Shown here piece by piece: positions 1-64,000 of a stretch of DNA of 64,000 bases (the first letter of the stretch is position 1; every line of letters begins with the position of its first letter). The stretch comes from Minisyncoccota bacterium. Its GTDB lineage: Bacteria > Patescibacteriota > Minisyncoccia > Phycocordibacterales > Zambryskibacteraceae. The stretch is taken from the NCBI GenBank assembly GCA_020059045.1, contig JAGVCW010000018.1, positions 25,320-89,319 on the forward strand. The letters run 5' to 3'. The notes beneath the pieces are model-generated. The model was not told where the DNA came from and searched no databases. It was given only the letters and a program-made list of their open reading frames with translations. Both the position numbers and the translations under genes were made by a program.

Positions 1-378
1 CAGACGCTTCAATCAGTCTTCGCATCATGTACTTCTTTTGGATAATCTCAGAGTAGTGCTTAATATTTGCAGAAGAGGGGACCACATTTACAAGCTCTGT
101 CAGATAGCTTGATCCACCAATCTGCTCTAAAAGGTTTTTTTCCTTGAGTCGAGATGAAAGTGACAATAAGTCGATAGGTGTACGCTTGGAGAAAAGTTCA
201 AGCATAGTATCAAACGCTATTGCGTTTCTCTCAGAGTAGAAAGTTTTTGTTGTAATAATATCTATAACCTCATATATTGCATCAGGGCGCAGCATTATAG
301 AGCCAAGTAGTGCCAACTCAGCTTCGGTACTTTGCGGAGGAATTCGTACTTTTTCTTTTATAAGTTGGTCAGCCATAA
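1..378 (-). CDS. dnaB: replicative DNA helicase DnaB, N-terminal fragment (gene runs off the window start)
   Basis: Minus-strand ORF starting at ATG 376-378. Translation MADQLIKEKVRIPPQSTEAELALLGSIMLRPDAIYEV... fits the DnaB N-terminal domain pattern. Absent from the ORF track because it is truncated by the window edge. Confidence 0.6.
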
Positions 379-522
379 GTGGGCACATTCTATCATGGAG
401 ACCTGGTACAACTAAAAGTATTAAACCATGCACAAACTGTGATTAAACTGGGGAGTAGACAAGCCGAAACCTTTCTGTAGAATCCATATTGGAACGATAG
501 GGTTCCTACACCCGGAGACCCC

Positions 523-1059
523 ATGCAAATAAGAGATACGGACAGGCTGTATCGCATTGCGTATTTCACAGTTGAAGAGCCTGCTCGACCCACACTAGTA
601 AGTCCTTGTGGCTTAAGGTGTAGAGCATTTTTCTTCTTCATGGTAGTGAATCCTCCGTACCTTTTAGCAAGGCTTGTCTGGTTTGCCATAGCAACTATCT
701 TTTTCTTCTTTTTCGGACTCCACGTGACAAAAATTCATAGGAACTTCGAAATAGCGGTTGCAGAATCCAAGTTCTGGCCAAAAGTGGGGGATGACGGTTT
801 TCCAATCGTTCCACTTACAATACTTGTTCCTCTCGGCATTCTTTACTTTGTTTATCACTTCGAGAGGGTGTACCCGACTGTGTTCGTAACTATTTTCGGA
901 GTCATTCTTGGCATAGTAATCATCTTCATTTTTGCGGCGGTACTTATGAGTATAAGAGACAACTTGTATCTCCACGGAAGGACACGCAAGTACATAAGGA
1001 GAATTGAGAGACGTTTTGCAGAAGCGTGCAAAACAGTAGAAGTGGTCAAAGGTAGGTAA
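523..1059 (+). CDS. hypothetical small integral membrane protein (true start probably internal, around 640)
   Basis: ORF is strongly hydrophobic from about 640 onward (MVVNPPYLLARLVWFAIATIFFFFFGL...). The N-terminal third overlaps a GC-rich non-coding-looking patch. A strong GC hairpin terminator follows at 1104-1146. Confidence 0.35.
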   Translation: MQIRDTDRLYRIAYFTVEEPARPTLVSPCGLRCRAFFFFMVVNPPYLLARLVWFAIATIFFFFFGLHVTKIHRNFEIAVAESKFWPKVGDDGFPIVPLTILVPLGILYFVYHFERVYPTVFVTIFGVILGIVIIFIFAAVLMSIRDNLYLHGRTRKYIRRIERRFAEACKTVEVVKGR

Positions 1060-1103
1060 TTCACTCGGCGGTTGTAATCTACAACTGCTTTTTATTTTAT
1101 ATA

Positions 1104-1146
1104 ACAACTTATAGCGAGGGGGGTCCTCGCTGTAAGTTGTTTTGCC
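1104..1146 (+). terminator. intrinsic terminator (extended GC hairpin followed by a T-run)
   Basis: ACAACTTAtaGCGAGGggggtCCTCGCtgTAAGTTGT followed by TTTTG. A second similar hairpin, CTTGAGGggagtCCTCAAG, sits at 1151-1169. Confidence 0.55.
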
Positions 1147-1244
1147 ATGCCTTGAGGGGAGTCCTCAAGACAATATTATAAGTTGACCATTGATGTATTA
1201 GTATGTATAGTTACTGAAGAATCCTTCTATCCCGGAGAAAGCAA

Positions 1245-1670
1245 ATGATGAAGAAGGGAAGGACCCGCACTCAAGCGGATGCGGTGGCTCTATTAAAAGA
1301 CACTGTAGATTTCTATAGTCGTGATCCTGAAAGTTTACGAGCTTATGTTGAAAAGGGTGAGAACGGTTTTGGCGAGTGCTTGTATAGAACACGTGATGGC
1401 CGGTGCTGCGCAGTGGGGCGCCATCTCCGGAATCCAGAACATACACAACAGTTTTTTCCGGCAAAAGTAGTTTCGGAAATTTCTTACCTTGAAACAAGGT
1501 TACAACCTCAAAGTCGAGGATTCCCCTTAGATTTCTGGGTGGCTATCCAAGTTCTTCATGATGACTCCAATCATTGGACCAAGAAAGGTATTTCGTACAA
1601 AGGAAAAAGAAAAGTAGATCAAATTCGTAAGTGGATCCGGAAGAACATACCGGTACCGCGTAAGGGGTGA
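1245..1670 (+). CDS. hypothetical protein
   Basis: 141 aa ORF, MMKKGRTRTQADAVALLKDTVDFYSRDPESLRAYVEKGENGFGECLYRTRDGRCCAVGRHL..., with moderately high GC. No family recognised. A convergent terminator lies at about 1678-1708. Confidence 0.4.
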   Translation: MMKKGRTRTQADAVALLKDTVDFYSRDPESLRAYVEKGENGFGECLYRTRDGRCCAVGRHLRNPEHTQQFFPAKVVSEISYLETRLQPQSRGFPLDFWVAIQVLHDDSNHWTKKGISYKGKRKVDQIRKWIRKNIPVPRKG

Positions 1671-1732
1671 AAGTCCCAGACCATTCATAAGGAGTGGTTT
1701 TTTTGTTTAAACTCTAATGTAAAACTATTTTA

Positions 1733-3145
1733 TTAGTGTTTTGAAATCCGTGGTCCTTCCTGTAGGTCCTCAACCAGGTATCCTTTTGATTTTAGAATCT
1801 CACGAATCTCATCTGATTTCTTGAAATCCTTATTTTTTCTTGCATCTTCTCTTTCTGAAATAAGTGCTTGAATATCCGCAGGCAAGTTGTCGATATAAGT
1901 TATTTTCTCCTCCATGAATGAGTTCCCAAGACCGAGCCCCAACACTTTGTCAAATTGCAGAAGAGTATTTCGCTTCATATTTTCATTCAAGTCACTTTTG
2001 AGTACTTCCCAGGCGAGAGCAAGTGCTTCTGCCGTATTTAAATCATCCTCAATTACTGCCTTAAATTTGCTCATGTATTCCTCGTCTGGCGCGGCAGTAG
2101 CTTCCTCAAGCGAATGAAATTGTTTTAACAAATTTTCTAAGCCATTTTGAGCCCCACGGAGAGCCTCCCAGCTAAAGTTGGTTGGGGTTTTATAGTGTGA
2201 CCCAAGGAGTAGGTATCTGAGTGCAATTGGGGAAAATCCTTTCTCAATTATTTCAGATAGGTACACCACATTTCCATCTGATTTAGCAATTTTTGAATCA
2301 TTAATCTGCAAGTGAGCTCGGTGAAGCCAGTATCGCGAAAAAGGAGTTTTACCCGTAGCTGCCTCTGATTGAGCAATCTCGTTGTTGTGATGTATTGAGA
2401 CATGCTCTATACCTCCAGTATGTATATCAATCTGTGGGCCCAGTATTTTTATAATCATCGCAGAACACTCAATATGCCAGCCAGGAAACCCTTGTCCCCA
2501 CGGAGAAATCCATCCAATTTTCTCGTTAAATTTCCAAAGAGCAAAATCTTCTGAGTTGATTTTTTCTTGGTTTAGACCAATACGAGTTTGGCTTTCATCC
2601 TTTTTTAAGTTCAAGCCACCAAGCTCTCCATAGTTAGGAAACTTGGAAGTATCAAAGTAGATTCCATCCGAAGTTTTGTAGGCAAAACCTTTTTCTTCAA
2701 GTGCTTTGATTAATTCAATTTGCTCTGGAATGTAATCACTTGCATATGGGAAGGTGGTACCAACAGTATTTATATTTAATTTTTCTATGTCAGACAGGAA
2801 GATTTCAGCGTACTTTTTTCCAAGTAGTTTCATATTTTCGAGAGTTTGCTCCAGACCATCGTTTCTCAACCCTTTGGCCATTTTGTCTTCTCCTTCGTCT
2901 GGGGTACCAAGATTCTCTCCGGTTAGGTGCCCAAAGTCTGTGAAGTTAATGACTTGTTTTACCTCTAATCCGCCATGCTCGAGTGTGCGACGAAGAATGT
3001 CTGTAAAAACAAACATCGAAAGATTCCCAATATGCTGAACACCGTATACTGTAGGCCCGCAGTTATACATGCTTACCTTACCCTCCTGAATTGGTTTAAA
3101 CTCTTCTTTTTTACCAGTTAATGTATTTGTGAGATGCAAGGTCAT
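1733..3145 (-). CDS. cysS: cysteinyl-tRNA synthetase
   Basis: 470 aa class I aaRS. It carries the HIGH-type motif (CGPTVYGVQHIGN) and a KMSKS-like motif (KIAKSDG), with overall CysRS architecture. Confidence 0.92.
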   Translation of the reverse strand: MTLHLTNTLTGKKEEFKPIQEGKVSMYNCGPTVYGVQHIGNLSMFVFTDILRRTLEHGGLEVKQVINFTDFGHLTGENLGTPDEGEDKMAKGLRNDGLEQTLENMKLLGKKYAEIFLSDIEKLNINTVGTTFPYASDYIPEQIELIKALEEKGFAYKTSDGIYFDTSKFPNYGELGGLNLKKDESQTRIGLNQEKINSEDFALWKFNEKIGWISPWGQGFPGWHIECSAMIIKILGPQIDIHTGGIEHVSIHHNNEIAQSEAATGKTPFSRYWLHRAHLQINDSKIAKSDGNVVYLSEIIEKGFSPIALRYLLLGSHYKTPTNFSWEALRGAQNGLENLLKQFHSLEEATAAPDEEYMSKFKAVIEDDLNTAEALALAWEVLKSDLNENMKRNTLLQFDKVLGLGLGNSFMEEKITYIDNLPADIQALISEREDARKNKDFKKSDEIREILKSKGYLVEDLQEGPRISKH

Positions 3146-3234
3146 ATAGTTGAATAAAGAATAGCGAATATCGAGGGTGGAGTAAACATACTCTTAATTC
3201 ATCATTCCTTATTCCTTACTCTTCCTCCGACATC

Positions 3235-4152
3235 CTACAGCCAGTGCCTATGCTTAAAATAAGCAAACATGAGAAGACAGGCAAAAGCCATAATTCCGAG
3301 TATGTACCAGAAATCGTTCGGTGATCCAATGATAGGGACCGAATCAGCTTCAATGGAAAAGATAGCCGCAATAAGTGTTAGTGGGAATGTCACAAACGCC
3401 ATAATAGTTAGCGTTTTCATGATCTCATTTTCCTTTGTAGAAAGTATTGAATTGTTCGTTTCTCGTAGTTCAGCCACAAACTCCAGGTTATTTGTCAGAA
3501 TATTTTGAACCTTTGAGTACTCGTTTATTACGGACTTAATGTGGTGAGAGAAGTATTCTCCAAACATTCTGTGTCCGAACGAATCAAGCGAATCCAGGAT
3601 CTCCCGATGGAAAACTGTTATTTTTCTGAAGTTCAGTAGTTCGCGGCTCACTTCAGAGAGTGCACGAACCATTTCTTTCTCTTTTCCTTCAAATATATTT
3701 TTTTCAATTTTCGAGAGCCAATTATCAATATACTCAAGTTCGTTGAAAAGTGACATATAAATCTCATTTACAATACCAAAGAAGATTTCCCCGGTAATAT
3801 TTTCACCGAATCCCTTATCAAGTATTGTGTTAACCTCTACCACTTTTGCAAACTTGTCTACAGAGTCTATGGTGTCGTAGCGGGTAGTAATGAGGAAGTT
3901 CTTCCCAATGACGAAATCAATTTCCTGTCGGACCTCACTATCAGTATGGCTGTGTTTGAAAGCGGGGAAATGCAGAATAACGTATATATATTGTTTGTAG
4001 AGCTCTACTCTAGATTTGATAGTAGGGGAGATCAGCTCATGAGCAATATCTCTACTTAAAGAGAATTCCTCCATCACACTTCTGATCTCATCTTCTGTGG
4101 GTTTGGTGATATCTATCCAGACTACACCTCTGTAGTTATATCGATTTATCAT
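3235..4152 (-). CDS. CorA-family divalent cation transporter homologue lacking the GMN signature
   Basis: 305 aa with two C-terminal TM helices and a CorA-like C-terminus (LTIMAFVTFPLTLIAAIFSIEADSVP...YFKHRHWL). The position of the canonical YGMNF loop reads FSIEA instead. Confidence 0.75.
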   Translation of the reverse strand: MINRYNYRGVVWIDITKPTEDEIRSVMEEFSLSRDIAHELISPTIKSRVELYKQYIYVILHFPAFKHSHTDSEVRQEIDFVIGKNFLITTRYDTIDSVDKFAKVVEVNTILDKGFGENITGEIFFGIVNEIYMSLFNELEYIDNWLSKIEKNIFEGKEKEMVRALSEVSRELLNFRKITVFHREILDSLDSFGHRMFGEYFSHHIKSVINEYSKVQNILTNNLEFVAELRETNNSILSTKENEIMKTLTIMAFVTFPLTLIAAIFSIEADSVPIIGSPNDFWYILGIMAFACLLMFAYFKHRHWL

Positions 4153-4285
4153 TCACTTAGAAATTTAAATATGCAACATAATAATTTTAGCATATTCTTT
4201 TGTCATTGTGCATGTATAAACATGGATGCCAAAATTTTCGACTCTGTTATAATGGTTCCTACATGTTTGAAGCTGTCGCGCACAA

Positions 4286-5515
4286 ATGAATACATACAAC
4301 AAAAATATATACTCCGCAGTTGCGCTCGTTGCAGTGTTTATTCTTGTATTTTCACTAGGGTTTCAGTCTGGTGAAAAAAGCCGGCATCTTGGTGTAGAAA
4401 ATGTTGAGCTTCAAAACAAGGAGACTGATACGAAAGTTGAGGCCGATTTCGGAGCTTTCTGGAAAGCTTGGAATCTTATAAACGAAAAGTATGTTCCGGC
4501 CTCATCTACCCTGAAAGCGGTGACGGATGAGGAGAAAGTTTGGGGAGCTATTAGCGGACTTGCATCTTCACTCGATGATCCCTATACCGTGTTTCTTCCT
4601 CCTGTAGAAAATGAAATATTTGAAAGTGATGTGAGAGGTAATTTCGAAGGAGTTGGTATGGAAGTTGGCATTCGTGACGGAGTGCTCACAGTCATAGCGC
4701 CCCTCAAGGGAACCCCAGCTTACAATGCCGGGATTAAAACTGGTGACAGAATTACAAATATTGATGGAGTCACTACATACAATCTATCCACCGAAGAATC
4801 AGTGCTCCTTATACGGGGTGAGAAGGGGACAAGGGTAGTGTTTACAATAATTCGTGAGGGAAGCGACGAGCCTCTCGAGATTGGTGTTATAAGAGACGTA
4901 ATCAATATTCCTACTCTTTCGACAAGTCTACGTGCTGACGGTGTGTTTGTAATAGAGCTTTACAACTTTTCAGAGAATTCTCCGAACCTTTTCCGTGCGG
5001 CACTTCGTGAATTCGTGGACGCAAACACCGACAAGCTACTTCTCGACCTTCGCGGCAACCCAGGTGGTTACCTAGAAGCTTCCATAGATATGGCAAGCTG
5101 GTTCCTAGCACCCGGAAAAGTTGTGGTCCGAGAAGATTTCGCTGGAAAGCAAGAAGAAGTTATCCATCGAAGCAGGGGTTATGACATATTTAATAGCAAT
5201 CTCAAATTTGTAATACTTGTAAACGGCGGCTCCGCTTCTGCATCAGAAATTCTTGCTGGAGCGTTGAAGGAGCACGGTGTTGCTAAGCTTGTGGGGAACA
5301 AAACATTTGGCAAGGGCTCAGTCCAAGAGCTTATCAGTATTACTCCGGAGACGTCCCTCAAGGTCACCATCGCGCGGTGGCTTACTCCAAACGGTGTCTC
5401 AATTTCTGCAAGCGGTGTAGCACCTCACTTTGAAGTCAAGAATACTCCAGAGGATGTGAAAAATGGTGTTGACCGTGAGAAGGATAAAGCCATAGAGGTT
5501 CTCCTTAATTGGTAG
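4286..5515 (+). CDS. ctpA: carboxyl-terminal processing protease (S41 family, PDZ-containing)
   Basis: 409 aa with an N-terminal signal/TM segment, a PDZ-like segment, and the S41 catalytic region LDLRGNPGGYLEASIDMASWF...NGGSASASEILAGALKE. Confidence 0.88.
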   Translation: MNTYNKNIYSAVALVAVFILVFSLGFQSGEKSRHLGVENVELQNKETDTKVEADFGAFWKAWNLINEKYVPASSTLKAVTDEEKVWGAISGLASSLDDPYTVFLPPVENEIFESDVRGNFEGVGMEVGIRDGVLTVIAPLKGTPAYNAGIKTGDRITNIDGVTTYNLSTEESVLLIRGEKGTRVVFTIIREGSDEPLEIGVIRDVINIPTLSTSLRADGVFVIELYNFSENSPNLFRAALREFVDANTDKLLLDLRGNPGGYLEASIDMASWFLAPGKVVVREDFAGKQEEVIHRSRGYDIFNSNLKFVILVNGGSASASEILAGALKEHGVAKLVGNKTFGKGSVQELISITPETSLKVTIARWLTPNGVSISASGVAPHFEVKNTPEDVKNGVDREKDKAIEVLLNW

Positions 5516-5587
5516 GCTGGCAATCGTTTCCCATTGGACAAAGAGCTATTTATAAGTAGTATTAAACCCTAAATAATAAGATTAGGA

Positions 5588-5715
5588 ATCCCGTTAGAGA
5601 CGGTCGGGGTTAAGAGTAATATACAATAGTAATAAGCGTTTAGAGGTCGAAAAAATCATTTAATAAAAAATCTAATCAAGACAGGAATCGAAAGGTTCCT
5701 TGTCTCTAACGGGAT
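5588..5715 (+). repeat. TIR-bounded ~125 bp element, copy 3 (ATCCCGTTAGA ... TCTAACGGGAT), ending in the rplI start codon
   Basis: A perfect 11 bp inverted repeat at 5588-5598 and 5705-5715. The final AT of the downstream repeat is the first two bases of the rplI ATG (5714). An internal hairpin GACAGGAAtcgaaaggTTCCTTGTC precedes the downstream repeat. Related copies are at 26261-26385 and 54938-55062. Confidence 0.7.
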
Positions 5716-6163
5716 GAAGGTAATACTACTAAAAGATGTGCCAAAGATTGGTAAGAAATATGAGGTCAAGAACGTGGCTGAAGGTCATGCTCTCAATTTT
5801 CTTATACCCCGGGGTCTAGTTGAGACTGCCACAAAGAGCGCTTTAGAGAAGGTTAAGACTTACAAGACTCAAGATGAAGCAAGGAGGAAAATACAGGAAG
5901 ACCTACTTCTGAAAAATATTGCGGATCTCGAGGGTGTAAAGATAGAGATGAGCGAAACAGCGAATGACAAGGGTCACCTTTTTGCAGGTATTCACAAAGA
6001 AGAGATAATCCCAGAAATTTCAAAACAGACTAAGCTTGAGATTCTTCCAGAGCACCTTCTGCTTGATAAGCCTATTAAGTCTGTCGGTGAACATATAATA
6101 GAAGTCAAAATCAGAGATACTCACGCCAAATTCACTCTAATTGTAAGCGCAAAGACAGATTAA
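5714..6163 (+). CDS. rplI: 50S ribosomal protein L9
   Basis: 149 aa, MKVILLKDVPKIGKKYEVKNVAEGHALNFLIPRGL..., canonical L9 N-terminus. Confidence 0.9.
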   Translation: MKVILLKDVPKIGKKYEVKNVAEGHALNFLIPRGLVETATKSALEKVKTYKTQDEARRKIQEDLLLKNIADLEGVKIEMSETANDKGHLFAGIHKEEIIPEISKQTKLEILPEHLLLDKPIKSVGEHIIEVKIRDTHAKFTLIVSAKTD

Positions 6164-6214
6164 ACTAACAAGCGGCAAAGTTATTATAGGCTAAACATAT
6201 AAAAGAAAGACCCG

Positions 6215-6650
6215 GAGCGAAACGCTCACGGGCCCGTACTGCATGTATGCAAAGTCCAATTTCTGGACTGAAAGATCTTAACCCGCTTGCCGAACACCTG
6301 GCTCTCGGCCGGCAAGCGGGTCGTGTTCAGAGGAAGCTCGAGTGCTGCCTCGTCATGGGAGTGGATGCGGTTTCACTCCGATTACAGTGTGCCCGGCCGG
6401 GGCTCCGCATCAGCGCTTCCACCTCGTTGGAGACGGTCGCTTTCCCAAACACTTATTAGACCCTTGCGCCGTTTTTTACCAGCACGCTTAGGTGGTTTGA
6501 GCATGACTCGACAGCCTTCCTTTGAACACCCACCTCGGTTTCTTCCCCGGCTGTGAGGGAGGACTTCTGACTACCCCGAGGTGTCACTTACTTGTTTAAC
6601 CTGCCCTGGAGCTTCTGCCGGGACCCAAAGGGACCCCACAGGCGCTAGCA
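6215..6650 (-). ncRNA. rnpB: RNase P RNA (bacterial type), probable
   Basis: A GC-rich ~430 nt non-coding block. The minus strand carries GCTCCAGGGCAGG (compare E. coli GCUCCAUAGGGCAGG), an upstream GTCCCGGCAGAAGCTCC (P4 5' strand-like), and a 3' ACGACCCGCTTGCCGGCC (compare ACAGAACCCGGCUUA). A terminator-like hairpin plus U-run lies at its 3' end (about 6210-6235). The only ORFs here are short and overlapping. Confidence 0.55.
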
Positions 6651-6800
6651 GATATTTGTTCCTACATGTCCTGTAACTAGCTCCAGAGCATTCTATTATC
6701 TATTATAGCATGCCCACTTTTTTTGTCAAGCAATTTAGCATGAAAATAGAAAAAACTTTGCTAGACAATCAAAATAAGCCTTAAAACAAAGCTTTTTTCA

Positions 6801-6831
6801 AAAATGTTAAACACTCGGTGTTTAACATTTT
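6801..6831. terminator. bidirectional intrinsic terminator (perfect 14 bp inverted repeat flanked by A- and T-runs)
   Basis: AAAATGTTAAACACtcgGTGTTTAACATTTT lies between rnpB and rpmA on the minus strand. Confidence 0.6.
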
Positions 6832-6849
6832 AGAATCAAAATAATATAT

Positions 6850-7065
6850 AAAAAAAGATCCTGCAGGTTGCATTCGCCTCCTCTTTACTCCTCACTCTTA
6901 ATTCTCTGCTCCTAATTCTTTATTCTCCATTCCTCATTCTACGATTCATCATTCATTCTTCTCCCTTTCCACTGCACTCATTATTTTAGTAGTTAGATCA
7001 ATTAGAAATTCTCTCCCTTACTCCTCATTCTTCCCCCGCTCTTGCTACGTTGTTGGTTGTCGGTG
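6850..7065. repeat. polypyrimidine (+ strand) ATTCNT/TCCTCATTC-rich tract, locus A, containing a 39 bp core shared with locus B (6979-7017)
   Basis: Low-complexity CT-rich + strand run (tcctcattc, attcat repeats). The core cattattttagtagttagatcaattagaaattctctccc matches 37848-37886 at 35 of 39 positions. Confidence 0.6.
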
Positions 7066-7081
7066 GTTGGTTGTAAGTTCT

Positions 7082-7354
7082 CTACACCACCTGTATTACC
7101 TTCTTCACAATAATTTTATTATTAAAGTGTATTTTTCTTTTACTTTTCATTTGGACAATCCCATCCTTGAGTGCAAATATAGTGTGGTCTCTGCCAATAG
7201 AAGTGTTTTTTCCTGGCATTACATCTGTGCCTCTCTGACGCACGAGAATAGACCCAGTATACGTCTGGGTTCCGGGTGTGACCTTAATCCCCAGATATTT
7301 TGGGTTTGAGTCTCTTCCGTTTTTTGTCGATCCTCCCGCTTTCTTTGTTGCCAT
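7082..7354 (-). CDS. rpmA: 50S ribosomal protein L27
   Basis: 90 aa, [25 protein letters not shown]..., canonical L27. Confidence 0.92.
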
Positions 7355-7407
7355 GTGTATTGAAACTTATTCGTATATTAGTATGCTTAACCTATAAATA
7401 ACAGGCT

Positions 7408-7914
7408 ATGAGTATACAAGAAGAGGGAGAGAAAGACAAGCAGGGAAATAGCTTAGAAACAGACATAACTGAAGAGGAATTTGACATTGTGCCTTCAAAC
7501 GGAGCTGTCGCAAAGACTTCTCCGTGGAAGCATGTAGTAAGCATTCTTATTATTGTTCTAGTTGGCACAGCATCTTTTGGTCTTGGGAGACTCTCTTTTT
7601 ACGAGAAGAAAACAGCCCCGGTTACAATTGAGACAAGTGTGATAGAGCCTAGAAGTGAAGAGGTTTCTGGGGAAGTGAAGGGTGCCTCAGTTGCAATCCC
7701 TACTACCATTACAAACAAGCCGCCTGTTGCACCAGCCCAAGCACCAACTGCCGGGGAAGAGGTGGTTGCGTCAAGAAGCGGTAGCAAGTACCACTATCCA
7801 TGGTGTGCCGGCGCGAAACAAATTGCAGATAAGAACAAAATAGTTTTTCAATCATTTGAAAGCGCTAGAGCTGCAGGCTATACCCCAGCTGCAAATTGCA
7901 AAGGGCTTAGGTAA
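7408..7914 (+). CDS. membrane-anchored protein with a C-terminal Ada-like (Ada_Zn_binding-type) Cys/AGY domain
   Basis: 168 aa with an acidic N-terminus and one TM helix (VVSILIIVLVGTASFGLG). The C-terminus KYHYPWCAGAKQIADKNKIVFQSFESARAAGYTPAANCKG resembles the Ada N-terminal metal-binding consensus (C...N.v.F.s.eeA.aaGYrPC). Confidence 0.4.
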   Translation: MSIQEEGEKDKQGNSLETDITEEEFDIVPSNGAVAKTSPWKHVVSILIIVLVGTASFGLGRLSFYEKKTAPVTIETSVIEPRSEEVSGEVKGASVAIPTTITNKPPVAPAQAPTAGEEVVASRSGSKYHYPWCAGAKQIADKNKIVFQSFESARAAGYTPAANCKGLR

Positions 7915-7952
7915 TCCTAAATAATTCTTTATACTTAGTAGCCTAGATTACT

Positions 7953-8195
7953 ATGCCGAAAAAATATAAAATTATTTTTCTACAAACTGCGGGATTTCTC
8001 TTATTTGTGCTTGGAGTTATTTCTCTTTTTCTACCTTTTTTACAGGGTATAATATTTATCATATGCGGCCTCTATCTCATGTCTCTTAGTAATCCAAAGT
8101 ATGAAAAATTATTTAATGAAAGCCTCTCGAAGTTTCCCAGATTACATCGTATGTATATCCGTTTTCATAATAAAATAAAAGAATGGTTATTGTAG
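7953..8195 (+). CDS. small two-TM membrane protein (DUF454/YbaN-like?)
   Basis: 80 aa, with hydrophobic segments FLQTAGFLLFVLGVISLFLPFLQGIIFIICGLYLM. Confidence 0.35.
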   Translation: MPKKYKIIFLQTAGFLLFVLGVISLFLPFLQGIIFIICGLYLMSLSNPKYEKLFNESLSKFPRLHRMYIRFHNKIKEWLL

Positions 8196-8770
8196 ATGTA
8201 GAGACTACAGGTACAGACCCAAACAAGCACTCTCTTGTAAGCATTGGTGCAGTTGAGTTTGAGCGGCCAGATAGGCAATTTTACGAAGAGTGCCGGATTT
8301 GGGATGGAGCTCATATGGATCCAGAAGCACTTCAAATAAACGGTTTAAGTGAAAGTGATGTTACCGATCCGTCAAAGCAGACGGAAGCTGAACTTGTAGC
8401 AAATTTTAGTAGGTGGACCGAGGGGTGCACTGACCTCGTCATTGCTGGACAAAATGTTTTCTTCGACATGCGATTTATTGAGCAAGCCGCATTAAGAGCA
8501 GGTGTTTCAGTGTCCTTTTCAAGAAGAATAGTAGATAACCACTCAATTACTTATTACCACATGAGAAAACGTCGAATAACGCCGCCACTACATGGTCGCA
8601 AGACCAATCTCGATTCGGATACCATAATGGCTTATGTTGGTATCCCAGTAGAGCCGAAGCCGCACAATGGGCTGAATGGTGCGATCTGGGAAGCAGAAGC
8701 ACTTCACAGACTAATGTTTGATAAACCACTTTTTGATCGATTTAAAATACACGCGATTCCTTGGCTTTAA
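8183..8770 (+). CDS. DEDD-family 3'-5' exonuclease (DnaQ-like)
   Basis: 195 aa. The Exo I motif MVIVDVETTGTDP sits at the N-terminus, followed by a DEDDh-type fold pattern. Confidence 0.75.
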   Translation: MVIVDVETTGTDPNKHSLVSIGAVEFERPDRQFYEECRIWDGAHMDPEALQINGLSESDVTDPSKQTEAELVANFSRWTEGCTDLVIAGQNVFFDMRFIEQAALRAGVSVSFSRRIVDNHSITYYHMRKRRITPPLHGRKTNLDSDTIMAYVGIPVEPKPHNGLNGAIWEAEALHRLMFDKPLFDRFKIHAIPWL

Positions 8771-8781
8771 CACTAAAGTTA

Positions 8782-8860
8782 AAAAGTGGTTGTTATAATT
8801 TTTTTATCATAAATACTGCCGATGGACAGTATTTATGATAATATTGATTACCACTTTTTT
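8782..8860. terminator. long imperfect palindrome / bidirectional terminator
   Basis: AAAAGTGGT...ATCATAAATACTGccgatggaCAGTATTTATGAT...ACCACTTTTTT. It has a 13 bp inner stem plus an outer stem, with a T-run after it. Confidence 0.55.
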
Positions 8861-8919
8861 AAGTAACACAGTTTTAGGTACACACACATTTGACATACTA
8901 GGGATTATGATGTAACATC

Positions 8920-9363
8920 ATGAAAGCGTTGGAAACCCCAACACCTTCCTCAATGAGGAAGTCCCGCTCTTTAACGGAGACCATCTTGGCGGATGACCTG
9001 GAAGTAGAGACCGCGGATGAATCTAGCTCGGAGTCCCAAATTTTTCGAAAAAAGGTCGTTGGTATGGCTCTTATCAGAGCCTTGTTACTCAACGACGAGG
9101 ATAGTGACGGAGGAGAGCTTGAGGCTCGAGTAATCAAATTGATGGTTAGGGATGTTATTGAGGAAGATCGAAGAAAGGGTGGAGATGATTCATTCCGCGA
9201 TGCGGCAAAAAAGTTCTTGAGTGACATCAAGTCTTCTGACATTGGCGTTACCGGGGTTGAAAGTTCTACGTGTGGGAGTAGTAAAAATCTTTTTCATACA
9301 AAACAAAGCCGTCTCGTGGAGAGACGGCTTACCGGATTTTTGGCCACGCCGGTGTGGGCTTAG
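8920..9363 (+). CDS. hypothetical acidic, low-complexity protein (doubtful)
   Basis: 147 aa ORF in the GC-rich island, preceded by TTGACA-N17-TAACAT directly abutting the ATG. Composition is acidic and disorder-like. It overlaps a competing minus-strand ORF. Confidence 0.25.
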   Translation: MKALETPTPSSMRKSRSLTETILADDLEVETADESSSESQIFRKKVVGMALIRALLLNDEDSDGGELEARVIKLMVRDVIEEDRRKGGDDSFRDAAKKFLSDIKSSDIGVTGVESSTCGSSKNLFHTKQSRLVERRLTGFLATPVWA

Positions 9364-9724
9364 GGTTCAGTCGAACTTCGTGTGGGGGGGGTACCCCAGC
9401 CTGGATCATCGAGGCGATCGCGACGACCGCCTCGATTCTGACGAAGCTTTCGGCAATCTGCGTCGGGCCGAAGGTTCGACGAACCAGTTCCGACAGGAAC
9501 CGGTGCCAAACCTCAGCACTAGGCGAGCCGTTCAGCGTGAACGACTGACTTCGCAGACTGGCGATGAATCTCTCAGCGTAGCCGAGATATTCATCTGCGT
9601 TCACTCCGTAGTAGCAGTGGAGTGGGTCAACCGTGTTGAATGCTTCCAACACGATCGAACCTAGCTCACCGTTACTCGTGAGAAAACCCTCCACTTTCTG
9701 CCGGGGGTTGGTGGCTGCGGTCAT
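9329..9724 (-). CDS. hypothetical protein encoded in a GC-rich island
   Basis: 131 aa, with an AGGAGG RBS 4 nt upstream of the ATG (minus strand). Local GC is clearly higher than the rest of the window. No recognisable family. Confidence 0.5.
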   Translation of the reverse strand: MTAATNPRQKVEGFLTSNGELGSIVLEAFNTVDPLHCYYGVNADEYLGYAERFIASLRSQSFTLNGSPSAEVWHRFLSELVRRTFGPTQIAESFVRIEAVVAIASMIQAGVPPPHEVRLNPKPTPAWPKIR

Positions 9725-9902
9725 GCTTCCTCCTGGTTGCGGGTTAAGGGGGTTTGTATTGGTCCCTGCATATTGTCCCGACTAACCACTAGAGCATTTC
9801 CGCTGTGCCAAGGAGCTACTTATACATACTAGCATACTTGATCCCTAAAGTCAAGTACTAAATTTTACAAATAGAAAAAAACTGCTAAGATAAAGGATAT
9901 AA

Positions 9903-11186
9903 ATGATTAGAAGGATAAATCAAAAGCTCTCGCATCTTCAGACCGACCTATCCGTCGGCTTCTTTCTTGCATGGCGTCAGGTCAAGCGATCAAGCCTTGC
10001 GACTACATTGCTTATCATTTTTGTGATGATGCTCACGTTTCTCAATCTCGTTGTTGTGCGAGGTATTCTTGTGGGTCTTCTACAGGGTTCCACAGAAGCT
10101 TACAAGGCACGATTTGCAGGCGACATCATACTTACCAATCTGCCTAAGAAAGATTTTATTGAGAACAGCCCTTCAGTTATAGAAGTAGCAGAGAACCTTC
10201 CTTGGGTAGAGCATCTCACGTACAGATATGTTGACGGTGGCACAGTTGAAGCTGGTTACAAAACAAGAGTGAGTCTCACCGATGACCCCAATTCCACTGC
10301 CGGCTCAGTTGTTGGTATTAATCCAGAAGTTGAAGACAGAGCCACAGGACTTGCGGGCACAGTTCTTGAGGGTAGGTATCTTACTCCCGAGGATTCAGAG
10401 GGCATCCTAATTGGTGCCAATATGCTCAAGAAATATCTTGATATAGAAGCTCCAGGGCTCACTCTTCTTGAAAATGTTGCAGTGGGTGACAAAGTCAGAC
10501 TTACGATAGGTGATACTCGCAAGGAGTTTGTTATTAGAGGGTTTCTTCAAAGCAAGGTAGACCAAGTCGATTTCCGGATGTTTATACTTGATTCTACTTT
10601 CCGCAACATGACAGGTCGGAGTGATTTCAATGTTGACGAAGTTACTCTTGTCTTGAAACCCGGCAGTGATCCCGAGCTTGCGAAGAGTGCTCTCATTGCA
10701 TCCGGCGTAGACAAGTACGCTCGGGTTCAAACTTGGGAAGAGTCTCTACCCAAGTTTCTTCTTGATATTCAGAACACCTTCGGTCTACTTGGAAACGTAG
10801 TTGGCTCAATCGGTCTTGTCGTGGCATCAATCACTATTTTCATTGTTATCTTCGTTAACGCCATAACTAGGAAGAAATATATTGGAATTCTAAAGGGTAT
10901 TGGAATTGATAGTACAGCTCTAGAATTCACATATGTGATGCAGTCAGCTTTTTATGCCGTTGCTGGTACACTTCTTGGTCTTTTAGTTCTTTATGGATTT
11001 CTAGTGCCGTTTGTGACGGCGCACCCTATTAAATTTCCGTTTAGTGATGGAATACTTGTTGCAGAAATACCTAATACTCTCGTAAGGGCTGGGCTCCTGC
11101 TTCTTGCTACCCTAATCGCAGGATATATTCCCGCACGTATTGTAGTGAAGCAGAATACACTGGACGCTATTCTTGGTAGAAAATAA
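9903..11186 (+). CDS. ABC transporter permease, FtsX/MacB-like
   Basis: 427 aa. It has an N-terminal TM helix, a large periplasmic domain and C-terminal 3-TM FtsX-like helices. An AAGGA RBS sits upstream. Confidence 0.82.
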   Translation: MIRRINQKLSHLQTDLSVGFFLAWRQVKRSSLATTLLIIFVMMLTFLNLVVVRGILVGLLQGSTEAYKARFAGDIILTNLPKKDFIENSPSVIEVAENLPWVEHLTYRYVDGGTVEAGYKTRVSLTDDPNSTAGSVVGINPEVEDRATGLAGTVLEGRYLTPEDSEGILIGANMLKKYLDIEAPGLTLLENVAVGDKVRLTIGDTRKEFVIRGFLQSKVDQVDFRMFILDSTFRNMTGRSDFNVDEVTLVLKPGSDPELAKSALIASGVDKYARVQTWEESLPKFLLDIQNTFGLLGNVVGSIGLVVASITIFIVIFVNAITRKKYIGILKGIGIDSTALEFTYVMQSAFYAVAGTLLGLLVLYGFLVPFVTAHPIKFPFSDGILVAEIPNTLVRAGLLLLATLIAGYIPARIVVKQNTLDAILGRK

Positions 11187-11868
11187 AATGATTAAAGCAC
11201 TAAATTTAAGGAAATCTTTTAGAAGCGGAGACTCAGAGCTTCATGTATTGAAGGGAATTTCTTTTGATGTAAAAAGTGGAGAGTTTGTAGCTATAACTGG
11301 TCGCTCAGGATCGGGTAAGAGTACTCTCATGTATCAGCTCGGGCTCCTCGACAATCCCACTTCCGGAGAGGTATATATCGATGGAGTCGAGGCCACACAG
11401 ATTAGCGCAGATGAAAGAACGAAGATGCGGTTAAGCGAGCTCGGGTATATTTTTCAAGATTATGCTTTAATGCCAGAGCTAACTGCACTTGAAAATGTTT
11501 TGATTCCGCTCTTGATGCAGGGTCTGACACGGAAAGATGGTGAGAAGAAAGCAGCAGAATCACTTGAAAGAATTGGCTTGGGTCATAGACTAGAGAACAC
11601 TCCTAGCCAGTTATCAGGTGGAGAGCAGCAACGTGTGGCTATTGCTCGGGCAGTTGCTCATGAGCCGAAAATTATTTTTGCAGATGAGCCTACTGCAAAT
11701 TTGGATAGCGAAACCTCCCAAGTGGTGTTACAAAACTTTATAAGTCTCAATAAGGAAGGTCAAACCATCCTTATGGTGACTCATGAACCTGAGTATGCTA
11801 ATCTTACTGATCGTATTATTACTCTTTCAGATGGTCTTATTGTTTCCGATGTGAAATTAAAGAAATAG
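11173..11868 (+). CDS. ABC transporter ATP-binding protein (MacB/LolD-like)
   Basis: Walker A GRSGSGKST, signature LSGGEQQRVAIARA and Walker B IIFADEPT. It overlaps the permease by 14 nt. Confidence 0.92.
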   Translation: MVENKMIKALNLRKSFRSGDSELHVLKGISFDVKSGEFVAITGRSGSGKSTLMYQLGLLDNPTSGEVYIDGVEATQISADERTKMRLSELGYIFQDYALMPELTALENVLIPLLMQGLTRKDGEKKAAESLERIGLGHRLENTPSQLSGGEQQRVAIARAVAHEPKIIFADEPTANLDSETSQVVLQNFISLNKEGQTILMVTHEPEYANLTDRIITLSDGLIVSDVKLKK

Positions 11869-11877
11869 AAAACTAAA

Positions 11878-13404
11878 ATGAAAGAAAAATTCAATAAAAT
11901 TATCGCCTGGATAAAGGCAAACAAGAAGAAGTCTATAGCACTTGCTCTCGTAGTCCTCCTTATTCTTTGGAGTGTGCTCAGAGAAGGTGCAGTAGACTAT
12001 GAAGATGTTTTAGCAGTACGCGGAACTGTGGTCCAAGAAGTTTCAGTTACCGGCAAAACTAGGGCTGTGGGAGAAGTTGATCTTGCATTCGAGCGAGGTG
12101 GCACTGTGGCAGGGATCGGCGCAGAAGTTGGTTCCACTGTATCTAAAGGGCAAACCATAGTCCGTCTAAACCAAGGAGAGCTTCTAGCAGATCTCAACTC
12201 TGCACGAGCGACTCTTTCACAAGAGGAGATTAAGCTTGCAGAAATTAGGAAAACAAGTCCAAGCGCACGTAAGGATGCGATGGAGGGCCTTGTGGCATCT
12301 CTACGTGATGCTTATGCGAAAGTTGATGATGCAGTGAGGAACAACATTGATCAATTCTTCAAGAATAAGGGCACTGCAAGTATGAACATTGAATTTGCGT
12401 TTATTGATGGAAACACAGTCTATACATTTCCCATCAACTCTGACTTGCGTCTCGACATAAACACAAAGCGAGCAGAACTTGAAAGCAAACTAACATTCTG
12501 GCATAACTCACTTCTTTCTCTTGATTCTAAAACCGATTTCGACGGGGACATTAGGACTGCCAAGGATACCATCGCTGAAGCCCAAGTATTACTAAATAGA
12601 GTCGCAACAGCCGCCAATTCGCTTGTTGCAACAGAGTTTCAATACGAAGCAACTGTAAGTGGTTACAAGGATACTGTAGCGACAGCTCGCTCCTCTACAA
12701 ATACTGCACTCACAAATCTGCTTACAGCTGAGAGCAAGTTCGAGAATGCGCCAACCCAAGTGACAACGTCGCAAGGCGTAGGTCTTGATGAGGTTCTTTC
12801 TCAGGAGGCGCGGGTAGGGCAGTATCGAGCTCAAGTTGCTTCAGCAGAGGCAAGACTTGCAGAAACTGTCATTAGCTCTCCAATCGCAGGTATTCTCACA
12901 AAGCAGGATGCAAGAATTGGCGAGGCGGTTACGGCCGGCACTATACTCGTATCAGTTATACAAGATGCTGGTTTTGAAATAGAAGCGAACGTCTCCGAAG
13001 TTAGTGTTGGAAAAGTTGCACTAGGCAATGCCGTCTTAGTTTCCTTTGACGCATTCCCAGGTGAGGAGTTCGCAGGTGAGCTGTTCTACATTGAACCATC
13101 AGAAACTATTGTTGACGGAGTAGTCAATTACAAAATAAAAGTCATGCTAAGAAATGAGATCCCAGGACTTAAGAGCGGACTCACGACCAATTTGAAAGTG
13201 AAGACTGCTGAAAAGCCTGATGTTTTGAAGGTTCCTCAGTTTGCAATAATTACAGAAAATGGTTTGTCCTATGTAGAGAAAGTAGTGGGTGATAACCTCG
13301 AAAGAAGCGAGGTGGTTGTAGGTCTTAGAGGTAGTGATGGAACTGTAGAGATAATTTCAGGAATAAGTGAAGGCGACACGGTAAGATTCAGCAAGTCCAA
13401 GTAA
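11878..13404 (+). CDS. efflux periplasmic adaptor (HlyD/membrane-fusion family)
   Basis: 508 aa with an N-terminal TM helix, a long coiled-coil and a C-terminal beta-barrel/lipoyl-like region (VISSPIAGIL...), typical of MacA/HlyD adaptors. Confidence 0.78.
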   Translation: MKEKFNKIIAWIKANKKKSIALALVVLLILWSVLREGAVDYEDVLAVRGTVVQEVSVTGKTRAVGEVDLAFERGGTVAGIGAEVGSTVSKGQTIVRLNQGELLADLNSARATLSQEEIKLAEIRKTSPSARKDAMEGLVASLRDAYAKVDDAVRNNIDQFFKNKGTASMNIEFAFIDGNTVYTFPINSDLRLDINTKRAELESKLTFWHNSLLSLDSKTDFDGDIRTAKDTIAEAQVLLNRVATAANSLVATEFQYEATVSGYKDTVATARSSTNTALTNLLTAESKFENAPTQVTTSQGVGLDEVLSQEARVGQYRAQVASAEARLAETVISSPIAGILTKQDARIGEAVTAGTILVSVIQDAGFEIEANVSEVSVGKVALGNAVLVSFDAFPGEEFAGELFYIEPSETIVDGVVNYKIKVMLRNEIPGLKSGLTTNLKVKTAEKPDVLKVPQFAIITENGLSYVEKVVGDNLERSEVVVGLRGSDGTVEIISGISEGDTVRFSKSK

Positions 13405-13507
13405 AAAGGAGGTAAATTAGACATTTAGCTCTAAATATTGGATAGTTAGTATTGTAATAATATAGCCTTAAATAAGGATATAATACATGTTATGTCGCAT
13501 TTTATCC

Positions 13508-13536
13508 TTGACTTCTCTTTTCTAATCTGCTATAAT
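13508..13536 (+). promoter_or_regulatory. sigma70-type promoter, TTGACT-N17-TATAAT
   Basis: -35 TTGACT at 13508-13513 and -10 TATAAT at 13531-13536. It drives a ~190 nt GC-rich, hairpin-rich leader ahead of the 13730 gene. Confidence 0.55.
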
Positions 13537-13729
13537 ATATATAAATCAGTGAAAGCTGATTTTTTGTGCTCTTGGGCAAGCACTTGTTGCTCATGCCTCG
13601 GGCAAGCACATAGTGCTGACGTGTCCTCGCTTAAGCAGTTAGTGCTTTAGCAATTGTTCTCTCGGTCTCGGCCCGCTTAAGTTGAAAAACCTAAGTGAAC
13701 CGTTATCGTCGTAATCCCGAGAACATTTC

Positions 13730-14245
13730 TTGATCTTTCCCGTACGATCTACTAGGCTCTCTTCACAGAGATTTTGGTGGGTAAACAGAATTACAACTAA
13801 CCACATAAGTATTTTAAATTTAACAACGGTAGGTCTACTTGCAGTTATTTCTGGTTTCAACACAGTTGGTACACCCATAGATATGGAAGCATCCCTTGCG
13901 ACAGAAGAGACCTCAATAGAGAAATCTCTGACCGTAAAGGATAAGGTATCAATTTATTTTGATGACCTTCCAATCATGATTGATGTCGCACGTTGCGAAT
14001 CTCGCTTCAGACATCTAGATAAGAATGGTAGTGTCCTTCGTGGTGTAGAAAATAGCAAAGACGTGGGTGTGATGCAGATAAACGAGTATTATCATGGAAA
14101 GACTTCCAAGAAACTCGGTTATGACATCTATACTCTCGAAGGTAACATGGGTTATGCCAGATACCTTTATGAGAAAGATGGTGCACGACCATGGCTTGCC
14201 TCATCTAGCTGTTGGGCCAAGTATGCAAGTATAGCCAAAATATAA
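13730..14245 (+). CDS. lytic transglycosylase-like (SLT/lysozyme-fold) secreted protein
   Basis: A signal-anchor-like N-terminus. The motif ARCESRFRH...GVMQINEYYHG matches the SLT catalytic E-S ... G.MQ.. pattern. Confidence 0.5.
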   Translation: MIFPVRSTRLSSQRFWWVNRITTNHISILNLTTVGLLAVISGFNTVGTPIDMEASLATEETSIEKSLTVKDKVSIYFDDLPIMIDVARCESRFRHLDKNGSVLRGVENSKDVGVMQINEYYHGKTSKKLGYDIYTLEGNMGYARYLYEKDGARPWLASSSCWAKYASIAKI

Positions 14246-14330
14246 TCTTGTAACCTTGTTTACAAAGTTAAGAGATAAAAGAAAAGCCGCTTGGGTAGCC
14301 CTAAGCGGCTTTTCTTATGAAAATCCGCAC

Positions 14331-14741
14331 CTATCGAAGGCGCGGCAGCGTTTCAAGATATGCTGTAAAGCAAATCATCACTTGCTCAAGGTGCTCAACC
14401 CTCTTTCCAAGAATGAAAATAATTAGAAAGCAAAACAAGAAGTAGAGGAGAAGTCCACCAATTGAATAGAGAATAATTCCAGTAAGTATCCCAGCAATAA
14501 AACTTATTACCGCTGGAAGTCTTATCCCAGATTTCAAAAGACTAATAGCGTGAGGGTTTAACCTTTGGTGCACACTATTTTCTCTGTTGTATTTCTTAAA
14601 CCAAGAAAAAACAAGTATGGCTACTATAAACCAAATTACTATAAAAGGTCTAAAGTAGTACGAATACCCAAACATAAACCCCATAACCGACAGAAGCGAA
14701 ACAAGAGCATTTCTGAAGGTACCCAGTGGAGTATCATCCAC
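14331..14741 (-). CDS. hypothetical 4-TM membrane protein
   Basis: 136 aa, very hydrophobic. Confidence 0.4.
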   Translation of the reverse strand: MDDTPLGTFRNALVSLLSVMGFMFGYSYYFRPFIVIWFIVAILVFSWFKKYNRENSVHQRLNPHAISLLKSGIRLPAVISFIAGILTGIILYSIGGLLLYFLFCFLIIFILGKRVEHLEQVMICFTAYLETLPRLR

Positions 14742-14783
14742 ATTTCTCTCCAGTGTTTAGTCTAAGTAGAATCTATTAGATTT

Positions 14784-15227
14784 TTATGTGTTTGGCAACA
14801 GAGGTGTGACTTTCTCTTTTATAAATATTTGAATACCAAGCAAGAATAAAATTGTGGATGTCCCAGCAGATAGAAGACAATACGTGCAGAATGCATCAAG
14901 TATCACAGCTTGTACATAGACAAACCATATGGATGCAACAAGTCCTATAGCTGTTGCCCAGGGTATTGCTTTTGCTACGTTAAACCGGTTCTTATCAATA
15001 TACCCAAGACCAAGAACGAGCATCCCGAGGTAGTATATTATCCCAAGCATGGGTACGGGGATGCCAATAATTTTTGAGTAAGCACTACTTGTCACAGTGT
15101 CACATCCATCTGTGAGAAGACAGGGTGGCGGTATGCCTCGGAAGTGGCTTGCCGCAAGGTAAGTTGCGTCCATGAATCCCACGAATGCAACAATAAGAAA
15201 CAATATCGCGATTGCTTTATTCGACAT
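14784..15227 (-). CDS. vitamin K epoxide reductase (VKOR)-like membrane oxidoreductase
   Basis: 147 aa. It has a loop Cys pair (CLLTDGC), TM helices, and a CxxC (CTYC) near the end of the last TM. It overlaps the upstream thioredoxin-like gene. Confidence 0.65.
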   Translation of the reverse strand: MSNKAIAILFLIVAFVGFMDATYLAASHFRGIPPPCLLTDGCDTVTSSAYSKIIGIPVPMLGIIYYLGMLVLGLGYIDKNRFNVAKAIPWATAIGLVASIWFVYVQAVILDAFCTYCLLSAGTSTILFLLGIQIFIKEKVTPLLPNT

Positions 15228-15882
15228 TTGGTATACCTAATTCAGTATTGATTAATGTAGTGAATTCAGCTACAGATCTAGGGTTAACAATCTTTTTTCC
15301 GTTTAGATAAAACGTAGGTGTCCCAGAAAGCCCTAGTGCAACAGCATCCTTGTAACTATTTTCAACTTTATCTTTTACCAAGTCTGAATCTAGATCTGCC
15401 TTGAACTTAAGAACATCAAGTCCTAGTTCTTCGGCATACTTCTCAAAAAAGCTATTTGTTAGTTTTCCAGCCCAAGCAGTTTGGTTCTCAAAGAGTTTTG
15501 CGTGCATTTCCCAGAACTTTCCTTGTAGATTCGCTGCCTCTGATGCGCGAGCAGCTGCCACAGCTGTTGTGTGAATTGTTTTAAGTGGGAAGTGTCTGTA
15601 CACAATTCTTAAATCATTTGGGTACTGTGCAAAGACCTCATTTAGTAGTGGGTGATAGGCTTGGCATGCAGGACACTGAAAGTCTGCAAACTCTACAAGC
15701 GTGACTTTCGCAGTAGGCAGTCCCTTCACGTGGTCGTCCGTTGTAATTTCAAAAGATACATCATTTTTAACATCATTGGGATCAGTAGATGGTAGGGCAT
15801 TGTCCCTTCCCGCAAACCACATGGCTCCAATGGCTCCTACGAGTATTACAGCTAGTCCTATTCCCCAAATATTCTTAGGCAT
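15217..15882 (-). CDS. DsbA-like thiol:disulfide oxidoreductase (thioredoxin fold)
   Basis: 221 aa with a signal/TM segment. It carries the CPAC active site (FQCPACQAYHP) and a DsbA-like helical insertion. Confidence 0.8.
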   Translation of the reverse strand: MPKNIWGIGLAVILVGAIGAMWFAGRDNALPSTDPNDVKNDVSFEITTDDHVKGLPTAKVTLVEFADFQCPACQAYHPLLNEVFAQYPNDLRIVYRHFPLKTIHTTAVAAARASEAANLQGKFWEMHAKLFENQTAWAGKLTNSFFEKYAEELGLDVLKFKADLDSDLVKDKVENSYKDAVALGLSGTPTFYLNGKKIVNPRSVAEFTTLINTELGIPNVE

Positions 15883-16328
15883 ATGTATAAGTTTTGGTAT
15901 TAATCTTTATTAATTTGAAATTATTATAGTACATTAATTCGTAAAAAAGAGATTGTATTCAGTTTCTCTACGTGGCATAGTTTACATAGATCTTCCTGCA
16001 CAAACACCTATTACTCAAAGAGTGATTACATTGATAATCCCCTCAGGTCTCCGTCACCAAGTGAAAGCCGTTCACTTTGCTCATGAGGAGAGGAAAGCCT
16101 TTCAACCCCCTGTTACGGGATCAGTTGATGGCCCAATAAGTGAGAGCCTTCAAACTCCAGATGTTCTAGCAATTACTGAAGCTGAAAGGACAGAAGGGGT
16201 TAAATCAGGTATTTTCAAACTGATTGTTCCATAAATAGGTTTGCTCGTCTGGCTATAGGCCTGACGATTTTTTTTAATTAAACTCATTCAAGGGAAAGCG
16301 TTATAAAATGTACATTTTTAAAATATCG

Positions 16329-16337
16329 TGATATGAT
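16329..16337 (+). promoter_or_regulatory. extended -10 element (TGaTATGAT) upstream of 16353
   Basis: cgTGaTATGATct sits 15 nt upstream of the ATG. A weak -35 TGTACA lies 17 nt upstream of the -10. Confidence 0.35.
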
Positions 16338-16352
16338 CTATTTTAGAAGTTA

Positions 16353-16889
16353 ATGTCCACCTCGACTCGGAGCGATGCCATGAGTATCGGAGAAAGGGAT
16401 CCTAATGCAGAATACGTGGCCGGGGGTTTCAGGTATGAAACAAAAGTAGGATCGGGGACGATGGCCTGGATGCGAGATGGCGCACAGGTCACGGCGGCAG
16501 TGTCTCTCCGTGGAGATGTTGTACTTTTGGTTCTAGATGAGGTTCGCAGGTTAAAAAGTGAGCTTGCCAAAGAAAAAGCCATCAAAGTCGAACTAAGTAA
16601 GCTTGTGGATACAATTCGAGAAATTTTTCGTTTACATGTTGTTGTAGAAAATAGCACAATACTTTCGGCGGCACGTAACATAGCAGTTAATGCTGAACGA
16701 TGGATGAAGCTCCTTGCTTGCCCAAGAATTCGCGTGATGGGCACTGCATCCCTCGGGAGGCCAAACGGTCATATCGAAGTAGGACTGTGGGGTAGACATC
16801 CATCAAGTGATAGTCCTGAAACTGGAGGGAAGAGAATAATGGAAAAATTCGTCGATGGCCTTGACCATCTAAAGGGCCCACTGTTCTAG
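16353..16889 (+). CDS. hypothetical protein (GC-rich gene)
   Basis: 178 aa with no recognised family. A weak hairpin plus T6 follows the stop (CCACttgttgGTGGTTTTTT). Confidence 0.4.
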   Translation: MSTSTRSDAMSIGERDPNAEYVAGGFRYETKVGSGTMAWMRDGAQVTAAVSLRGDVVLLVLDEVRRLKSELAKEKAIKVELSKLVDTIREIFRLHVVVENSTILSAARNIAVNAERWMKLLACPRIRVMGTASLGRPNGHIEVGLWGRHPSSDSPETGGKRIMEKFVDGLDHLKGPLF

Positions 16890-16977
16890 GTCATAGTTAT
16901 TCCGCCACTTGTTGGTGGTTTTTTAATTTATCGAGGACCCCATAGGTGTGTGAGTTTAGAATTGATATAATTTTTAT

Positions 16978-17508
16978 ATGAATTATGTCTATCACGGTGT
17001 TCCGAAACGTATGGAGGGAAATATTCTTCATCCTCTAAGCATTCTAAAAACACAGTTCCCAGAAGTTTATTCTGAAGAAGTTCGTAAATATGCAGGAAGG
17101 GAACATGTAATGGAAAATAGAATTCCGATTTTTAATTGTCTATGGAACGATGTTTTGCATTTTGCGTGTGTACCACCAATTGAATTAAAAAATGCGTTAG
17201 TAGAAGCTGGAATGGCAGAGGCAGTTAAGCTCTCCTTCTATAAAATCGATACGTCTATTCTTGATAAGGAAAACTGTATTGTCTATTTAAACAACAAAAG
17301 AGAAAAAGGTGAACTGATGAGTGAAAGCGATTTTACACAATACGATCAAAATAATTTGAAACGATATTCTATAATTCCCCAGATTGCAAAAGATAAATAC
17401 AAAGAGGCCTATATTGCAGGAAAAACCCCTTTAATGTTTCTCTTTATTCCGCATATCCTTTACCGTGGTTCTGTTAATGTTTCTAGTGCAGAAATTATCA
17501 CCGTTTAG
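16978..17508 (+). CDS. hypothetical protein
   Basis: 176 aa, MNYVYHGVPKRMEGNILHPLSILK..., AT-rich. The family is unknown; an N-terminal YHG...NILHPLSIL motif is noted. Confidence 0.4.
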   Translation: MNYVYHGVPKRMEGNILHPLSILKTQFPEVYSEEVRKYAGREHVMENRIPIFNCLWNDVLHFACVPPIELKNALVEAGMAEAVKLSFYKIDTSILDKENCIVYLNNKREKGELMSESDFTQYDQNNLKRYSIIPQIAKDKYKEAYIAGKTPLMFLFIPHILYRGSVNVSSAEIITV

Positions 17509-18378
17509 CCAGTTATTCACTAAAGTTCTGTGTCCATAAAATTATCGAAGGGTCCCTCGTTATTGGCAAACTAAAATATAGCTCAATGAAACTTGCTTTT
17601 TAATCTATTTCGTGCTAATGTTATGGGAGTTAGTTCCATTAAATACTTTGCGTTCTCTCAGGAACCTTCGTCCTTCATTTCTCACAGATCACTGTGTGAA
17701 GCGAAGGGGGAGGCAGCCTGATTAGGGCAATGCAGGCATAAGTCGTGCCCGCCCAAGCTTCTCTCAACTTTACTTGTATGAAAATACTACGAGTTGTAGG
17801 GCTTGGACTTGCAATAGTCATGCTCAAGTTCCTAGTTCCTAGAATCTTTTTAGGAATCGAGAATGTCCTCCTCACGTTCTTTGATACCTTGGGGTCTATT
17901 TTTTCTCAGGTTAACCCGTCCGTAGACAGTGGCGCCGCGAGCATCGAGGCGACTCCGTTTCTTCATAGCAAATAGATTCCAAGAGGAGTCCTCGAGGCCA
18001 TTGCCCGAGGACTTTTCGTTATCCACAGGCCAGCACTTGCATGGTGAACCAGAGTTCACTAGAATAGTAACAAAGAGAGTAATGAATTATCAATTACTAC
18101 TTACTTACAACTAATTACTATTACAATGAGTGGAAACAAACTAGTTAGCACAATTTCAAGGGAGATTGAAAACTTGAATGAGGTCATTGATCTCAAAGTG
18201 ATACAAGGTATTCCTTACAAAAGGGAAGCGAAGAGACACAGATTACTTTTAAACATGTTACACGATGTGTCAGGCAAAATATCTTCAAATTCTTACAGCT
18301 TTTTATCCTTCCTACTATGAATTTATTCGTATTAATTCGTGTATTCGTATAATTCGTTGATTCGTATGTTTACTTAAA

Positions 18379-18951
18379 ATGAACAAAAAATTAGAACAAA
18401 AAGATAAGCTCCTAGATTTTTACAAGAAGAACCGCCGAATGCCCGGTTACAAGGAGATTATGGATTTACTTGGTTTTAAGTCTAAGAATTCTGTTCACAA
18501 GCTCATTACATGGTTAGTGGAGGAGGGGATAGTGTCGAAGGATGGTCAAGGCAGGATCATCCCGAACCAAATTTACGATGAGATCCCTATTCTTGGTCTT
18601 GTTGAAGCTGGTATGCCAAGTGAAGCAGATGTAGATGAGCTCGATCGGGTAAGTCTCGAAGAGTTTCTTATCGAAGACAAAGAGAAAAGTTATCTACTCG
18701 AAGTGAAGGGCGACTCCATGATAGACGCGCATATTAGCGAAGGGGACTATGTTTTAGTTGAGCGCAAAGGTGAGCCTCGAGAAGGAGACATTGTGATTGC
18801 CGAAGTAGATGGGGGATGGACCATGAAGTATTATCGCAAGAAAGGTGGCAAGCCTTACCTTGAACCTGCAAACCGGAAGTACAAACCCATTTTCCCAACA
18901 GAGAGTTTCCACGTTGCCGCAATTGTTAAAGCTATAATTAGGAAACTCTAG
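18379..18951 (+). CDS. lexA: LexA-family transcriptional repressor (S24 peptidase)
   Basis: 190 aa with an N-terminal winged-helix domain and the cleavage-site region LVEAGMPSE. The catalytic Ser lies in GDSM and the Lys in IVIAEVDGGWTMKYYRKKG. Confidence 0.85.
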   Translation: MNKKLEQKDKLLDFYKKNRRMPGYKEIMDLLGFKSKNSVHKLITWLVEEGIVSKDGQGRIIPNQIYDEIPILGLVEAGMPSEADVDELDRVSLEEFLIEDKEKSYLLEVKGDSMIDAHISEGDYVLVERKGEPREGDIVIAEVDGGWTMKYYRKKGGKPYLEPANRKYKPIFPTESFHVAAIVKAIIRKL

Positions 18952-18994
18952 GATATAAAAAACTGCCAGAATTATGGCAGTGCTACATTAGTCA

Positions 18995-20143
18995 TTAGTT
19001 AAACATTTCCACCTGCTCGAGGTCATTTACTTTTTCCTCCTTTTCACTATGGGGAGGTTTTTTCTCCAGTGAAGGAACAAAAGGTAGAGATATCCCTGAT
19101 TGATCAAAGAGGTCAAGAGGTTTTTGCCTCTTCCCACGAATCACCACAAGACCTTGCACGTAATAATTGGCAGACGGTATTGCCCACTGACATTTCTTTT
19201 CAATAGGGCAGCGACCACATGTTCGAAAGTATCGTGTTTCCTCTGTCTTGCTCCATCGCACTATTTTTTCTGTAATTCGAGTACGACGAGCTTCGTATTT
19301 CTCTGCAATAGAGGAGGCATTCGAGGGGCTATCACGACAAAACTCACGCGAAAGGTTCCAAAGAGCGTCAGCCAACTCTAGAGTCTCAACAGAGTTATTT
19401 TGACAATATTTGAGAGTGAGTATTCTCGCTTCGCGGCTTAGTCTATTAATACTTAGGGCAGTTCCAGGCTGAGTGGAGTCCACATAGAGTATTCCAGTTG
19501 ATACTAAGTCTCGCAGAATATGGAAATCTACAGGCACAGGGTAGGGAGGTGGCTTGACAATACCTGCATCTTCAAAAAACCATGTAAGCATGCTTGCCAT
19601 CTTGTGTCGAAAGCCGAAGAATCCATGCGGTTCCTCTGGGCCAGTCCTTTTCCCACGGCGGAACAGAATCTTACAAAGGTCCTCGTAAGTTTCTGCATTC
19701 TTGTAGAAAAGCACGGGGTTACCGTCCCAGTGTCGAGCAAGCTTGTGCATGTTATGCACCCAATGCCCACTAACATTTAGAGCATCAAAACTCAATCCAT
19801 TTTTACTAAGACTGTCAAAAACGCGACTTCGCAGCTCCGAAGAATTACCATTCAAGTGTTCGAAACTTTCAGGCTCAAACATCCATTGCTCTCGATCATA
19901 AAGTTGTGACAAAGCAATAAGAGCAGTTCCACTGTCTATCTTTCCTTTCATGTAGAAACATGAAAGTTTAAGAAATCTTGCATGTTCAGTGCTTCCCCAT
20001 GGGAATGTTTTCGGGATAATTTTCGGTCCCTGAACCCTTACTACATTATCGTATGGGGGGAGCTTGTTTCGCCAAGCATGTAGGAGAATGCCGAATACCT
20101 CATCGGCCAACTCCCAGTTAGTTTGGATTGCCGGTGCGCTCAC
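18995..20143 (-). CDS. endonuclease III-like HhH-GPD DNA glycosylase/lyase, atypically long
   Basis: 382 aa. The segment FGFRHKMASML...PVPVDFHILRDL parallels EndoIII GVGRKTANVV...AVDTHIFRV (HhH Lys and catalytic Asp). A C-terminal Cys cluster CGRCPIEKKC is present (C-x2-C-x5-C). Confidence 0.5.
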   Translation of the reverse strand: MSAPAIQTNWELADEVFGILLHAWRNKLPPYDNVVRVQGPKIIPKTFPWGSTEHARFLKLSCFYMKGKIDSGTALIALSQLYDREQWMFEPESFEHLNGNSSELRSRVFDSLSKNGLSFDALNVSGHWVHNMHKLARHWDGNPVLFYKNAETYEDLCKILFRRGKRTGPEEPHGFFGFRHKMASMLTWFFEDAGIVKPPPYPVPVDFHILRDLVSTGILYVDSTQPGTALSINRLSREARILTLKYCQNNSVETLELADALWNLSREFCRDSPSNASSIAEKYEARRTRITEKIVRWSKTEETRYFRTCGRCPIEKKCQWAIPSANYYVQGLVVIRGKRQKPLDLFDQSGISLPFVPSLEKKPPHSEKEEKVNDLEQVEMFN

Positions 20144-20273
20144 TTCTAGTCTCGGTTGTGAAGGTTCAATGGTCTTTTTACATTATATGTGTCATGCCTC
20201 GATTGTCCACTTCAAGGAATGGTTTTAAATACATATAATATTTGCTAGACACGTCCTTTAAAATGGAGCTTCG

Positions 20274-21095
20274 ATGGCAAGAGAACCTGCAGTTGCTAGT
20301 CGTAACCAAGATGGAAGACCTCACTTAAGTGATAGTGAGCGTACGCGGATAGCGAAAAATAGTTGGAAGAGAACTATGCGTAAAAATACAATGGGCACCG
20401 TAGGCGACTTCGGACAGAACATTGTCGCCGAACTGCTTGATTGCAGTATCTCTCCCCGTGGCAACACAGATTTTGCAGATCTTTTTAGCGAAAATCTGGG
20501 TATCCGAGTGGAAGTTAAGACTTGTGACAACAACCACAGGTTTGTATTCAAGCATAAGCAGTTACGCGGTTATCAAGATGAAGACTCAGTTCCGTTCCCC
20601 ATAAGTGATACGTTGTACGCACTTCTGGGGTACCGAAACAGAAAATCTATAAAAGATCATAAGCTGAGACCAAAGCGTCTTCGTTCGAAGACTTTTTCCG
20701 AACTCGCGAGGTTACTACTTCCTGGTGAACAAGCGCAATATCTTGCGGATCGTGTTGACGAGCTCTATCTTCTTGACCTTGATGTTGTGACAGCACTTGA
20801 GGACATTCTACCTACAAGTACCAATTACTTTCCTGGACATCAGGGCAAAACTTCAATGAGTGCTGGTAGGAGTGAATTGAGGAGTCTCTTCAGAGACAGT
20901 GATTTTTCTCGCCTCTGCAGGACACTAAAGCTCAAAGAGTGCTCTTGGGTTCGAGAAATTCTTCCCATCTCTCGACCGGTTTCAATAGGGGACCTGACAT
21001 TTACAGTGGAGTACCGTCTCATAGCTCTTTTGAAGAAAAGTACATACAAGATGCTTCTCCAGACGCTCCGTTCCAAGGCCCAATTACCACAGTAG
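20274..21095 (+). CDS. hypothetical protein with a PD-(D/E)xK nuclease-like motif
   Basis: 273 aa. The motif GDFGQNIVAELLDC...TDFADLFSENLGIRVEVKTCD follows the D...(E)VK pattern of restriction-endonuclease-fold nucleases. It is divergent from the EndoIII-like gene. Confidence 0.4.
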   Translation: MAREPAVASRNQDGRPHLSDSERTRIAKNSWKRTMRKNTMGTVGDFGQNIVAELLDCSISPRGNTDFADLFSENLGIRVEVKTCDNNHRFVFKHKQLRGYQDEDSVPFPISDTLYALLGYRNRKSIKDHKLRPKRLRSKTFSELARLLLPGEQAQYLADRVDELYLLDLDVVTALEDILPTSTNYFPGHQGKTSMSAGRSELRSLFRDSDFSRLCRTLKLKECSWVREILPISRPVSIGDLTFTVEYRLIALLKKSTYKMLLQTLRSKAQLPQ

Positions 21096-21393
21096 TTTGG
21101 GTCTTTTTAATATATTTGTGATTAATACTAGGTAGCCTTAAATAGACAAAATAGGATGACTATGACATATAGACAGGGTAGGGGAGTTGTGTTCTAGCAT
21201 TGCTATCCACATTTTAAAGATGCAATAAAAAAGAGATAATAGATGAAACCAGTTGCGGGGTTTAGTTAAAAGATAAACATTAAGATCCTATGAACACAGA
21301 AGAATATACAAGTAGTAACACTGTTTCATTCTCCGATTTACCAGACGTCGAGGACCCCGCAAACCAATACATCTGTGAATCCTGTGCATAAAG

Positions 21394-21424
21394 AAAAATC
21401 CTGACTCGTAGTCAGGGTTTTTTG
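21394..21424. terminator. bidirectional intrinsic terminator
   Basis: AAAAATCCTGACtcgtaGTCAGGGTTTTTTG, directly at the 3' end of the 21412-21699 minus gene. Confidence 0.6.
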
Positions 21425-21699
21425 TCATTGTTTCCATTTTTGTAAAGCCTTTTAAAGTAGTTTACAGTTGTCTTCATCTCAAGCTTCCAAAGCGGTAGAA
21501 ACATTCGAAAGAAAACTGAAAACAAGAGAAAGGCGAGTAGTGCAAGAATTGTAAGAGCAATCCCATAGAGAGGTCGTCTCTCAAAAACTATCACAAGCAG
21601 CAGAAGTCCGGTCCCTGTTGCAAGGCTTGCAGTATTGAGCAATGCTAGCCATGTGTAGCGAAGCTGGTAGAGTAGTCCATGTTGGTTGACTCTGCTCAT
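21412..21699 (-). CDS. small 2-TM membrane protein
   Basis: 95 aa, hydrophobic. Confidence 0.4.
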   Translation of the reverse strand: MSRVNQHGLLYQLRYTWLALLNTASLATGTGLLLLVIVFERRPLYGIALTILALLAFLLFSVFFRMFLPLWKLEMKTTVNYFKRLYKNGNNDKKP

Positions 21700-22129
21700 T
21701 TGTTCTCGACGGCTTGAAGTGTTGAAGTAAAAGAGCGGAAAGAAAATCTAAACTAACTATAGCTATATTTTATTTTATGTCCATTTTAAAACTAAAGGTA
21801 TATTTGGTAGATCCTTAAAGGGAAGTGATTTTAGTAGGAGCTTCCTAAGTATATGAACGTCGCACAATATATCTTTTACGACATTAAACTAGGTACATAA
21901 GATCGAGCCACTCCCCTAGTAACAAAAAAAATAAAAAAGAGGATTTATATTTTATGTACTTATTTAATTTAATTCCCCATCAATCAAGCAGGTCTTCCCA
22001 CCACTTAAACGTGTAATGCAAAAAAATGTACATTGGTACGTAAATTGGAGCCAACAGGAAAAATATGACAATTTTGGCTGTTTTCATTTTAGAACCTGTT
22101 ATATTACTTATTTTAAAATTTCTGTCTAA

Positions 22130-22414
22130 CTAGCTCTGGCCATCTACCCAACCCTTCATAGCGTCGAAGATTATAACGGCATATTTCCAGAAAATTCCGA
22201 CAATAACTGTGTTCCAAACATAAAGTACAGGTCCTGCAAGGAACTTTTCCCATACGAGAATTATAAATTTCTTAATATAACTAAAAACAGCAATCACTTC
22301 TGGTGAATTCAAAAAATCAATAATATTCCAATTAAAAAAGTATTTAGCGAGCGCCAAAGCAAATATGAGTACAAGTATTATGCCAATAAATCCTTTTTGA
22401 TTATTACTTTTCAT
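22130..22414 (-). CDS. small membrane protein
   Basis: 94 aa, hydrophobic, 4 nt upstream of the M23 peptidase gene. Confidence 0.4.
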   Translation of the reverse strand: MKSNNQKGFIGIILVLIFALALAKYFFNWNIIDFLNSPEVIAVFSYIKKFIILVWEKFLAGPVLYVWNTVIVGIFWKYAVIIFDAMKGWVDGQS

Positions 22415-22419
22415 TTGTA

Positions 22420-23733
22420 TTATAGTGGTGGCAAATATATAAGTGGGTCGAGATATGCGTTTGAGCTTGCCACAGGAATATCGACTTGTTTGCAGAAATT
22501 GCTCTGTGCATATTTCTGAATTCGTACTCCTTCAGAAGCATATAAACCTAGGTGAAGATGCGGGCCAGTTGAGTATCCTGAGCCATTTACGCCCGGCTGG
22601 CCACCACTGTATCCAATAATTTCTCCACCACTAACACTTTGGCCTACCGTGACTCTTGTGGTTGAGAGGTGGGCATAGAGGCTAGAAAGACCGTTAGGGT
22701 GCTTTATGAGGACCCAGCGACCATATGAATAGCATCCAGCCTGATCATCTGTGTTTCCAGCACCCTCTACTACCCCACTAAGAACCGATTTTACTGCAGT
22801 CCCCATAGATGCCCTGAAGTCGACTCCATTATGTGTTCCAGATACATATAATCTCTTTGAGTCCACCGTTTTGCCAAATCTCTGTGTTATAAGTACATTA
22901 TCAAGTGGCCAGCTAAGCACCCCTTCACGGACAGTAGGTAGCTTGCTTTTGTCTATTGCAAATTGGAGCTCAGATTCAAACATAAAGAGTTCTTGCTCAA
23001 ACTTCTTACCAAGCTCAATGTTTCTCTCAAGCATTTTCTTGTATTCACTTTCTTTGTTTTTTGTTTGTGACAAAAGTGTTGATTGAGCTTTCTTGCTTTG
23101 CTCCACAACCACTTTCTTGTCCGAAAGTTCCCCTTTGTAATCTACTAATTCAACTTTATGACTCTCGTTTTCTGTCTTTTTTTCCTCGAGATCATCCTTT
23201 AATCCGCCCAGTTCTCGCGTTCTCTGCCTGATAGTTTCCTGGAACCTTTTTAGCGTCTCTACACCATCCCATACCTGACTTACATTTTTGTACTGTAGTA
23301 GGTCCTCGAGGAGCGATCTTCGCTCAGATTCATACAAATTTCGTAGGCTTTCAGATATTGCGTCTTGGTTCGTCTTTATACTTTCCTGTGTATCGGTTAT
23401 TTCAAATCCAAGTTTCTGTATGGACAGCTCAGTGCTTGAAATTTTAGTTTGCGTTACTTTCAGATCATTTTCCAATTTCTTCTGTGTCGTTTCAAGACTC
23501 TTAACTGCACCCTGTAGTGTCGCAGCTTGTTTTGCTGTTTCTGCAATTTGGGCCTCAAGTTTTTTGTTCTCTTCCTCTATCCGAGCTTTTTCAAGTCGCT
23601 TTGCCTCAATTTGTAACTTGAGCTCATCGATTGTTAGTGCATGTGCCACGGGTAGCGCATGCATGTCTAATGTCGCACAATATGTGGTCAAAATAGTAAA
23701 CGCAATAATAAATATAAATGTTTTATTTCTCAT
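22420..23733 (-). CDS. M23 family metallopeptidase with a long N-terminal coiled coil (EnvC/LytM-like)
   Basis: 437 aa with a signal peptide and an extended coiled-coil. The C-terminus carries HNGVDFRASMGTAV and GPHLHLGLY, the M23 HxxxD and HxH motifs. Confidence 0.85.
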   Translation of the reverse strand: MRNKTFIFIIAFTILTTYCATLDMHALPVAHALTIDELKLQIEAKRLEKARIEEENKKLEAQIAETAKQAATLQGAVKSLETTQKKLENDLKVTQTKISSTELSIQKLGFEITDTQESIKTNQDAISESLRNLYESERRSLLEDLLQYKNVSQVWDGVETLKRFQETIRQRTRELGGLKDDLEEKKTENESHKVELVDYKGELSDKKVVVEQSKKAQSTLLSQTKNKESEYKKMLERNIELGKKFEQELFMFESELQFAIDKSKLPTVREGVLSWPLDNVLITQRFGKTVDSKRLYVSGTHNGVDFRASMGTAVKSVLSGVVEGAGNTDDQAGCYSYGRWVLIKHPNGLSSLYAHLSTTRVTVGQSVSGGEIIGYSGGQPGVNGSGYSTGPHLHLGLYASEGVRIQKYAQSNFCKQVDIPVASSNAYLDPLIYLPPL

Positions 23734-25102
23734 TTTTTAAAATATCATTTGCTGCACTAAGTCTTTTCAGCGTTTCCTCCTTTCCAAGTATAGTAGCAAG
23801 GGTAAACGGATCAGGTGACTTCTGCATTCCAGACAAGGCGTACCGTATAGGCCAGAGCACACTGCCCTTTCCCTCACTTTCAGCATACGGCCACACCACT
23901 TCCTTAATTTTATCAGCTGTCCAGTCATTCTCTGGAATATCGGTAAGAAGTATTATGACTCTCTCTATATGACGCAAAGTGTTAGCAAAATCTTTCTCCC
24001 CCTTCCACGTGAGATCTCTTGCAGTATACTTGGGTGTCCTTAATACATAATCAAACTCACCGTTATCAATTAACTGTGTTACTTCGCCCCATACTGAAAT
24101 ACGTTCAAATATGATTGGAATAATTTTTTCAATTCTTCCCTCGTCAACATCAACCCCTTCGTTTTTTATTCTTAGGGATTTGTTAATCCAATTTTTGATT
24201 TCAGAATTTACTACATCCAGGGGTAATCTTTTCAAATGCTCTTTATTTATCCACTTAAGCTTGAGAACGTCGAAGACAGCACTTCCCTTCTGGACACGCA
24301 GAATGTCAAAGATCTGAGTAATCTCATCGAGGGTAAAAATTTCTCTATCATCACCAGGGTTCCATCCAAGAAGTGAGAAATAGTTTAGTAAAGCTTCAGG
24401 TTGGTAACCCTCCTCCTTGTATGTATCAAGCCATACCACCGCACCGTGCTTTCTCTTAGAGAGCTTTGCCCTGCTCGAGTCAACTATTAGGGGCAAGTGA
24501 GCGTATTCCGGCCTTTTTGCCCCAATTGCCTCCTGAATAAGGATTTGCCTTGGTGTGTTTGAAATATGATCGTCCCCACGGATAACATGCGTAACTTTCA
24601 TTTCATGGTCATCTACAACTACTGCCAGGTGGTATAGAGGCTCCTCCGGACTACGTGCTATAACAAAGTCCAGAAGCTCCGTAGTGTCAAATGTTACCTC
24701 CCCTCGTATAAGATCATTAAAGGTAATTTTTTTATTTGGATTTTTGAATCTCACTACAGACTCCCTTTGTCCAGGTTCTGTGGGAGTTTCTTTAGATATA
24801 TATGCAGATCCATTTTCTATCATTCTTTTTACATAATCTACATAAATGTCCCCTCTTTCAGATTGACGATAAAATTCGTCATGCTGAAGTCCAAGCCACA
24901 AAAGACCAGTAAGAATATTTTCCTCAAACTCCTTGGTCGAGCGTTCCTTGTCAGTGTCTTCAATGCGCAAAATAAACTTACCACCATATTTTTTTGCAAA
25001 CAAAAAATTATATAGAGTCGTGCGTGCGGTCCCAATATGCAAGTTACCCGTTGGCGATGGTGCCATTCGAACTACTATTTTTTTATCAGTGTCTTTGCTC
25101 AT
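23723..25102 (-). CDS. gltX: glutamyl-tRNA synthetase
   Basis: 459 aa class I aaRS. It has a HIGH-type motif (PSPTGNLHIGTAR), a KMSKS-type motif (KLSKRK) and GluRS architecture. Confidence 0.92.
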   Translation of the reverse strand: MSKDTDKKIVVRMAPSPTGNLHIGTARTTLYNFLFAKKYGGKFILRIEDTDKERSTKEFEENILTGLLWLGLQHDEFYRQSERGDIYVDYVKRMIENGSAYISKETPTEPGQRESVVRFKNPNKKITFNDLIRGEVTFDTTELLDFVIARSPEEPLYHLAVVVDDHEMKVTHVIRGDDHISNTPRQILIQEAIGAKRPEYAHLPLIVDSSRAKLSKRKHGAVVWLDTYKEEGYQPEALLNYFSLLGWNPGDDREIFTLDEITQIFDILRVQKGSAVFDVLKLKWINKEHLKRLPLDVVNSEIKNWINKSLRIKNEGVDVDEGRIEKIIPIIFERISVWGEVTQLIDNGEFDYVLRTPKYTARDLTWKGEKDFANTLRHIERVIILLTDIPENDWTADKIKEVVWPYAESEGKGSVLWPIRYALSGMQKSPDPFTLATILGKEETLKRLSAANDILKNEK

Positions 25103-25134
25103 TGCTTCTTATTACTATCTACTTCACTACTACA

Positions 25135-26262
25135 CTAGCCTTCATGCCTAAGTGCAATCTTGAGTATTTCATCAGCAATTTTCCGGGCTGCATCAGGTTT
25201 TACAAATAATTTCGCTGACTCCTTCATTTTAGATATGATCTCGGGTGCCCCAAGAATTCTTGAAACTTCTGCAAATAAAATATTTCCGGTAAGATTATTT
25301 TCCTCAATTACTTCTGAGCTTCCGGTACGTGCGTAAGCAAAGGCATTTTTCGTTTGATCGTGGCTCACCTCCTCGGGGATAGGTATCATAATGGACGGGA
25401 TGCCCCACGCCGCAACCTCAAATATTGCTGACCCTGCTCTCGATATAACCAAATTTGCTGCTCCAGCAGCCGAACGCAATGTTAGGGCATCGAGATAGCT
25501 GTATGGGCGGTACCTGTCCTTGTGCTCACTTTGAAAGAGTACCGCCTCAGCCACCTTCTTAACTTCCTCAAAGTTTCCTTTGCCAGTCTGATGAACAACT
25601 TGGTACTTCTCTACTAGCCTTGGAAGAACTTCAAGCAGGGCCTCATTTATCCTCTTTGATCCAAGTGATCCGCCAAGTATAAGAATAGTGGAAAGTAGAG
25701 GGTCAAGTTTTAGAAATTCATGAGCATTCGTTGCAAGTGGCATGAAGAATTCCTTCCTAATGGGGTGCCCAGTATGTGCAACTTTCTCCATTGGGAAATA
25801 TGCTGCAGCTTCACCATACGAAACTGCAATCCGGGTTGCAAATTTACCTGCCCATTTACTTACTTTGCCAGGTCGAGTATCTGATTCGTGAATAACAACT
25901 GGAATTCTAAGTATTCTTGCCGCAAATAGTGCTGGGAAACTCGCATACCCTCCCTTGCCAAACACAACATCAGGGTATATCAAGAATATTTCCCAAATGG
26001 ATTTTATAACTCCCCACCCGGTTTTAAACAGGTCAAAGAAGTTCATTATCGAGAAATATCTTCGAATTTTACCAGCGTAGTTCTTCTTGTAAATTATGTT
26101 GTTATTAAAAAGAACTCCCGCATTGTATGGTGAGGGTGACATATAGTAGAGTTCCACATCTACAAGTTTATTTTCTCGGACAATCTGGTTCAGCTCCTCG
26201 GCAATTGCAATAATCGGGTAAAAATGCCCGCCTGACCCCCCTCCTGTAAATAAGATCTTCAT
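25135..26262 (-). CDS. murG: undecaprenyl-PP-MurNAc-pentapeptide-UDP-GlcNAc GlcNAc transferase
   Basis: 375 aa. The N-terminal MKILFTGGGSGGHFYPIIAIAEEL is the GT28 MurG hallmark. Confidence 0.92.
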   Translation of the reverse strand: MKILFTGGGSGGHFYPIIAIAEELNQIVRENKLVDVELYYMSPSPYNAGVLFNNNIIYKKNYAGKIRRYFSIMNFFDLFKTGWGVIKSIWEIFLIYPDVVFGKGGYASFPALFAARILRIPVVIHESDTRPGKVSKWAGKFATRIAVSYGEAAAYFPMEKVAHTGHPIRKEFFMPLATNAHEFLKLDPLLSTILILGGSLGSKRINEALLEVLPRLVEKYQVVHQTGKGNFEEVKKVAEAVLFQSEHKDRYRPYSYLDALTLRSAAGAANLVISRAGSAIFEVAAWGIPSIMIPIPEEVSHDQTKNAFAYARTGSSEVIEENNLTGNILFAEVSRILGAPEIISKMKESAKLFVKPDAARKIADEILKIALRHEG

Positions 26263-26385
26263 CCCGTTAGAAGTAAGGAGTCGTGAGACTCCTGTTTTGT
26301 TAGTATAGTAAATAAAACGCTATCTCGAGTATCTGGCACATACAAATTTATCGTTGTTTTAAAGCACAACCACTTCTAACGGGAT
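26261..26385 (-). repeat. TIR-bounded ~125 bp element, copy 1, oriented so that its terminal repeat ends in the murG ATG
   Basis: ATCCCGTTAGA at 26261-26271 and TCTAACGGGAT at 26375-26385. On the minus strand the sequence reads ...CCTTACTTCTAACGGG-ATG-AAG, the murG start. An internal hairpin CAGGAGTCtcacGACTCCT is present. It shares the blocks GATAAATTTGTAT.TG.CAGAT and TTTTATTTA with copy 2. Confidence 0.7.
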
Positions 26386-26428
26386 GAATCCCGTTAGATC
26401 CTCATTTTAACATATAATTTTGGCACTT

Positions 26429-27538
26429 TTAGCTCACTTTCTTTTGTCCTTTAGATATATTTAATATTATGCCGACTTCAGCCAGGGTAAAGAAAAGAGC
26501 TGTCCCCCCATGGCTCACAAAAGGCAGTGGGTTTCCAGTAAGCGGCAAAATCCCAAGCATCGCACCCATATTGAGAAATGCTTGGGAAACAATTAGTGCA
26601 ACAATTCCAACTATTAAATATTTACCAAACGGGTCCGTGGTCCTTGCTGCAATTTTGAGCCCACGTAAACCAAACAGTACAAACATCGCAACTATTGCAA
26701 TAGTTCCAGTAAAGCCGAATTCCTCACCAGCCACAGCAAATATAGAGTCACCTGTTGGTTCGGGCAGAAAGTTGAATTTTTGAATACTTTGGCCGAAACC
26801 TCTTCCAGTTAATCCACCAGAACCTATTGCAATGAGAGATTGTTGGATCTGGTAACTTGAAGTAAGACCATTTTCCGCAGGATTAATAAACGTTTGAATT
26901 CTTTGTTTGATATATGGTCTTGCACTAATGATTATTCCCACACATAGCACACCAATGAGAAACACAGGTATCATATGGCGCCACTTTCCACCCGCTGTAA
27001 GAAATATAGCAAACCCAGCTAGCGCAGTTATTGCGAGTACATCAGTATCAGGTTGGCTAAGGAGCACTATGGCAACAAGTCCGAGAATTACAAGCATAGG
27101 GAGAAGCCCATATTTTATGGTAGTAACTTTGTCCTTAATCCCCGCTACCCATGCAGACATATAAACTACAAAAGAAATTTTCAAAAGTTCAGATGGTTGG
27201 AAAGAGAATCCGAACAAGTGTAGCCACCTGTGTGCTCCTCCATGCTCAAATCCTATACCCGGGACAAACACTAGTACAGAAAGAATAAGTGATAAGCCAA
27301 AGGCGATAAATGACACCTTTCTCCAGAACCGGTACGGTATGCGCGATGTAATTATTAAAGCGAGAGTCCCTAGAAATAAACCGAAAAATGTTTGAGAAAA
27401 CGTTGCGCTTGAGTATCTGTCGCCTCCTTTTGCAAGTAGACCAAGTGATGCAGAGCTAAATATGAAAAAACCTACAACAATTAGTGCAATAACAGAGAAC
27501 AAAAACATTCTGTCGAAGCTTTTAGACATCGCATTCAT
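26429..27538 (-). CDS. ftsW: SEDS-family peptidoglycan polymerase FtsW/RodA
   Basis: 369 aa, 10 TM, with the conserved SEDS C-terminal region (PLPFVSHGGTALFFTL). Confidence 0.88.
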   Translation of the reverse strand: MNAMSKSFDRMFLFSVIALIVVGFFIFSSASLGLLAKGGDRYSSATFSQTFFGLFLGTLALIITSRIPYRFWRKVSFIAFGLSLILSVLVFVPGIGFEHGGAHRWLHLFGFSFQPSELLKISFVVYMSAWVAGIKDKVTTIKYGLLPMLVILGLVAIVLLSQPDTDVLAITALAGFAIFLTAGGKWRHMIPVFLIGVLCVGIIISARPYIKQRIQTFINPAENGLTSSYQIQQSLIAIGSGGLTGRGFGQSIQKFNFLPEPTGDSIFAVAGEEFGFTGTIAIVAMFVLFGLRGLKIAARTTDPFGKYLIVGIVALIVSQAFLNMGAMLGILPLTGNPLPFVSHGGTALFFTLAEVGIILNISKGQKKVS

Positions 27539-27555
27539 TATAGTATGAATGTTTA

Positions 27556-27584
27556 ATAAAAAAACTGCTAAGTTACAGCAGTTA
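27556..27584 (-). terminator. intrinsic terminator (minus strand)
   Basis: On the minus strand, AACTGCTgtaacttAGCAGTT is followed by TTTTTTT. Confidence 0.6.
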
Positions 27585-27601
27585 GTACCTCGAAAGTCCG
27601 C

Positions 27602-27985
27602 CTATTCCCGACGTTTATGGTAGCGCAAGTGGTGTGCTGCCGCCTTGAGAAAGAAACAAACAAGAATCACATATATTGTCCAGGCAATTCTTACTTGCCA
27701 AACTGTGAGAGGCCGAATAAACAATAGTCCTACAAGTACCCACCCGAGAGTCATACATAGTAGTGTACCTAAAAGGGAAAAAAAGTATTCGTTCCGATTT
27801 CTGGTGTGTATTTCCGAAAATTGTACTGTAATGAATGCCGTAACTAGCGGCATTATTAGGGGTGGGCCAATTTGCCATGGATAACTCATAGAACTCGCAG
27901 CAATGGCAGAAGCAAATACTGCAAAGGCACCAAAAGTCCATGTCCGACGACTACTACTTATGGTGTTGAAATGGTTTTTGCCCAA
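27602..27985 (-). CDS. hypothetical 4-TM membrane protein (TTG start with AGGAGG RBS)
   Basis: 127 aa. On the minus strand AGGAGGaaacgTTG precedes the ORF. Confidence 0.45.
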   Translation of the reverse strand: MGKNHFNTISSSRRTWTFGAFAVFASAIAASSMSYPWQIGPPLIMPLVTAFITVQFSEIHTRNRNEYFFSLLGTLLCMTLGWVLVGLLFIRPLTVWQVRIAWTIYVILVCFFLKAAAHHLRYHKRRE

Positions 27986-28050
27986 CGTTTCCTCCTCTGA
28001 GAGGTTCTACTTCTAGAACAAATAGTAACGGTGAAGAGAGCCATTGTCAA

Positions 28051-29127
28051 CTACCCCACCAAAGCAAGTATTACTCCAAGGATTGCAAACACAACTCCAA
28101 TAATCCAGAACCGCATTGTAACTTTGTATGATGGCCAGCCAATTGCTTGAAAATGATGATGGATTGGGGCAACAAGGAATATTTTTTTCCCGTTGCGCAG
28201 TCTTTTAGAGCTAATCTGTATTATGTCGGAAAGGGTGGTAATGACTAGAGGCATTGCGATTACAGGTAATACTAGTATTCCGTATCCTCCTCCAAGTGAG
28301 TCAGTCATAAATGCTACCACCGCAAGAGTGATGGTGAGCCCCATTATTCCAGTCTCAGACATATAGAATCGAGCTGGCGGGATATTAAACCAAAGAAACG
28401 CAAGTATCCCACCCACCACTGCAAGGCAGAATGCTGCAAGATTAATTTGCTGTTGGTAGAAAGCAATTCCAGCATAGGCAGAAAATATTGTTGCAAATAT
28501 TCCTCCTGACAATCCGTCAATACCGTCAATCACACCCCCTGAGTAAATTGCATTTACGACAACAATAAAAAATGGAATAAAGAGCATGCCAAGCGGAAGA
28601 GTGAACCCCCCGGGTAAACCAAGAGTACTTACATCAAGCTTGAAATAAAACCAGGATCCCACTGCAAGCCCAATCAAACTTACGAGTGCAAGGCGTTTAG
28701 AAAGTGACAGTCCCCCTGCAATATGATCACCCCCTCCTCTAGTCTCAAGATAGTCATCAATAAGTCCAAGCAGTCCTCCAATGACAAGAGTAAAGAGTGG
28801 AAGCCACGTTTGATTACGACTCAGGAAATCAAGTTTAAGGGAAAGGTCGGTGGGAAGAAATTTTGATATGAACCACACAACGACAGTCGCAAATGCTGCA
28901 GATATCCATATTATAGATCCGCCCATTCTTGGGGTTTTCTTTGCCTCATCATTGTGGAGACTTTGAGATATTGGGGCGCCTCTTCCGTCAAGAGCTACAG
29001 ACACACTTTTTTTCTTCCACAACTCCTTTCTATATAAAAAGTCAGAAACAACAGGAGTGATAGCAATACCTACAATGAATGCTATAACGGCTGGTAGTGT
29101 TACTTTTACAATATCCGCGATAATCAT
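28051..29127 (-). CDS. mraY: phospho-N-acetylmuramoyl-pentapeptide transferase
   Basis: 358 aa multi-TM protein with the MraY motifs GLIDDYLE and the C-terminal HHHF region. Confidence 0.9.
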   Translation of the reverse strand: MIIADIVKVTLPAVIAFIVGIAITPVVSDFLYRKELWKKKSVSVALDGRGAPISQSLHNDEAKKTPRMGGSIIWISAAFATVVVWFISKFLPTDLSLKLDFLSRNQTWLPLFTLVIGGLLGLIDDYLETRGGGDHIAGGLSLSKRLALVSLIGLAVGSWFYFKLDVSTLGLPGGFTLPLGMLFIPFFIVVVNAIYSGGVIDGIDGLSGGIFATIFSAYAGIAFYQQQINLAAFCLAVVGGILAFLWFNIPPARFYMSETGIMGLTITLAVVAFMTDSLGGGYGILVLPVIAMPLVITTLSDIIQISSKRLRNGKKIFLVAPIHHHFQAIGWPSYKVTMRFWIIGVVFAILGVILALVG

Positions 29128-29199
29128 AATTTAATTATACTTTATAGCCATTTCGTATAGCAATCACATACTTTCACGCAAGACACTTGAAACGTTTGA

Positions 29200-30156
29200 T
29201 TATCTTCCTTGAGCAATATACTCAAATGTTTTTAGAGAAAGTAATTCCACATCTTGAAATCTTCCAGATGAAGTTGAACCGAGCACCACTATTGCTATGG
29301 GACGTACAAGCCCAGTATCCATGACAATACCAAGGTTCCCTCCTGCAAGTTCAGTGAAGCCTGTTTTAGATGCAATTAGGCCGGGTATTCTAGACACACC
29401 TTCATTCGTATTCACTCCAGTGTGATCAATCTCATCAAGGGATGTAAACACTCCTTTTACATCTCGTGTCGCGTCAAAAATCTGTGGATGATTTCGCACA
29501 GCATAGCCAAAAAGCATAGCCATATCATGTGCCGATCCATACGCTCCACTTCTTCCAGCATCTATATCAAGTCCCGTTTCGTTAAAAAATAAAGAGTAAT
29601 CCATTCCAATTTCTCTGGAAAGTTCGTTCATCTCTTCAATAAAATTATTTTCATTTATCGGAGGACTATCTGCTCCATATCCCAGAGATCCAACGGCGCC
29701 TGCGACAGCGGCTATCCCATCGTTAGATGACACTGTGAGTGAGAAATTAAGAAGCTCAGCAATACCCCACTTTTCATCTGCGAGAAGCCCCGAATCTCCC
29801 TCTTCATTAATGAAACTTCTTTCAATAGTTATAACAGCATCACTCGGTAGGAGTCGAGTTGCAGTTACTGCAGTCATCACTTTTGCAAGAGATGCAAGTG
29901 GCAGAGGCATGTTAGCGTTTTTCTGGAATATAATTCTGCCAGTTCCAATTTCATATACGATTGCCGCTTTTGCAATAACATTAATATTTTGGAATGGGTC
30001 TACTTGCACAATCGGTTCTTCATCCACAATCCTTATACTCCTATGCGTGTATAGTGATACAAGAAGCACAAGTGAGAGTACTAGTATAAGTAACAAACCG
30101 AGATTGAGTAATCGTCTATTATCTTGACTGAAAAATTCTTTAGCCTGATCTTGCAT
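29200..30156 (-). CDS. D-alanyl-D-alanine carboxypeptidase (S11 penicillin-binding protein)
   Basis: 318 aa carrying SxxK (ASLAK), SxN (SSND) and KTG (KTGFT) motifs. Confidence 0.82.
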   Translation of the reverse strand: MQDQAKEFFSQDNRRLLNLGLLLILVLSLVLLVSLYTHRSIRIVDEEPIVQVDPFQNINVIAKAAIVYEIGTGRIIFQKNANMPLPLASLAKVMTAVTATRLLPSDAVITIERSFINEEGDSGLLADEKWGIAELLNFSLTVSSNDGIAAVAGAVGSLGYGADSPPINENNFIEEMNELSREIGMDYSLFFNETGLDIDAGRSGAYGSAHDMAMLFGYAVRNHPQIFDATRDVKGVFTSLDEIDHTGVNTNEGVSRIPGLIASKTGFTELAGGNLGIVMDTGLVRPIAIVVLGSTSSGRFQDVELLSLKTFEYIAQGR

Positions 30157-30160
30157 TGGT

Positions 30161-30721
30161 TTAATTGGCTTGAGATGAAGTCTCCTCTTTCTTCATATTA
30201 TCTTCGAATTCATTAAGCTCACTTAATACATTTTCGTATTCCGGTAATTCACGCGTTTCCTTCAAGCCCATAAATGAGAGTAATTCCAAAGTAGGCTTAT
30301 AGAAATAACTTCTTTCTCCTTCTTTTGAACCAGTTCGTTCTACGAGTCCTCGTATTAAAAGGTTCCTAATTATAAAGCCAGAATTAACCCCGCGTATGTA
30401 GTCAATTTCTCTTTTACTTACGGGATGCTTGTAAAGAATAATAGTCAGAGTTTCAAGTCCAGCTTTGCCCAAGTCGCGTGACAATTCCTCTCGGGTTATG
30501 GCTTCTATGATTTCACTTGCCTCCCTCGATGTCCCAAGCATTATCTCATCATCGCTTTGAACAAGACATATTCCTCTGCCTTCTAAGTTCTTTCCAAGCT
30601 CATCTAGTGCCACGCGTATCTCTTCGGGTTTGGACGAAAGAGTTGTAGAAAGCTTCTTAACGGTGGTTGGCTCTCCACGAAAGAAAAGTATGGCTTCAAT
30701 TTTTGCTGAAAGAGTTAGCAT
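30161..30721 (-). CDS. scpB: segregation and condensation protein B
   Basis: 186 aa, MLTLSAKIEAILFFRGEPTTVKKL..., a tandem winged-helix ScpB. Confidence 0.88.
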   Translation of the reverse strand: MLTLSAKIEAILFFRGEPTTVKKLSTTLSSKPEEIRVALDELGKNLEGRGICLVQSDDEIMLGTSREASEIIEAITREELSRDLGKAGLETLTIILYKHPVSKREIDYIRGVNSGFIIRNLLIRGLVERTGSKEGERSYFYKPTLELLSFMGLKETRELPEYENVLSELNEFEDNMKKEETSSQAN

Positions 30722-30734
30722 TTTATAGCAAATT

Positions 30735-31505
30735 TTATTTGTAGCTCGGTATGCCTAAATTTTGTGTTTCAAGTGTAATATCCTCGCTTTCACTACTTTG
30801 TGTTGCATGAATAATACCCTGTTTTACAAGTTCAAGCATAGCAAGGAAGCTAACAATAACATGTGCTCTCTCTTCTCGCGTTACAATGTGTTTTGATCCA
30901 GTATTTACCTTACCCTCCTGCTCCTTAGCAAACTCGCTAAAATTAATTTTAAGCGTCTCTGTAACACGCACTGTTAGCCTATCTATCATTTCCTCAAGGC
31001 TGACAATTTTTTGCACCATCGCCCTTGGCAGCTTTTCCTCCTTGGGTAGATTTTTTAATAGCTCTTTAATGGACTGAAGAGTGGCAATTACGGTAATCTC
31101 GTCCCCGGGAGAAAAAACGGGAGAAATATTTTTGGATGAGAGCTTGGCAAAAATAATTCTACCACCAAAGCGCTCACTCGTGTGTTGTGAAAGCTCTTTG
31201 AATCTTTTATAGAGTTTCAATCGCAGTTCAAGGTCATGCACACTCTCCTCCTCTTCTTCAGTCAGAGCGAGTGTAGGTAGTAGTGATTTTGATTTTATAA
31301 GTAAAAGTGTTGATGCAACCAGAATGAAGTGTGCGGTTTCTCCCATTGGTAGCTCATTTGATTTTTGAATATATAAAATATAGTCATCTGCTACTTTGGC
31401 AAGTGATATATCGTTTATGAAAAGCTTTCTTTTTTCAATAAGCGAAAGCAGAAGGTCAAGGGGACCTTCAAATGCTTCAGTTTTTACGTTGAACTGGCTT
31501 GTCAT
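30735..31505 (-). CDS. scpA: segregation and condensation protein A
   Basis: 256 aa, GPLDLLLSLIEKRKLFINDISLAKVADDY, a kleisin ScpA N-terminus. Confidence 0.88.
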   Translation of the reverse strand: MTSQFNVKTEAFEGPLDLLLSLIEKRKLFINDISLAKVADDYILYIQKSNELPMGETAHFILVASTLLLIKSKSLLPTLALTEEEEESVHDLELRLKLYKRFKELSQHTSERFGGRIIFAKLSSKNISPVFSPGDEITVIATLQSIKELLKNLPKEEKLPRAMVQKIVSLEEMIDRLTVRVTETLKINFSEFAKEQEGKVNTGSKHIVTREERAHVIVSFLAMLELVKQGIIHATQSSESEDITLETQNLGIPSYK

Positions 31506-31728
31506 TACAATGTGTCAAATTATAGCCTAAACAAGCCATTTCCCTAACAATTGACTTATACAAACTCCGTGCTATAATTTTGCTCATCTTGTTCTTCCGA
31601 GTGAGTCTGAAGTGTATCTCGCGCGTTAATCAAATTTCTTGTCCGCTTGCATCTAAGGCAGCAGATTTTTTAATTTTCAATTTTCTAAACTTATCCAACT
31701 TATACAACATATTAAACTTATCAACTAA

Positions 31729-33024
31729 CTACGGGTTAAGCCTTTTTACATCCCTTGGCAAGAATGTTGCCTCTCTCACGTTAGGCAGATCAAGTATTTT
31801 CATTATGAAGCGCCCTGGTCCAATACCAGCACCACCATGTGGCGGCACGCCAAAGCGAAAGAAGTTTATATAGTCACGAAGTGGTTCTAGATCCATTCCT
31901 TTTTCAAGAGCATGTTTTTCCAGAATCTCTGGTCGGTGCTCGCGCTGGGCAAGTGTAGTTACTTCAAGTCCTCTGTATATAAGATCAGCTCTTCGAGCAA
32001 ATTCTGGGTTATCAGGATGCCTCATGTGATAGAAAGCACTTCTTGACTTGTGATAATCCATGAGGAAAACAAACTCATGGTCATATTTTTCCCTCACATA
32101 CTCATATAGTGCCTTCTCCTCTTCAGGTGATATGTCATAAGGCTCACTACTAGGTACCCCTTTTCCAGCTAATATTTTTTTTGCGTCAACCATACTTATT
32201 CGTGGGAATGGTCTTTTCGGTACGGTTATAGCTGTCAGAGGATAAGCCGCGAGTATTGATTCAAAGCCAGATACAATCATTCCTTCTTCGGCATCCATAA
32301 CATCGTGATGTGATTCGACGAACCCCATCTCGAAGTCCCAGCCAGTAAATTCTGTAAGATGTCTTGTGGTAAACGAGTGTTCCGCTCGAAATACTGGACC
32401 AACCATACAAACTTTCTCAAATCCTGAAGCAATAGCCATTTGTTTATAAAATTGTGGCGATTGGGCAAGGTATGCTTTACGATCGAAATACTCCACAGTG
32501 AAGACTTCCGCCCCTGTCTCAGACGGGGTTGACATAAATGCCGGTGGATATACTTGTATAAAGTCATTTTCTGACCAGTACTTTCTCCAACCTTTTTCAA
32601 ATTCTGTCCAAACTTTAAATATCTGTGTTTTCTCAGGCTTACGTAGATCAATCCATCTATAATCGAATCTTACAGGAGCCTCTGTTTCCTCTCCACCCTT
32701 TAAGGTAACGACTGGTATTGGGAGTTCGGGCTCTGAAGCCGATAGTACTTGGAGATCTTCAATTTGTATTTCAAAGCCACCTGGTGCATTAGTTTCCTTC
32801 TTTACACTTCCTGTTATGCGAACTACGGACTCTAAAGTTAGATCCTTTGCGCTTTCAAAGGTTTGGCTATCCTTTGTAATAACAACTTGCACAATACCAG
32901 TCACATCTCTAAGTACTAGGAAAATAATCTTGCTCTGGATACGGAGGGCCTGTGCAAACCCCTGAAGAGTAATACTTTTTCCTTCGTGACTTGCCAAATC
33001 TTTAGTATGAATTGCCTTAAGCAT
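31729..33024 (-). CDS. class IIb aspartyl/asparaginyl-tRNA synthetase (compact type)
   Basis: 431 aa with an N-terminal OB anticodon-binding domain and class II motifs 2/3 (FRAEHSFTTRHLTEF...GGAGIGPGRF). Asp versus Asn specificity cannot be resolved from the sequence alone. Confidence 0.82.
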   Translation of the reverse strand: MLKAIHTKDLASHEGKSITLQGFAQALRIQSKIIFLVLRDVTGIVQVVITKDSQTFESAKDLTLESVVRITGSVKKETNAPGGFEIQIEDLQVLSASEPELPIPVVTLKGGEETEAPVRFDYRWIDLRKPEKTQIFKVWTEFEKGWRKYWSENDFIQVYPPAFMSTPSETGAEVFTVEYFDRKAYLAQSPQFYKQMAIASGFEKVCMVGPVFRAEHSFTTRHLTEFTGWDFEMGFVESHHDVMDAEEGMIVSGFESILAAYPLTAITVPKRPFPRISMVDAKKILAGKGVPSSEPYDISPEEEKALYEYVREKYDHEFVFLMDYHKSRSAFYHMRHPDNPEFARRADLIYRGLEVTTLAQREHRPEILEKHALEKGMDLEPLRDYINFFRFGVPPHGGAGIGPGRFIMKILDLPNVREATFLPRDVKRLNP

Positions 33025-33070
33025 TTTAGATTAAATTAGTTCACTTGGGTTAATTAGAAATTAGGTTAAT

Positions 33071-34069
33071 TTACTCTAAATTCACCCCTATTCTCTCTTT
33101 AACTTCACTCATCTTCTCCTCAGTCCTTTCCCTAGCTCTCTCTCTACCTTCTTTTAGGACTCCAAGTACGTAATCCTTATCGCGAACAATCTTTTCACGC
33201 TTTTCACGAAGAGGTGCAATAAAATTAATAATATTTTTTATTAGGATTTCCTTAGATTCTTTATACCCTATTTTTCCAGTCTCGTACCTGTCTTCTAGGT
33301 CCTCAAGCTCCGTACCATCTGTAAAGAATTTGTGAAGTGCAAAGATTTTGTCAGTCAGTGGATCCTTCACATCACTTACATCTTTAGAGTCAGTAGGAAT
33401 CTTCATTATCGCAGTTCTAACATCAGCGTCCGAGGCAAAAAGTTCAATTGTATTTTTGTAGCTTTTACTCATTTTCTGTCCGTCTGTTCCAGGAACAGTT
33501 TGGGTCGTTTCCATAATAAGTGCTTGGGGGGGTTTAAATGTCTCGCCGAAGATGCGATTGAATTTTATTGCAACATCTCGAGCAATCTCAATGTGTTGCT
33601 TCTGATCAAGTCCCACAGGTACCACATCTGCATCATAGAGAAGTATGTCAGCCGCCATAAGCATTGGATAGTTGAAAGTCCCAACATTAATCTCCTTGTT
33701 TTTAGCTTCAGCATCTTTGAATGCGTGTGCTCTCATAAGGTATGGCATAGAAGTAATAGTGCTAAATATCCAAGAAAGCTCCGTGTGCGCCGCCACATCA
33801 GATTGCTTGAAAATACTATTTTTCTTAGGGTCAAGGCCAATTGCAAGGTAGTCCACTGCGAGATTGTAGGTCAGGTCTCTCATTTCATCCGCGTTCTGTA
33901 TAAAGTTTAAAGCATGGTAATCCACAATAGCAAAAAAACATTCGTAATCATTTTGAAGATCTACAAACTGCTTCATTGCCCCAAGGTAGTTTGCTACATG
34001 AGGTCGTCCAGTAGGTTTCACACCAGACAAGAGTATTTTGCCATCCTTCATATGGAAAAATAATACCAA
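33071..34069 (-). CDS. trpS: tryptophanyl-tRNA synthetase
   Basis: 332 aa class Ic enzyme. It has SGVKPTGRPHVANYLGA (HIGH-type) and KMSKS, with a size typical of TrpRS. Confidence 0.88.
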   Translation of the reverse strand: MVLFFHMKDGKILLSGVKPTGRPHVANYLGAMKQFVDLQNDYECFFAIVDYHALNFIQNADEMRDLTYNLAVDYLAIGLDPKKNSIFKQSDVAAHTELSWIFSTITSMPYLMRAHAFKDAEAKNKEINVGTFNYPMLMAADILLYDADVVPVGLDQKQHIEIARDVAIKFNRIFGETFKPPQALIMETTQTVPGTDGQKMSKSYKNTIELFASDADVRTAIMKIPTDSKDVSDVKDPLTDKIFALHKFFTDGTELEDLEDRYETGKIGYKESKEILIKNIINFIAPLREKREKIVRDKDYVLGVLKEGRERARERTEEKMSEVKERIGVNLE

Positions 34070-34107
34070 AGTTGGCTATTTTTTGAAAGATCGTAATTTA
34101 AGTGGTT

Positions 34108-35211
34108 TTAGAGGCTTAGTTTCACAAGTTTGTCATCACCTTCTTTCTTGTTACCTCGGCCGTCGGTATTTGACGTAATTATATAAAATAAGTTATCTGG
34201 TCCAAGCACAATTGTTCGGATACGGCCGAATTGATGAGCTATGTGCTCTGTCACTTCCCCTATTACCTTTCCATTCTCAATTTTCAGACTATATACTGCC
34301 TCTCCTCGCAGTCCAGCAAACAAAAGCCTCCCATTTGAATAAACCATGCCCGACGGGGCCCAAGTCTTACTTTCACCAGATTGCGCCACTGGGCTTATCA
34401 TACCTTCCCTTCTTTGTGTTCCTTCTATTTCGGGCCATCCATAGTTACCGCCTTTCACAATTAAGTTCACCTCATCAAAGCCTGATTGTACTCCTGATCT
34501 GCCGTGTTCAGTTGCCCAGAGATTCCCGAGATTATCCCATGCCAGTCCCTGAGGGTTTCTGTGACCGTAGGAGTAGATTTCGTTATCGAATGGGTTGTCC
34601 ATAGGCACCAAACCATCCTTATTTATTCTTAATATTTTTCCAGATAATTTACTTAAATCTTGTGCAGAATCATCGTCTCCCGCGTCCCCTGTAGTTATGT
34701 AGAGATATCCGTCAGGACCAAATGCAATGCGACCTCCATCATGATTATTGGACCCTGGTATACCAGAAATAATGACGATCCTTTCGCTAAGATTATTTTC
34801 TACAAGTTTATATCTCTCAACCCTATTTTCTATCTTGCCATTAATTTGGGTTGTAAGATAAAGATAAATATTCTGATTAACTGTAAACTGCGGATCAAGT
34901 ACCATACCAAGCAACCCGTCTTCTCCAGAATGGCTAACGCCAGATACAGGTATGGCCAAACGTTCTTCACCAATTTTAAGAAGATTCCCACCCCGCTCGG
35001 TTATTAGAATGCTCTTGTCAGGTAAGAATGCTACTTCCCACGGGATATTAAGATTTTCAAGTACAATTTCAGGTGCTTGCTGTGTTTGAGTAGTATTACT
35101 CTCCTGATTTTCCGTCTGATCAGGTTCTTTATTAAAAGAGACTTGCGTAGCAGCAAGGTAAACAAAAATTAAGGTAATTAGTGATATAAGTATTTTTGGC
35201 CATTTTTTCAT
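34108..35211 (-). CDS. PQQ-dependent soluble aldose sugar dehydrogenase-like beta-propeller (YliI/Asd family)
   Basis: 367 aa with a signal peptide and GHRNPQGLAWD plus repeated propeller blades. Confidence 0.72.
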   Translation of the reverse strand: MKKWPKILISLITLIFVYLAATQVSFNKEPDQTENQESNTTQTQQAPEIVLENLNIPWEVAFLPDKSILITERGGNLLKIGEERLAIPVSGVSHSGEDGLLGMVLDPQFTVNQNIYLYLTTQINGKIENRVERYKLVENNLSERIVIISGIPGSNNHDGGRIAFGPDGYLYITTGDAGDDDSAQDLSKLSGKILRINKDGLVPMDNPFDNEIYSYGHRNPQGLAWDNLGNLWATEHGRSGVQSGFDEVNLIVKGGNYGWPEIEGTQRREGMISPVAQSGESKTWAPSGMVYSNGRLLFAGLRGEAVYSLKIENGKVIGEVTEHIAHQFGRIRTIVLGPDNLFYIITSNTDGRGNKKEGDDKLVKLSL

Positions 35212-35222
35212 AAATATGCGTC

Positions 35223-35846
35223 TTATATTAGTTCAGCAAATACTACAATCCGTTCGGTGTATGTATTTTCGTCATCGAGCCACTGACCACTGCATGTTAT
35301 AAGGTTGAGCCACGATGAATCCTTGGTGTTAAATATTTTTGTAAGCGGCATATCTAGGTAGGAATAGCGTAGAACCTCTCTTACTATAAAGTGTACGGTG
35401 ACACCTTGTCCGTTAGTAATGTAGATATCATCCCCCGATCTAACCTCCTCAAGCCGTCGGAAAACGGCACCAAATCCTGCTCCGTTATCATAATGGCCAG
35501 CCATAACCGCGCTTCCTACTTCTCCAGGCTTTGGTCCATATCGGTACCATCCTACGTCCCTATAGTTACTAGGAACAGCCATATTCCCCCGGAGACTTAT
35601 GCCCACGTCCTGTATGGAAGCCCTAACATCAATAATTGGAATAAAAATCTCTACAGGGTCTGCCATATCTGGTGTCTTTACATCCTCGACCCCGTTTAAC
35701 TCAAGCTGAGGATACCCCCTTGCCACTTCATCCTCTGTTAGCTCACTTTCTGGTGCATAGAAAAAAGCTTGACTAATTCCAATTCCAAGTGTAAATATGG
35801 CAATTAATGTGATCGCTCCTATTAGTTTGTCTTTTGTGGTTCTCAC
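35223..35846 (-). CDS. sortase-family transpeptidase
   Basis: 207 aa with an N-terminal TM helix, AGH (His), the LNLITCSG catalytic Cys motif and a C-terminal RIVVFA (Arg). Confidence 0.65.
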   Translation of the reverse strand: MRTTKDKLIGAITLIAIFTLGIGISQAFFYAPESELTEDEVARGYPQLELNGVEDVKTPDMADPVEIFIPIIDVRASIQDVGISLRGNMAVPSNYRDVGWYRYGPKPGEVGSAVMAGHYDNGAGFGAVFRRLEEVRSGDDIYITNGQGVTVHFIVREVLRYSYLDMPLTKIFNTKDSSWLNLITCSGQWLDDENTYTERIVVFAELI

Positions 35847-35920
35847 TCTTACATCTACAGATTAACACAGGCGACTACTTTCGCTTTCAGTGCTTCTGGC
35901 CAATAGTAGTTACTCTTATA

Positions 35921-36148
35921 TTAGACTGTTTGACGGACGAAATACGTGAGTCCGAATGCGATTACTGCTGAAGATATTGCCAGGAGTAAAAGCGTGCTCA
36001 TGCTCTCTCCTCCGAAGCCAGTTACTGGTGCTCCTGGTGTGGTGCTTGCTGTTTGCGCAAAAGCCGTGCTTGTCGTCTGCGTAAGAAGTAGTACGGGTAT
36101 CATTAGCAAAGGAAGTAGTCGTCCCCGCGATATTTGAGACTTTAACAT
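35921..36148 (-). CDS. 75 aa secreted protein with a C-terminal TM plus basic tail (candidate minimal sortase substrate)
   Basis: It has a signal peptide (MLKSQISRGRLLPLLMIPVLLLTQTTSTAFA), a short mature region, APVTG followed by a hydrophobic helix and RQTV (sorting-signal-like). It lies next to the sortase gene. The alternative-frame ORF 35916-36188 has no such features. Confidence 0.35.
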   Translation of the reverse strand: MLKSQISRGRLLPLLMIPVLLLTQTTSTAFAQTASTTPGAPVTGFGGESMSTLLLLAISSAVIAFGLTYFVRQTV

Positions 36149-36432
36149 TGTAATGGAATATATTATTTGGTATGGATAATTTCGACATTGTGTCCCGGAT
36201 TACAAGCTAGGCTCGTAAATTGCGGTACATATATTGTGTATTATTAAGATGAATATTTAGTGATCACCACTCAACATAATTTCTCACCAATTTTACTGGC
36301 AGTTCTTCTCTCCCTGCAATTATCTTGATAAATTTTGCACATTAAAACTTTAGAATATATAAAATTGTGTGTAACAAAACTGACGGCCGTCAGTTTTGTT
36401 ACAGTCTCTTTTTGTACACAAACAAACTGAGG

Positions 36433-36885
36433 CTACTTAAAGTGAATGCGAATTTCGTGATGCTCACTGATACTTGAGTTTCTAGTTGGATTAGTTCTAG
36501 CAAGAATTAGGAAACCATCATCGTTATATACTGGCTTCTCGAATGTTACAGTTGCAGAAAAGGGCATTAGACCTCCCTCATGCTTTCCGTGAGTATATAT
36601 GGCTAGAGCCTCAGATATTATAAGTCCATCCCAGTTTGTGAGAGTAACTGGAAACTCGTTGTTTATGAACCAGTCAGGGTGAGCAAACCCAGCCACTATA
36701 AACGGATCGCTCACATACTCCTCGGAAAGCGGTTTACTAAGTATTATTCTCTCTGTGCTTGGCGTGATCAGAAGAGGATCCTTTTTTTGCCAGTGAAAAT
36801 ACCCACCAAGTAATATGAGAATGAGAGATAGAAGTATAATTACTTTTTTCATAACTATTCGGTTGCAATGGGAATGTTTCCACAC
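36433..36885 (-). CDS. hypothetical secreted protein
   Basis: 150 aa with an N-terminal signal/TM helix. Confidence 0.4.
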   Translation of the reverse strand: MWKHSHCNRIVMKKVIILLSLILILLGGYFHWQKKDPLLITPSTERIILSKPLSEEYVSDPFIVAGFAHPDWFINNEFPVTLTNWDGLIISEALAIYTHGKHEGGLMPFSATVTFEKPVYNDDGFLILARTNPTRNSSISEHHEIRIHFK

Positions 36886-37478
36886 TTTGTTTGTGTGTGC
36901 CCCACCACTTCAAAAACATCATCGATTTGGGGTTCAACCGCTACAACTCTCCTTCCGTCAAGAAGATTTAAATAAACATTGAGGCTATGATCTTGCATAA
37001 CCATACTTACAGCACAGTCTTCTATGAGTAATACCGCTTGTGGCCATGATATGAAGTGTGCTCCTGGTTGCTGTGCTATAGATTGCTCACTTTCGACTAA
37101 CACTCTGATTTTTCTAACTAGCACAGTTTCGCCTTGCGCAATTCCTTCTACAAGTACCCGTTTATCGCCAAGTGATTGCGATGGGCTTACACTCATTGCA
37201 ATACATGGAGTTGCCCCATTTTGGAACGCACAAGAGCTAAGCTCATCAAAAGTAAGCGTCCTCGTACTTGTGCCTGCACTTCCCTCGTAGACTAAGTGAG
37301 GTACGTCTTGAGTATCAGGCAAATTAAATTTTACTATCCCATACTCTACGAAATTTGTTGGGGTACTGAGTACAATTACATTCCCAGGGATTCTCACAGG
37401 GTATTTAATAGATAGGCCAATTCCGTATAAGATAAAAGCTAGAGTGAGGAGTATTATTACAAGTGTAGTCTTTTTCAT
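36855..37478 (-). CDS. hypothetical secreted protein
   Basis: 207 aa with a signal peptide, MKKTTLVIILLTLAFILYG. Confidence 0.4.
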   Translation of the reverse strand: MKKTTLVIILLTLAFILYGIGLSIKYPVRIPGNVIVLSTPTNFVEYGIVKFNLPDTQDVPHLVYEGSAGTSTRTLTFDELSSCAFQNGATPCIAMSVSPSQSLGDKRVLVEGIAQGETVLVRKIRVLVESEQSIAQQPGAHFISWPQAVLLIEDCAVSMVMQDHSLNVYLNLLDGRRVVAVEPQIDDVFEVVGHTQTKCGNIPIATE

Positions 37479-37523
37479 ATCGTTTAGTTAGTGACGTAAA
37501 TATATTCTAAATATTTCCATAAA

Positions 37524-37562
37524 GCAAAAAACCACTTTGAGTTTATCGAAAAGTGGTTTTTT
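37524..37562. terminator. bidirectional intrinsic terminator
   Basis: AAAAAACCACTTTgagtttatcgAAAGTGGTTTTTT, downstream of the histidine kinase gene on the minus strand. Confidence 0.6.
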
Positions 37563-37799
37563 GAAAGCCTACTGATTAAGCAGCAACTTCTCCTTCTGCT
37601 CCTTCCTCCTTTGGTTTAACTGGATTCATAGGATCCATTGCTGGGTCCTGGGTGTTATTTGGTTCCATGATGATTTATAGTACTTAGAATGCTAATAATC
37701 TAGCTGTATTCGACTCCAAACGGCCTCTCTTGCCGAAAAATAATACTCGACGATTAGCCGAGTCCCTCTAAGTATACAGCACTCAATTCTAAATTGCAA

Positions 37800-37925
37800 G
37801 CATCAACCCCCCCAAGTATTTATTCATATCATTCGTGGGATCGTATTCATTATTTTAGAAATTAGATCAATTAGGAATTTTCTCCCTTTTTATTCCTCCT
37901 TCATTTTTCCTTATTCTTCCTTCCC
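37800..37925. repeat. polypyrimidine/ATTCNT tract, locus B, with a 39 bp core (37848-37886) nearly identical to 6979-7017
   Basis: The core cattattttagaaattagatcaattaggaattttctccc is followed by ttattcctccttcatttttccttattcttcc. It runs into the 3' end of the histidine kinase ORF. Confidence 0.6.
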
Positions 37926-39578
37926 CGGTATCTCAATATAGAATGTTGAGCCCTTTCCTTTACCATCTGACTCCACCCACACTCGCCCCTTATGTGCCTC
38001 AACCATTTGCTTAGCAACATATAGTCCTAGTCCTGTCCCAGAGACATTTGTTTTGGATGCGTCCTTAGCTCGCGAAAACATTGAAAAGAGCTTCGATGTT
38101 TCCTCAGGTGCTATACCCACACCAGTGTCAGTTATTGAGAACCTAATTATATGATCAGAAGACTTCCCCACAGAAACTGTGATACCTCCTTTTGGTGTGT
38201 ACTTTATCGAATTATCAACAATATTACCTATAACTTGCTTAATCTTACCTCGGTCGGCTCTTACCATGTATTGCCCGGGATTTGCCTTGTACTCAAAGCT
38301 AAGGCCTTTTTTCTCTACATTTGGACGCAGTTCAGCTACTACTTCTCGAGCAAGCACTTCCGCATCAAAGTCTGTTAATTCGTATTTCATTCTTCCCTGC
38401 TCAATTCGTGATACATCAAGGAACTCGTTTACAATTTTAATAAGGCTCTTTGATGATTGATCAATAATACCTATTTGGTCCATGATCTTTGGAGGTACTT
38501 CGCCAAAGTCTCCTTCCAGAAGCATAGAAGCATATCCATCAATTGCTGTCAGTGGAGCTCGAATTTGATGTGATGCAAATGATAAGAACTGGGATTTAAG
38601 CTGATCTAATTCCCTGAGTCTTGTATTCGCCTTCTCTAAGTCTTGTGCAAGCTTCTCTATCCTTTCGCGCTGCTTAATTTCACGTTCAACACTTCTGATA
38701 AGTAGGTACCCGAAAACAAGTGTAAGCAGGACAGTTATGGTATTTAAGATAATGGCAGTTCCTCCATCTATGAATGTATATTGGGTTCCTATAAGTGCAA
38801 CAAGACCAGCAACGAGCATCTGTACTCCCAAAACCTTTATGTTAAAGGCCTGGAACTTGACAATTAAATATGCAAGGAACGCTACAAATACAATCATTCC
38901 AAATAGGCCGTATATTTCAAAAGTATAGTTGCCTGTTCTCTCAGAAATCTGTCCAGCAATGAAGAATGCGAATATGAATCCCAAGATGCCGATGGTTAGT
39001 AGGCTAATCTGTTTTCGTAGCTGACTTTTTGCCTCAAAAAATTTATAAATACCAAACCCCAGAATAATGACAGACAAAATAAGCTTAAGATAAAATACAT
39101 AGCTCAAAAACAAAGGGCTCTCCAGAGCCACACACTCCTGCAGATCATATTCTGTTAAATATGACGTTGTTGGCGCAGCAATAATAATTGGCAAAAGTAG
39201 CAGTGCGAAACCAATCTTTGCAATTATTGGGGCATCCTTCTTTGTAATAAATACATATACAAAATAAAGACACAGTTCAAACAGAAGTACACTGAAAATT
39301 TCAATAGGTGCCCACGAGAACATAAGAACACTTGCCTTATCGTAGTTTATCCAAATTGCAAGATCGAGAAACGCCCATAATGAGAATACCAGACTAATGG
39401 AGAGTAATATTTTGGCCAAAAGGTCCTTTTTGTTTTGTGTGTATACAAAAACTCCTGCCAAAAGTGCAATTATTGCTGTAGGTATGTGCGAGTAATATAA
39501 AAGCTTTAAGAGATTATCGACAAACTCCCCACAGTAGGCGAGGTTCTCTGAAAAGTTGAAATCAATAATTTCTAGCAT
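37911..39578 (-). CDS. sensor histidine kinase with a multi-TM N-terminal sensor domain
   Basis: 555 aa with 6-7 predicted TM helices. The HisKA H-box is FASHQIRAPLTAI, and HATPase_c N/G boxes are present (DNSIKYT, DTGVGI, GTGLGL). Confidence 0.85.
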   Translation of the reverse strand: MLEIIDFNFSENLAYCGEFVDNLLKLLYYSHIPTAIIALLAGVFVYTQNKKDLLAKILLSISLVFSLWAFLDLAIWINYDKASVLMFSWAPIEIFSVLLFELCLYFVYVFITKKDAPIIAKIGFALLLLPIIIAAPTTSYLTEYDLQECVALESPLFLSYVFYLKLILSVIILGFGIYKFFEAKSQLRKQISLLTIGILGFIFAFFIAGQISERTGNYTFEIYGLFGMIVFVAFLAYLIVKFQAFNIKVLGVQMLVAGLVALIGTQYTFIDGGTAIILNTITVLLTLVFGYLLIRSVEREIKQRERIEKLAQDLEKANTRLRELDQLKSQFLSFASHQIRAPLTAIDGYASMLLEGDFGEVPPKIMDQIGIIDQSSKSLIKIVNEFLDVSRIEQGRMKYELTDFDAEVLAREVVAELRPNVEKKGLSFEYKANPGQYMVRADRGKIKQVIGNIVDNSIKYTPKGGITVSVGKSSDHIIRFSITDTGVGIAPEETSKLFSMFSRAKDASKTNVSGTGLGLYVAKQMVEAHKGRVWVESDGKGKGSTFYIEIPGKEE

Positions 39579-39594
39579 ATGAGATATTATAACC

Positions 39595-40353
39595 TTAATT
39601 TTCGGGAATAAGCTTCTTTAAGTGGGCTGGGTATGCAAGCCAGTGCTTGTATTTCTGATACCCAATTGGTACTAATGGAAATATTAAGGGCTTTAATCCA
39701 TAGTATCTCCCAGCCTCAACCAAACTTGGGTATATTTTCTCTTTCAAAAAAGAAACTTCTGATCCATCGTCAAAGAGAAAATTCTCAAACAAAACTGCAT
39801 TACAAATAAATAAAGATAAGTACTGAAAGTAGTAATAATCGGATGCAGTTCTCGCTGTATTAAACCATTTAGTTATATCCACAAACATTTTTTCCCCACT
39901 ATTAGGATATTCGTTTAAAAGTAGTTTGTGGTGAAAATCATGGACACTTTCTCCCCAAAGTGTCTTAACTTTAGAAAACATTTGGCCCTCATACTTAGCT
40001 ATGTCAACAATTTTTTTAGCTTCAAGGATGTGATTATTTTTATTTACTTCGTCAAGAAATAGTAGTTTACAAAGGCAATATTTTTCCATATTAGCACCGA
40101 CAAGCTTACCATCGTATTCAAGAATAAGCGGCTCAAGATTAAGATCCTTCGCTAGTTCAATAAAATATCTAAGCTCTAAGTTGGGTGTTGCTACGGTTCT
40201 TGAAAGTATTGCCAGGGGCTTATCTAAACTAAATGGGATGAGGTTCTCCCCCCAAGTGCTAATAATTTTCTGCCGAAGTGTGTCATCACACTGTCTTCTG
40301 GCGAGCTCTTCTTTTATTGTTGAGAATGGAGTGTATATTTCGGTGGGTGTCAT
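39595..40353 (-). CDS. hypothetical protein
   Basis: 252 aa with no recognised family. Confidence 0.4.
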   Translation of the reverse strand: MTPTEIYTPFSTIKEELARRQCDDTLRQKIISTWGENLIPFSLDKPLAILSRTVATPNLELRYFIELAKDLNLEPLILEYDGKLVGANMEKYCLCKLLFLDEVNKNNHILEAKKIVDIAKYEGQMFSKVKTLWGESVHDFHHKLLLNEYPNSGEKMFVDITKWFNTARTASDYYYFQYLSLFICNAVLFENFLFDDGSEVSFLKEKIYPSLVEAGRYYGLKPLIFPLVPIGYQKYKHWLAYPAHLKKLIPEN

Positions 40354-40745
40354 ACAGCAGAAATACTTAAATCTGATTCGGAAGACTCATTTTCCTCCAA
40401 AATCGTACACTCGCCTTCTATTGCATATTCCTCCAATATTTCCTCTGAACACAGAACAATTTCGCATTCTCTTTCATTTTCTGAACAGGAATCAATGGGA
40501 GGGATCATATTGGCACTTTTGTATATAATTTTAAAAACATTTACTCCCTGAATTTGATCACACCTAGGATCAAGGGTGTCACATTCTTCTATAAAACAGC
40601 TTTCAAGTTTTGGGTCGCAAGGTATCTTAGCAAACACAATATAGTCTTGAAGAATAATAAATCTTATAAACGACATTGTTATGGACAACAATACAAGAAA
40701 CATTGTTAAACCAATTAATACATTAGAGATTTTTTTGTCTGACAT
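40350..40745 (-). CDS. hypothetical membrane-anchored Cys-rich protein
   Basis: 131 aa with an N-terminal TM helix. The C-terminal region has 8 Cys (CDPKLESCFIEECDTLDPRCDQ...). Confidence 0.4.
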   Translation of the reverse strand: MSDKKISNVLIGLTMFLVLLSITMSFIRFIILQDYIVFAKIPCDPKLESCFIEECDTLDPRCDQIQGVNVFKIIYKSANMIPPIDSCSENERECEIVLCSEEILEEYAIEGECTILEENESSESDLSISAV

Positions 40746-40762
40746 TGCTTACTAATTATAGA

Positions 40763-41674
40763 TCAAAATAGAAAATATGTACCAACAATGATGAGTACAA
40801 TCGAACCAGCCTTGTGCATAAGGCTTCTTGCGCTTATATCCTCCTTGATTATGTGTGGAAATAAAAGGGTGAGTAGTATCCCCTCAAGAAATACAAACAG
40901 CGGCTGATACCCAGTTGTGATCATTACAAGAGCCGCTGGGGCAAGTAGTAATGCGAAATTATAAAAACTGTTACCAAGAATAGTTAGTCCTTCATTTGTT
41001 ATATTTATGCTGAATAACTTCCAATTATGCTTCCTAATTAAAAAAAGAAAGTCTGATCTGTACTTCTTTACACAAGTAAAAAGACATAATCCAAAAATGA
41101 AAAGGCCCACATACTGCCAGAAAGTTGCTTTCCAGAAACCTTCCTCAACCGCCGCTAATTTAAATAGGACCTCGTATAATGCAAAGGATATTGAGGAAGC
41201 AAACATGAGTAGCGTTATTTTTCTTTTAAAGCTCACACCATTATCGTCAGTAATTTCAAATGACAGTATTATTGCTCCAAGCATGATTATAAGTCCTCCA
41301 ATAATTTGTGATGTTGTCAAATGTTCTCCAAGGAAAAACAGGCCCATGAAATAGCCAAAAACAGGAATGGTCTGAAAAAATGGTACAACGATAGAAGCTT
41401 CCTCGTCTTCAAGAGCATACAGGTACAAATAAATTGCAAATGAGCTTAGAATTCCGCAAACAACAAGAATCAAGATGTTTTTGTGCCCAATACTAAAAAC
41501 GCTATTGTCGATAATAAATGCTATTGGCAACATTATTACCCCAAAAAAAGTAGAGTAAAGAACGAGCGCTCCCTTTCCGACACCCTGCATGTGCTTTGAA
41601 AGTAAAAACTTATCGAGGTGATTCGTCAGGCTCCAAAATAGTGGTCCGAGAATTGCAATAAAGAGCCAGTGCAT
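40763..41674 (-). CDS. EamA/DMT-superfamily 10-TM transporter
   Basis: 303 aa with two EamA-like 5-TM repeats. Confidence 0.68.
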   Translation of the reverse strand: MHWLFIAILGPLFWSLTNHLDKFLLSKHMQGVGKGALVLYSTFFGVIMLPIAFIIDNSVFSIGHKNILILVVCGILSSFAIYLYLYALEDEEASIVVPFFQTIPVFGYFMGLFFLGEHLTTSQIIGGLIIMLGAIILSFEITDDNGVSFKRKITLLMFASSISFALYEVLFKLAAVEEGFWKATFWQYVGLFIFGLCLFTCVKKYRSDFLFLIRKHNWKLFSINITNEGLTILGNSFYNFALLLAPAALVMITTGYQPLFVFLEGILLTLLFPHIIKEDISARSLMHKAGSIVLIIVGTYFLF

Positions 41675-41692
41675 TATTTTAGTTGTCTACAA

Positions 41693-42757
41693 TTATATAC
41701 CCTGATTCCGTATTTCACTTATAAGCTTCCTTGTCTCCTTAGATAACTTCTTTGGCATTTCAATTATTATTTTTACCAGTATATCTCCTCTCTTGCCAGA
41801 ACTGAATGGAACTCCTTTATTCTTAAGACGCAGTATCTCACCAAAGGCGATCCCTTCTGGAATTTTGAGTTTAACCTCACCATCAAGAGTTTTAAGTGGA
41901 TACTCAGTGCCAAGAAGGGCATCAGATAGTTTAATGTGTATTGTTGCAAACAAATTGCTTCCTTCCTTAGTAAAGAGAGTATGCTTACGTACATGAATTT
42001 TAATATACAGGTCCCCCGCCGATCCTCCGGTTATGGCCTCGCCCATACCCGTTAGCCGTATTACCTCTCCATTATCAATCCCTGCTGGAATCTTGACCTT
42101 TATTTCTTGCTCTCTCTTTAGTACCCCTCTACCATGGCAGGAGTCACATTTCTCCTTAGGGATCTTCCCAGTGCCATGGCAAGCCTCACAAGTACGTGTA
42201 GTAGCGAATGACCCTATTATTGACCTACGTACCTCCTGGACCGATCCCTTCCCATTACAAGTTGAGCAAGTATCAAGCTTGCTTCCTGGCCTTGCTCCGT
42301 TTCCTTGGCAGACATTACAAGCCGCAGTTTTGTTTAAAAGTATTACCCGCTCGACGCCAAACACAGAATCTTCAAAAGCAATTTCTAGGTCCATCGAAAT
42401 ATCGCGTCCTCTCTTTCCTCTACTTCGTCCTCCACCAAATATATCTCCAAATATATCTCCAAGGTCAAACTCAACTCCGCCATTCCCACCAGAAAATCCC
42501 GAGAAGTCGAATCCGCCAAAGTCATTCGGATTAAATCCGCTTCCTGCTCCTTCTGCACTACCAAACGTATCGTATTGCGAGCGCTTCGTGTCATCAGACA
42601 GTATCGTGTAAGCCTCATTTACTTCCTTAAACTTACTTTCATCACCACCTTTTTTGTCTGGATGATATTCATGCGCAAGTTTACGAAACGCCTTTTTAAT
42701 TTCGTCCTTAGTGGCTGTTCTATTTACACCGAGTATTGAGTAATAATCCTTCGACAT
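41693..42757 (-). CDS. dnaJ: molecular chaperone DnaJ
   Basis: 354 aa with a J-domain (DYYSILGV...HPDK), a G/F-rich region and four CxxCxGxG zinc-finger repeats. Confidence 0.93.
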
Positions 42758-42898
42758 AAGTATAATTTTACCACTTCTCGCCCCGTAGGAAATAAGCTAT
42801 TTATTAGCTTCTATTTCGTACGGGGTCATCCTTTGTAGTTGAATAGTAAGAAGCATTGTAAACAAAAAGGACCCGCTTTCGCAAGTCCCGACGCTCTC

Positions 42899-43132
42899 CT
42901 ATGACACTATCCCGCTTTGCTTTGGCAGAACTTGCGTGATCTCGATATCGACAGCAATCCCGTCAATTTCAAGAGGCAATCTTTCACACTGTCCTTCATC
43001 CGGAAGCTTTACCGCTATCCGGAATGATCCTGACACTCGAGTCAGCTCTACCTTGCCTGGAATGTGCTCACTTTGGAGCGTTCTTTCGAGTTTCCCCTTT
43101 GCAGTCTGAGCCACAATCCTCGAGATCTCCAT
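42899..43132 (-). CDS. hypothetical small protein
   Basis: 77 aa ORF inside the dnaK operon. No family recognised. Confidence 0.3.
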   Translation of the reverse strand: MEISRIVAQTAKGKLERTLQSEHIPGKVELTRVSGSFRIAVKLPDEGQCERLPLEIDGIAVDIEITQVLPKQSGIVS

Positions 43133-43204
43133 TCACTATCCTCCGGAGCGGGTGGACTTCCTCAATAAATCTATTAAGAAAAGCAGGTGTTGTCAATAGC
43201 AAGC

Positions 43205-43234
43205 AATAAAAAAAGACTTGTTAACACAAGTCTT
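43205..43234 (-). terminator. intrinsic terminator (minus strand)
   Basis: On the minus strand AAGACTTGTgttaACAAGTCTT is followed by TTTTTTT. Confidence 0.6.
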
Positions 43235-43238
43235 ACAT

Positions 43239-44360
43239 TCACTTTTTAATTTCCAGCCACGTTCCATTGACAAGAACCTCACTTCTTTCGCTTGTTTCAA
43301 CTTTTACCACAACGGCCTGGAATAATGGATCCGAAAGACTCTCTACTGCACCGGCATAATCTCCTAGTGTAGGTTCAAGGTTACCTGTCTGAGGAGAGCT
43401 CACAGTTTGAATTGTAGCTTTTACTCTGTTGTTAAAATCTGATGCAGCCATATGCAAACCAAGTTTAGGAATAGCGACTGGGTTCTCTTTTTTGATACGA
43501 GCCCCTTCAAGTCGGTAATAAACCCAAAACCAAGTGGTAATGCGAAGTGGTGTACCCTCCTTTGTTTTCATTGCAGGTCCTTTTACTTCTGCAATTTCAA
43601 GTCTGGCATACTGCTTCCAGTCAAAGTCTTTGTCCACTGAAACACTTACAATTCCCTGTCCAAGGGACCTTGTTGTTTTTACAAAAGAAATCTGCACATT
43701 GCTATTTAAGCTTCTTTCTTCTAGTGTCCCTAATGCCCAGTCTCCGCTTACCAGAAACACTCCATCATCAAAAGTAGGCGGCTCTCTTGAGACGGCAGTA
43801 ACAATGAAGTTCGAGGAAAAGGCAAGTAGAAAAGTTGGTAATAGGGCACGAAAAACATAGCTTGCTCTATACTCTCTTGGGCTTCTAGACCTTGGAGAAA
43901 AAAATAGCAGTACACCAGTAATACCTAGAACAGCAAGACATAGTATTAGCCCCTTTACTCCAAGAAACAGAAATAGAGCGGCAACAAGCAAATAGATCTT
44001 GGGATACTCAAGCAAACTCTCCCATGCCAATCTGAGTGGGTAGAAGAAGTTTGATAGAGCTTGCTTCGCGCTCGCCATAATACCTCTTGCAAAGTCCGAA
44101 AGCATCCAGCCAAGCCTTTCATATTTGCCTGGGCCTCTATCTGCAAGCAGGAGTAGTTCTTCGTAGAGAACCATATCCTCGCCTATCTTTATTGAGGCAT
44201 CAACATCTAATCGAGGCAGGTTAGCGAATTGCTTCTCAGTTTCCTCAGCAAGTCTCAGGAATGCCAGCTTCCCAGTTTCAGTCTGCGCTTCATTTGCTAA
44301 CTCTCTCCATGTTAAGGCGGGATTCTCACTGTGCCTTCTCAGAAACTCTCTTTTGTTCAT
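43239..44360 (-). CDS. hypothetical membrane protein
   Basis: 373 aa with a cytoplasmic N-terminus, 2-3 TM helices and a large C-terminal domain. It sits within the dnaK-dnaJ interval. Confidence 0.45.
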   Translation of the reverse strand: MNKREFLRRHSENPALTWRELANEAQTETGKLAFLRLAEETEKQFANLPRLDVDASIKIGEDMVLYEELLLLADRGPGKYERLGWMLSDFARGIMASAKQALSNFFYPLRLAWESLLEYPKIYLLVAALFLFLGVKGLILCLAVLGITGVLLFFSPRSRSPREYRASYVFRALLPTFLLAFSSNFIVTAVSREPPTFDDGVFLVSGDWALGTLEERSLNSNVQISFVKTTRSLGQGIVSVSVDKDFDWKQYARLEIAEVKGPAMKTKEGTPLRITTWFWVYYRLEGARIKKENPVAIPKLGLHMAASDFNNRVKATIQTVSSPQTGNLEPTLGDYAGAVESLSDPLFQAVVVKVETSERSEVLVNGTWLEIKK

Positions 44361-44481
44361 GACTCCCTCCTCTGTCTTGGGTGTATGGAAACGTCAACGA
44401 GCGTCTAATCCAGTTATATCAGAATATAGTACTAATGTAAAGACCTATCCACTTGATACCAAAACCCTCGAAACTGCTTAT

Positions 44482-45372
44482 CTAGTTTGAGGCGTCAATG
44501 CTCCTCCAAGAAGCAAAAATGGACATAGGAAGTAGGCGATTTGAGTCCTTGTGCTTTAGAGCAAGTTCTCCTTTCTCAGTTTTTCCTTTGTAACCTTGTG
44601 TAACGTCTAAGAGCAAGTTTTCGAGCGAAATCGCCGAAAGATCTGTTGAATACATATTCAAAATAATAAACAGAGGTTTGTCACTAAGCAGTTTTCCGCA
44701 TTCTGTAAGTAGTGGCAGTAAATTTTCCTCAATTTTCCATACTTCACCTTTTGGCCCCTTACCATAGCTTGGCGGGTCCATCACTATCGCATCATACCTC
44801 TGTCCCCTCTTCACCTCTCTTTTAAGAAATTTAAGGGCGTCATCAATTATCCATCGAATAGGTGTGTTTTCTAGCCGAGATAATTTTTGATTCTCCTTTG
44901 CCCAGTCAATTGTATTTTTTGACCCATCCACATGAGTTACTTTTGCACCAGTCCGTGCAAGTGCAAGTGTTGCAAGCCCAGTGTAGCCGAATAAGTTGAG
45001 GGCATTGATTTGTCTACCACTTTTCCTCACAAGTTCCTCCATCCATCTCCACTCCTCAACCTGCTCGGGGAATACTCCAATATGCTTTGACGTTCCGCCA
45101 AGCATAATTTTCGCCTTAAAGCCGAATGTTTCAATCTCAAATTGGTGAGGAACACTGTTCTTGTATACCCAACTACCTTTAGAAACTTTTTCGAATCGTG
45201 CTTGGGCTTTATCCCACTCAACTTTGGGCAAGATCGGATTCCACCAGGCTCTTGGCTCGCTTCTCACTATTGTTATACCTCCAACTCTTTCCAATTTTTT
45301 ACCCAGGCCTGAATCCAGAAGTTCGTACCCCTTTCCGTCATTAGTCCAAACTTTAATATGTTCCGGGGTCAT
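44482..45372 (-). CDS. class I SAM-dependent methyltransferase, RlmI/YccW-like (rRNA m5C family)
   Basis: 296 aa. The motifs LNLFGYTGLATLALARTGAKVTHVD (motif I) and IVMDPPSYG (motif IV, DPPS) are present. Confidence 0.7.
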   Translation of the reverse strand: MTPEHIKVWTNDGKGYELLDSGLGKKLERVGGITIVRSEPRAWWNPILPKVEWDKAQARFEKVSKGSWVYKNSVPHQFEIETFGFKAKIMLGGTSKHIGVFPEQVEEWRWMEELVRKSGRQINALNLFGYTGLATLALARTGAKVTHVDGSKNTIDWAKENQKLSRLENTPIRWIIDDALKFLKREVKRGQRYDAIVMDPPSYGKGPKGEVWKIEENLLPLLTECGKLLSDKPLFIILNMYSTDLSAISLENLLLDVTQGYKGKTEKGELALKHKDSNRLLPMSIFASWRSIDASN

Positions 45373-45440
45373 GATTAAGTACTAAGTGTGAGAGTTCTAA
45401 GTTCTAAGTACTAAGTAGCGCAAAGTTCACCCCCCACGTT

Positions 45441-47360
45441 CTACGCCTTGGGTGATTCGTTATCTTTCTTCTCCTCAAATTCAGCCTCTCGAGCTCTGCC
45501 TGTGTCCGAATCTTCTTTGGCAGAGCTCGACCCTGAGGCAGCAGCCGTAGGGCCGGCGTTTTGTTCCTGCATATACTTCCCAATCTTTTGAAGTTCCATT
45601 GAGAGTTCTTCGGTAGCCTTCTTAATATTTTCAATATTATCCGTGTCTTTTGATTTCTTGAGCAGATCAATCTTTGCTTCAATACCGCTCTTTACGTCTA
45701 CTGGTACTTTATCCCCCGCATCCTTAATTGATTTCTCCGCAGTATATGCGAGTTGTTCTGCCAGATTGCGCACCTCAACAAGATCTTTCTTTTTTTTGTC
45801 TTCTTCCCCATGTAGCTCTGCATCTTTTTTCATTTTCTCTATGTCGTCCTTAGACAGTCCGGAGCTAGCTTCTATACGTATGGACTGTTCCTTACCCGAT
45901 GTCTTGTCTTTTGCTTTCACACTTAGTATTCCGTTTGCATCTATGTCAAAGGAGACTTCAACTTGTGGCATACCTCGAGGTGATGGAGGGATTCCATCGA
46001 GAATGAATCTTCCAAGGCTTTTGTTGTCACTTGCCATAGGTCTTTCACCTTGAACTATGTGAATCTCAACTGATGTCTGATTATCTGCGGCAGTGGAGAA
46101 AGTCTGTGACTTCGAAGCAGGTATTGTTGTATTTTTTTCGATGAGCTTAGTTGCTACTCCACCAAGAGTTTCTATACCTAGCGACAGCGGGATGACATCG
46201 AGCAGGAGAATGTCTTTCACATCTCCAGCTATAATTCCGCCCTGTACAGCCGCACCGAGCGCCACAACTTCGTCTGGGTTTATGGATTTGTTCGGATCCT
46301 TCCCAAAGTAGGATTTCACTGCTTCAGCGATAGCTGGCATTCGAGTCTGTCCACCTACTAGAATTATTTCATTAATATCACCCACCTTAAAAGGAGATGC
46401 TTCCATAGCACGCTTAGTAATAACCATAGCCCGATCCACAAATTCTCTAGATAGTTCTTCAAGCTTTGCACGAGTCATTTTGACAAGCAGATGTCTTGGC
46501 CCACTTGAGTCAGATGTAATGAAAGGGATATTTATCTCCGTATCAAGCGCCGTTGAGAGCTCAATCTTTGCTTTCTCTGCCCCTTCATCAAGTCTCTGTA
46601 GTGCAAGAGGATCAATTCGTACATCTATACCAGACTCTCTTTTAAACTCTTCTGCAAGCCAGTTAATAATCTTTTGGTCTATATCTCGTCCTCCCAAGTG
46701 GCTATCACCGTCAGTAGACTTCACCTCCACCACATCATCCCCCACTTCTAGAATTGAAATATCGAATGTCCCTCCTCCGAAGTCAAACACAGCAATCTTT
46801 TCGTTCTTCTTTTTATTAAATCCGTATGCGAGGGCCGCTGCTGTTGGCTCATTTATTATTCTTTTGACGTCAAGACCTGCTATTTTACCAGCGTCTTTGG
46901 TTGCTTGTCTTTGTGCATCGTTAAAGTATGCAGGTACTGTGATGATAGCTTCTGTAATTTTTTCTCCAAGTTTAGTCTCAGCGTCAGTCTTAAGTTTCTG
47001 CAATATCATTGCAGAAATCTCTTCTGGTCGGTAGCTTTTGTCACTCATTTTTACTTCCACCCCACCATTTGCAGATTTCGCAATTTCAAATGGAACATTT
47101 GTCTTATCCTTCTGAACAGCCGGGTCATCAAATGTGTGCCCAATGAATCTCTTGATTCCGAATATAGTATTCTTTGGGTTTGTTACCGCCTGCCTTTTAG
47201 CTAGTAGTCCCACTAGACGCTCATTTGTCTTAGATATAGCTACAACAGAAGGAGTTGTCCGCGCTCCCTCAGCGTTTTCAATGATTTTAGGTACACCAAG
47301 CTCCATTACAGCTATAGCTGAGTTTGTCGTCCCCAAGTCAATTCCTATAATTTTAGACAT
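45441..47360 (-). CDS. dnaK: molecular chaperone DnaK (Hsp70)
   Basis: 639 aa with [18 protein letters not shown] and a C-terminal EEKK tail. Confidence 0.96.
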
Positions 47361-47393
47361 ATTTTTTACTTAAATTAAATTTTATGAACAAAT

Positions 47394-47422
47394 ATTGTAT
47401 AACCTTGCTCTCTATTTGTCAA
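47394..47422 (-). promoter_or_regulatory. sigma70-type promoter for dnaK, TTGACA-N17-TACAAT (minus strand), in the grpE-dnaK spacer
   Basis: The minus strand reads TTGACAaatagagagcaaggttaTACAAT, with the -35 at 47417-47422 and the -10 at 47394-47399. The dnaK ATG is about 35 nt downstream. Confidence 0.55.
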
Positions 47423-47451
47423 ACCCCTTATCCCTCCTTATTCCTCATTCT

Positions 47452-48105
47452 TTATTCATTATTCTTCCCTTCATACTCTCCAATCTGAACTTTAGCTGGT
47501 CTCACAAGCTTTCCATTTAGCATATACCCTGCCTGAAACACTCCCTTCACCATATGATCTTCTTCTTTTTTAGTAACAGGAACCATGTTTACTGCCTCAT
47601 GCAGTTTTGGGTCAAATGCTTCACCAAGGGCTTTTATTTTTTCTAAACCATGACTTTCAAGGGCCGCTACTAGTTGGCCAATACTTGATTCCATACCTTT
47701 CCTCCACTCGGGAGGCAACGCCTGCCAGGCGGCCTCATCCTTTCTAGCAATTTCAAAACTATCCAGTGCTGGGATAATATCAGATAGAAGTCCGGCAGTA
47801 GCCCATTTCATAAATGTTTCTCTGTCAGAACTATCTTGCTTACGAAGATTTAGGAAATCTGCCTTATCCTTTTGCCAATTTGTTAGGTATTCCTGCTTCT
47901 CCTTTTCAGCTCTCTTAAGTTTTTCCCTAAGTTTCTTTATGGTTTCCTGCATGGACTCTTCCGCGACAACTGAGTCATCCCTATACGCATCTTCCTCAAG
48001 ATGCGTCGGGCGATCATCCACAGATGATTTAGCCAGATCTGTGTCGGTGTCGACAGTTACGTCATCGGCCTCATGATTTTCGTTTTTATCATCATCTTTT
48101 TTCAT
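47452..48105 (-). CDS. grpE: nucleotide exchange factor GrpE
   Basis: The GrpE fold is clear (coiled-coil plus C-terminal beta domain, ...RKDEAAWQALPPEWRKGME...). The start is probably M at 48105 (MKKDDDKNE). The ORF track extends it to 48195 with a hydrophobic, unlikely N-terminus. Confidence 0.85.
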   Translation of the reverse strand: MKKDDDKNENHEADDVTVDTDTDLAKSSVDDRPTHLEEDAYRDDSVVAEESMQETIKKLREKLKRAEKEKQEYLTNWQKDKADFLNLRKQDSSDRETFMKWATAGLLSDIIPALDSFEIARKDEAAWQALPPEWRKGMESSIGQLVAALESHGLEKIKALGEAFDPKLHEAVNMVPVTKKEEDHMVKGVFQAGYMLNGKLVRPAKVQIGEYEGKNNE

Positions 48106-48149
48106 TTGAGTGCAGAAAATATACATTAAAACCCAAAATATTTGTAGTA

Positions 48150-48178
48150 TTGACCCGTGTATGAATGTAATATATAAT
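48150..48178 (+). promoter_or_regulatory. sigma70-type promoter, TTGACC-N17-TATAAT, for the divergent 48217 gene
   Basis: -35 TTGACC at 48150-48155 and -10 TATAAT at 48173-48178. A GAGG RBS sits 6 nt before the ATG at 48217. Confidence 0.55.
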
Positions 48179-48216
48179 ATTTCCAGAACGAACATTCACA
48201 TCAGCAACGAGGTTTC

Positions 48217-49416
48217 ATGCCAAGTGATATCTCAGTCTTCGAGTCTATCGTAGAAGGTGACGACGAGCTCAAGAAGTTAATTGAAGAAATCGTACCAGAG
48301 CTCAAAATTCCTGTCCCTAAGCCCCAGAAACCAATTGGCTTCTTTAAAGCTATGAGTCAGGCCGTCAAGCATTGGTGGGGATTTAATTCTCCGGATGACG
48401 GATGGCGAGAAATTAAGGCATATCGGTACATGATGAGAAAACTGTGGGTGCAAAATGGCGCAAATATTGGCCTTGGTCTTGGACTAGCGAGTGGTGAAAA
48501 CCTGCTTGGTCTTGTTGCTCTAGGAGCAGCAGCGTCTTTTCTTATAGTCCACCTTAACCGAGACACGGAAGAACTTACAGGTGAGGTAATTCAAGGAAAA
48601 GGCTCTACAATTTGGTTCTTTTTTTCGTACATATACCTATTGTCCTTTGGTATGATTAACATGTTGCCAGGTCAAACTGACGGCATGTGGCTTATCAGTT
48701 TTATATTTCCTGTGTGGAGCTGGATCATATACGCCATAATGGAAATGAGAAAGTCGAGAGATAGGGCATCTAAGCCACACATTCGACCACCTCTTCCAGA
48801 TATCGAAGAGATTCAAAGACGATTCCTAGAAAAAATGAAGAGCGTTGTTGAGGAATCACAAAAAATGATTGTTGGTTCAGGATCCGAAGTTGGGAGACAA
48901 GTCGAAACGCTTAAAGGAAAGCAGTACAAAGCAGAGAACATTTTAAGAAGGTTTGAGGAACATTGTAAGAGAAGTCCCGATAACCAGGAGTACAAGCGTC
49001 AGTGTAACTTAGCGCGAGAGACAATACTCCTCTTCAAGGGTGACCTTTCAGCTCTTGAAGCTGAAAGAACAGAAGTTCTCCGTCAGTGTGGTGAAGTAGT
49101 ATCATTCATTCCACAAGAAACTGAACGTCTCGAGGTTGGCCAGCTTATCTCCGAGCTTGCAATTCTACGAGGCGAGGCACTCGAATCAAGGCAAGTATCA
49201 CGCTCGATCCTCATGGAAGCGGTAAGACCAATGATTGAGAAGTTTGTTCCACTTGCTGAGGCACGAGAGCGACTCCTAATGCATGCCAATGCTCTCATTG
49301 ATGGAGAACCAGGCAGCCTTGCAGGCTTTATTGGAGAAGCTGAATCTAGTGGTCAGAGGATTGCAGGTGTCGAAGGAGTTGAGCGCAAGCTGAGACTCCT
49401 CACAGGCGGAGAGTAG
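48217..49416 (+). CDS. hypothetical membrane protein with a C-terminal coiled-coil region
   Basis: 399 aa. A Gly-rich amphipathic segment plus 2 TM helices is followed by a long charged helical region. No family recognised. Confidence 0.5.
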   Translation: MPSDISVFESIVEGDDELKKLIEEIVPELKIPVPKPQKPIGFFKAMSQAVKHWWGFNSPDDGWREIKAYRYMMRKLWVQNGANIGLGLGLASGENLLGLVALGAAASFLIVHLNRDTEELTGEVIQGKGSTIWFFFSYIYLLSFGMINMLPGQTDGMWLISFIFPVWSWIIYAIMEMRKSRDRASKPHIRPPLPDIEEIQRRFLEKMKSVVEESQKMIVGSGSEVGRQVETLKGKQYKAENILRRFEEHCKRSPDNQEYKRQCNLARETILLFKGDLSALEAERTEVLRQCGEVVSFIPQETERLEVGQLISELAILRGEALESRQVSRSILMEAVRPMIEKFVPLAEARERLLMHANALIDGEPGSLAGFIGEAESSGQRIAGVEGVERKLRLLTGGE

Positions 49417-49518
49417 AATAATTTATTGTTTGCTGACGATGCCACCTTTTATAGGACTGGCATTTTTTCTTATTCTTTTACTTGCAGGCAAGCCATATTT
49501 TTAGGCACAAATTGGTGC

Positions 49519-49547
49519 TTGACAATCAGAACTAAATTTGATATACT
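49519..49547 (+). promoter_or_regulatory. strong sigma70-type promoter, TTGACA-N17-TATACT
   Basis: -35 TTGACA at 49519-49524 and -10 TATACT at 49542-49547. Confidence 0.55.
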
Positions 49548-49554
49548 ACATATA

Positions 49555-49852
49555 GCAGTACAACAAGGAGCATAAATGATGAACAGGAAGTTCGACCCTG
49601 GTTAAGTACCCACTTAACCAGGGGGAAGTATGCAGTTGCTCCACATGATCGTGACCGGCAAGGCAAAGCTCGTTGGGGTCGTGAACCCCGGCAACTCTCT
49701 CAACCAGGCGTTCTGGATTGCGGAGGCTCGTAGCCGCGGGTACCACACGTCACGGGCGATGAGCGGCTTCATTCTCATCTACCGCTAGTCTGCCACTCAA
49801 GCGGTCACAAAAACGCCGTCACCTTAACAAGTGACGGCGTTCCCATTTATTT
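49555..49852 (+). ncRNA. unclassified ~300 nt GC-rich structured transcript (candidate ncRNA or cis-regulatory leader) ending at a strong intrinsic terminator
   Basis: The promoter is immediately upstream. The region is GC-rich within an AT-rich genome and contains many hairpins, for example CCCTGGTTAAgtacccaCTTAACCAGGG. The terminator AACGCCGTCACcttaacaaGTGACGGCGTT plus a U-rich tail lies at 49812-49852. The only ORFs are a 9-codon upstream ORF and a spurious minus-strand 66 aa ORF. Confidence 0.35.
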
Positions 49853-49937
49853 GAAGTCCTTATAAGAAATTAGGGCTTGACGTTTCTATAAAATTTGTTA
49901 TTGTGACTTGATATTGTACCCTTAAACTGAGGTAAGG

Positions 49938-50186
49938 ATGAGCTCACTGTGCGGCAAAACTATTGAGATGATTCGAAGAGATTTTTTTCATCCCAGAAGC
50001 GTGCGAAAAATAATAGGTGTCGTTCACAACAAAGCAGAGTTAGAAGCAGGTATTTGGCTCCAAAAAGGGGCAATAGAAAATTCCGAAAGGACCTCAGAAA
50101 GGACTTCAGTGGACACTTTTCATCCTTGGCATAATGTTATAGACGTAAATCTGGATGTTCAAGTCCCGTCCCAGGAGCTTAAATGA
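49938..50186 (+). CDS. hypothetical small protein (first of an overlapping pair)
   Basis: 82 aa, with a GAGGT RBS 7 nt upstream. Its stop overlaps the next ORF's start (ATGA). Confidence 0.4.
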   Translation: MSSLCGKTIEMIRRDFFHPRSVRKIIGVVHNKAELEAGIWLQKGAIENSERTSERTSVDTFHPWHNVIDVNLDVQVPSQELK

Positions 50187-50473
50187 AGAACCTCTTTGAG
50201 TGGTTCAAGTCCGTAAGCATTGCTCGTAAACAAAGGATTGCGAGGGTTACACTTGAGCGGGTGCAGGAGCTCAGCCGAACAATTTCAAGACTGCAAGATG
50301 AAAATCGTGATATTGCAGCCAAAATCAAACGCGGTTGTCACTACTCCATGTTTGATTTAGATACTATGAGATCGAATTTGAGAGCCATAAGTAGCGCTCA
50401 CGATGAACGCGCTACCTTACATAGAGATAATGCCCACAAGTGGCATCTTCCGTCACCAAAACGAGTCTTTTAA
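50183..50473 (+). CDS. hypothetical small protein (second of the overlapping pair)
   Basis: 96 aa, basic and helical (RIARVTLERVQELSRTISRLQDENRDIAAKIKR). It is translationally coupled to the upstream ORF. Confidence 0.4.
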   Translation: MKNLFEWFKSVSIARKQRIARVTLERVQELSRTISRLQDENRDIAAKIKRGCHYSMFDLDTMRSNLRAISSAHDERATLHRDNAHKWHLPSPKRVF

Positions 50474-50716
50474 CAGAGTCGTTTTTTTATTCTGTATTGA
50501 TGTCTCCTCTTTTATTATTCACCATTCTCTCACCTATCTCTAATGTACCGAAGGAGCTAGGGCGATGTTAAGCGAAGCTTAACGTTTAGACCAATGAGGT
50601 CACTCCGCCCTTTGGAAAACCACGGTTTTCCAACTCTCGTGATTACACGAACTGCCTTCCTCCACGGGAAAAGCAGAGTTTTCCCGACCCCTTTCTCACA
50701 CCTCATGTTCTGTAAA

Positions 50717-51130
50717 CTAGCGTTTACTCCACTGAGGTGCTTTTCTTGCTTTTTTGAGACCGAATTTTCGGCGCTCCTTCATTCTAGGATCACGTTTTAG
50801 AAATCCAGCCTCCTTTACCTTTTTGCGAAGTGTCTCATCATGCTTTACTAGTGCCCTTGCTATGCCGTGTCTCACAGCCCAAGCCTGCGATGATATCCCC
50901 CCTCCAACAATTTGTGCTGTTACCTTAAATTTCTCTGTGATCTTACTTTTATCAAAAGCCTCTCTCAAAGTATTCTGTAGCTCCTTTGTAGGGAAATAGA
51001 TTTCAAGCTCCTTACCGTTAACAGTGAAAGAGAACTTCGTCGCCTCAGTCATTCTAACTCTGGCAACAGATGTTTTTCTGCGTCCAACTGCCTCAATATA
51101 TTTTTCTTTTGATTTAGTATCTCTTTCCAT
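50717..51130 (-). CDS. rpsI: 30S ribosomal protein S9
   Basis: 137 aa ending in ...RRKFGLKKARKAPQWSKR. Confidence 0.92.
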   Translation of the reverse strand: MERDTKSKEKYIEAVGRRKTSVARVRMTEATKFSFTVNGKELEIYFPTKELQNTLREAFDKSKITEKFKVTAQIVGGGISSQAWAVRHGIARALVKHDETLRKKVKEAGFLKRDPRMKERRKFGLKKARKAPQWSKR

Positions 51131-51249
51131 CCCAGTACAAAAATTTTTATATAATTATTTCGCTAATAATACGTAATTTGAGACGCTTGTCCACACATTT
51201 TCATTGTTTACAGTTTGCTGAAATTTCATACGGGACAAGTATTTATTCT

Positions 51250-51621
51250 CTATTCGCTATTCTTTAGTTTCAAGTTTTTAATCATACGACTTCGGAGTTT
51301 GTTCTTTGGTAACATTCCATATATAACCTTCCGGAGAGCTTCGGGCGCACCTTTCTTTGCAATCACCTCTCCAAGGTTTTCAGTACGGAATCCACCTGGG
51401 TACCCAGAATACTTTGCATATACTTTTCCATCCTTTTTCTTTTCAGTAATATCTAGGAGAGACACATTCGTGATGGTGATAGCCACAACTGGCACGACGT
51501 TTCGAGCGAAATCTGTTCTGTTCTTCCCCATAAGCAACTTTGCCGCCTCGCTTGCGATTCTACCAAGTTTCTTTCCTTTTGCGTCAATAGTGTGATTAGT
51601 CATGGGATTCAATATAGCCAA
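51250..51621 (-). CDS. rplM: 50S ribosomal protein L13
   Basis: 123 aa, ...IDAKGKKLGRIASEAAKLLMGK... Confidence 0.92.
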   Translation of the reverse strand: MAILNPMTNHTIDAKGKKLGRIASEAAKLLMGKNRTDFARNVVPVVAITITNVSLLDITEKKKDGKVYAKYSGYPGGFRTENLGEVIAKKGAPEALRKVIYGMLPKNKLRSRMIKNLKLKNSE

Positions 51622-51626
51622 ATATA

Positions 51627-51974
51627 CTAAACAAACTCAATTATAGCCCTAGGACTTGCATCCTTCTTCCTTGAGCCAGTTTTTACAATTCTCGTGTACC
51701 CACCTTTTCTGTCCTTATACTTGGGTCCCACCACATCAAGAAGTTTCTTACCTGCTCTTGCACCCACCTGCGAAACAACACCTCTACGATCTGAAAGTGT
51801 AGCACGACGCGCGGAAGTTAGTAGCTTTTCAATAAAAGGTCTCAGTTCCTTAGCCTTTGGAAGTGTTGTTTCAATTTTTTCTCGAGTTATGAGAGACACG
51901 GCAAGAGCTTTCAAGAGTGCTTTTCTCTGATTCTTCGTTCTTCCAAATTTTCTGTTTTGATTGTGATGCCGCAT
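51627..51974 (-). CDS. rplQ: 50S ribosomal protein L17
   Basis: 115 aa, MRHHNQNRKFGRTKNQRKALLKAL... Confidence 0.92.
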   Translation of the reverse strand: MRHHNQNRKFGRTKNQRKALLKALAVSLITREKIETTLPKAKELRPFIEKLLTSARRATLSDRRGVVSQVGARAGKKLLDVVGPKYKDRKGGYTRIVKTGSRKKDASPRAIIEFV

Positions 51975-52045
51975 GAATCTTGTATGTGTTCTATTTGATT
52001 TAAGAATTACATTTATAACATCTATAACAATTAGAACATGTAAAC

Positions 52046-53002
52046 CTACTTAAGAGTTATGCCATACCCGCCAAGCATTTCCTTTATTTCAGAAATACCC
52101 TTTGCCCCAAGTCCCTCTACGTCAAGCAAATCTTTTTCCTTTTTGCGCGCTAGGCCTCCAACAGTACGGATATTTGCATTGGACAAAGCGTTTTGTGTAC
52201 GTGCGGAAAGGCCAATTGATTCGATTCGAGTTTTTAGAAACTCTGAATCAGGTTCTGCTTTATCAAGCTTCATAGAACTACCATCTGCTTTTTCCTCCAT
52301 CTCCATTTCCTCCTTAAATCCAACAATAGCCTTGAGTTGGTTTATCATCACTTCGATAGAAGTTTCAAGCGCTTCCTTGGGAGCAAGCGTTCCATCAGTT
52401 TCTATAAATATTTTGAGTCGATTGAAGTCTGTTCTATCCCCAACACGCATATTCTCTACTTCATAGCTAACTCTTCTGATAGGGGTGAATATTGCGTCAA
52501 GCGCGATTGTACCTATATCAACTCTGTTCTTTTGCAATACTTCTTTTGGTACATATCCCATACCACGCTCAACTGTCATTTGGATATCTAGCTCGGTGTT
52601 TTTGTCTGTAACATTTGCTACCACAAGCTCTGGGTTTAGGATCTCCACTTGACCTGGGTGCTCTATATCGCTTGCTACAATAGTTTTTTGCCCTTTGACC
52701 TTAAGAGTAAGAGTTTGTGGTTCAGAAGTTAGCATCTTCAAACGAATTTTCTTCAAATTTAAAATTATTGTTATCACATCCTCCTTCACGCCAGTCATTA
52801 CTGAGAACTCATGGCTAACACCAGCAATTTTAATGGTAGTAATAGCAGCTCCAGGCAGAGATGATAAGATAATTCTTCGTAGCGAATTTCCAAGTGTATG
52901 ACCGTATCCAGGATACAAGCCGTCTATCTCGTAGCTTCCAGTGAATTGGTCTTCTGTGACAATTCTTGGCTTAGAAGGCAAAATGATTGAATGTTCACTC
53001 AT
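52046..53002 (-). CDS. rpoA: DNA-directed RNA polymerase alpha subunit
   Basis: 318 aa with GHTLGNSLRRIILSSLPGAAI...HEFS and a C-terminal CTD HhH. Confidence 0.93.
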   Translation of the reverse strand: MSEHSIILPSKPRIVTEDQFTGSYEIDGLYPGYGHTLGNSLRRIILSSLPGAAITTIKIAGVSHEFSVMTGVKEDVITIILNLKKIRLKMLTSEPQTLTLKVKGQKTIVASDIEHPGQVEILNPELVVANVTDKNTELDIQMTVERGMGYVPKEVLQKNRVDIGTIALDAIFTPIRRVSYEVENMRVGDRTDFNRLKIFIETDGTLAPKEALETSIEVMINQLKAIVGFKEEMEMEEKADGSSMKLDKAEPDSEFLKTRIESIGLSARTQNALSNANIRTVGGLARKKEKDLLDVEGLGAKGISEIKEMLGGYGITLK

Positions 53003-53041
53003 GGTATTAAAATTATTTTTTAAATTAAAATTTATCCCTGA

Positions 53042-53653
53042 CTATCTACTATAAAATTCCAAGATTGCATTAATATCAAACAATGAATTCCCTGCATCAA
53101 ATTTCGGGTTACCATCGATCTTAGCCTCCTTCTTCCCTGCATCCACCTTAAGCCACGGTACAGAAGTAAACTTACTTGCTCGCTCCTCATAACTTGCAAA
53201 AAGAGGTTTCCTTGCACTAGCTGGACGTATGGAGACTACATCACCGAGAGAGAGCCTCATGGATGGGATTGTAATTCTTTTTGCATTAACCATCATATGC
53301 CCATGAGAGACTAGCTGCCTTGCCCCTTGTCTTGTGGTCGCAAACCCGGAGCGATAAGCTATATTGTCAGCCCGTAGTTCTAGCGTCTCATAGAGTTCTG
53401 TAACTGCATTGGAAGACTTCTTCGCAAGAGAACTCTTTACATATTTTGCAAATTGCTTTTCCGAGATTCCATAAGTATAGCGGGCCTTTTGTTTCTCAAT
53501 AAGTTGTAGACCGAAGTCTGATTTAGGGCGGGAGAATGACCTACCACTTTTGTCCTTGCGCTGTTGCGACTGCACAAACTTGTGTGTCTGCGTTTTCTCA
53601 AACACAGGCGCCCCAAGTCTTCTTGCAATTTTGTATTTTGGACCAATGCGCAT
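53042..53653 (-). CDS. rpsD: 30S ribosomal protein S4
   Basis: 203 aa, MRIGPKYKIARRLG..., with an S4 domain. Confidence 0.9.
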   Translation of the reverse strand: MRIGPKYKIARRLGAPVFEKTQTHKFVQSQQRKDKSGRSFSRPKSDFGLQLIEKQKARYTYGISEKQFAKYVKSSLAKKSSNAVTELYETLELRADNIAYRSGFATTRQGARQLVSHGHMMVNAKRITIPSMRLSLGDVVSIRPASARKPLFASYEERASKFTSVPWLKVDAGKKEAKIDGNPKFDAGNSLFDINAILEFYSR

Positions 53654-53749
53654 GGGTTAAAGTTAAAAGGTAATGTTTAAAATTTAAATTATTCGTTTCT
53701 TGGCCTGAATTATCATTTTGTTTCTTGATATTTCAGTTTTCAATTGACT

Positions 53750-54178
53750 TTATACTCTTCGTGGTTTCTTAGGCTTTGTACCATTATGTGGAACTGGAGT
53801 CATATCTCTAATAGATGTGAGATTCATCCCTTTTGAAAGGAATCCTCTTATACCTGATTCTCTGCCTGAGCCCACTCCTTTCACAATCACGGAAACCTCT
53901 TTTAGCCCCATGGCTTGCGCCTTGGTGCCCACTGTTTCTCCTACTTTTGCAGCTGCAAAAGGGGTTCCCTTCTTTGCGCCCCTGAACCCCAAGGACCCAC
54001 TAGATGACCAAGACAAGGTATTACCTTTTATATCTGTAAGTACGATCTTGGTGTTATTGTATGTCGATTCTACACAGAGAATCCCCACATCAGCCCTTTT
54101 CTTTGAAACCAAAGATACAGCCTGTTTAGACTGAGCTCCTTCTTCCCCTTCCTTTGTTATAATTCTTTTTTTTCCCAT
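53750..54178 (-). CDS. rpsK: 30S ribosomal protein S11
   Basis: 142 aa, ...ILCVESTYNNTKIVLTDIKGNTLSWSSSG... Confidence 0.92.
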   Translation of the reverse strand: MGKKRIITKEGEEGAQSKQAVSLVSKKRADVGILCVESTYNNTKIVLTDIKGNTLSWSSSGSLGFRGAKKGTPFAAAKVGETVGTKAQAMGLKEVSVIVKGVGSGRESGIRGFLSKGMNLTSIRDMTPVPHNGTKPKKPRRV

Positions 54179-54357
54179 TTATCTATTCCCACTTATTTTA
54201 TTTGAGCAGTCCCTAATGGTGCCCCTTAAAAATCTTATTTTACGAAAATAAACCCCCACTGGGCATGTTGTCCAGATAAGGTATTCATATGGACTACTAC
54301 TCTAACATGTGAGTAGAAATGTGCAAGCCCCACTTTTTAATAGTGCTTTCATGTGGC

Positions 54358-54738
54358 CTATTTCTTATCTGCAATCTTGCGCCCAGTACCCATGGTCTTT
54401 CTTACATTTCCACGTCTTGTCCTTGAGTTAGTCTTCGTCCTTTGGCCTCGCGCAGGTAGCCCTCGCATATGACGTACTCCTCTATAGGCTTTTATATCCT
54501 TAAGTCTCTTGATGTTTCCTGCAATCTCCCTTTTTAGATCTCCCTCTATTTTTATACTTTCTATTACCTTTCGAATGCTGTTTTCCTCTACTGCTGTTAT
54601 ATCTTTGGGCTTCATATCGTATGATACCTTCGCTTCAGTTAATATTTTTCTAGCCAAAGGTCGGCCAATGCCATATATCATGGTAAGAGCAATTTCCATC
54701 TTCTTTTCTTCAGGTAGTGTTATTCCAAGTATTCGCAT
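54358..54738 (-). CDS. rpsM: 30S ribosomal protein S13
   Basis: 126 aa, MRILGITLPEEKKMEIALTMIYGIGRPLARKIL... Confidence 0.92.
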   Translation of the reverse strand: MRILGITLPEEKKMEIALTMIYGIGRPLARKILTEAKVSYDMKPKDITAVEENSIRKVIESIKIEGDLKREIAGNIKRLKDIKAYRGVRHMRGLPARGQRTKTNSRTRRGNVRKTMGTGRKIADKK

Positions 54739-54822
54739 GTATTTTCTTATTTAGTATCTAAACTTATCAATCTTCTAAGCTACTTCCTAACTTATTAAAC
54801 TTTTTTAACTTATCAACTAACT

Positions 54823-54939
54823 CTATCCCTGCCTCTGCTTATGTCTAGGATTAGCTTTGCATATAACATAAACATAGCCCTTCCTTCGGACTACCTGACA
54901 CTTGGTGCACATCTTTTTTACTGAAGCCTTAACTTTCAT
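54823..54939 (-). CDS. rpmJ: 50S ribosomal protein L36 (below the ORF-track size cutoff)
   Basis: Manual translation of the minus strand gives [38 protein letters not shown] (38 aa, a C-x2-C...C...H zinc ribbon). The ATG overlaps the terminal inverted repeat of repeat copy 2. Confidence 0.85.
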
Positions 54940-55062
54940 CCCGTTAGATGTAAGGAGTCCTTAGACTCCTGTCTTGCTAGGTTATTAAATAAAACTCTAT
55001 TTCGGTCATCTGACATATACAAATTTATCATTATTCTTTACCTCGACTACATCTAACGGGAT
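54938..55062 (-). repeat. TIR-bounded ~125 bp element, copy 2, oriented so that its terminal repeat ends in the rpmJ ATG
   Basis: ATCCCGTTAGA at 54938-54948 and TCTAACGGGAT at 55052-55062. On the minus strand it reads ...CCTTACATCTAACGGG-ATG-AAAGTT. An internal hairpin CAGGAGTCtaagGACTCCT is present. It is about 75% identical to copy 1. Confidence 0.7.
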
Positions 55063-55149
55063 TCATCCCACAATATAATCTAATCAAATATACGAATTAA
55101 GATTGTACATGAGATAGTATTATAGTCAACAAAGAGTGGTATGGTTGAT

Positions 55150-55175
55150 ATTTCCGTCGGGAAGCTTCCGGAAAT
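55150..55175. promoter_or_regulatory. 26 bp near-perfect palindrome (operator-like) just upstream of the 55185 gene
   Basis: ATTTCCGtcGGGAAGCTTCCgGAAAT, centred on AAGCTT and ending 10 nt before the GTG start. Confidence 0.35.
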
Positions 55176-55184
55176 AATGCTACT

Positions 55185-55649
55185 GTGCTACAAATAAACA
55201 GGACCCTCCACCTAGAGGTAGCTGTGCAAAGACGTTACTACGCAATTATTCTTTTGTTGACGCTTGTTGGTCTCCTAGCAACAGCTCTGTTTGGATTAGT
55301 TCAAACGCCTGAAGAAGTGTTAGGGGCTCTTGCTTTAATAGGCACATTTTGTACCTTGGCAATCTACAACTTTCCGCATAATCGTCAATTACGACTTCAT
55401 AGGGAAATGAAGTTTGTTCTTGAGGAGATTCGTTTCATTGATAGCGAGATCGCTAACCTAGAAATCAGCAAATGGCGAATTAAAGCAGAGTACCCTATTG
55501 GTAGATCTCAAGCTCTACCACAAATATCTTGGTACCAAGCATGGAACCACAAGGAGAGAATTAGAGAATTAAAGGCAAGAAAACCAGAACGCGTTGAGAG
55601 ACTTTTCGCGCTTGTGATGAATTCCAAAATACCACTTACAATCGATTAA
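55185..55649 (+). CDS. hypothetical 2-TM membrane protein inserted between infA and rpmJ on the opposite strand
   Basis: 154 aa with a GTG start, two TM helices and a charged C-terminal helix. It is antisense to the flanking conserved ribosomal operon. Confidence 0.45.
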   Translation: MLQINRTLHLEVAVQRRYYAIILLLTLVGLLATALFGLVQTPEEVLGALALIGTFCTLAIYNFPHNRQLRLHREMKFVLEEIRFIDSEIANLEISKWRIKAEYPIGRSQALPQISWYQAWNHKERIRELKARKPERVERLFALVMNSKIPLTID

Positions 55650-55669
55650 TGAGTGGTTTTTTTAATTTC

Positions 55670-55891
55670 TTAGAGTCTTCTAATAATTCTTCCTTTACCA
55701 CCATATGGATCAATTTCTACTTCTACACTATCACCGACAAGAATACGGATTTTATGCATACGCATTTTGCCCGATAGATACGCGAGGAATTCCTCTGCAC
55801 CGTTTTCAGGCATTACTTTAAACAAAATATTTGGGAATGCTTCGGTTACTTTTCCTATAATTATTTCTTGTTTTTTTGTTGGGTCAGGCAT
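55670..55891 (-). CDS. infA: translation initiation factor IF-1
   Basis: 73 aa S1-like OB fold, ...[51 protein letters not shown]... Confidence 0.9.
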
Positions 55892-57225
55892 TATTGTTCG
55901 TTCGTTGTAAGGTCTGCCGCTTCAATCTTAATATTTTTTATATCGGTAGGAAATGCTCTTTTCCAGAATGGCCTTACTACGGCACTGGCTCGTTCAATTG
56001 TGGGATAGTTTGTCATAATTTCATTAAGATTCTTTTTTGGCTGACCTGCTACATCCGACATAATCTTTTCAGCGTCAAACTGTGAGACAAAATTGATAGG
56101 CCCACTCACTGTGAATTTTAAGTTCACATCAGTTTTTGGGTTGAGACTTTCTTTGTTTTCAATCGCAAATGCAAGTGATTCAATATTCGATATCATTACA
56201 TCACTTTTAGGTAGATTAGTTGCGAGATTCTCTGCAAGGTACTTAGACAATTCTTCACGGTTAAATATTACTCCATTGAGAATTCCTCGACGATTTATGA
56301 CCACAGATGACCCCTTGGCATCCGACTGTGGTAGTGCTTCGAATGAGTAAAACATTCCACCGCTATAAAGTATGAAATCCTTTGGCAGTTGAGCCACTGC
56401 TTCCTTCTCAAGCTCTACTATAAGTGCAGCCTCCAATTCAGCTTGGACGGTCGTAAGTGTCGCTGGTGCAACCTTTTTTACATTTCCTACAAAGCCTCCA
56501 CTCATTTCTCCTTTTGATCTCGCATACACCGCCTTAAAACGTGGGTCATCCTTAAAGCCAGGTATAGTGAAATCCTTTAGTCCGACGTTGTACTTCTCAC
56601 CTGGCTCATCCGCATAAACGGTAACTTCTATACTTCCGGGTGTCATCTGTGCACCTTGGCCAGTTCTGCCAGGCACTACCACAGACTCGTTGATTCTATA
56701 TATAAGTCCTTCTGGGGTTTCGAATCTTGTATTTTTTATTAGTCGCTGTGGGTTCGCATCAAAAGTGTTGTATATGATTATTCTTCCGCTCGCCTTCTCC
56801 TCGACGTGCTCCTCACCTGATGTCTCTACAGTTTGTCCAAGCTCCTTACTAATCGTTACAATCTGGTATGAAACATTGGCCACATCTGCGGTAAGTGCTG
56901 CAGAAAGTACCGTTGTACCGTCAGATGCAACAACTTCTTGCGTAGGAACAATGGTAATTGTTGCTCCCTTAAACAGTGAAAGAACTGCAAAGAAAACAAT
57001 AACCAAAGCGAGGCCTACCGCAATCCAAATCCACTTTCTTCCAGAGCCTGAAGAATAAGACTCATTTTCATACTGGTAAACCTTTGGTTGCTCACTTTGT
57101 TGTGGCTTTTTAGGTACAGAACTATTCATGGGTGGAACCGGCTTACCCATTCTCGCAGGTACGGGAATATTTCTTATTGATCTTTTTTCAGGGGGTATAA
57201 CATCCTGCAAAATATTTTTGGACAT
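55891..57225 (-). CDS. hypothetical single-pass membrane protein (Pro-rich cytoplasmic N-terminus, large extracytoplasmic domain)
   Basis: 444 aa with a TM helix at about residues 63-85. Its stop overlaps the infA start. Possibly PilN/O-like or FtsQ-like, given the upstream actin-fold ATPase. Confidence 0.4.
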
Positions 57226-57241
57226 ATGCGAGATTATAACA

Positions 57242-58435
57242 CTAAATTTTAAATGGATACAAAGAAAGGAAAAGGGATTCTAGGGCGATAAATGGGTCTT
57301 GCATGACAAATTTATCATATTCGATTTTCTCCAGGAAAAGATTGGGTGTTAAAGGCATGATAGAGAAAGCTCCTTGTGTAGACTTGAGACCTTCCAAATG
57401 TTTAATGAATATTCCTCTCGCTTCCTCTCCACTAGTTAAAAATATTTTTTTCATTGGCAATGTCACAGAAAAGCGCTTAAGCGCCAGGTCAAGTTCCTCT
57501 GTCCACTTCGCACCAAACTCATTTATCATTGCTTCAATATCAGAGTGAAGCCCACTTTCAAGCCCACCACTTTCGAACATAGCAATCGATGAAAAAGCAA
57601 TATCTGTTGTTGTTGCAAGTTTTCTGGCAGTAGTCCTGACAAGGTGATTTCTCCCAATATTAAATGAGCTAGAGCCAATAATGACTCCATTTTCTACATA
57701 AGAAACGTCTGTATTTTCTCCGGTTATATCTAGCAGAACATAGTTTAATTCATGCGGGTAGAGAAGCCTCACAGATGCAAAGGAAACAAGTGGGAATGTG
57801 AAGGATCGAATTTTAGTCGTATGGAGATAACGATCTATTAGTGCTTCAACTTTTTGGTGCACTGAGTGAGGAATGAGACTCATGTAAATAGAAAGCTCAG
57901 CAACGGAAGCCTTCTTGTCATACGGGTTATTTGTTTCATAGCCATTCAGTTTTACCTTTACCAACTCACGTTCCACCATCACAATATCCTTTTGAACTAC
58001 ATTTTCATATTTGCCCCCAAGAGCCCTATCTTCAAATTTCTTCTCTTCACTGTCCATTAGAGCCTCCACCTCACTCAATTTCAACACAAAAGGTTTTTCT
58101 TTTTTTATTTGAATTGTTTCAGTCCTCGAAACGTACCATGGCGAAGAGTAGATAAGATTAACAAACTCAAACCTATGCAATCTAAGCCCCAGATCATACT
58201 TTCTTGTTTGGCCGCTCACGACAAGTGATTTTAGCGCATCTTCAAGAAAGCTAAGCATCACAGGCTCCAAAGTTTCAGTCTTCGGAGTTTCTTGTATTGT
58301 TATTGGAAAATGATTACTAAACAAAACTTTTGGTTTTTCTCCATTTCGTAGCAAGAGAAGTCCGATGCTGACACTAGCGCTCCCAATATCGCAAATTACA
58401 CCAAGTTTTGCTTCAGATTTATTCCAAAGGGGCAT
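57242..58435 (-). CDS. actin-fold ATPase, PilM/FtsA-like
   Basis: 397 aa. The N-terminal phosphate-1 motif LGVICDIGSASVSIGLLL is similar to PilM (GIDIGSSSIK) and FtsA. Confidence 0.5.
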   Translation of the reverse strand: MPLWNKSEAKLGVICDIGSASVSIGLLLLRNGEKPKVLFSNHFPITIQETPKTETLEPVMLSFLEDALKSLVVSGQTRKYDLGLRLHRFEFVNLIYSSPWYVSRTETIQIKKEKPFVLKLSEVEALMDSEEKKFEDRALGGKYENVVQKDIVMVERELVKVKLNGYETNNPYDKKASVAELSIYMSLIPHSVHQKVEALIDRYLHTTKIRSFTFPLVSFASVRLLYPHELNYVLLDITGENTDVSYVENGVIIGSSSFNIGRNHLVRTTARKLATTTDIAFSSIAMFESGGLESGLHSDIEAMINEFGAKWTEELDLALKRFSVTLPMKKIFLTSGEEARGIFIKHLEGLKSTQGAFSIMPLTPNLFLEKIEYDKFVMQDPFIALESLFLSLYPFKI

Positions 58436-58496
58436 ATCTAATAATTATATATAAAAAATAATGGATTGTACCTACTAATTATTAGTATCTGGGTAA

Positions 58497-60425
58497 TTAG
58501 CCAAGTGTGGCTTTTATCCTCCTTGTACCAGCCGATACTGCTTCCTCTTTAATAATTTTGAAGTTACCTTTCAATTTACCGTCAGTTTCGGAAAGACTAG
58601 AGAGGTCACTAGTTTTCTCGACATGTGGGCCACCACAGAATTCCTTGGATATAATGTTTCCATCCTTATCTTCAATAAAATAAAGTGAAACAATGTCGGG
58701 GTACTTGGCTCCGAATTCCATCTCTGCACCAATAGTTTCAGCCTCAATACGTGGCATTTCTTTGCGTAGAACGGTTAGATCCTCCTCAATACGACGATTT
58801 ACAATATTTTCTACTATTCTTAATTCATCACTTGTAAGTTTTCTTGGGAAGGAAAAGTCCATACGTAGTCTTTCCTCAGTAATATTACTTCCCTTCTGCT
58901 TCACTTCCTTACCAAGCACCTCTTGTAGGGCAGCAAGTAGTAGATGATGCGCAGTATGAAGTTTTATAGTTTGCTCACTTGTATTTGCAAGTCCACCCTT
59001 AAACATCCCTACAGAAGATGTACGAGATAGCTCTTGATGTTGTTTAAGCTTTTCTTCAAAGCCTGGAGTGTCTACATTGATACCTCTTTCCTTTGCAATT
59101 TCCGCAATAATCTCTATTGGGAAACCATAGGTTTGGTAAAGGTCAAAAATTACTGTTCCAGGTAAAGTAATTGCTTCTTTGTATCCAGTCTGGTTCGGAG
59201 CGTATGTCATTCCGTTTCTAATTATTGGAACTTCTGAGGTATTACTTGCTATGTATGCATATTCAATAATTGTTTTCTCAAATTCTTTAAGACCTTGCTT
59301 GAGTGTTTCCTCAAACTTAATTAATTCTGTATCAATAGTCTTAATTATATCAATGACTTTACTCTCCAAATCGTAGAGTCCAGAGTATTTACTAACCACA
59401 CTTTTCACAAACGCAGTAATTTGTGGATTATCTATATTTTTTGAGTCCACTTTTAGAAGAGCTCGACGCAATAATCTTCTAAGTACGTACCCTCTTCCTG
59501 TATTAGATGGAGCCACTCCGTCTGAAATCATAAATACAGCAGTACGGAAGTGGTCAGCAATTATTCTTTGACTTTTAGTATCATTTGAAAGTTTACTTGT
59601 CTCATTAATCAAGTTCACAAATAGATCTGTATCAAACACAGTATCTTTTCCGTTCACAGCGGCGGTAGTTCTTTCAAGTCCCATTCCTGTATCAACATTT
59701 TTTTGTGTAAGAGGCTCAAAAGCGCCTTGTTCTGTTTTATTAAATTCGATAAACACATCATACCAAATTTCAACGAACCGATATGAGTCAACAAGATCAC
59801 TGAAGCGGCCAACTGGCTTGCCGAGCTCTGGGCGGGTGTCATAAAACATCTCTGTATCACCACCGCATGGACCAGTAGACCCAGCAATCCAGAAATTATC
59901 CTTTGTTCCAAGCGGGATTATGCGTATATTATCTGCGACCATCTCATCATCACCTGCAACTCCATTACTCAAATTATTCTCATTTAGTACCTCACGCCAC
60001 TCATTTATTGATTCCTCGTCTCTGGGAATCCCATTTTCTCCCTTGAAAACAGTAATATACAATCGGCTTGGATCCAACCCAAGTCCCTCCTCTTTTGAAG
60101 TAATAAACTCAAAGCTCCACCGAATTGCTTCCTTCTTGAAATAGTCGCCGAGGGACCAATTACCAAGCATTTCAAAGAATGTCAGGTGCCTATTGTCGCC
60201 AACATCCTCTATATCTCCTGTACGTACGCACTTCTGAGCGTCAACAAGTCTTTTACCCAGTGGATGCTCTTGCCCCAATAGGTAAGGAACAAGTGGTTGC
60301 ATGCCAGCAGTTATAAAGAGTGAGGATGGATCATTTTCGGGCACAAGAGAAGCCGAAGGGATGATTTTGTGTCCCCTCTTTTCAAAAAATTTTAGAAACC
60401 TACCGCGAATTTCTTCAGATGTCAT
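58497..60425 (-). CDS. alaS: alanyl-tRNA synthetase, short form (catalytic plus editing domains, no long C-terminal extension)
   Basis: The probable start is MTSEEIRGRFLKFFEKRGHKIIPSASLVP.... The ORF track extends 25 codons upstream to 60497 with a hydrophobic stretch. The editing-domain HxxxH is HTAHHLLLAALQ. Total length is about 643 aa versus the usual ~870. Confidence 0.85.
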   Translation of the reverse strand: MTSEEIRGRFLKFFEKRGHKIIPSASLVPENDPSSLFITAGMQPLVPYLLGQEHPLGKRLVDAQKCVRTGDIEDVGDNRHLTFFEMLGNWSLGDYFKKEAIRWSFEFITSKEEGLGLDPSRLYITVFKGENGIPRDEESINEWREVLNENNLSNGVAGDDEMVADNIRIIPLGTKDNFWIAGSTGPCGGDTEMFYDTRPELGKPVGRFSDLVDSYRFVEIWYDVFIEFNKTEQGAFEPLTQKNVDTGMGLERTTAAVNGKDTVFDTDLFVNLINETSKLSNDTKSQRIIADHFRTAVFMISDGVAPSNTGRGYVLRRLLRRALLKVDSKNIDNPQITAFVKSVVSKYSGLYDLESKVIDIIKTIDTELIKFEETLKQGLKEFEKTIIEYAYIASNTSEVPIIRNGMTYAPNQTGYKEAITLPGTVIFDLYQTYGFPIEIIAEIAKERGINVDTPGFEEKLKQHQELSRTSSVGMFKGGLANTSEQTIKLHTAHHLLLAALQEVLGKEVKQKGSNITEERLRMDFSFPRKLTSDELRIVENIVNRRIEEDLTVLRKEMPRIEAETIGAEMEFGAKYPDIVSLYFIEDKDGNIISKEFCGGPHVEKTSDLSSLSETDGKLKGNFKIIKEEAVSAGTRRIKATLG

Positions 60426-60505
60426 CAGAAAAATATAGCACAATAAAAAACTAATAAAAAACTCCAAGAATTGCCTTCTTCTTGAAGTAAGTTTCACCTG
60501 GCATT

Positions 60506-60850
60506 CTAGATGCTCCCATCATAAATGGAGAACTGCAAGGGAGAGTACATAACAAGTCTCCAAGATGCTCCAAGGCGAAGGAAATCCCTATATGTCCCCG
60601 AAATAAGCATAAACGGCACTCTATGCATTTGAAAACAACATTCGATTGTACCCGTGCTACTCCGTTTGGGGGCCCGGTCTTCTCCATCCTCATCCTTCAA
60701 AACAGGAGTAACTGGCTTAAACGTTAGCCGGAAGTAATTGCCTGGACCTGGGGCTACACATAACTCCACGCGAACAGGTTTCTTGAAAACTACCTTACGC
60801 TCTACTTCCGCGGTAGAAGACATTTTCACCTCAAGTGGGTGGTTAGACAT
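60506..60850 (-). CDS. hypothetical protein
   Basis: 114 aa with no recognised family. It competes with the overlapping 60451-60693 ORF. Confidence 0.3.
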   Translation of the reverse strand: MSNHPLEVKMSSTAEVERKVVFKKPVRVELCVAPGPGNYFRLTFKPVTPVLKDEDGEDRAPKRSSTGTIECCFQMHRVPFMLISGTYRDFLRLGASWRLVMYSPLQFSIYDGSI

Positions 60851-60910
60851 TTACATCTTGCTCTAATGTAGCAGGTCCAAGAACAAGAAGCAAAAACACT
60901 CCTAATACAT

Positions 60911-61504
60911 TTATATGTATTCTTTAATCCTTTGGAAGTCCTCTTTTAGGGTGTCCAATGAACTTGCGTTGTAAATGGCAACTGCCGGATGGTACAAGGG
61001 AAGAATTTTCATTTCACCCCATGAAACTTTCGTCTCAAAGATTTGTCCATGGATTTTTGAAATAGGTTGTAGTGCACTTTCAAGTTCGAATTTCTTCATA
61101 ACATATGCCATAGAAAATCTCCCGAGGGTTGCAATAATCTTTGGTCGTATTATTTCAATTTGTCTATCAAGAAACGGAGAGTATATTTCAATTTCAACTG
61201 GCTCTGGATCGCGGTTACCAGGTGGGCGATCCTTTACAGTGTTTGTTATATAGACCTCACTACGTGGCAGCCCTATGCTTGCAAGAAGTTCATCTAGAAT
61301 CTTTCCCGCCCTGCCACAGAACGGCTTCCCTGTTTTTGCTTCATTCTGTCCCGGTGCCTCACCTACAAACATCACCCTAGAATCATGACTCCCCTCCCCA
61401 ATTACTGGGAAATATTTGTTTTCGGTCCGATAATTAAATAGAGGAGACTTTTCCAAGACCAGAATCTCATCCTTTATTCTTTTCATCTCATCAAATTTAC
61501 TCAT
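60911..61504 (-). CDS. uracil-DNA glycosylase, family 4
   Basis: 197 aa. The motif FVGEAPGQNEAKTGKPFCGRAGKILDELL is the family 4 UDG motif A. Confidence 0.85.
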   Translation of the reverse strand: MSKFDEMKRIKDEILVLEKSPLFNYRTENKYFPVIGEGSHDSRVMFVGEAPGQNEAKTGKPFCGRAGKILDELLASIGLPRSEVYITNTVKDRPPGNRDPEPVEIEIYSPFLDRQIEIIRPKIIATLGRFSMAYVMKKFELESALQPISKIHGQIFETKVSWGEMKILPLYHPAVAIYNASSLDTLKEDFQRIKEYI

Positions 61505-62021
61505 GGGTTAGAGTTTCGTCGTTTAATATTTTATAATAAAACTCGTATTTGGCTTTCTGGTACTCGTATTTACTTTTTTTATGGCACGCCTTTTTTATAC
61601 TCTCGTATTCATCTTGAAGAGAAGGATTTGTTTTCAGTAGATTAAACAGTTTAAGCTGGCGGGATAAATTTTCTGTCCGAACTGACAAATATAATTCAAC
61701 CGGAATGTTACCTTCATTCCATAACCACTCACAAAAAAGAGTTCCTTCATGGAGCGGTGTCCCAAATATTTGACATAAGGAAGCTTTATTATTTTGGTAT
61801 AAAGACTGATCAGTAATAGCATATAAATCCACATCACCTTCTCCAACAAGGCTAAGTGCAGACGCTCCAATAAAATATGTCTCTATATCCAAACCTTGTT
61901 CATTGATTTTTCTTAGAATGTCATTGGCAACTTGGTGAGTTCTTGGGTTAAATGCATTAATTACAACTTTTTCAGTATTACTTAATGTGGACAAATATTT
62001 TTCATCGTCGGGGTACATCAT
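61497..62021 (-). CDS. GrpB-family nucleotidyltransferase-fold protein
   Basis: 174 aa. IGASALSLVGEGDVDLYAIT (GS...D.D) and a C-terminal ...LLKTNPSLQDEYESIKK resemble GrpB/UPF0157. Confidence 0.65.
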   Translation of the reverse strand: MMYPDDEKYLSTLSNTEKVVINAFNPRTHQVANDILRKINEQGLDIETYFIGASALSLVGEGDVDLYAITDQSLYQNNKASLCQIFGTPLHEGTLFCEWLWNEGNIPVELYLSVRTENLSRQLKLFNLLKTNPSLQDEYESIKKACHKKSKYEYQKAKYEFYYKILNDETLTHE

Positions 62022-62070
62022 TTTGAATGGTTGCTGTATGTATTAATATTTTGTATGTTACGCAACAATA

Positions 62071-62916
62071 CTAGCCAAAGAGAGTTTCCTTAGTTGATTC
62101 GCCCTTTGTTTCCGATTTTAAATTTCTATTTTTCCCTTTTTCATTATTATCTATTGCATTTCCCCTCATCACATCTCCGAGAGATTCTACATAACCACAA
62201 TAATCACATTCCTCACCCGCCTTCGGAATTCTTCCGTCCATTAGGCATGTTTTCATTTTGCTAATAGTTTTTGGTATCCAATCTGTGTTTCCCTTGTATG
62301 GGATTATAGTTACATCAAATTCTAGTTTGCCATCAAGTGCCTTTTTGTCAGTTTTACCATTCACATATACAAAGTAGCCCGTATCTGAAACTTTAAATTT
62401 ATTTTGTTTGAAGAGCCATTGGTATATCTCCATCTGTCTCTTGTACTGTATCTTCCACTCATCATCAAGTGTAATCTCTTCGTCCTTACTTGTTGCTTTG
62501 TAATCTACAATGATTAATTCTTCCTGTGGACTTACCCACACATCATCCACTCCTCCACGAATAATGAGATTATTTTCCTTATCATGAAACGATATGCCCC
62601 TGCGTAATGCATCACGCCACTCTTCCATTCGCGAGTCCTGAAGTGGCACCGCGTCAATTCCGTATGATTTCATTAGTGGGTGCACAGTCTTCTCGGCTCT
62701 ATGAATGTCAAATTCTTTCTTAAGTAGTGTGTCCACTGCATTGTTAAGTGTCAGAGGAAAACTTGCAGGCCTTCCAACACCAAGTCTCACATCAAGATAA
62801 AAGCATCTTGGACATTGAATAAAGAGGTCTATTTTTGAGCGAGACAACCTAAATGGCTCAGTTGCATTTGGGTCGAAGAGATTCCTTGTTCTTCTAGGAT
62901 TATAGTACTTACTCAT
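62071..62916 (-). CDS. Cas4/RecB-like PD-(D/E)xK nuclease with an Fe-S cysteine set (stand-alone)
   Basis: 281 aa with an N-terminal CPRC. The motif GGVDDVWVSPQEELIIVDYK matches D...E.VDYK. C-terminal C...CDYCGY completes a 1+3 Cys arrangement typical of Cas4/AddB nuclease domains. Confidence 0.6.
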   Translation of the reverse strand: MSKYYNPRRTRNLFDPNATEPFRLSRSKIDLFIQCPRCFYLDVRLGVGRPASFPLTLNNAVDTLLKKEFDIHRAEKTVHPLMKSYGIDAVPLQDSRMEEWRDALRRGISFHDKENNLIIRGGVDDVWVSPQEELIIVDYKATSKDEEITLDDEWKIQYKRQMEIYQWLFKQNKFKVSDTGYFVYVNGKTDKKALDGKLEFDVTIIPYKGNTDWIPKTISKMKTCLMDGRIPKAGEECDYCGYVESLGDVMRGNAIDNNEKGKNRNLKSETKGESTKETLFG

Positions 62917-63743
62917 TGAAGATTTTTAATCTCGTCATACACAAGTTTAGCCTTAGCATCGCTAAAGCCAATAGATTTTAAAATACTTGGATCCTCGATT
63001 AGGGTCCTACACAACACAATCTCTCGAGAAAGTAACATTCTCTTCTGACTTCCAGACAGGTGCGTTAAGCAAGTAAGTGGATGAAGCCCACTATCCTCTA
63101 TCATTTCCTGTAGGTTCCCCTTTTTGGGATAATTCCATCCAATTAGTTTAAGACCCTTGCATTCTGCATAGCGTATTGCCGTATCAGTAAACTTTGTATT
63201 AGTTATGAGCCACCCTTCATCTAGATGCCTTGGTCTACCATAATCGTGCATTACTTCCTTAAGATCATCCATCCTTGCTTTCACGTATAGTGCCACCTTT
63301 ACATCTGACTTTAATCCTATTTCATTATGAAATTTAGCTTCAGCCATTATGAGCTTATTCTCATTCCAAGCCACCACGTCTACCTCATGAGACACACAAC
63401 CACCCATTACTATCTCATCAGTTTTAACCTCATAACCTTTTTCCTTAAGTACAGACCCTATGTAATCCTCAAAGGGAAACCCTGATGGGCCAAGTTCTTG
63501 TATTGCACGCCTAAGAGAATACTTCACCGCTGCAGGTCGTAGCCTTTTGTGCAATAGAAACAGCGCATGTTTGTATATCTGCGATGTTGCCATCCCATCT
63601 GTAATCTCAAGTGAGATGTGCTCTGTGAGATCCTCCGCGAGCTTCTTATCTGCTCCGGCCCTCACGAGAGAAGCTTCTAGTTTACTTCCATCAAATGGTT
63701 CAGACTTACCACTTGCTTTTACAACAGTAATTTCTGGTTGCAT
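62913..63743 (-). CDS. ATP-cone domain fused to an Mrr-like restriction endonuclease catalytic domain
   Basis: 276 aa. The N-terminal VVKASGKSEPFDGSKLEASLVRAG fits the ATP-cone pattern. The central FEDYIGSVLKEKGYEVKTDEIVMGGCVSHEVDVVAWNENKLIMAEAKF fits Mrr_cat (D...EAK). Confidence 0.6.
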   Translation of the reverse strand: MQPEITVVKASGKSEPFDGSKLEASLVRAGADKKLAEDLTEHISLEITDGMATSQIYKHALFLLHKRLRPAAVKYSLRRAIQELGPSGFPFEDYIGSVLKEKGYEVKTDEIVMGGCVSHEVDVVAWNENKLIMAEAKFHNEIGLKSDVKVALYVKARMDDLKEVMHDYGRPRHLDEGWLITNTKFTDTAIRYAECKGLKLIGWNYPKKGNLQEMIEDSGLHPLTCLTHLSGSQKRMLLSREIVLCRTLIEDPSILKSIGFSDAKAKLVYDEIKNLQ

Positions 63744-63785
63744 GTAAGTATTATAAGTAAGCTTTTTAGATTTAGCTATAAGACC

Positions 63786-64000
63786 CTAATTCTCTCAATC
63801 ACCCCACCTCCAAGACACTCATTTTTATCGTAAACAACGAGCGATTGACCTGAGGCTATATCAACGAGTGTCCTTTTGAAAGTTACAAGCCACTTCCCCT
63901 TTTCAATTTTAATCTTCGCATCTTGTAGTGGTTGCCTATATCTAATGCGCACACCATAGGTTTTATTAACTTCAGGTCTTCCCGTTATCCAATTGGTTCC
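63786..64000 (-). CDS. mnmA: tRNA 2-thiouridylase MnmA, C-terminal fragment (gene enters from beyond the window end)
   Basis: Minus-strand translation ...RPEVNKTYGVRIRYRQPLQDAKIKIEKGKWLVTFKRTLVDIASGQSLVVYDKNECLGGGVIERIR* matches the MnmA C-terminal beta-barrel (GQS.V.Y....CLGGGVI). Confidence 0.6.

What the first reader, a model, noticed from the sequence alone, without database searches (positions are those of the whole stretch)
3235..4152. CorA-family protein in which the universally conserved GMN selectivity motif is replaced by SIE
The alignment to CorA's C-terminal two-helix region is clear (LTIMAFVTFPLTLIAAIF-SIEAD-SVP versus LTI..TIF.PLTFIAGIY-GMNFE-YMPE; the basic C-terminal KHRHWL matches the CorA KKKWL). 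The periplasmic-loop GMN, which is essential for Mg2+ selectivity in CorA, Mrs2 and Alr1, is absent.

This implies altered ion specificity (compare ZntB with GVN) or a non-transporting regulatory homologue.
Basis: partly seen in the sequence, partly recalled or inferred. Interest (0 to 1): 0.5.

Follow-up and report, generated by a model that had tools for sequence, protein, structure and literature searches.

The report
CorA channel with Ser-Ile-Glu replacing GMN
This is an intact CorA-type magnesium-channel gene from a tiny 'candidate phyla radiation' bacterium in which the supposedly universal Gly-Met-Asn pore-mouth motif is Ser-Ile-Glu, and in its whole bacterial lineage that motif has been replaced again and again while the rest of the channel stays conserved.

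Summary
The ORF at 3235-4152 (minus strand, 305 aa) matches Pfam CorA over its full length (E=1e-48). Its predicted fold matches T. maritima and M. jannaschii CorA (TM-score 0.75-0.82). S266-I267-E268 lies exactly under G312-M313-N314 in a gap-free alignment, and there is no G-x-N anywhere in the C-terminal 90 residues.

It is not an isolated oddity or a decaying gene.
- **Orthology:** in 79 of 80 related Paceibacteria (Patescibacteria/CPR) species, the single corA sits in the same place, between a Ctp peptidase gene and cysS.
- **Motif loss:** only 40 of those 80 keep GMN. The others carry SMD, SMN, QID, DIN, QMN, SMR, TIP and more. By contrast, 120 of 120 neighbours of T. maritima CorA keep YGMNF.
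- **Selection:** variant clades are under the same purifying selection as GMN clades (dN/dS 0.03-0.10 versus 0.04-0.13), and pore-lining residues are equally conserved.
- **Route to SIE:** living relatives show a stepwise series, GMN > GMD > SMD > SME > SIE.

The most likely reading is that this is still the cell's gated pentameric cation channel, with a glutamate ring replacing the asparagine ring. Its ion selectivity is unknown. I class it as a new variant of a known kind, of moderate interest.

The parts
3235..4152 (-). corA-like gene, 305 codons plus stop
   Evidence: ORF list. Pfam CorA E=1.2e-48. Fold match to TmCorA and MjCorA. Identical to the JGI protein P0390, named 'magnesium transporter'.
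3559..4152 (-). N-terminal cytoplasmic alpha/beta/alpha domain plus helical bundle (residues 1-198)
   Evidence: AF2 secondary structure: strands 2-91, helices 96-197. W12, D14, P18, E22 and E39 are at least 90% conserved, so the true start is the ATG at 4152 and not the M27 used in the NCBI protein P0001.
3355..3558 (-). Stalk helix continuing into pore-lining TM1 (residues 199-266)
   Evidence: One continuous helix 199-266 in the model. It contains the nearly invariant E228-L-R230-E231-T232-N233, N242, M245, L248, T249 and P257. These align with TmCorA D277 (E231), N288, M291, L294, T295 and P303.
3349..3357 (-). S266-I267-E268 (TCC ATT GAA), the position of the GMN selectivity-filter motif
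   Evidence: Gap-free alignment to TmCorA G312-M313-N314, alignment to orthologues, codons.
3316..3354 (-). Extracellular TM1-TM2 loop (residues 267-279, IEADSVPIIGSPN), net charge -2 over residues 266-279
   Evidence: Loop in the AF2 model. P273 is invariant and G276 is constrained. Positions 270, 271 and 277 are the most variable columns of the protein. Loop charge.
3250..3315 (-). TM2 (residues 280-301), beginning with the conserved D280-F281-W282
   Evidence: Helix 280-301. D280, F281 and W282 show only 7, 4 and 8 changes on the tree.
3238..3255 (-). Basic C-terminal tail K300-H-R-H-W-L305, equivalent to the CorA KKKKWL 'basic sphincter'
   Evidence: Aligned to TmCorA 346-351. K300, K/R302, K/R303 and W304 are conserved in both the GMN and non-GMN sets.
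4178..4206 (-). Promoter-like site (ATGACA-17-TATTAT, 10 of 12) in the 133-nt gap between corA and the divergent ctp gene
   Evidence: Consensus scan only; not evidence of function.
1733..3145 (-). cysS (cysteinyl-tRNA synthetase), immediately downstream on the same strand; likely operon partner
   Evidence: Pfam tRNA-synt_1e E=9e-82. cysS follows corA in 79 of 80 related species. The estimated spacer is 0 or less in 20 loci and 30 nt or less in 35.
4286..5515 (+). Ctp (S41 C-terminal processing peptidase), divergent upstream neighbour; synteny anchor
   Evidence: Pfam Peptidase_S41 plus PDZ. Upstream of corA in 77 of 80 related species.

Best explanation
The gene is the single, syntenic corA orthologue of a Paceibacteria (Patescibacteria/CPR) bacterium. 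Its product most likely still assembles into a CorA-type pentameric gated cation channel and remains the cell's route for divalent cations, presumably Mg2+.

The unusual part is the outer pore mouth. In canonical CorA this is a ring of five Asn side chains above five Gly carbonyls (GMN). Here it would be a ring of five Glu268 carboxylates, with Asp270 two residues further on, above Ser266.

I infer that this acidic ring captures hydrated divalent cations electrostatically. The rest of the conduction path is retained: polar rings N242, T249 and T259, hydrophobic gate M245 and L248, cytoplasmic acidic ring E231, and the basic C-terminal tail.

The motif arose by single steps that are still visible in relatives (GMN > GMD > SMD > SME > SIE). 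In this lineage the GMN positions are no longer under their usual constraint.

Shown: homology, fold, exact motif position, orthology, purifying selection, pore conservation and recurrent motif replacement. Inferred: pentamer formation, conduction, the role of the Glu ring, and Mg2+ as the substrate.
For: - **Family and fold:** Pfam CorA E=1e-48. AF2 pLDDT 86 with TM-score 0.75-0.82 to TmCorA and MjCorA.
- **Motif position:** gap-free alignment.
- **Orthology:** corA lies between ctp and cysS in 77-79 of 80 species, with one copy per locus and no two loci from the same assembly. The same synteny holds in metagenome loci L082-L084.
- **No paralogue nearby:** no second CorA, MgtE or MgtA in the 64-kb window.
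- **Purifying selection:** dN/dS is 0.07 for QID, 0.03-0.10 for DIN, 0.07-0.09 for SMN, 0.08 for QMN and 0.065 for SMD, against 0.04-0.12 for GMN-GMN pairs (0.12-0.13 for mixed GMN/QMN pairs).
- **Not degenerate:** the query deviates at 3 of 87 columns that are at least 85% conserved, which equals the family median.
- **Pore conserved:** pore residues are equally conserved in 107 GMN and 82 non-GMN sequences. Changes on the tree: E228 1, R230 0, T232 0, N233 0, N242 3, P257 0, M245 12, L248 11. Positions 266 and 268 have 28 each, against a column median of 32.
- **Stepwise path:** codons are GGT-ATG-GAT (GMD, L082), AGC-ATG-GAC (SMD, L081), AGC/AGT-ATG-GAA (SME, L083/L084) and TCC-ATT-GAA in the query.
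- **Published data:** TmCorA N314A still conducts but with weakened Mg2+ block, and human MRS2 N362A keeps about 50% of its current, so the Asn ring is not required for permeation itself (PMC10462007).
Against: - Mutagenesis of canonical family members shows that disrupting GMN abolishes or impairs function. Ala substitutions at 312-314 of TmCorA gave no measurable currents (PMC12933068). A GMN>AAA mutant of yeast Mrs2 reduced cell proliferation on non-fermentable medium (PMC11919701).
- Orthologues in the same clade carry basic residues (SMR, SMK, GMK, AMR) or proline (TIP, ALP, AFP) at the Asn position. That is hard to reconcile with a cation-attracting ring being needed there at all.
- Non-GMN sequences deviate slightly more at conserved columns (median 5 against 3, p=1e-4), which hints at some relaxation.
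- Only 64 kb of the genome was available, so another Mg2+ transporter elsewhere cannot be excluded.
- There are no functional data for any member of this clade.
Confidence: 0.5

Rival explanations
1. The protein is still a channel but with changed substrate. The Glu/Asp-lined mouth alters selectivity, so it handles another cation (Ca2+, Mn2+, Zn2+, Co2+ or Ni2+), acts as a poorly selective cation pore, or runs in the export direction. On this view the many motif classes in the clade are different specificities.
For: The GMN site is the proposed selectivity filter (PMC3629940; PMC6972854). N314A weakens Mg2+ block of Na+ current (PMC10462007). Motif classes are heritable and stable within clades: SMD in 18 sequences, QID in 13, DIN in 6. 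The Qx[DE] class has co-evolved Arg272, present in 15 of 16 against 0 of 107 GMN forms. That suggests local functional tuning and not drift. The query has the most acidic loop of all classes, with net charge -2.
Against: Positions 266 and 268 change at the rate of an average column (43rd percentile), which looks more like lost constraint than directed specialisation. The S-M-D class has no class-specific partner residue elsewhere. The gene keeps one conserved genomic position and one copy, which fits a housekeeping role. A tiny genome still needs Mg2+ uptake, and no alternative importer was seen in the window.
Confidence: 0.27
2. The protein is a non-conducting derivative. It keeps the CorA fold and the Mg2+-sensing cytoplasmic domain but no longer conducts ions. 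It would serve as a sensor, a regulator or a membrane scaffold.
For: In canonical CorA and Mrs2, most GMN substitutions give no transport. Basic or proline residues at the Asn position in some orthologues would not favour cation entry.
Against: A non-conducting protein would not need to preserve pore-facing polar and gate residues, yet these are as conserved in non-GMN forms as in GMN forms. TM1, P257, the loop anchors P273/G276/D280-F-W and the basic tail are all retained. dN/dS is as low as in GMN clades. No partner or output domain is present; the protein is 305 aa of CorA only.
Confidence: 0.12
3. The motif is an assembly or sequencing artefact, or the gene is decaying. On this view SIE is an error in one metagenome-assembled genome, or the gene is on its way to becoming a pseudogene.
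For: The exact SIE sequence is seen in only one contig. The look-up of encoding contigs found no second copy.
Against: The ORF is intact and full length, with only 3 of 87 deviations at conserved columns. The three codons differ from the nearest relatives by several coordinated non-synonymous and synonymous changes, which is not a pattern that sequencing errors produce. Closely related, independently assembled genomes carry SMD, SME and GMD at the same place.
Confidence: 0.03

Closest known systems
Thermotoga maritima CorA (PDB 4I0U, 3JCF, 8TM*), the reference Mg2+/Co2+ channel of the CorA/MIT family (Pfam PF01544)
   Same: Same domain order and fold: alpha/beta/alpha cytoplasmic domain, long stalk helix continuous with TM1, short loop, TM2 and a basic tail ending in WL. 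TM-score is 0.75-0.82. The alignment across the membrane part is gap-free. N288, M291, L294, T295, P303, T305 and P319 are identical, and there is an acidic residue at D277.
   Different: Overall identity is only about 22-23%. SIE replaces GMN, A269 replaces F315, and VPII replaces MPEL. The M1-site residue D253 aligns with Ser207 (from the gap-free alignment). The N-terminus is about 45 residues shorter. The score against TIGR00383 corA is 141.5 bits, below the 200.75 cutoff.
GMN-bearing Paceibacteria CorA orthologues (for example P0004; the Zambryskibacteria protein P0049; the Campbellbacteria complete genome CP011215, locus L035)
   Same: 50-63% identical, same length, same ctp | corA-cysS gene order, and the same conserved ELRETNN, N242, M245, L248, P257, P273, G276 and DFW features.
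   Different: They read F-G-M-N-T where the query reads F-S-I-E-A.
ZntB (Zn2+ transporter of the same superfamily, with a GVN/GIN motif)
   Same: Same superfamily, and a natural example of a deviation in the motif's middle residue.
   Different: ZntB keeps Gly and Asn. The query scores 24.5 bits against the ZntB model NF007092 (cutoff 292).
Plant MRS2/MGT paralogues with AMN or AIN in place of GMN (sugarcane SsMGT7 and SsMGT8, rice OsMRS2)
   Same: Natural family members in which the Gly, or the Gly and Met, are replaced (PMC6345045).
   Different: They retain the Asn. They are extra paralogues in multigene families, not the single orthologue, and they are eukaryotic.
Acidic-ring selectivity filters in unrelated Mg2+/Ca2+ channels (MgtE, TRPM6/7, Orai, MCU, and the Glu ring of cation-selective pentameric ligand-gated channels); from general knowledge, not tested here
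   Same: A ring of carboxylates at a pore entrance selects or concentrates cations. This is what a pentameric Glu268 ring would resemble functionally.
   Different: There is no homology; this is an analogy only.

Membership tests
CorA / MIT superfamily by homology (Pfam PF01544) | Full-length match to the family profile above the curated cutoff | tested here: met
   166.4 bits against a cutoff of 27. Residues 9-300 match profile positions 3-291 of 292.
CorA / MIT superfamily by homology (Pfam PF01544) | Fold: N-terminal alpha/beta/alpha domain, long stalk helix continuous with TM1, and two C-terminal TM helices | tested here: met
   AF2 pLDDT 86 and pTM 0.75. Foldseek E about 1e-16 and TM-score 0.75-0.82 to TmCorA and MjCorA chains.
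2-TM-GxN class (the signature-defined family: CorA, ZntB, Mrs2, Alr1) | Gly-x-Asn (x = Met, Val or Ile) at the end of TM1 | tested here: not met
   S266-I267-E268 occupies the position, and there is no G-x-N in residues 216-305. Only the hydrophobic middle residue conforms.
2-TM-GxN class | Homopentameric assembly with a central pore | not testable with these tools
   Only a monomer could be modelled.
2-TM-GxN class | Divalent-cation (Mg2+/Co2+/Ni2+/Zn2+) transport | not testable with these tools
   Needs complementation or flux assays.
CorA proper (NCBIfam TIGR00383 equivalog; YGMNFxxMPEL type) | Score above the equivalog cutoff | tested here: not met
   141.5 bits against a cutoff of 200.75.
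CorA proper (NCBIfam TIGR00383 equivalog; YGMNFxxMPEL type) | MPEL loop motif after GMN | tested here: not met
   S-V-P-I-I aligns with Y-M-P-E-L, and only the Pro is kept. The whole CPR clade has xxPIVG instead.
CorA proper (NCBIfam TIGR00383 equivalog; YGMNFxxMPEL type) | Basic C-terminal tail ending in WL (KKKKWL) | tested here: met
   KHRHWL aligns with KKKKWL and is conserved in the clade.
ZntB | Match to the ZntB equivalog model; GVN/GIN motif | tested here: not met
   24.5 bits against a cutoff of 292. No GxN is present.
CmaX | Sequence similarity to CmaX (PDB 7NH9) | tested here: not met
   Only E=0.013 over the C-terminal 130 residues, far weaker than the match to TmCorA.
Paceibacteria syntenic corA orthologue group (defined here) | About 300-310 aa, located between divergent ctp and co-directional cysS, with ELRETNN, P257, P273, G276 and D-F-W conserved | tested here: met
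   Window gene order, 80 species loci, conserved columns.

The most novel reading that the evidence does not exclude
In Paceibacteria the CorA scaffold may have been freed from the GxN filter that defines the family everywhere else. It may have radiated into channels with chemically different pore mouths: acidic (SIE, SMD, QID, AIE, LVE), basic (SMR, SMK, AMR, NLR) and proline-containing (TIP, ALP, AFP). These could have genuinely different ion specificities, possibly including non-divalent or even anion conduction. Selectivity or gating would then be taken over by the invariant E228-L-R-E-T-N-N segment at the inner end of the pore. The SIE protein would be one natural member of a previously unrecognised GxN-less CorA subfamily.
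Probability: 0.25. Interest if true: 0.75.

Novelty: new variant of a known kind. Interest (0 to 1): 0.55.

Why it matters
GMN is treated as the hallmark and selectivity filter of the whole CorA/Mrs2/Alr1 family, and laboratory mutations of it inactivate the canonical proteins.

Here a whole bacterial lineage has replaced it roughly twenty times in its only corA gene while keeping that gene under strong purifying selection. This supplies a ready-made series of natural variants, including single-step intermediates (GMN, GMD, SMD, SME, SIE). With these, one can test what the motif actually does: selectivity, hydration stripping or loop packing. One can also test which other residues make it dispensable.

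It also warns that motif-based annotation ('no GMN means not a Mg2+ channel') and metabolic inference for CPR genomes may be wrong in either direction.

Tried and rejected
- **Shifted motif or alignment error:** rejected. The HMMER alignment is gap-free, orthologues at 50-63% identity align unambiguously, no GxN is present, and the model helix ends at residue 266.
- **Paralogue freed by duplication:** no second CorA in the window, only one CorA match per 20-kb locus, and no two of the 80 loci come from one assembly. A distant paralogue elsewhere in the genome could not be excluded.
- **Metagenome noise:** rejected by the control, in which 120 of 120 TmCorA neighbours have YGMNF.
- **Pseudogenisation:** rejected by dN/dS and by the count of deviations at conserved columns.
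- **Simple AT mutational pressure:** G>S and G>D fit G-to-A pressure, but N>D is A-to-G and G>Q needs two or more changes. Mutational bias alone therefore does not explain the pattern.
- **Riboswitch control:** no M-box or any other Rfam family in the window.
- **Source record:** not recoverable.
- **Palombo et al. 2013** (the GMN mutagenesis paper): not held in the library, so its content is not used.
- **Tree quality:** NJ trees with Fitch parsimony are crude. The figure of 19-24 transitions is an estimate and not a firm count.
- **Scope of synteny check:** the 150 cluster representatives at 50% identity were not checked for synteny and may include paralogues.

Full report
**Observation.** The window carries a 305-codon ORF at 3235..4152 on the minus strand. 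Pfam CorA (PF01544) matches it end to end, with E=1.2e-48 and 166 bits against a cutoff of 27. phmmer against PDB sequences finds T. maritima CorA at E=2e-21. Query residues 215-305 align to TmCorA 261-351 without a gap. This puts F265-S266-I267-E268-A269 under Y311-G312-M313-N314-F315, P273 under P319, and KHRHWL under KKKKWL. The codons are TCC ATT GAA at 3349-3357. There is no G-x-N in the last 90 residues. An AlphaFold model built on 114 homologues (pLDDT 86, pTM 0.75) has one continuous helix from 199 to 266, a loop at 267-279 and a second membrane helix at 280-301. Foldseek returns TmCorA and MjCorA chains with TM-scores of 0.75-0.82.

**Who the relatives are.** A search of 5.8 billion proteins gave 1781 hits. 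The best 120 (48-100% identity) come from Patescibacteria/Parcubacteria metagenome genomes. At the motif position they read GMN 75, SMD 12, SMN 9, QID 7, SLN 4, QIN 3, and singletons or pairs of SME, SMG, GMD, SVN, QVD, QIE, SMY and GMS. SIE occurs only in the query. A scan of one genome per GTDB species returned 80 loci from 80 different assemblies, including Zambryski-, Kaiser-, Campbell-, Yonath- and Taylorbacteria, that is, Paceibacteria. Among these the counts are GMN 40, SMD 8, QID 7, SMN 6, DIN 6 and QMN 3, plus QIE, QVD, GMS, TMH, SMR, GMK, GIN, AIP, TIP and SIN. In the 150 nearest cluster representatives at 50% identity (32-51% identical to the query), only 57 have GMN. The rest include many x-[IMLV]-[DE] forms (AIE, LIE, LVE, QVE, TME, QME, GME, ALD, AMD, AID, SID, TID), basic forms (SMR x4, SMK, AMR, NLR, GLR, SIR) and proline forms (TIP, ALP, AFP, NMP, TFP, SIP). 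These samples are centred on a variant query, so the percentages are not unbiased. The 150 representatives were not checked for synteny.

**Control.** The same survey around TmCorA gave 120 of 120 proteins with YGMNF. These were 56-98% identical and drawn from Thermotogae, Synergistetes, Deltaproteobacteria, Acidobacteria, archaea and others. The plasticity is therefore specific to this clade and is not an artefact of metagenomic data.

**Orthology, not paralogy.** In the window the gene lies between a divergent S41/PDZ Ctp peptidase (4286-5515) and a co-directional cysS (1733-3145). rplI, rpmA and an RNase T-like exonuclease lie beyond. The same order is found in the related species: cysS is downstream in 79 of 80 and ctp upstream in 77 of 80. 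The estimated corA-cysS spacer is 0 or less in 20 loci and 30 nt or less in 35. Each locus has one CorA match. Three metagenome loci that carry the query's closest relatives show the same order. A profile of the family finds no second copy in the 64-kb window. A Pfam survey of the window's 48 larger ORFs finds housekeeping genes and no MgtE or MgtA. GMN and non-GMN forms are thus the same gene in the same place.

**Selection.** Nei-Gojobori dN/dS was computed for close pairs where dS is not saturated. The values are 0.07 (QID), 0.03-0.10 (DIN), 0.07-0.09 (SMN), 0.08 (QMN) and 0.065 (SMD). GMN-GMN pairs give 0.04-0.12 and mixed GMN/QMN pairs 0.12-0.13. The query departs from consensus at only 3 of 87 columns that are at least 85% conserved (I236 for L, E241 for Q, and a one-residue insertion). 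That equals the family median. Non-GMN sequences as a group deviate a little more (median 5 against 3, Mann-Whitney p=1e-4).

**Where constraint sits.** I used a neighbour-joining tree of 190 sequences, built without the motif and loop columns, and counted Fitch changes per column. The median column has 32 changes. Positions 266, 267 and 268 have 28, 18 and 28, so the 'hallmark' Gly and Asn behave as average sites. Constraint is much stronger elsewhere: E228 (1), R230 (0), T232 (0), N233 (0), N242 (3), T249 (7), P257 (0), L248 (11), M245 (12), P273 (0), G276 (8), D280 (7), F281 (4) and W282 (8). Loop positions 270, 271 and 277 are the most variable in the protein. Residues aligned with TmCorA pore and gate positions are equally conserved in 107 GMN and 82 non-GMN sequences. 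These are N288=N242, M291=M245, L294=L248, T295=T249, P303=P257, T305=T/S259 and D277=E231.

**History of the motif.** Parsimony places GMN at the root. It needs 19-24 switches between GMN and non-GMN over 50 bootstrap trees, against 50-71 if tip states are shuffled. There are 23 departures from GMN and 4 returns. The tree method is crude, but multiple origins are independently evident from the codons. Ser is AGY in all 14 SMD and SMN loci, Gln is CAR, Asp is GAY, and Thr, Ala and TCN-Ser occur elsewhere. They are also evident from close mixed pairs, such as L038 (GMN) and L040 (QMN) at 80% identity. The query's nearest relatives give a single-step series: GGT-ATG-GAT (GMD, 66% identical), AGC-ATG-GAC (SMD, 69%), AGC/AGT-ATG-GAA (SME), then TCC-ATT-GAA in the query. 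The change from AGY to TCC cannot happen in one step without leaving Ser. The position has therefore continued to change and is Ser again. The Qx[DE] class has co-evolved Arg272 (15 of 16, against 0 of 107 in GMN forms), a likely charge partner. The S-M-[DE] class has none. The query adds D270, giving its loop the most negative net charge seen, -2 per subunit.

**Mechanism.** In published structures the Asn314 side chains and Gly312 carbonyls form the entry site for partly hydrated Mg2+ (PMC3629940; PMC12933068; PMC11919701). Reviews describe GxN as the one feature shared by all family members (PMC9276622; PMC6972854). Alanine substitutions at 312-314 gave no measurable currents in one study. 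A GMN>AAA Mrs2 mutant reduced cell proliferation on non-fermentable medium. On the other hand, TmCorA N314A is reported to conduct with weakened Mg2+ block, and MRS2 N362A keeps about half its current (PMC10462007). Putting this together with the evolutionary data, the most likely reading (confidence 0.5) is that the protein is still a gated pentameric cation channel and the cell's divalent-cation entry route. In it, a Glu268 ring with Asp270 nearby would replace the Asn ring as the electrostatic capture site. Other pore elements, especially the invariant ELRETNN segment containing E231, would carry more of the functional load in this clade. Pentamer formation, conduction and substrate are inferred and not shown.

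**Rival readings.** They are a channel with altered specificity (0.27), a non-conducting derivative (0.12) and an artefact or decaying gene (0.03). The presence of basic and proline variants in orthologues is the main unexplained fact. It argues either that the mouth ring does not matter here or that functions have diverged.

**Comparison with known families.** By homology and fold this is a CorA/MIT-superfamily protein, closest to the TmCorA type. It fails the defining signature of the 2-TM-GxN class. It also falls below the TIGR00383 corA equivalog cutoff (141.5 against 200.75) and far below the ZntB cutoff (24.5 against 292). I therefore file it as a GxN-less derivative of CorA and not as a CorA proper. 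The natural deviations I could find in the literature are plant MGT paralogues with AMN or AIN, which keep the Asn (PMC6345045). Searches combining CorA with Patescibacteria, or using phrases for a missing or replaced GMN, found no description of this clade's behaviour. The library lacks most subscription journals, including Knoop 2005 and Palombo 2013, so prior mention cannot be ruled out.

**Verdict.** This is a new variant of a known kind. The single gene is of modest interest. The lineage-wide, recurrent loss of GMN in a single-copy, purifying-selected corA is the more notable result and gives a natural test set for the long-standing question of why GMN is conserved. Interest: 0.55.

Noticed in passing
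window 6200-6700 (gap between rplI 5714-6163 + and rpmA 7082-7354 -): A GC-rich island of about 500 nt (57-60% GC in a 41% GC window) with only spurious-looking ORFs. It folds much better than shuffled sequence on both strands (z = -5.5 each). There is no Rfam hit even at E<=1, no tRNA or tmRNA, and no blastn or nhmmer match in 84 related loci, where this gap varies from about 110 to 1000 nt. It is a candidate unannotated structured RNA of unknown strand and kind.
   Followed up: partly
window 1-64000: No tRNA gene (ARAGORN) and no Rfam family at gathering threshold in the whole 64 kb. This is unusual for a stretch that includes ribosomal-protein, rpoA and several aminoacyl-tRNA synthetase genes.
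   Followed up: no
window 1733-4152 (-) and loci L001-L080: corA is followed by cysS on the same strand in 79 of 80 Paceibacteria species, often with overlapping or nearly abutting stop and start codons. In the window the spacer is 89 nt. Cysteinyl-tRNA synthetase is a Zn-dependent enzyme (general knowledge). Whether the linkage is functional or just conserved gene order is unknown.
   Followed up: partly
window 4075-4152 (-): The NCBI protein for this gene (P0001, 279 aa) starts at Met27. The JGI call (P0390, 305 aa) and the conservation of W12, D14, P18 and E22 in homologues show that the true start is the ATG at 4152.
   Followed up: yes
L035 9456-9755 (Candidatus Campbellbacteria CP011215.1): A 300-nt island of 60% GC in a 33% GC genome lies between ctp and corA, directly upstream of corA. 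It could be an RNA gene or a regulatory element.
   Followed up: no
alignment positions 266-272 of the Qx[DE] class (for example L003, L006, L031, L036, P0038): Orthologues with Q-I-D or Q-V-D at the motif almost always have Arg four residues after the Asp (R272 in 15 of 16, against 0 of 107 GMN forms). This is a clear co-variation and suggests a salt bridge at the pore mouth.
   Followed up: partly
window 9903-13404 (+): A MacB/FtsX-like permease, an ABC ATPase and a HlyD-like membrane-fusion protein lie in a row. This is a tripartite-efflux-type operon, conserved next to the exonuclease gene in the relative L082.
   Followed up: no
window 62071-63743 (-): A PD-(D/E)XK nuclease family ORF and an Mrr_cat restriction-endonuclease-domain ORF are adjacent and overlapping. 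This may be a defence or restriction module.
   Followed up: no
window 18995-20143, 43239-44360, 48217-49416, 55891-57225, 57242-58435: Five ORFs of 370-450 aa have no Pfam match at E<=1e-3 or 1e-4.
   Followed up: no

Follow-up and report, generated by a model that had tools for sequence, protein, structure and literature searches.

The window analysed here is a stretch of 64,000 nucleotides from a Minisyncoccota bacterium, and at positions 5588 to 5715 of its plus strand it holds a short structured element that runs into rplI, the gene for ribosomal protein L9. Pfam domains Ribosomal_L9_N and Ribosomal_L9_C are present in homologues of the rplI product, and an exact-match protein look-up for the window's L9 and L36 found no record. 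Two further copies of the element lie on the minus strand, before murG and rpmJ; we refer to these as copies 1 and 2 and to the rplI copy as copy 3. The closing helix of the element is called P1 and its inner hairpin P2. The features are as follows.

5535 to 5562, plus strand: promoter-like site TGGACA-16-TAGTAT, 5' of the element (consensus scan)
5584 to 5587, plus strand: AGGA flush 5' of P1, where the duplicated ATGN stands in most copies (read directly)
5588 to 5601, plus strand: P1 5' strand ATCCCGTTAGAGAC, the left terminal inverted repeat (read directly)
5602 to 5677, plus strand: AT-rich variable interior without family-wide structure (alignments; zero consensus pairs in RNAalifold)
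5678 to 5686, plus strand: AAGACAGGA block, comprising junction nucleotides and the first bases of the P2 5' strand (alignment of copies)
5683 to 5700, plus strand: P2 hairpin AGGAATC-GAAA-GGTTCCT, 1 nt 5' of the P1 3' strand (fold)
5702 to 5715, plus strand: P1 3' strand GTCTCTAACGGGAT, the right terminal inverted repeat, ending in the A and T that open the rplI start codon
5714 to 6163, plus strand: rplI (ribosomal protein L9, 149 aa), start codon regenerated by the element (ORF)
26261 to 26385, minus strand: copy 1, ending in the murG ATG (26262-26260)
26388 to 26398, minus strand: solitary extra arm TCTAACGGGAT adjoining copy 1
54938 to 55062, minus strand: copy 2, ending in the rpmJ (L36) ATG

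The two strands of P1 in the rplI copy are exact reverse complements over 14 bp. The earlier note on this DNA had described shared termini, a closing helix of 12 bp and an inner hairpin before the ATG, and direct reading confirms all three, with the helix somewhat longer than was claimed: CCCGTTAGAGAC at 5590-5601 pairs with its perfect reverse complement, GTCTCTAACGGG at 5702-5713, to give the 12-bp helix, which an AT/AT extension brings to 14 bp. Since the rplI ATG occupies 5714-5716, its A and U form the last two pairs of P1. Within the P1 5' strand, positions 1-11 are the family-wide terminus and positions 12-14 covary. The interior block said to be retained is indeed there and can be aligned across the three copies, reading AAGACAGGA in copies 2 and 3 and AAAACAGGA in copy 1; its counterpart in the wider family is (T)ACGGAAA. 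Copy 3 was also rightly called divergent, because its interior matches those of copies 1 and 2 at an identity of 0.62-0.69, below the 0.78 that those two share. A 140-nt segment containing the rplI copy has a folding energy of -38.1 kcal/mol (z = -4.98 relative to dinucleotide shuffles), and the corresponding z-scores for copies 1 and 2 are -5.2 and -4.5. The upstream site at 5535-5562 is a predicted promoter-like site only, since the consensus scan returned 2 sites against 0.9 expected. The AGGA at 5584-5587 is possibly a remnant of a Shine-Dalgarno (SD) sequence that P1 would carry beside the AUG.

The three window copies have in common their termini, the position of the hairpin and an A(A/G)ACAGGA block. 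An unfiltered covariance-model search of the entire window recovered these three (E = 2.5e-15, 5.2e-14 and 4.8e-13) but neither a fourth copy nor a relic, so that the element sits on 3 of about 62 window genes. The terminus 12-mer, with up to 2 mismatches allowed, has 8 matches in the window against 2.67 +/- 1.5 in shuffles, a number that none of 100 shuffles reached; the exact matches are confined to the two arms of the rplI copy. To judge from its sequence, the solitary arm at 26388-26398 is the leftover of a second, truncated copy from a tandem array. A scan of the window for tRNA and tmRNA genes found none, and Rfam 15 gave no window match at the gathering score and nothing overlapping the element at E <= 10.

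The element belongs to a family that extends well beyond this genome. A scan for the pattern ATCCCGTTAGA-N90-120-TCTAACGGGAT, run on a single genome from each species, gave at least 119 stretches; counted by accession prefix, they belong to about 104 assemblies. Among the matches listed, nearly all hosts are Patescibacteria with Parcubacteria- or Paceibacterota-type labels, among them Kaiser-, Nomura-, Yanofsky-, Wolfe-, Zambryski-, Lipton-, Jorgensen-, Harrison- and Moranbacteria; the same matches include single Levyibacteriota and Kazan genomes, many generic "Saccharibacteria" or "Patescibacteria", and two bins labelled WOR-3 and Omnitrophota. The viral contigs searched held zero copies. The search pattern fixed 11 terminal bases, and thereby the AT of the ATG, so the invariance of the termini is partly a matter of ascertainment. 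When the pattern constraint was dropped, approximately 40 second copies turned up in these loci; they have exact ends in about half of cases and 1-2 changes per arm in the rest, including the compensated variants ACCCCG/CGGGGT, ATCACG/CGTGAT and ACCCCGTTACA/TGTAACGGGGT.

Across the family, the terminal inverted repeat is 14 bp long, ATCCCGTTAGARRY ... RYYTCTAACGGGAT, and constitutes P1; P2 abuts the P1 3' strand and could stack on it, and the remaining interior is AT-rich and subfamily-specific. Elements are 112-142 nt long, with shorter copies of 73-105 nt as well, and are non-coding, the frame from the upstream ATG having neither a conserved length nor a conserved stop. This frame always begins M(N/D)PVR because the arm sequence is fixed; a conserved upstream peptide was considered and rejected, as the frame runs for 6-49 aa and, among the matches listed, only 25 of 98 terminate on the TAA that the 3' arm provides. 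Parcubacteria also carry TIGR-Tas arrays, which are tandem and bear no relation to this element. A full-text literature search found no description of the element, although its coverage was incomplete and an earlier description elsewhere is possible.

The defining feature of the element, which the earlier note overlooked, is its seat on a start codon that is duplicated on both sides, with the 3' repeat supplying the A and T of the ATG. We oriented 133 copies among the matches listed by their flanking ORFs. In 128 of these 133, the G that completes the ATG follows the element directly, and in 119 of those 128 listed copies this ATG opens an ORF of at least 60 aa. At the other end, and again among the matches listed, an ATG stands at -4 to -2 before the 5' arm in 98 of 133 copies, and 97 of 133 have the same four bases on either flank (by upstream-flank count, ATGA in 75 and ATGG in 19). 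Most copies have a direct repeat of 5 nt (ATGNA), which does not reach farther left and whose fifth position is A in 112 of the 119 scored among the matches listed. An ATGNA repeat on both flanks means that the start codon has been duplicated; the exact boundary of the element is ambiguous, as the right-hand repeat overlaps the final two bases of the terminal inverted repeat. The left ATG is the original, with its own context retained, and the right ATG is made up of the end of the inverted repeat and the duplicated bases. In about half of copies, the left ATG has a -10-like hexamer 6-12 nt upstream; elsewhere it is preceded by an SD-like GGA or GGAG or by the end of the upstream gene. Within the window, copy 2 alone retains the duplicated 5' ATGA (55066-55063). 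Tandem copies with the junction GGGATGAATCCC occur at four loci (L010, L012, L047 and L078), which shows the rebuilt ATGNA to be a target in its own right.

These observations suggest a simple course of events. The element would insert at ATGNA at the very beginning of protein genes and duplicate those five bases; the 3' repeat, ending ...CGGG-AT, together with the duplicated G would rebuild the start codon, so that the ORF stays intact, and the original start, with its promoter, SD or upstream stop codon, would remain 5' of the element.

Because the alignment is anchored by the ends of the element, counts of pairing are free of alignment error. At P1 positions 12-14, 95-98% of copies are paired against 71-75% in shuffles, and the pairs at positions 12, 13 and 14 (AT/GC, AT/GC and CG/TA) occur in roughly equal shares. 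RNAalifold applied to 55 copies with a recognisable hairpin recovered P1 and P2 only, with nothing conserved between them. In these copies, 98.5% of P1 and P2 cells are paired against 87.3 +/- 0.5 in shuffles, two-sided changes number 149 against 48, and the covariation score is 0.349 against 0.140, a value that 500 shuffles failed to produce even once; in slid controls, only 37-49% of cells pair. All 7 P2 pairs covary across the 55 copies, including AU/UA/GC/CG exchanges. In one subfamily, P2 directly abuts the P1 3' strand, giving a possible 22-bp coaxial stack with 0 broken pairs in 15 sequences, and two 98%-identical copies (L049) differ solely in a third hairpin, where both members of one base pair are changed. 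The consistent structure on which the earlier note had made its finding depend is therefore present, as P1 and P2 persist when more copies are aligned.

The structure is under selection and may act either as RNA or as single-stranded DNA. Among non-standard cells on the sense strand, G-U outnumbers A-C by 16 to 8, which weakly favours structure at the RNA level; GNRA or UNCG tetraloops, sought in P2 as an RNA signature, were found in 4 of 27 four-base loops and are unconvincing. The interior is also oriented. About 90% of interiors are sense to the gene (60 sense against 6-9 antisense by hairpin position, among the matches listed), and BLAST between interiors gave 38 plus/plus and 4 plus/minus pairs. 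A plain symmetric transposon would not be expected to show such a bias without selection. Antisense copies keep the duplication and an intact ORF, for example at rplI in L053 and typA in L007. On the antisense reading, a T-rich tract comes after P2, which was flagged as terminator-like; this is a possible cause of the orientation bias.

Evidence for insertion comes from comparison of rplI with its closest relatives that have a contig on record. In L120 and L121 (67% and 63% identity), the order ctpA-rplI is as in the window, the element is lacking and the intergenic spacers before rplI are 35 and 56 nt, respectively; in L122/L123 (64% identity), rplI follows clpB, with its ATG overlapping the clpB stop, and again there is no element. 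The empty sites read ..cgaggATGAAAGTA.., ..agataATGAAAGTA.. and ..cagtATGAAAATT.. in L120, L121 and L122/L123. Since the closest rplI relatives have no element, the window copy is lineage-specific. Its left flank, ttAGGA|ATCCCG, corresponds to ttagg-ATG-a minus the upstream ATG, and we suggest that this ATG was lost after insertion (ttagg[ATG]a), which would have brought AGGA flush against P1. A strain-level empty allele was sought at the youngest insertion (frr in L049), where filled alleles only were found.

The copies have also multiplied within genomes. Interior identity within a genome reaches 0.98 (L049) and 0.95 (L056), and is 0.78 for window copies 1 and 2; 12 of 34 within-genome pairs lie above the between-genome 95th percentile, where 1.7 would be expected. 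Several genes are occupied repeatedly across genomes (murG, rplI and topA three times each, pheT four times, and typA, glyS, rplQ and adk), and these are independent hits, because their elements differ in subfamily or orientation.

The choice of site is equally marked. In 0.93 Mb of loci, ATGRA occurs at 329 starts, at 962 other noncoding positions (an over-estimate, since small genes are included in it) and at 3751 positions within ORFs. Among the matches listed, 96% of copies are at start codons, and an open frame continues upstream of the left ATG in 1 of 90 listed copies, where it is an alternative frame of another gene. If insertions into coding DNA were simply purged, many of the surviving copies should be intergenic, unlike the 96% found at starts. 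Either insertion recognises start regions, or only those copies that are wedged between a gene and its signals escape deletion. A trans-acting enzyme would presumably recognise the conserved ends or the hairpin. Neither a long element with the same ends nor an autonomous partner was found in the 0.93 Mb of loci, and the 30 window proteins include no Pfam match to a transposase or integrase; solitary arms were considered as ends of an autonomous partner and rejected, since all belong to shorter or degenerate copies.

Based on these results, the sequence at 5588-5715 is very probably a copy of a short (about 75-140 nt), non-coding, palindromic mobile element of the MITE or REPIN type that inserts at start codons and regenerates them. 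Its anatomy, the flanking duplication, its insertion relative to relatives, amplification within genomes, exclusivity for start codons and the covariation of P1 and P2 are all direct observations. The earlier note had posed a structured RNA and an old MITE family as alternatives. The MITE-like side is borne out by the inverted repeats, the 5-nt direct repeat, the empty sites and the near-identical copies, and a consistent structure is present alongside it; the further description of the element as the leader of rplI did not hold, as the nearest-relative rplI genes lack it and dozens of unrelated genes carry it.

How an occupied gene is still expressed is a matter for more cautious proposals. 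The window genome looks largely leaderless from its sequence: TATAAT stands 5-8 nt before the ATG of many window genes, and an SD-like tetramer precedes only about 12 of 62. No SD precedes the element's downstream AUG, which is itself base-paired in P1. Among the matches listed, an upstream ATG is available in 102 of 119 copies, a GTG in 3 and the stop of an upstream gene within 12 nt in 5 more, making 110 of 119; in 14 listed copies the upstream gene's stop is the TGA of the left ATGA, and about half of those listed lie at tight operon junctions. Because 110 of these 119 offer ribosomes a route to the 5' foot of P1, translational coupling by unmasking is favoured. If the element is transcribed within the mRNA, a ribosome starting at the retained AUG would read M-N/D-P-V-R through the 5' arm and so open P1; or else a ribosome that finishes translation at the helix foot would cover the 5' arm, open P1 and free the AUG. 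Such a model cannot be general, however, since window copies 1 and 3 have neither an upstream start nor a stop signal. In decayed copies such as that at rplI, P1 may bridge the upstream SD to the AUG, or L9 may simply tolerate lower expression. TANNNT hexamers are scattered over the AT-rich interior without a sharp peak, and none falls within 7 nt of the downstream ATG. An internal promoter yielding a leaderless transcript at that ATG is excluded by this absence, and an internal promoter farther upstream in the element is possible.

A different answer to the question of expression is that the hairpin is actively resolved by a mechanism undescribed in bacteria, either a sequence-specific cut at GGG|AUG or a prokaryotic shunt, in which a ribosome brought to the upstream AUG or stop codon would cross the foot of the helix and pass to the identical AUG downstream; we regard this as possible but rather unlikely. 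Its first form leads to the strongest rival of our reading, in which the element is a module for RNA processing or stability that benefits its host, spread still being by transposition but retention being due to this benefit. An endoribonuclease would cut the 3' foot of P1 (GGG|AUG), with P1 and a stacked P2 offering approximately 21-22 bp, and the products would be a leaderless mRNA beginning with AUG and an upstream transcript with a protective 3' hairpin. The largely leaderless character of the window genome suits such a proposal, as does the position of the AUG exactly at the foot of a sequence-conserved helix (the 128 of 133 listed copies described above) and, among the matches listed, the location of about half of copies in tight operon junctions. 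It would also work with the interior in either orientation, because P1 is unchanged, and it predicts the observed absence from internal codons. However, it leaves the retention of the upstream ATG in about 80% of the listed copies unexplained, and the nuclease, the use of P1 plus P2 as an RNase III-like substrate and a preference for a G|A cut are all hypothetical. Such cleavage is an appealing alternative, but we consider the module rather unlikely.

Site-specific inversion is far less probable. According to this proposal, the inverted repeats are crossover sites of an invertase, and a promoter in the interior flips to switch the downstream gene. Conserved inverted repeats around about 100 bp directly 5' of genes, extended -10-like motifs in many interiors, the maintained identity of repeat to repeat and the presence of both orientations in different genomes (typA in L007 and L080, rplI in L053 and L055) are what such an inverton would display. 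Yet inversion explains neither the nucleotide-exact ATG junction nor the flanking direct repeat; the targets are essential housekeeping genes, the -10-like hexamers have no fixed position, no invertase was found in the window, and relatives differ by the presence or absence of the whole element. An inverton is unlikely on these grounds, and inversion may occur occasionally.

We give still less credence to an intron-like or bypassed element, in which the segment between the ATGNA repeats would be spliced out or hopped over by the ribosome from AUG to AUG. T4 gene 60, the mitochondrial byp elements and the shunting of CaMV offer analogues. Identical take-off and landing codons do flank a compact hairpin and are juxtaposed at its foot, the upstream start context is retained in most copies, and exact excision would give back the original mRNA whether the gene is leaderless, SD-led or coupled. 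However, insertions at internal ATGRA should then be tolerated, and essentially none of the 3751 such sites is occupied, although they outnumber the 329 starts by 11 to 1; this absence from internal Met codons disfavours splicing and general bypass. There is, moreover, no ribozyme core and no Rfam match, window copies 1 and 3 lack the upstream ATG, and 125 nt would, to our knowledge, far exceed any known ribosomal hop.

Least likely of all is a cis-regulatory leader devoted to rplI or to ribosomal protein genes at large, that is, an autoregulatory RNA bound by protein, or a riboswitch, which would control translation by masking the AUG: although a stable helix (z about -5) hides the AUG and copies occur at several ribosomal protein genes (L9, L36, L17, L31, L35 and S21), the closest-relative rplI genes have no element, other copies sit at murG, topA, pheT, glyS, adk, typA, genes for membrane proteins and others, the same gene carries different subfamilies in different genomes, a flanking duplication and tandem copies exist, and there are zero Rfam matches even at E <= 10. 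The ribosomal protein leaders of Rfam (L10, L13, L19, L20, L21, S15 and others) likewise place a structured 5' region over a start codon, but the present element matches none of them, is lacking from orthologous rplI genes and is shared with non-ribosomal genes. An integron attC site was also considered. The core sites R'' and R' of attC read RYYYAAC and GTTRRRY, to which GTTAGAR/YTCTAAC is a partial fit; this candidate was rejected, as P1 has no bulges and the copies lie 5' of housekeeping genes and not in arrays.

Taken as a mobile element, the family resembles several known systems in part. The Correia elements of Neisseria (CREE or NEMIS) are non-coding sequences of 100-150 bp with terminal inverted repeats, a short flanking duplication and many copies per genome; they are gene-adjacent, are co-transcribed, fold into long hairpins and form subfamilies with variable interiors. 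The present family is like them in size, lack of coding capacity, inverted repeats, short duplication, copy number, gene adjacency, hairpin and variable interiors. However, its end sequences are unrelated, its duplication is ATGNA where that of Correia elements is TA, and it occupies and rebuilds the start codon, whereas Correia elements are found anywhere in intergenic DNA. Here, too, there is just a 14-bp repeat with a separately covarying subterminal hairpin, and no cognate transposase was found. REPINs share the hairpin palindromes of about 100 nt, compensatory pairing, amplification within genomes and the lack of coding capacity of their own. They are extragenic, typically lie after genes, are nearly fully palindromic and flank a RAYT gene, whereas in the present element only the ends pair and the seat is the start codon; the 0.93 Mb of loci and the 30 window proteins contained nothing resembling a RAYT gene.

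The logic of a safe haven is shared with islands in tRNA genes, class C group II introns after terminators and Tn7 at attTn7, in all of which the site stays functional, since the incoming element either restores the essential sequence or leaves it intact. The present element differs from these in using the start codons of many ordinary genes and in being only 0.1 kb long and non-autonomous. At the level of translation, the hairpins of T4 genes 38 and 25 and coupling of the MS2 type likewise have a stable helix between the arrival of the ribosome and a paired AUG, at whose foot upstream translation or termination takes place. Each of those helices belongs permanently to one gene, unlike the helix described here, which a mobile element of about 125 nt brings to many genes and for which a similar role is putative.

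In summary, we have identified what is probably a small mobile hairpin element, widespread in the ultra-small Patescibacteria (CPR) and apparently not described before, which is best filed as a palindromic element of the MITE or REPIN type set apart by insertion at, and regeneration of, the start codon. Patescibacteria have tiny, gene-dense genomes with few safe landing places, and a safe haven at the start codon would be a new solution to this problem. Occupancy is high and includes essential genes, for example murG, topA, pheT and, in other genomes, ribosomal protein genes. There are practical consequences for annotation, since gene callers may pick the upstream ATG (giving MNPVR...) or otherwise mis-set starts, and the conserved 22 nt of the ends provide a simple marker for the group.

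More importantly, the family amounts to a natural replicated experiment on translation initiation, because it places a 14-bp helix over an AUG without an SD in organisms that apparently rely on leaderless initiation. Should the hairpin be actively resolved, the element would be a portable start-codon cassette suited to the leaderless, SD-poor translation of Patescibacteria, and with a cut at GGG|AUG any gene, including one internal to an operon, would become a leaderless mRNA.

Two element copies lie close together in L049, a locus from another genome, and are found in identical form in L124 and L126, two further loci:

L049 6577-6698, first element copy
L049 6789-6910, second element copy

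These copies, 212 nt apart and 98% identical, differ at two bases only, which form both sides of one base pair in an interior hairpin (GCCGTT..AACGGC versus GCCATT..AATGGC).

Atypical flanks were found for three further copies outside the window:

L046 1169-1282, element copy
L051 5438-5556, element copy
L067 5514-5652, element copy

All are flanked by ATAAA, not ATGNA, with no start codon adjoining; the L067 copy has a TATAAT box on one side, and the ribF ATG lies 5 nt downstream. Two of the three carry the bin labels WOR-3 and Omnitrophota. These copies suggest either that the target of the element is wider (ATRNA) or that the bins are contaminated.

At 55063-55670 in the window, infA and rpmJ, which are neighbours as a rule, lie approximately 730 nt from each other. 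The gap contains element copy 2 and, on the opposite strand, a 154-aa ORF with a GTG start (55185-55649), for which no Pfam match was found. Other features of the window are as follows:

3190-3238, 6880-6942, 37885-37933 and 47433-47481, CT repeats
6200-6735, minus strand, GC-rich island between rplI and rpmA
62071-63743, minus strand, two neighbouring genes with a 4-nt overlap

The pyrimidine-rich CT repeat family (..CTCTTAATTC..TCCTTATTC..) occupies five intergenic spots and is unrelated to the start-codon element. One gene of the overlapping pair encodes a PD-(D/E)XK nuclease domain and the other Mrr_cat and ATP-cone domains, and their products are the sole nuclease-like proteins among the 30 window proteins scanned; no evidence connects this pair to the element.

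The island has a GC content of 57-60% against 36-42% in its flanks, is about 490 nt long and holds no ORF longer than 89 aa. It has a promoter of consensus form (TTGACA-17-TATAAT), ends in a GC hairpin with a T-run, and has a predicted fold of -211 kcal/mol (z = -5.0). A search against Rfam gave nothing meaningful, its sole match being at chance level on the opposite strand (E = 4.9), and ARAGORN found no tmRNA. In L121, a syntenic relative, a 115-aa ORF takes the place of the island. The island is a candidate large structured ncRNA without an assigned family.

The ATG of many window genes has a hexamer resembling TATAAT 5-8 nt upstream, frequently with GG or TG in front of the hexamer, for example at:

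16978, ATG
28051, 37911, 40350, 41693, 55891, 57242 and 62913, minus strand, ATGs

Operon-internal genes have A-rich starts without a Shine-Dalgarno (SD) sequence, and an SD-like tetramer was found at only about 12 of the 62 window genes. Because such hexamers are placed so close to the ATGs and SD sequences are few, leaderless mRNAs appear to be in wide use in this genome.

Follow-up and report, generated by a model that had tools for sequence, protein, structure and literature searches.

The intergenic tracts of this Minisyncoccota DNA, CT-rich on the plus strand and including two closely similar 39-bp cores, raise the question of whether they are a product of base composition, a replication signal, a functional RNA, a set of protein-binding sites or the remains of a mobile element (the whole stretch of 64,000 nucleotides that was analysed is called the window here). 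Plus-strand pyrimidine richness was found at 3190-3232, 6873-7051, 37875-37935 and 47424-47481, as the earlier note had listed, but the tract that it placed upstream of lexA is not CT-rich and is a different feature, consisting of five ATTCGT direct repeats with a period of 8-9 around a TATAAT (18324-18367). A fifth array, absent from the earlier note, lies at the stop of rplM (51250-51275). The reading that we favour, with a probability of roughly 60%, is that two related kinds of repeat are mixed here, namely heptamer arrays oriented by transcription and solo arms of a palindromic element found CPR-wide. The features of the window are as follows.

3146..3234, minus strand: complete heptamer-array hairpin filling the corA-cysS spacer (predicted fold -27.1 kcal/mol, z = -2.5)
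6802..6871, no strand assigned: end of the rpmA 3' region, with a CCTGCAGG palindrome, a T7 run and an AT-flanked hairpin, aaatgttaaacac-cgag-tgtttaacattt
6870..6977, minus strand: extended purine-rich run of degenerate GAAT heptamers 3' of rpmA (TRF period 21)
6978..7019, minus strand: core copy 1, a solo arm of the CPR CTAATT/AATTAG palindromic element (nhmmer E = 1.1e-5)
7018..7045, minus strand: purine-rich degenerate heptamers of GAAT type, GGGGGAAGAATGAGGAGTAAGGGAGAG, in the interval from the rpmA stop to core copy 1
7046..7078, minus strand: short repeats of CAACCAA type directly 3' of the rpmA stop (7082), read from the sequence
33025..33070, minus strand: spacer of CTAATT-type repeats, CCTAATTTCTAATTAACCC...ACTAATTTAATCTAAA, from the stop of ORF 33071..34069 to the ATG of ORF 31729..33024
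37847..37888, minus strand: core copy 2, a solo arm, reading TTTTAGAAATTAGATCAATTAGGAATT on the plus strand (nhmmer E = 9.7e-7)
37889..37935, minus strand: purine heptamers of GAAT type over the last codons and stop (37911) of a histidine kinase gene (Pfam HisKA, HATPase_c)
47424..47481, minus strand: heptamers of GAAT type spanning the grpE stop (47452), AAGAAT AATGAAT AAAGAAT GAGGAAT AAGGAGG
51250..51275, minus strand: GAAT heptamers AAGAATA GCGAATA GAGAATA encoding the last residues and stop of rplM (L13)

Heptamer arrays and their orientation

By composition alone, the excess of pyrimidine-rich sequence in the 64-kb window is modest, as six 40-nt windows of at least 85% pyrimidine were observed compared to 1.0 in Markov shuffles and 2.5 under local block shuffling (maximum 8), and autocorrelation at lag 7 reaches only z ~2 when all intergenic DNA in the window is taken together; both figures would suit an origin by chance, or from the usual AT-rich composition of intergenic DNA. 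Chains of ATTC spaced by 6-8 nt, however, numbered six in the 64-kb window against 0.2 in Markov shuffles, and the tracts are similar to each other by BLAST (E = 4e-7 between the kinase and grpE tracts and 1e-4 between the kinase and corA tracts, with a best overall value of 3.5e-11). The 39-bp cores at 6979-7017 and 37848-37886 agree, as had been described, without a mismatch at 35 fixed positions, a pair that was matched in 0 of 100 shuffles, and the same core occurs at 48 loci elsewhere. As an account of the core and of the mutual similarity of the tracts, chance is refuted, and we regard this explanation as exceedingly improbable. Rfam covariance models found no match in the window at the gathering threshold and none in 6150-7100 at E <= 1. 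Nor did scans for Rfam families and tRNAs, covering the window and related loci, place the tracts, the core or the palindromes in a family, the only Rfam matches in the related loci being to tRNA, rRNA and glmS.

The unit, previously read as a 6-nt ATTCNT, is a heptamer, ATTCNNN on the plus strand and NNNGAAT on the minus strand, with a period of 7 (also 14 and 21) by both TRF and a lag scan. TRF reported periods of 7, 14 and 21 at 3204, 6887 and 47435, and in the lag scan of the window three arrays appeared at lag 7, with lags 4-6, 8, 10 and 11 all empty. In 209 kb of non-redundant CPR loci, which were picked for carrying the core and so are a biased sample for array density, lag 7 accounted for 36 arrays and lag 14 for 24, compared to 0-9 at other lags; E. 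coli yielded no array at lag 7. Matches to (GAATRRR)n were also present in viral contigs, 241 of 276 of them with three identical successive units, which we take as a sign of the generic simple-repeat nature of this sequence.

The window arrays all lie in spacers or overlap last codons only, and as head-to-tail 7-nt units in non-coding DNA, longer than composition predicts, they have the properties of heptanucleotide simple-sequence repeats (STRR/LSSR). By analogy they probably arose through slipped-strand mispairing and are lineage-specific; among long simple repeats, those with heptanucleotide units are the most common and are ascribed to polymerase slippage, at least as Mrazek 2007 is summarised in PMC4679880. 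We infer that slippage would have built the degenerate NNNGAAT arrays at the 3' ends of minus-strand genes, where they supply the last codons or the stop and then an unstructured purine-rich spacer before a terminator, promoter or start codon. The arrays would then be tolerated simple-sequence DNA of the same kind as the cyanobacterial STRRs; their degeneracy suggests that they are old or constrained and not actively slipping. Every array has stop codons in all three frames, but this was rejected as a selected trait since AT-rich spacers would have them regardless, and it does not discriminate between explanations.

In the corA-cysS spacer, whose flanking genes encode Pfam CorA and tRNA-synt_1e domains, the minus strand runs from the stop through GGAATAA GGAATGA TGAAT, a small central hairpin and ATTCGCT ATTCTTT ATTC to the cysS ATG. 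A GAAT array meeting an inverted ATTC array in this way may give an intercistronic hairpin, and 5 of 200 shuffles were predicted to be equally stable.

The earlier note held that the pyrimidine-rich strand is the plus strand regardless of the orientation of the flanking gene, and took this to point to an origin linked to the replication strand or to a specific element, not to transcription. Each tract in fact starts at or overlaps the stop of a minus-strand gene (for CorA, L27, the HisKA/HATPase kinase and GrpE), and for each of the five arrays in the window the purine-rich strand is the sense strand of the gene before it (corA, rpmA, the histidine kinase gene, grpE and rplM). The syntenic locus of the nearest relative (L014) has two arrays, after rplI and after a gene for a 153-aa protein, which lie on the strand opposite to rpmA and again on the sense strand of their own gene. 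Among all loci examined, about 10 intergenic tracts obey this rule and one does not, and array polarity is set by the direction of transcription, not by replication. Two observations would favour a skewed replication-linked motif of KOPS or Chi kind, in which the pyrimidine-rich strand would tell leading from lagging: all window copies have one polarity, and the GC skew switches close to 22 kb. On one side of this switch in skew and gene orientation, however, lie the tracts at 3.2 and 6.9 kb and on the other those at 37.8, 47.4 and 51.2 kb, with their strand unchanged, and the skew itself tracks gene orientation in the window and gives no independent replication signal. No DnaA-box cluster was found in the window, and an oriC or ter near 22 kb was rejected on that account. 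Taken with the opposite polarity of the L014 arrays, this makes a replication signal highly improbable.

The core as an arm of a palindromic element

Similarity between the two cores reaches about 42 nt (6978-7019 compared to 37847-37888), and 56 nt align at 82% identity (E = 3.5e-11). Core copy 1 reads TTTTAGTAGTTAGATCAATTAGAAATT on the plus strand, the mRNA-sense minus strand being the 5'-arm form (...CTAATTGATCTAA...), and it lies 64 nt from the rpmA stop, compared to 25 nt between copy 2 and the kinase stop. The same 27-mer was found at 13 genome loci from at least eight CPR phyla plus Omnitrophota, and at 35 metagenome loci from many CPR phyla, and the core is no chance match; the 27-mer was absent from the viral contigs searched.

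Complete palindromes were present at 16 of 30 non-redundant loci (fold z -4 to -7) and solo arms at the remaining 14. The complete element is a palindrome of 100-160 nt, made of CTAATT arrays, a central hairpin and AATTAG arrays, which fills the spacer downstream of a gene, and the core corresponds to its 3' arm. At other loci the core opens with a run of T4-T7 directly after the hairpin, suggesting that complete elements may contain a terminator. The family arm has the consensus TTTTAG-AAATTAG(A/G)TCAATTAG-AAATT, and both window copies match this pattern and the arm profile, which also finds further copies within the same loci. Gene contexts of the core loci were ++ in 9, -- in 8, +- in 7 and -+ in 1, there being a gene end on at least one side in 24 of the 25 classifiable contexts, and the core usually ends about 5-20 nt from the next gene boundary. 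The spacer at 33025..33070 uses the same repeat vocabulary as the core, with a weak match to the arm profile (E = 1.3).

The GATC of the core departs from GGTC/GACC, the form that the arm more commonly has, and there was no indication of a Dam-type methylation role for it. Our search pattern forced this rarer variant in one arm, the partner arm carrying the commoner GACC; a comparison of G-U and A-C asymmetry as a test of hairpin selection at the RNA level was confounded by this and was dropped. The core was also considered as a promoter, since TTGATC/TTGACC is like a -35 sequence, but by eye there is no properly spaced -10 in either orientation and TAGAAA is a poor -10; TIGR arrays and CRISPR do not fit the architecture.

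A reverse-complement search of the window found no inverted partner arm near either core, and both core regions fold no better than shuffles (z = +0.1 and +1.7). The window copies are probably remnants, whose partner arm was lost or never present, and most likely they would be inert and carried within the GAAT arrays. The base-exact 27-mer across phyla, and the identity of one element between two related genomes (about 95% compared to 83% for the adjacent dnaJ coding sequence, by our own count), suggest that complete elements are under constraint, and so the window arms may not be inert.

Copies of the element were also found within a ribosomal RNA gene. One contig (L020) has a full-length LSU rRNA match of 5107 nt with four copies of the element inside, after E. 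coli positions of about 133, 269-290, 540-552 and 1181, the last two being helices 25 and 45. The four are hairpins of 150-175 nt with predicted folds of -51 to -67 kcal/mol (-60 to -67 kcal/mol for the copies at helices 25 and 45). Identity among the four ranges over 82-98%, with 98% between copies 3 and 4, which is consistent with recent copying. By eye, no target-site duplication is evident at the four insertion sites. Intervening sequences (IVSs) at helices 25 and 45 of 23S rRNA are excised by RNase III without religation in Salmonella, Coxiella and others (PMC4990558, PMC11270868), and short uncharacterised insertions at IVS sites of CPR 23S genes are "probably" of this RNase III type (PMC11270868). 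The L020 copies share the extended-stem form, with one long hairpin per copy, and the same two helices, plus two further sites, and complete copies inserted in 23S genes would thus be expected to form a long double-stranded hairpin in the transcript of the kind that RNase III excises. Classical IVSs differ in that they are not reported as a family that also occurs in intergenic spacers, and excision of the L020 copies is putative; the window copies are outside rRNA and are not hairpins, so that the likeness is one of the L020 copies only.

The suggestion of an element-specific origin or a decayed mobile element is partly borne out, in that the core is an arm of a CPR-wide repeat family with near-identical copies at four sites of one 23S gene; that the family is mobile is what we infer. 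We would propose only tentatively, at somewhat less than even odds, that the core marks an undescribed, Patescibacteria-wide mobile hairpin element of intercistronic and 3' spacers and of 23S helix loops, including those of helices 25 and 45. If this is true, a single family would lie behind many of the CPR rRNA insertions described as "short uncharacterised" and would place RNase III processing sites within operons. CPR genomes are considered streamlined, yet the core-carrying loci, a biased sample, are full of 7-nt arrays and of a palindromic element that invades rRNA. Confirmation would tie together three matters hitherto kept apart, the puzzling short insertions of CPR rRNA genes, intergenic hairpins (with possible control of mRNA processing) and the heptamer repeats of cyanobacteria, which have long lacked an explanation, and would make the 27-mer a simple sequence handle for metatranscriptome study.

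Candidate roles as RNA or as DNA sites

Downstream of rpmA, about 190 nt of purine-rich sequence run from the stop to terminator-like hairpins, and the minus strand of about 6870-7045 could be an unstructured RNA derived from the 3' UTR which titrates a CsrA-, S1- or Csp-like protein or the anti-Shine-Dalgarno sequence of 16S rRNA. The tract is predicted to be significantly unstructured as RNA (z = +1.7 to +2.5, with 196-200 of 200 shuffles folding better). Shine-Dalgarno-like 4-mers (GGAG/GAGG/AGGA) are about twofold enriched in 6870-7045, which includes core copy 1 and 7018-7045 (17 compared to 9.2 +/- 3.4 in shuffles), there are 10 GGA motifs in 176 nt, and S1, Csp or CsrA have been proposed to bind heptamer repeats (MacGregor 2015, PMC4679880). 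The many GGA motifs in a non-coding transcript region recall the sponge RNAs CsrB and RsmZ; unlike in these, however, the GGAs are outside hairpin loops, no promoter of the tract's own was found before it and the tract is not conserved, the site in relatives being a spacer of 38 bp or holding inserts that are unrelated. Shine-Dalgarno sequences are also little used in this genome, with such words before only 10 of 64 starts in the window, and TATAAT 6-8 nt before the ATG of many genes suggests that many mRNAs are leaderless. A titrating RNA is therefore, in our view, unlikely.

Use of the tracts as Shine-Dalgarno or standby sites was rejected on the same count of 10 of 64 starts, and no ORF follows the rpmA tract. 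Small ORFs within it are not credible, being frames of 10 aa and 30 aa only, the latter crossing the terminator-like hairpin. The hairpin at 6802..6871 looks, from its letters, like a two-way terminator; a simple terminator scan did not call it, as it has fewer than 3 G-C pairs, and in the window tracts themselves no intrinsic terminator was found, either as a hairpin by folding or by the scan.

The arrays and core could alternatively be DNA sites whose GAAT or AATTAG repeats are recognised by a protein, such as a regulator, a nucleoid-associated protein or a receptor for DNA uptake, which would account for the exact conservation between phyla. The 27-mer is preserved base for base in unrelated genomic contexts across CPR phyla, and arrays adjoin promoters, both downstream of the kinase gene and directly after the grpE tract, where dnaK has TTGACA (47422-47417), a 17-nt gap and TACAAT (47399-47394). 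There is also a precedent in Nostoc, where heptamer repeats influence the action of LexA and NtcA on the recO promoter (bioRxiv 10.1101/2022.06.06.494920). A 7-bp period, however, does not match the helical repeat of most arrayed DNA binders, two significant arm matches in 64 kb are far sparser than uptake sequences, divergent promoter regions are avoided (1 of 25 contexts) and the presence of copies within 23S rRNA speaks for the nature of an RNA or a mobile element, not for regulation. Such a binding role we likewise consider doubtful, and on the preferred reading of mixed arrays and solo arms the window holds simple-sequence spacers oriented by transcription together with remnants of an element; these are neither a signal for replication nor any obvious regulator.

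Relatives and known repeat families

The host is a relative of Zambryskibacteria (L27 72-79% identical), and the window tracts are lineage-specific and are not conserved at the orthologous sites of the nearest relatives. The rpmA-rplI spacer is 38 bp in two relatives (L016 and L017), and between corA and cysS L017 has an array of an unrelated heptamer, GCTTTTA. In L053 and L054 the spacer from grpE to dnaK has the promoter but lacks the tract, and the GrpE proteins of relatives end 3-4 residues earlier than that of the window.

REP/BIME, the Correia elements of Neisseria, ERIC and RUP/BOX are small palindromic non-autonomous repeats, and Correia hairpins, as substrates of RNase III, affect how stable an mRNA is. 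The CPR element resembles this class as an imperfect palindrome of 100-160 nt, present in many copies, downstream of genes and co-transcribed with them. It differs in that no target-site duplication, strict terminal inverted repeat or cognate transposase or RAYT was identified, in that its arms are built of heptamer-like arrays, and in that its sequence is common to phyla and not species-specific. We picture the core as one arm of a Patescibacteria-wide family that would combine CTAATT/AATTAG heptamer-like arrays, a central hairpin and a T-run.

The heptamer direct repeats of TAACTGA type are known from Beggiatoaceae, Cyanobacteria and Bacteroidetes, near start codons, and are predicted to be structureless (MacGregor 2015, PMC4679880). 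They share with the repeats described here a position within a few nt of start codons, a scarcity of Shine-Dalgarno sites in the genome or spacers, a unit that contains stop codons when read forward, and a spread over distant lineages that suggests horizontal transfer. Their sequence is different, however, and they precede starts, whereas the GAAT arrays of the window follow stops and the AATTAG arrays of the CPR are usually one arm of a palindrome.

There is a likeness, too, to the STRR/LSSR repeats of cyanobacteria, with tandem 7-nt units in 3-8 copies, intergenic and by start or stop codons, and several different units per genome. Cyanobacterial STRRs, or heptamer repeats, are reportedly the subject of work by Mazel in 1990. 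Membership of the strict cyanobacterial family was rejected, as its canonical units (CCCCAGT, TTGGTCA and CAACAGT, in heterocystous cyanobacteria) and its hosts differ from those here, which are Patescibacteria (plus an Omnitrophota contig) with the units GAATRRR and CTAATTN. The window arrays are moreover degenerate and not perfect, and those of the CPR are often the inverted arms of a long hairpin. On the tentative reading of the core as a mobile hairpin element, heptanucleotide arrays of STRR type would be general in the spacers of the CPR and of some Omnitrophota, which would hint that heptamers are generated or recognised by one common mechanism. Some units are nearly shared (CCCAAT, and TGACCAA/GACCAAT), and the core pattern itself matches STRR-type arrays at two loci of the cyanobacterium Microcoleus (L003 and L050).

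Heptameric tracts at the ends of genes

The pyrimidine-rich tracts are real but functionally ordinary, being lineage-specific, transcription-oriented heptamer spacers together with two solo arms of a repeat element. Our confidence in this descriptive account of tracts and element is high, and is moderate to low for an origin by slippage, for mobility, for RNase III processing and for the inertness of the window copies. The 64-kb window has a G+C content of about 41% and is densely coding, and tRNA and Rfam scans of it recognised nothing. Its L27 protein shows 72-79% identity with L27 from Zambryskibacteria and Parcubacteria MAGs that have the same local gene order as the window (rpmA, rplI, S41 protease, corA), which places the genome in the Patescibacteria (CPR). 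The genes concerned, assigned by Pfam, are as follows.

Genes flanking the tracts
1733-3145, minus strand, CysS
3235-4152, minus strand, CorA
7082-7354, minus strand, L27
18379-18951, plus strand, LexA-like S24 peptidase
37911-39578, minus strand, HisKA/HATPase kinase
45441-47360, minus strand, DnaK
47452-48195, minus strand, GrpE
51250-51621, minus strand, L13

The plus-strand pyrimidine-rich tracts were found where the earlier note had placed them and its two cores are indeed identical at 35 of 39 positions, a match given by zero shuffles; the similarity of the pair spans 42 nt, and 56 nt at 82% identity (E = 3.5e-11). Four tracts are mutually similar (kinase with grpE, E = 4e-7; kinase with corA, E = 1e-4; rpmA with corA, E = 4e-4). 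The repeat unit had been read as a hexamer, but it is heptameric (plus-strand ATTCNNN), as seen from TRF periods of 7, 14 and 21, from ATTC chains at 6-8 nt spacing (6 observed, 0.2 expected) and from a lag scan of the window, which gave arrays at lag 7 and zero at lags 4-6, 8, 10 and 11. A fifth GAAT array, at 51250-51275, provides the final codons and the stop codon of rplM. The tract before lexA, formerly put in the same class, is a different object in which ATTCGT(A/G) is directly repeated five times, with a period of 8-9, around a TATAAT (18324-18367, plus strand; lexA ATG at 18379); it may be the operator or promoter region of lexA. Judged by composition alone, pyrimidine-rich windows are modestly enriched (6 observed against 1.0 under a Markov model and 2.5 under local shuffling), and lag-7 autocorrelation over all intergenic DNA of the window is just about 2 sd above other lags, so the phenomenon is limited to a handful of spacers.

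Polarity and origin of the tracts

The strand bias had been described as independent of gene orientation and taken to point to an origin linked to the replication strand or specific to an element. However, every window tract is rich in purines on the mRNA strand and either begins at a stop codon or overlaps one, in each case that of a minus-strand gene. A natural control is provided by the nearest relative, whose syntenic rpmA locus (L014, turned so that rpmA is on the plus strand) carries two heptamer arrays on the opposite strand, one 3' of rplI (TGGGTGAATGATGAATGGGGAAT) and one 3' of a gene for 153 amino acids (AAAATAG AAAGATG AAAATAG...); both lie on the sense strand of their own gene and are followed by a terminator hairpin, and the window rpmA tract, in the same orientation, is on the sense strand of rpmA. 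Among all loci compared, about 10 intergenic purine/pyrimidine tracts obey this sense-strand rule and 1 breaks it, GC skew in the window simply tracks gene orientation and a DnaA-box cluster was not found there, and thus polarity is tied to transcription and not to replication. At about 21100-22130, a largely non-coding region of some 1 kb without a DnaA-box cluster, gene orientation and GC skew both flip from mostly plus to all minus genes; this may be a replication terminus or simply the boundary of an operon.

RNA folding showed the rpmA tract to be less structured than nearly all dinucleotide shuffles (z = +1.7 and +2.5), and the grpE and kinase tracts not to exceed shuffles in structure. 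The corA-cysS spacer is exceptional in that a GAAT array followed by an inverted ATTC array forms a hairpin (-27 kcal/mol, z = -2.5) extending from the corA stop codon to the cysS ATG. The tracts are not conserved at orthologous sites of relatives: the grpE-dnaK spacers of the L014 assembly (L053) and of L054 keep the TTGACA/TATAAT promoter and lack the purine tract, the window GrpE exceeds those of relatives by just 3-4 residues, and the rpmA-rplI spacer is 38 bp in L016 and L017 and is occupied by unrelated small ORFs in L014 and L015. A heptamer array is also present in the orthologous corA-cysS spacer of L017, with the unrelated unit GCTTTTA. The position thus draws heptamer arrays and leaves their sequence free, which is the outcome expected if the arrays arose by slippage in situ. 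The L017 array (6058-6090; L016 5902-5934) reads GCTTTTA GCTTTTA GCTTAAA just 5' of the cysS ATG, the position of the window's GAAT/ATTC hairpin.

The region downstream of rpmA (6870-7045), core copy 1 included, has about twice as many SD-like words as shuffles (17 against 9.2 +/- 3.4), but their use as SD sequences is weighed against by the presence of such words upstream of just 10 of the 64 start codons in the window and by leaderless-type TATAAT boxes. Many window genes have a TATAAT 6-8 nt 5' of the ATG (for example at 39579-39603, 57226-57250 and 63744-63768), suggesting that leaderless mRNAs are widespread in the organism.

Heptamers proved general in these genomes. A lag scan of 209 kb of non-redundant CPR loci gave 36 arrays at lag 7, 24 at lag 14 and 0-9 at each other lag, and a 50-kb E. 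coli control gave zero at lag 7; as the loci were chosen for carrying the core, this array density is biased upward, while the period is unbiased. Units include GGTCAAT, AGCCATC, GCTTTAA, GACATTT and AATTAGA, and some are near the cyanobacterial STRR or Nostoc units CCCCAAT, TTGGTCA and GACCAAT. An Omnitrophota MAG contig (L013) has extremely dense heptamer arrays (16 in 8 kb), from which it follows that the phenomenon is not restricted to CPR; they include 1370-2075, 5068-5409 and 6682-7103 (units GGTCAAT, AGCCATC, AGCTATA), and the contig also has two direct copies of the AATTAG core. In viral contigs, 241 of the 276 (GAATRRR)n matches listed have three identical successive units, and as these matches are mostly perfect repeats, (GAATRRR)n is a generic simple-repeat class. 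These contigs (L057-L136, giant-virus MAGs included) commonly carry perfect arrays of (GAATAGA)n, (GAATAAA)n and (GAATGGA)n, with at least 120 stretches (e.g. L059 3166-3274, L057 1774-1798).

Heptanucleotides are, according to Mrazek 2007 as cited in PMC4679880, the commonest units of long simple repeats in prokaryotes and are ascribed to polymerase slippage. In Beggiatoaceae, Cyanobacteria and Bacteroidetes, SD-poor spacers have TAACTGA heptamers just 5' of the start codon (PMC4679880), and Nostoc heptamers beside start codons alter recF and recO expression by an unexplained route (bioRxiv 10.1101/2022.06.06.494920). Our literature search found no paper connecting CPR with heptamer repeats.

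The core as one arm of a CPR palindromic element

The main interest lies outside the window, in a CPR-wide palindromic element of heptamer-like arrays which doubles as an rRNA intervening sequence, presumably excised. Scans for the core (TTTTAGNNNTTAGATCAATTAGNAATT) found 13 loci among one genome per species, 35 additional loci in JGI metagenomes and zero matches in viral contigs. The carriers are Liptonbacteria, Berkelbacteria, Saccharibacteria, Moranbacteria, Sungbacteria, Zambryskibacteria, Levybacteria and Paceibacteria, together with an Omnitrophota MAG and the cyanobacterium Microcoleus, and the majority of copies read TTTTAGAAATTAGATCAATTAGAAATT(AG). At 16 of 30 non-redundant loci the core forms the 3' arm of a palindrome of 100-160 nt (fold z-scores -4 to -7) with the order (CTAATTNN)n, CTAAATAAAT, a CCCAAT-type central hairpin, a T4-T7 run and (AATTAGN)n; Rfam has no family covering these elements. 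They lie between co-directional (17), convergent (7) or divergent (1) genes, typically with the core end about 5-20 nt from the next start or stop codon, and known contexts include dnaK-dnaJ, the spacer 5' of rplD and the spacer between split transketolase genes. An arm profile found additional copies within the same loci, the commoner form having GGTC/GACC and the window form GATC. In the window just the two reported copies were significant, and both lack the partner arm, as do the solo arms in 14 of the 30 loci elsewhere.

A metagenome locus (L020 5948-11054, minus strand) is a CPR 23S rRNA gene, with a full-length Rfam LSU match of 5107 nt against a 2925-position model. Comparison with E. 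coli rrlH revealed four element copies in it, after about E. coli positions 133, 269-290, 540-552 (helix 25) and 1181 (helix 45).

Element copies in the L020 23S rRNA gene
9228-9392, minus strand, element copy
10005-10180, minus strand, element copy
10478-10652, minus strand, element copy
10755-10905, minus strand, element copy

Each folds as a single long hairpin (-51 to -67 kcal/mol), and they are mutually 82-98% identical. Intervening sequences that RNase III excises without religation classically occupy helices 25 and 45. Many short uncharacterised insertions at these two sites of CPR 23S rRNA were reported, and guessed to be intervening sequences, by Tsurumaki et al. 2024 (PMC11270868), whose text is silent on palindromes, repeats and intergenic copies. 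The element is thus read as a hairpin that has been inserted and is probably mobile, with an RNA that is a likely RNase III substrate. Further 3' in the L020 gene, a long ORF lies within an insertion of about 890 nt, which may be an intron with a homing endonuclease. The dnaK-dnaJ region of L010, labelled a Gammaproteobacteria MAG, is near-identical to those of the Patescibacteria loci L006 and L043, palindromic element included, and the label is probably a binning error; at about 95% identity, the element seems better conserved than the dnaJ coding sequence beside it (about 83%).

Other features near the tracts

The spacer between the convergent rpmA and rplI genes is a hot spot of variation (window 6164-7081, L014 3274-3763, L015 3274-3988, L016 3274-3311). 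The small ORFs in L014 and L015 have their own promoters and no Pfam domain, and the roughly 918 bp in the window consist of the repeat tract and a candidate RNA gene. The latter is a G+C-rich non-coding stretch of about 490 nt beside the rpmA tract (6205-6695, minus strand), with a perfect sigma-70 promoter (TTGACA, 16 nt, TG-TATAAT, at 6729-6702) and a 3' GC hairpin with a T-run. It folds at -209 kcal/mol (z = -5.6; as stable in 0 of 100 shuffles), its minus strand has no ORF above 45 aa and no Rfam match even at E <= 1, and it is a candidate new large structured RNA.

An array of heptamers unlike the GAAT ones (ACTTAGT ACTTAGA ACTTAGA ... ACTTAGT ACTTAAT; 45376-45417, minus strand) begins after the dnaK stop and ends 3 nt short of the ATG of a SAM-methyltransferase gene (44482-45372), a placement like that of the TAACTGA-type repeats. 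Directly 3' of the stop of an ORF at 31729-33024, the minus strand carries AAAATTG heptamers and ATAAGTT repeats with a period of 9-10 (31655-31726). Downstream of core copy 2 (37530-37805, minus strand), a good promoter (TTGCAA 37799-37794, 17 nt, TATACT 37776-37771) precedes a leader of about 100 nt, a 30-aa ORF (37576-37668; MEPNNTQDPAMDPMNPVKPKEEGAEGEVAA) and a hairpin terminator.
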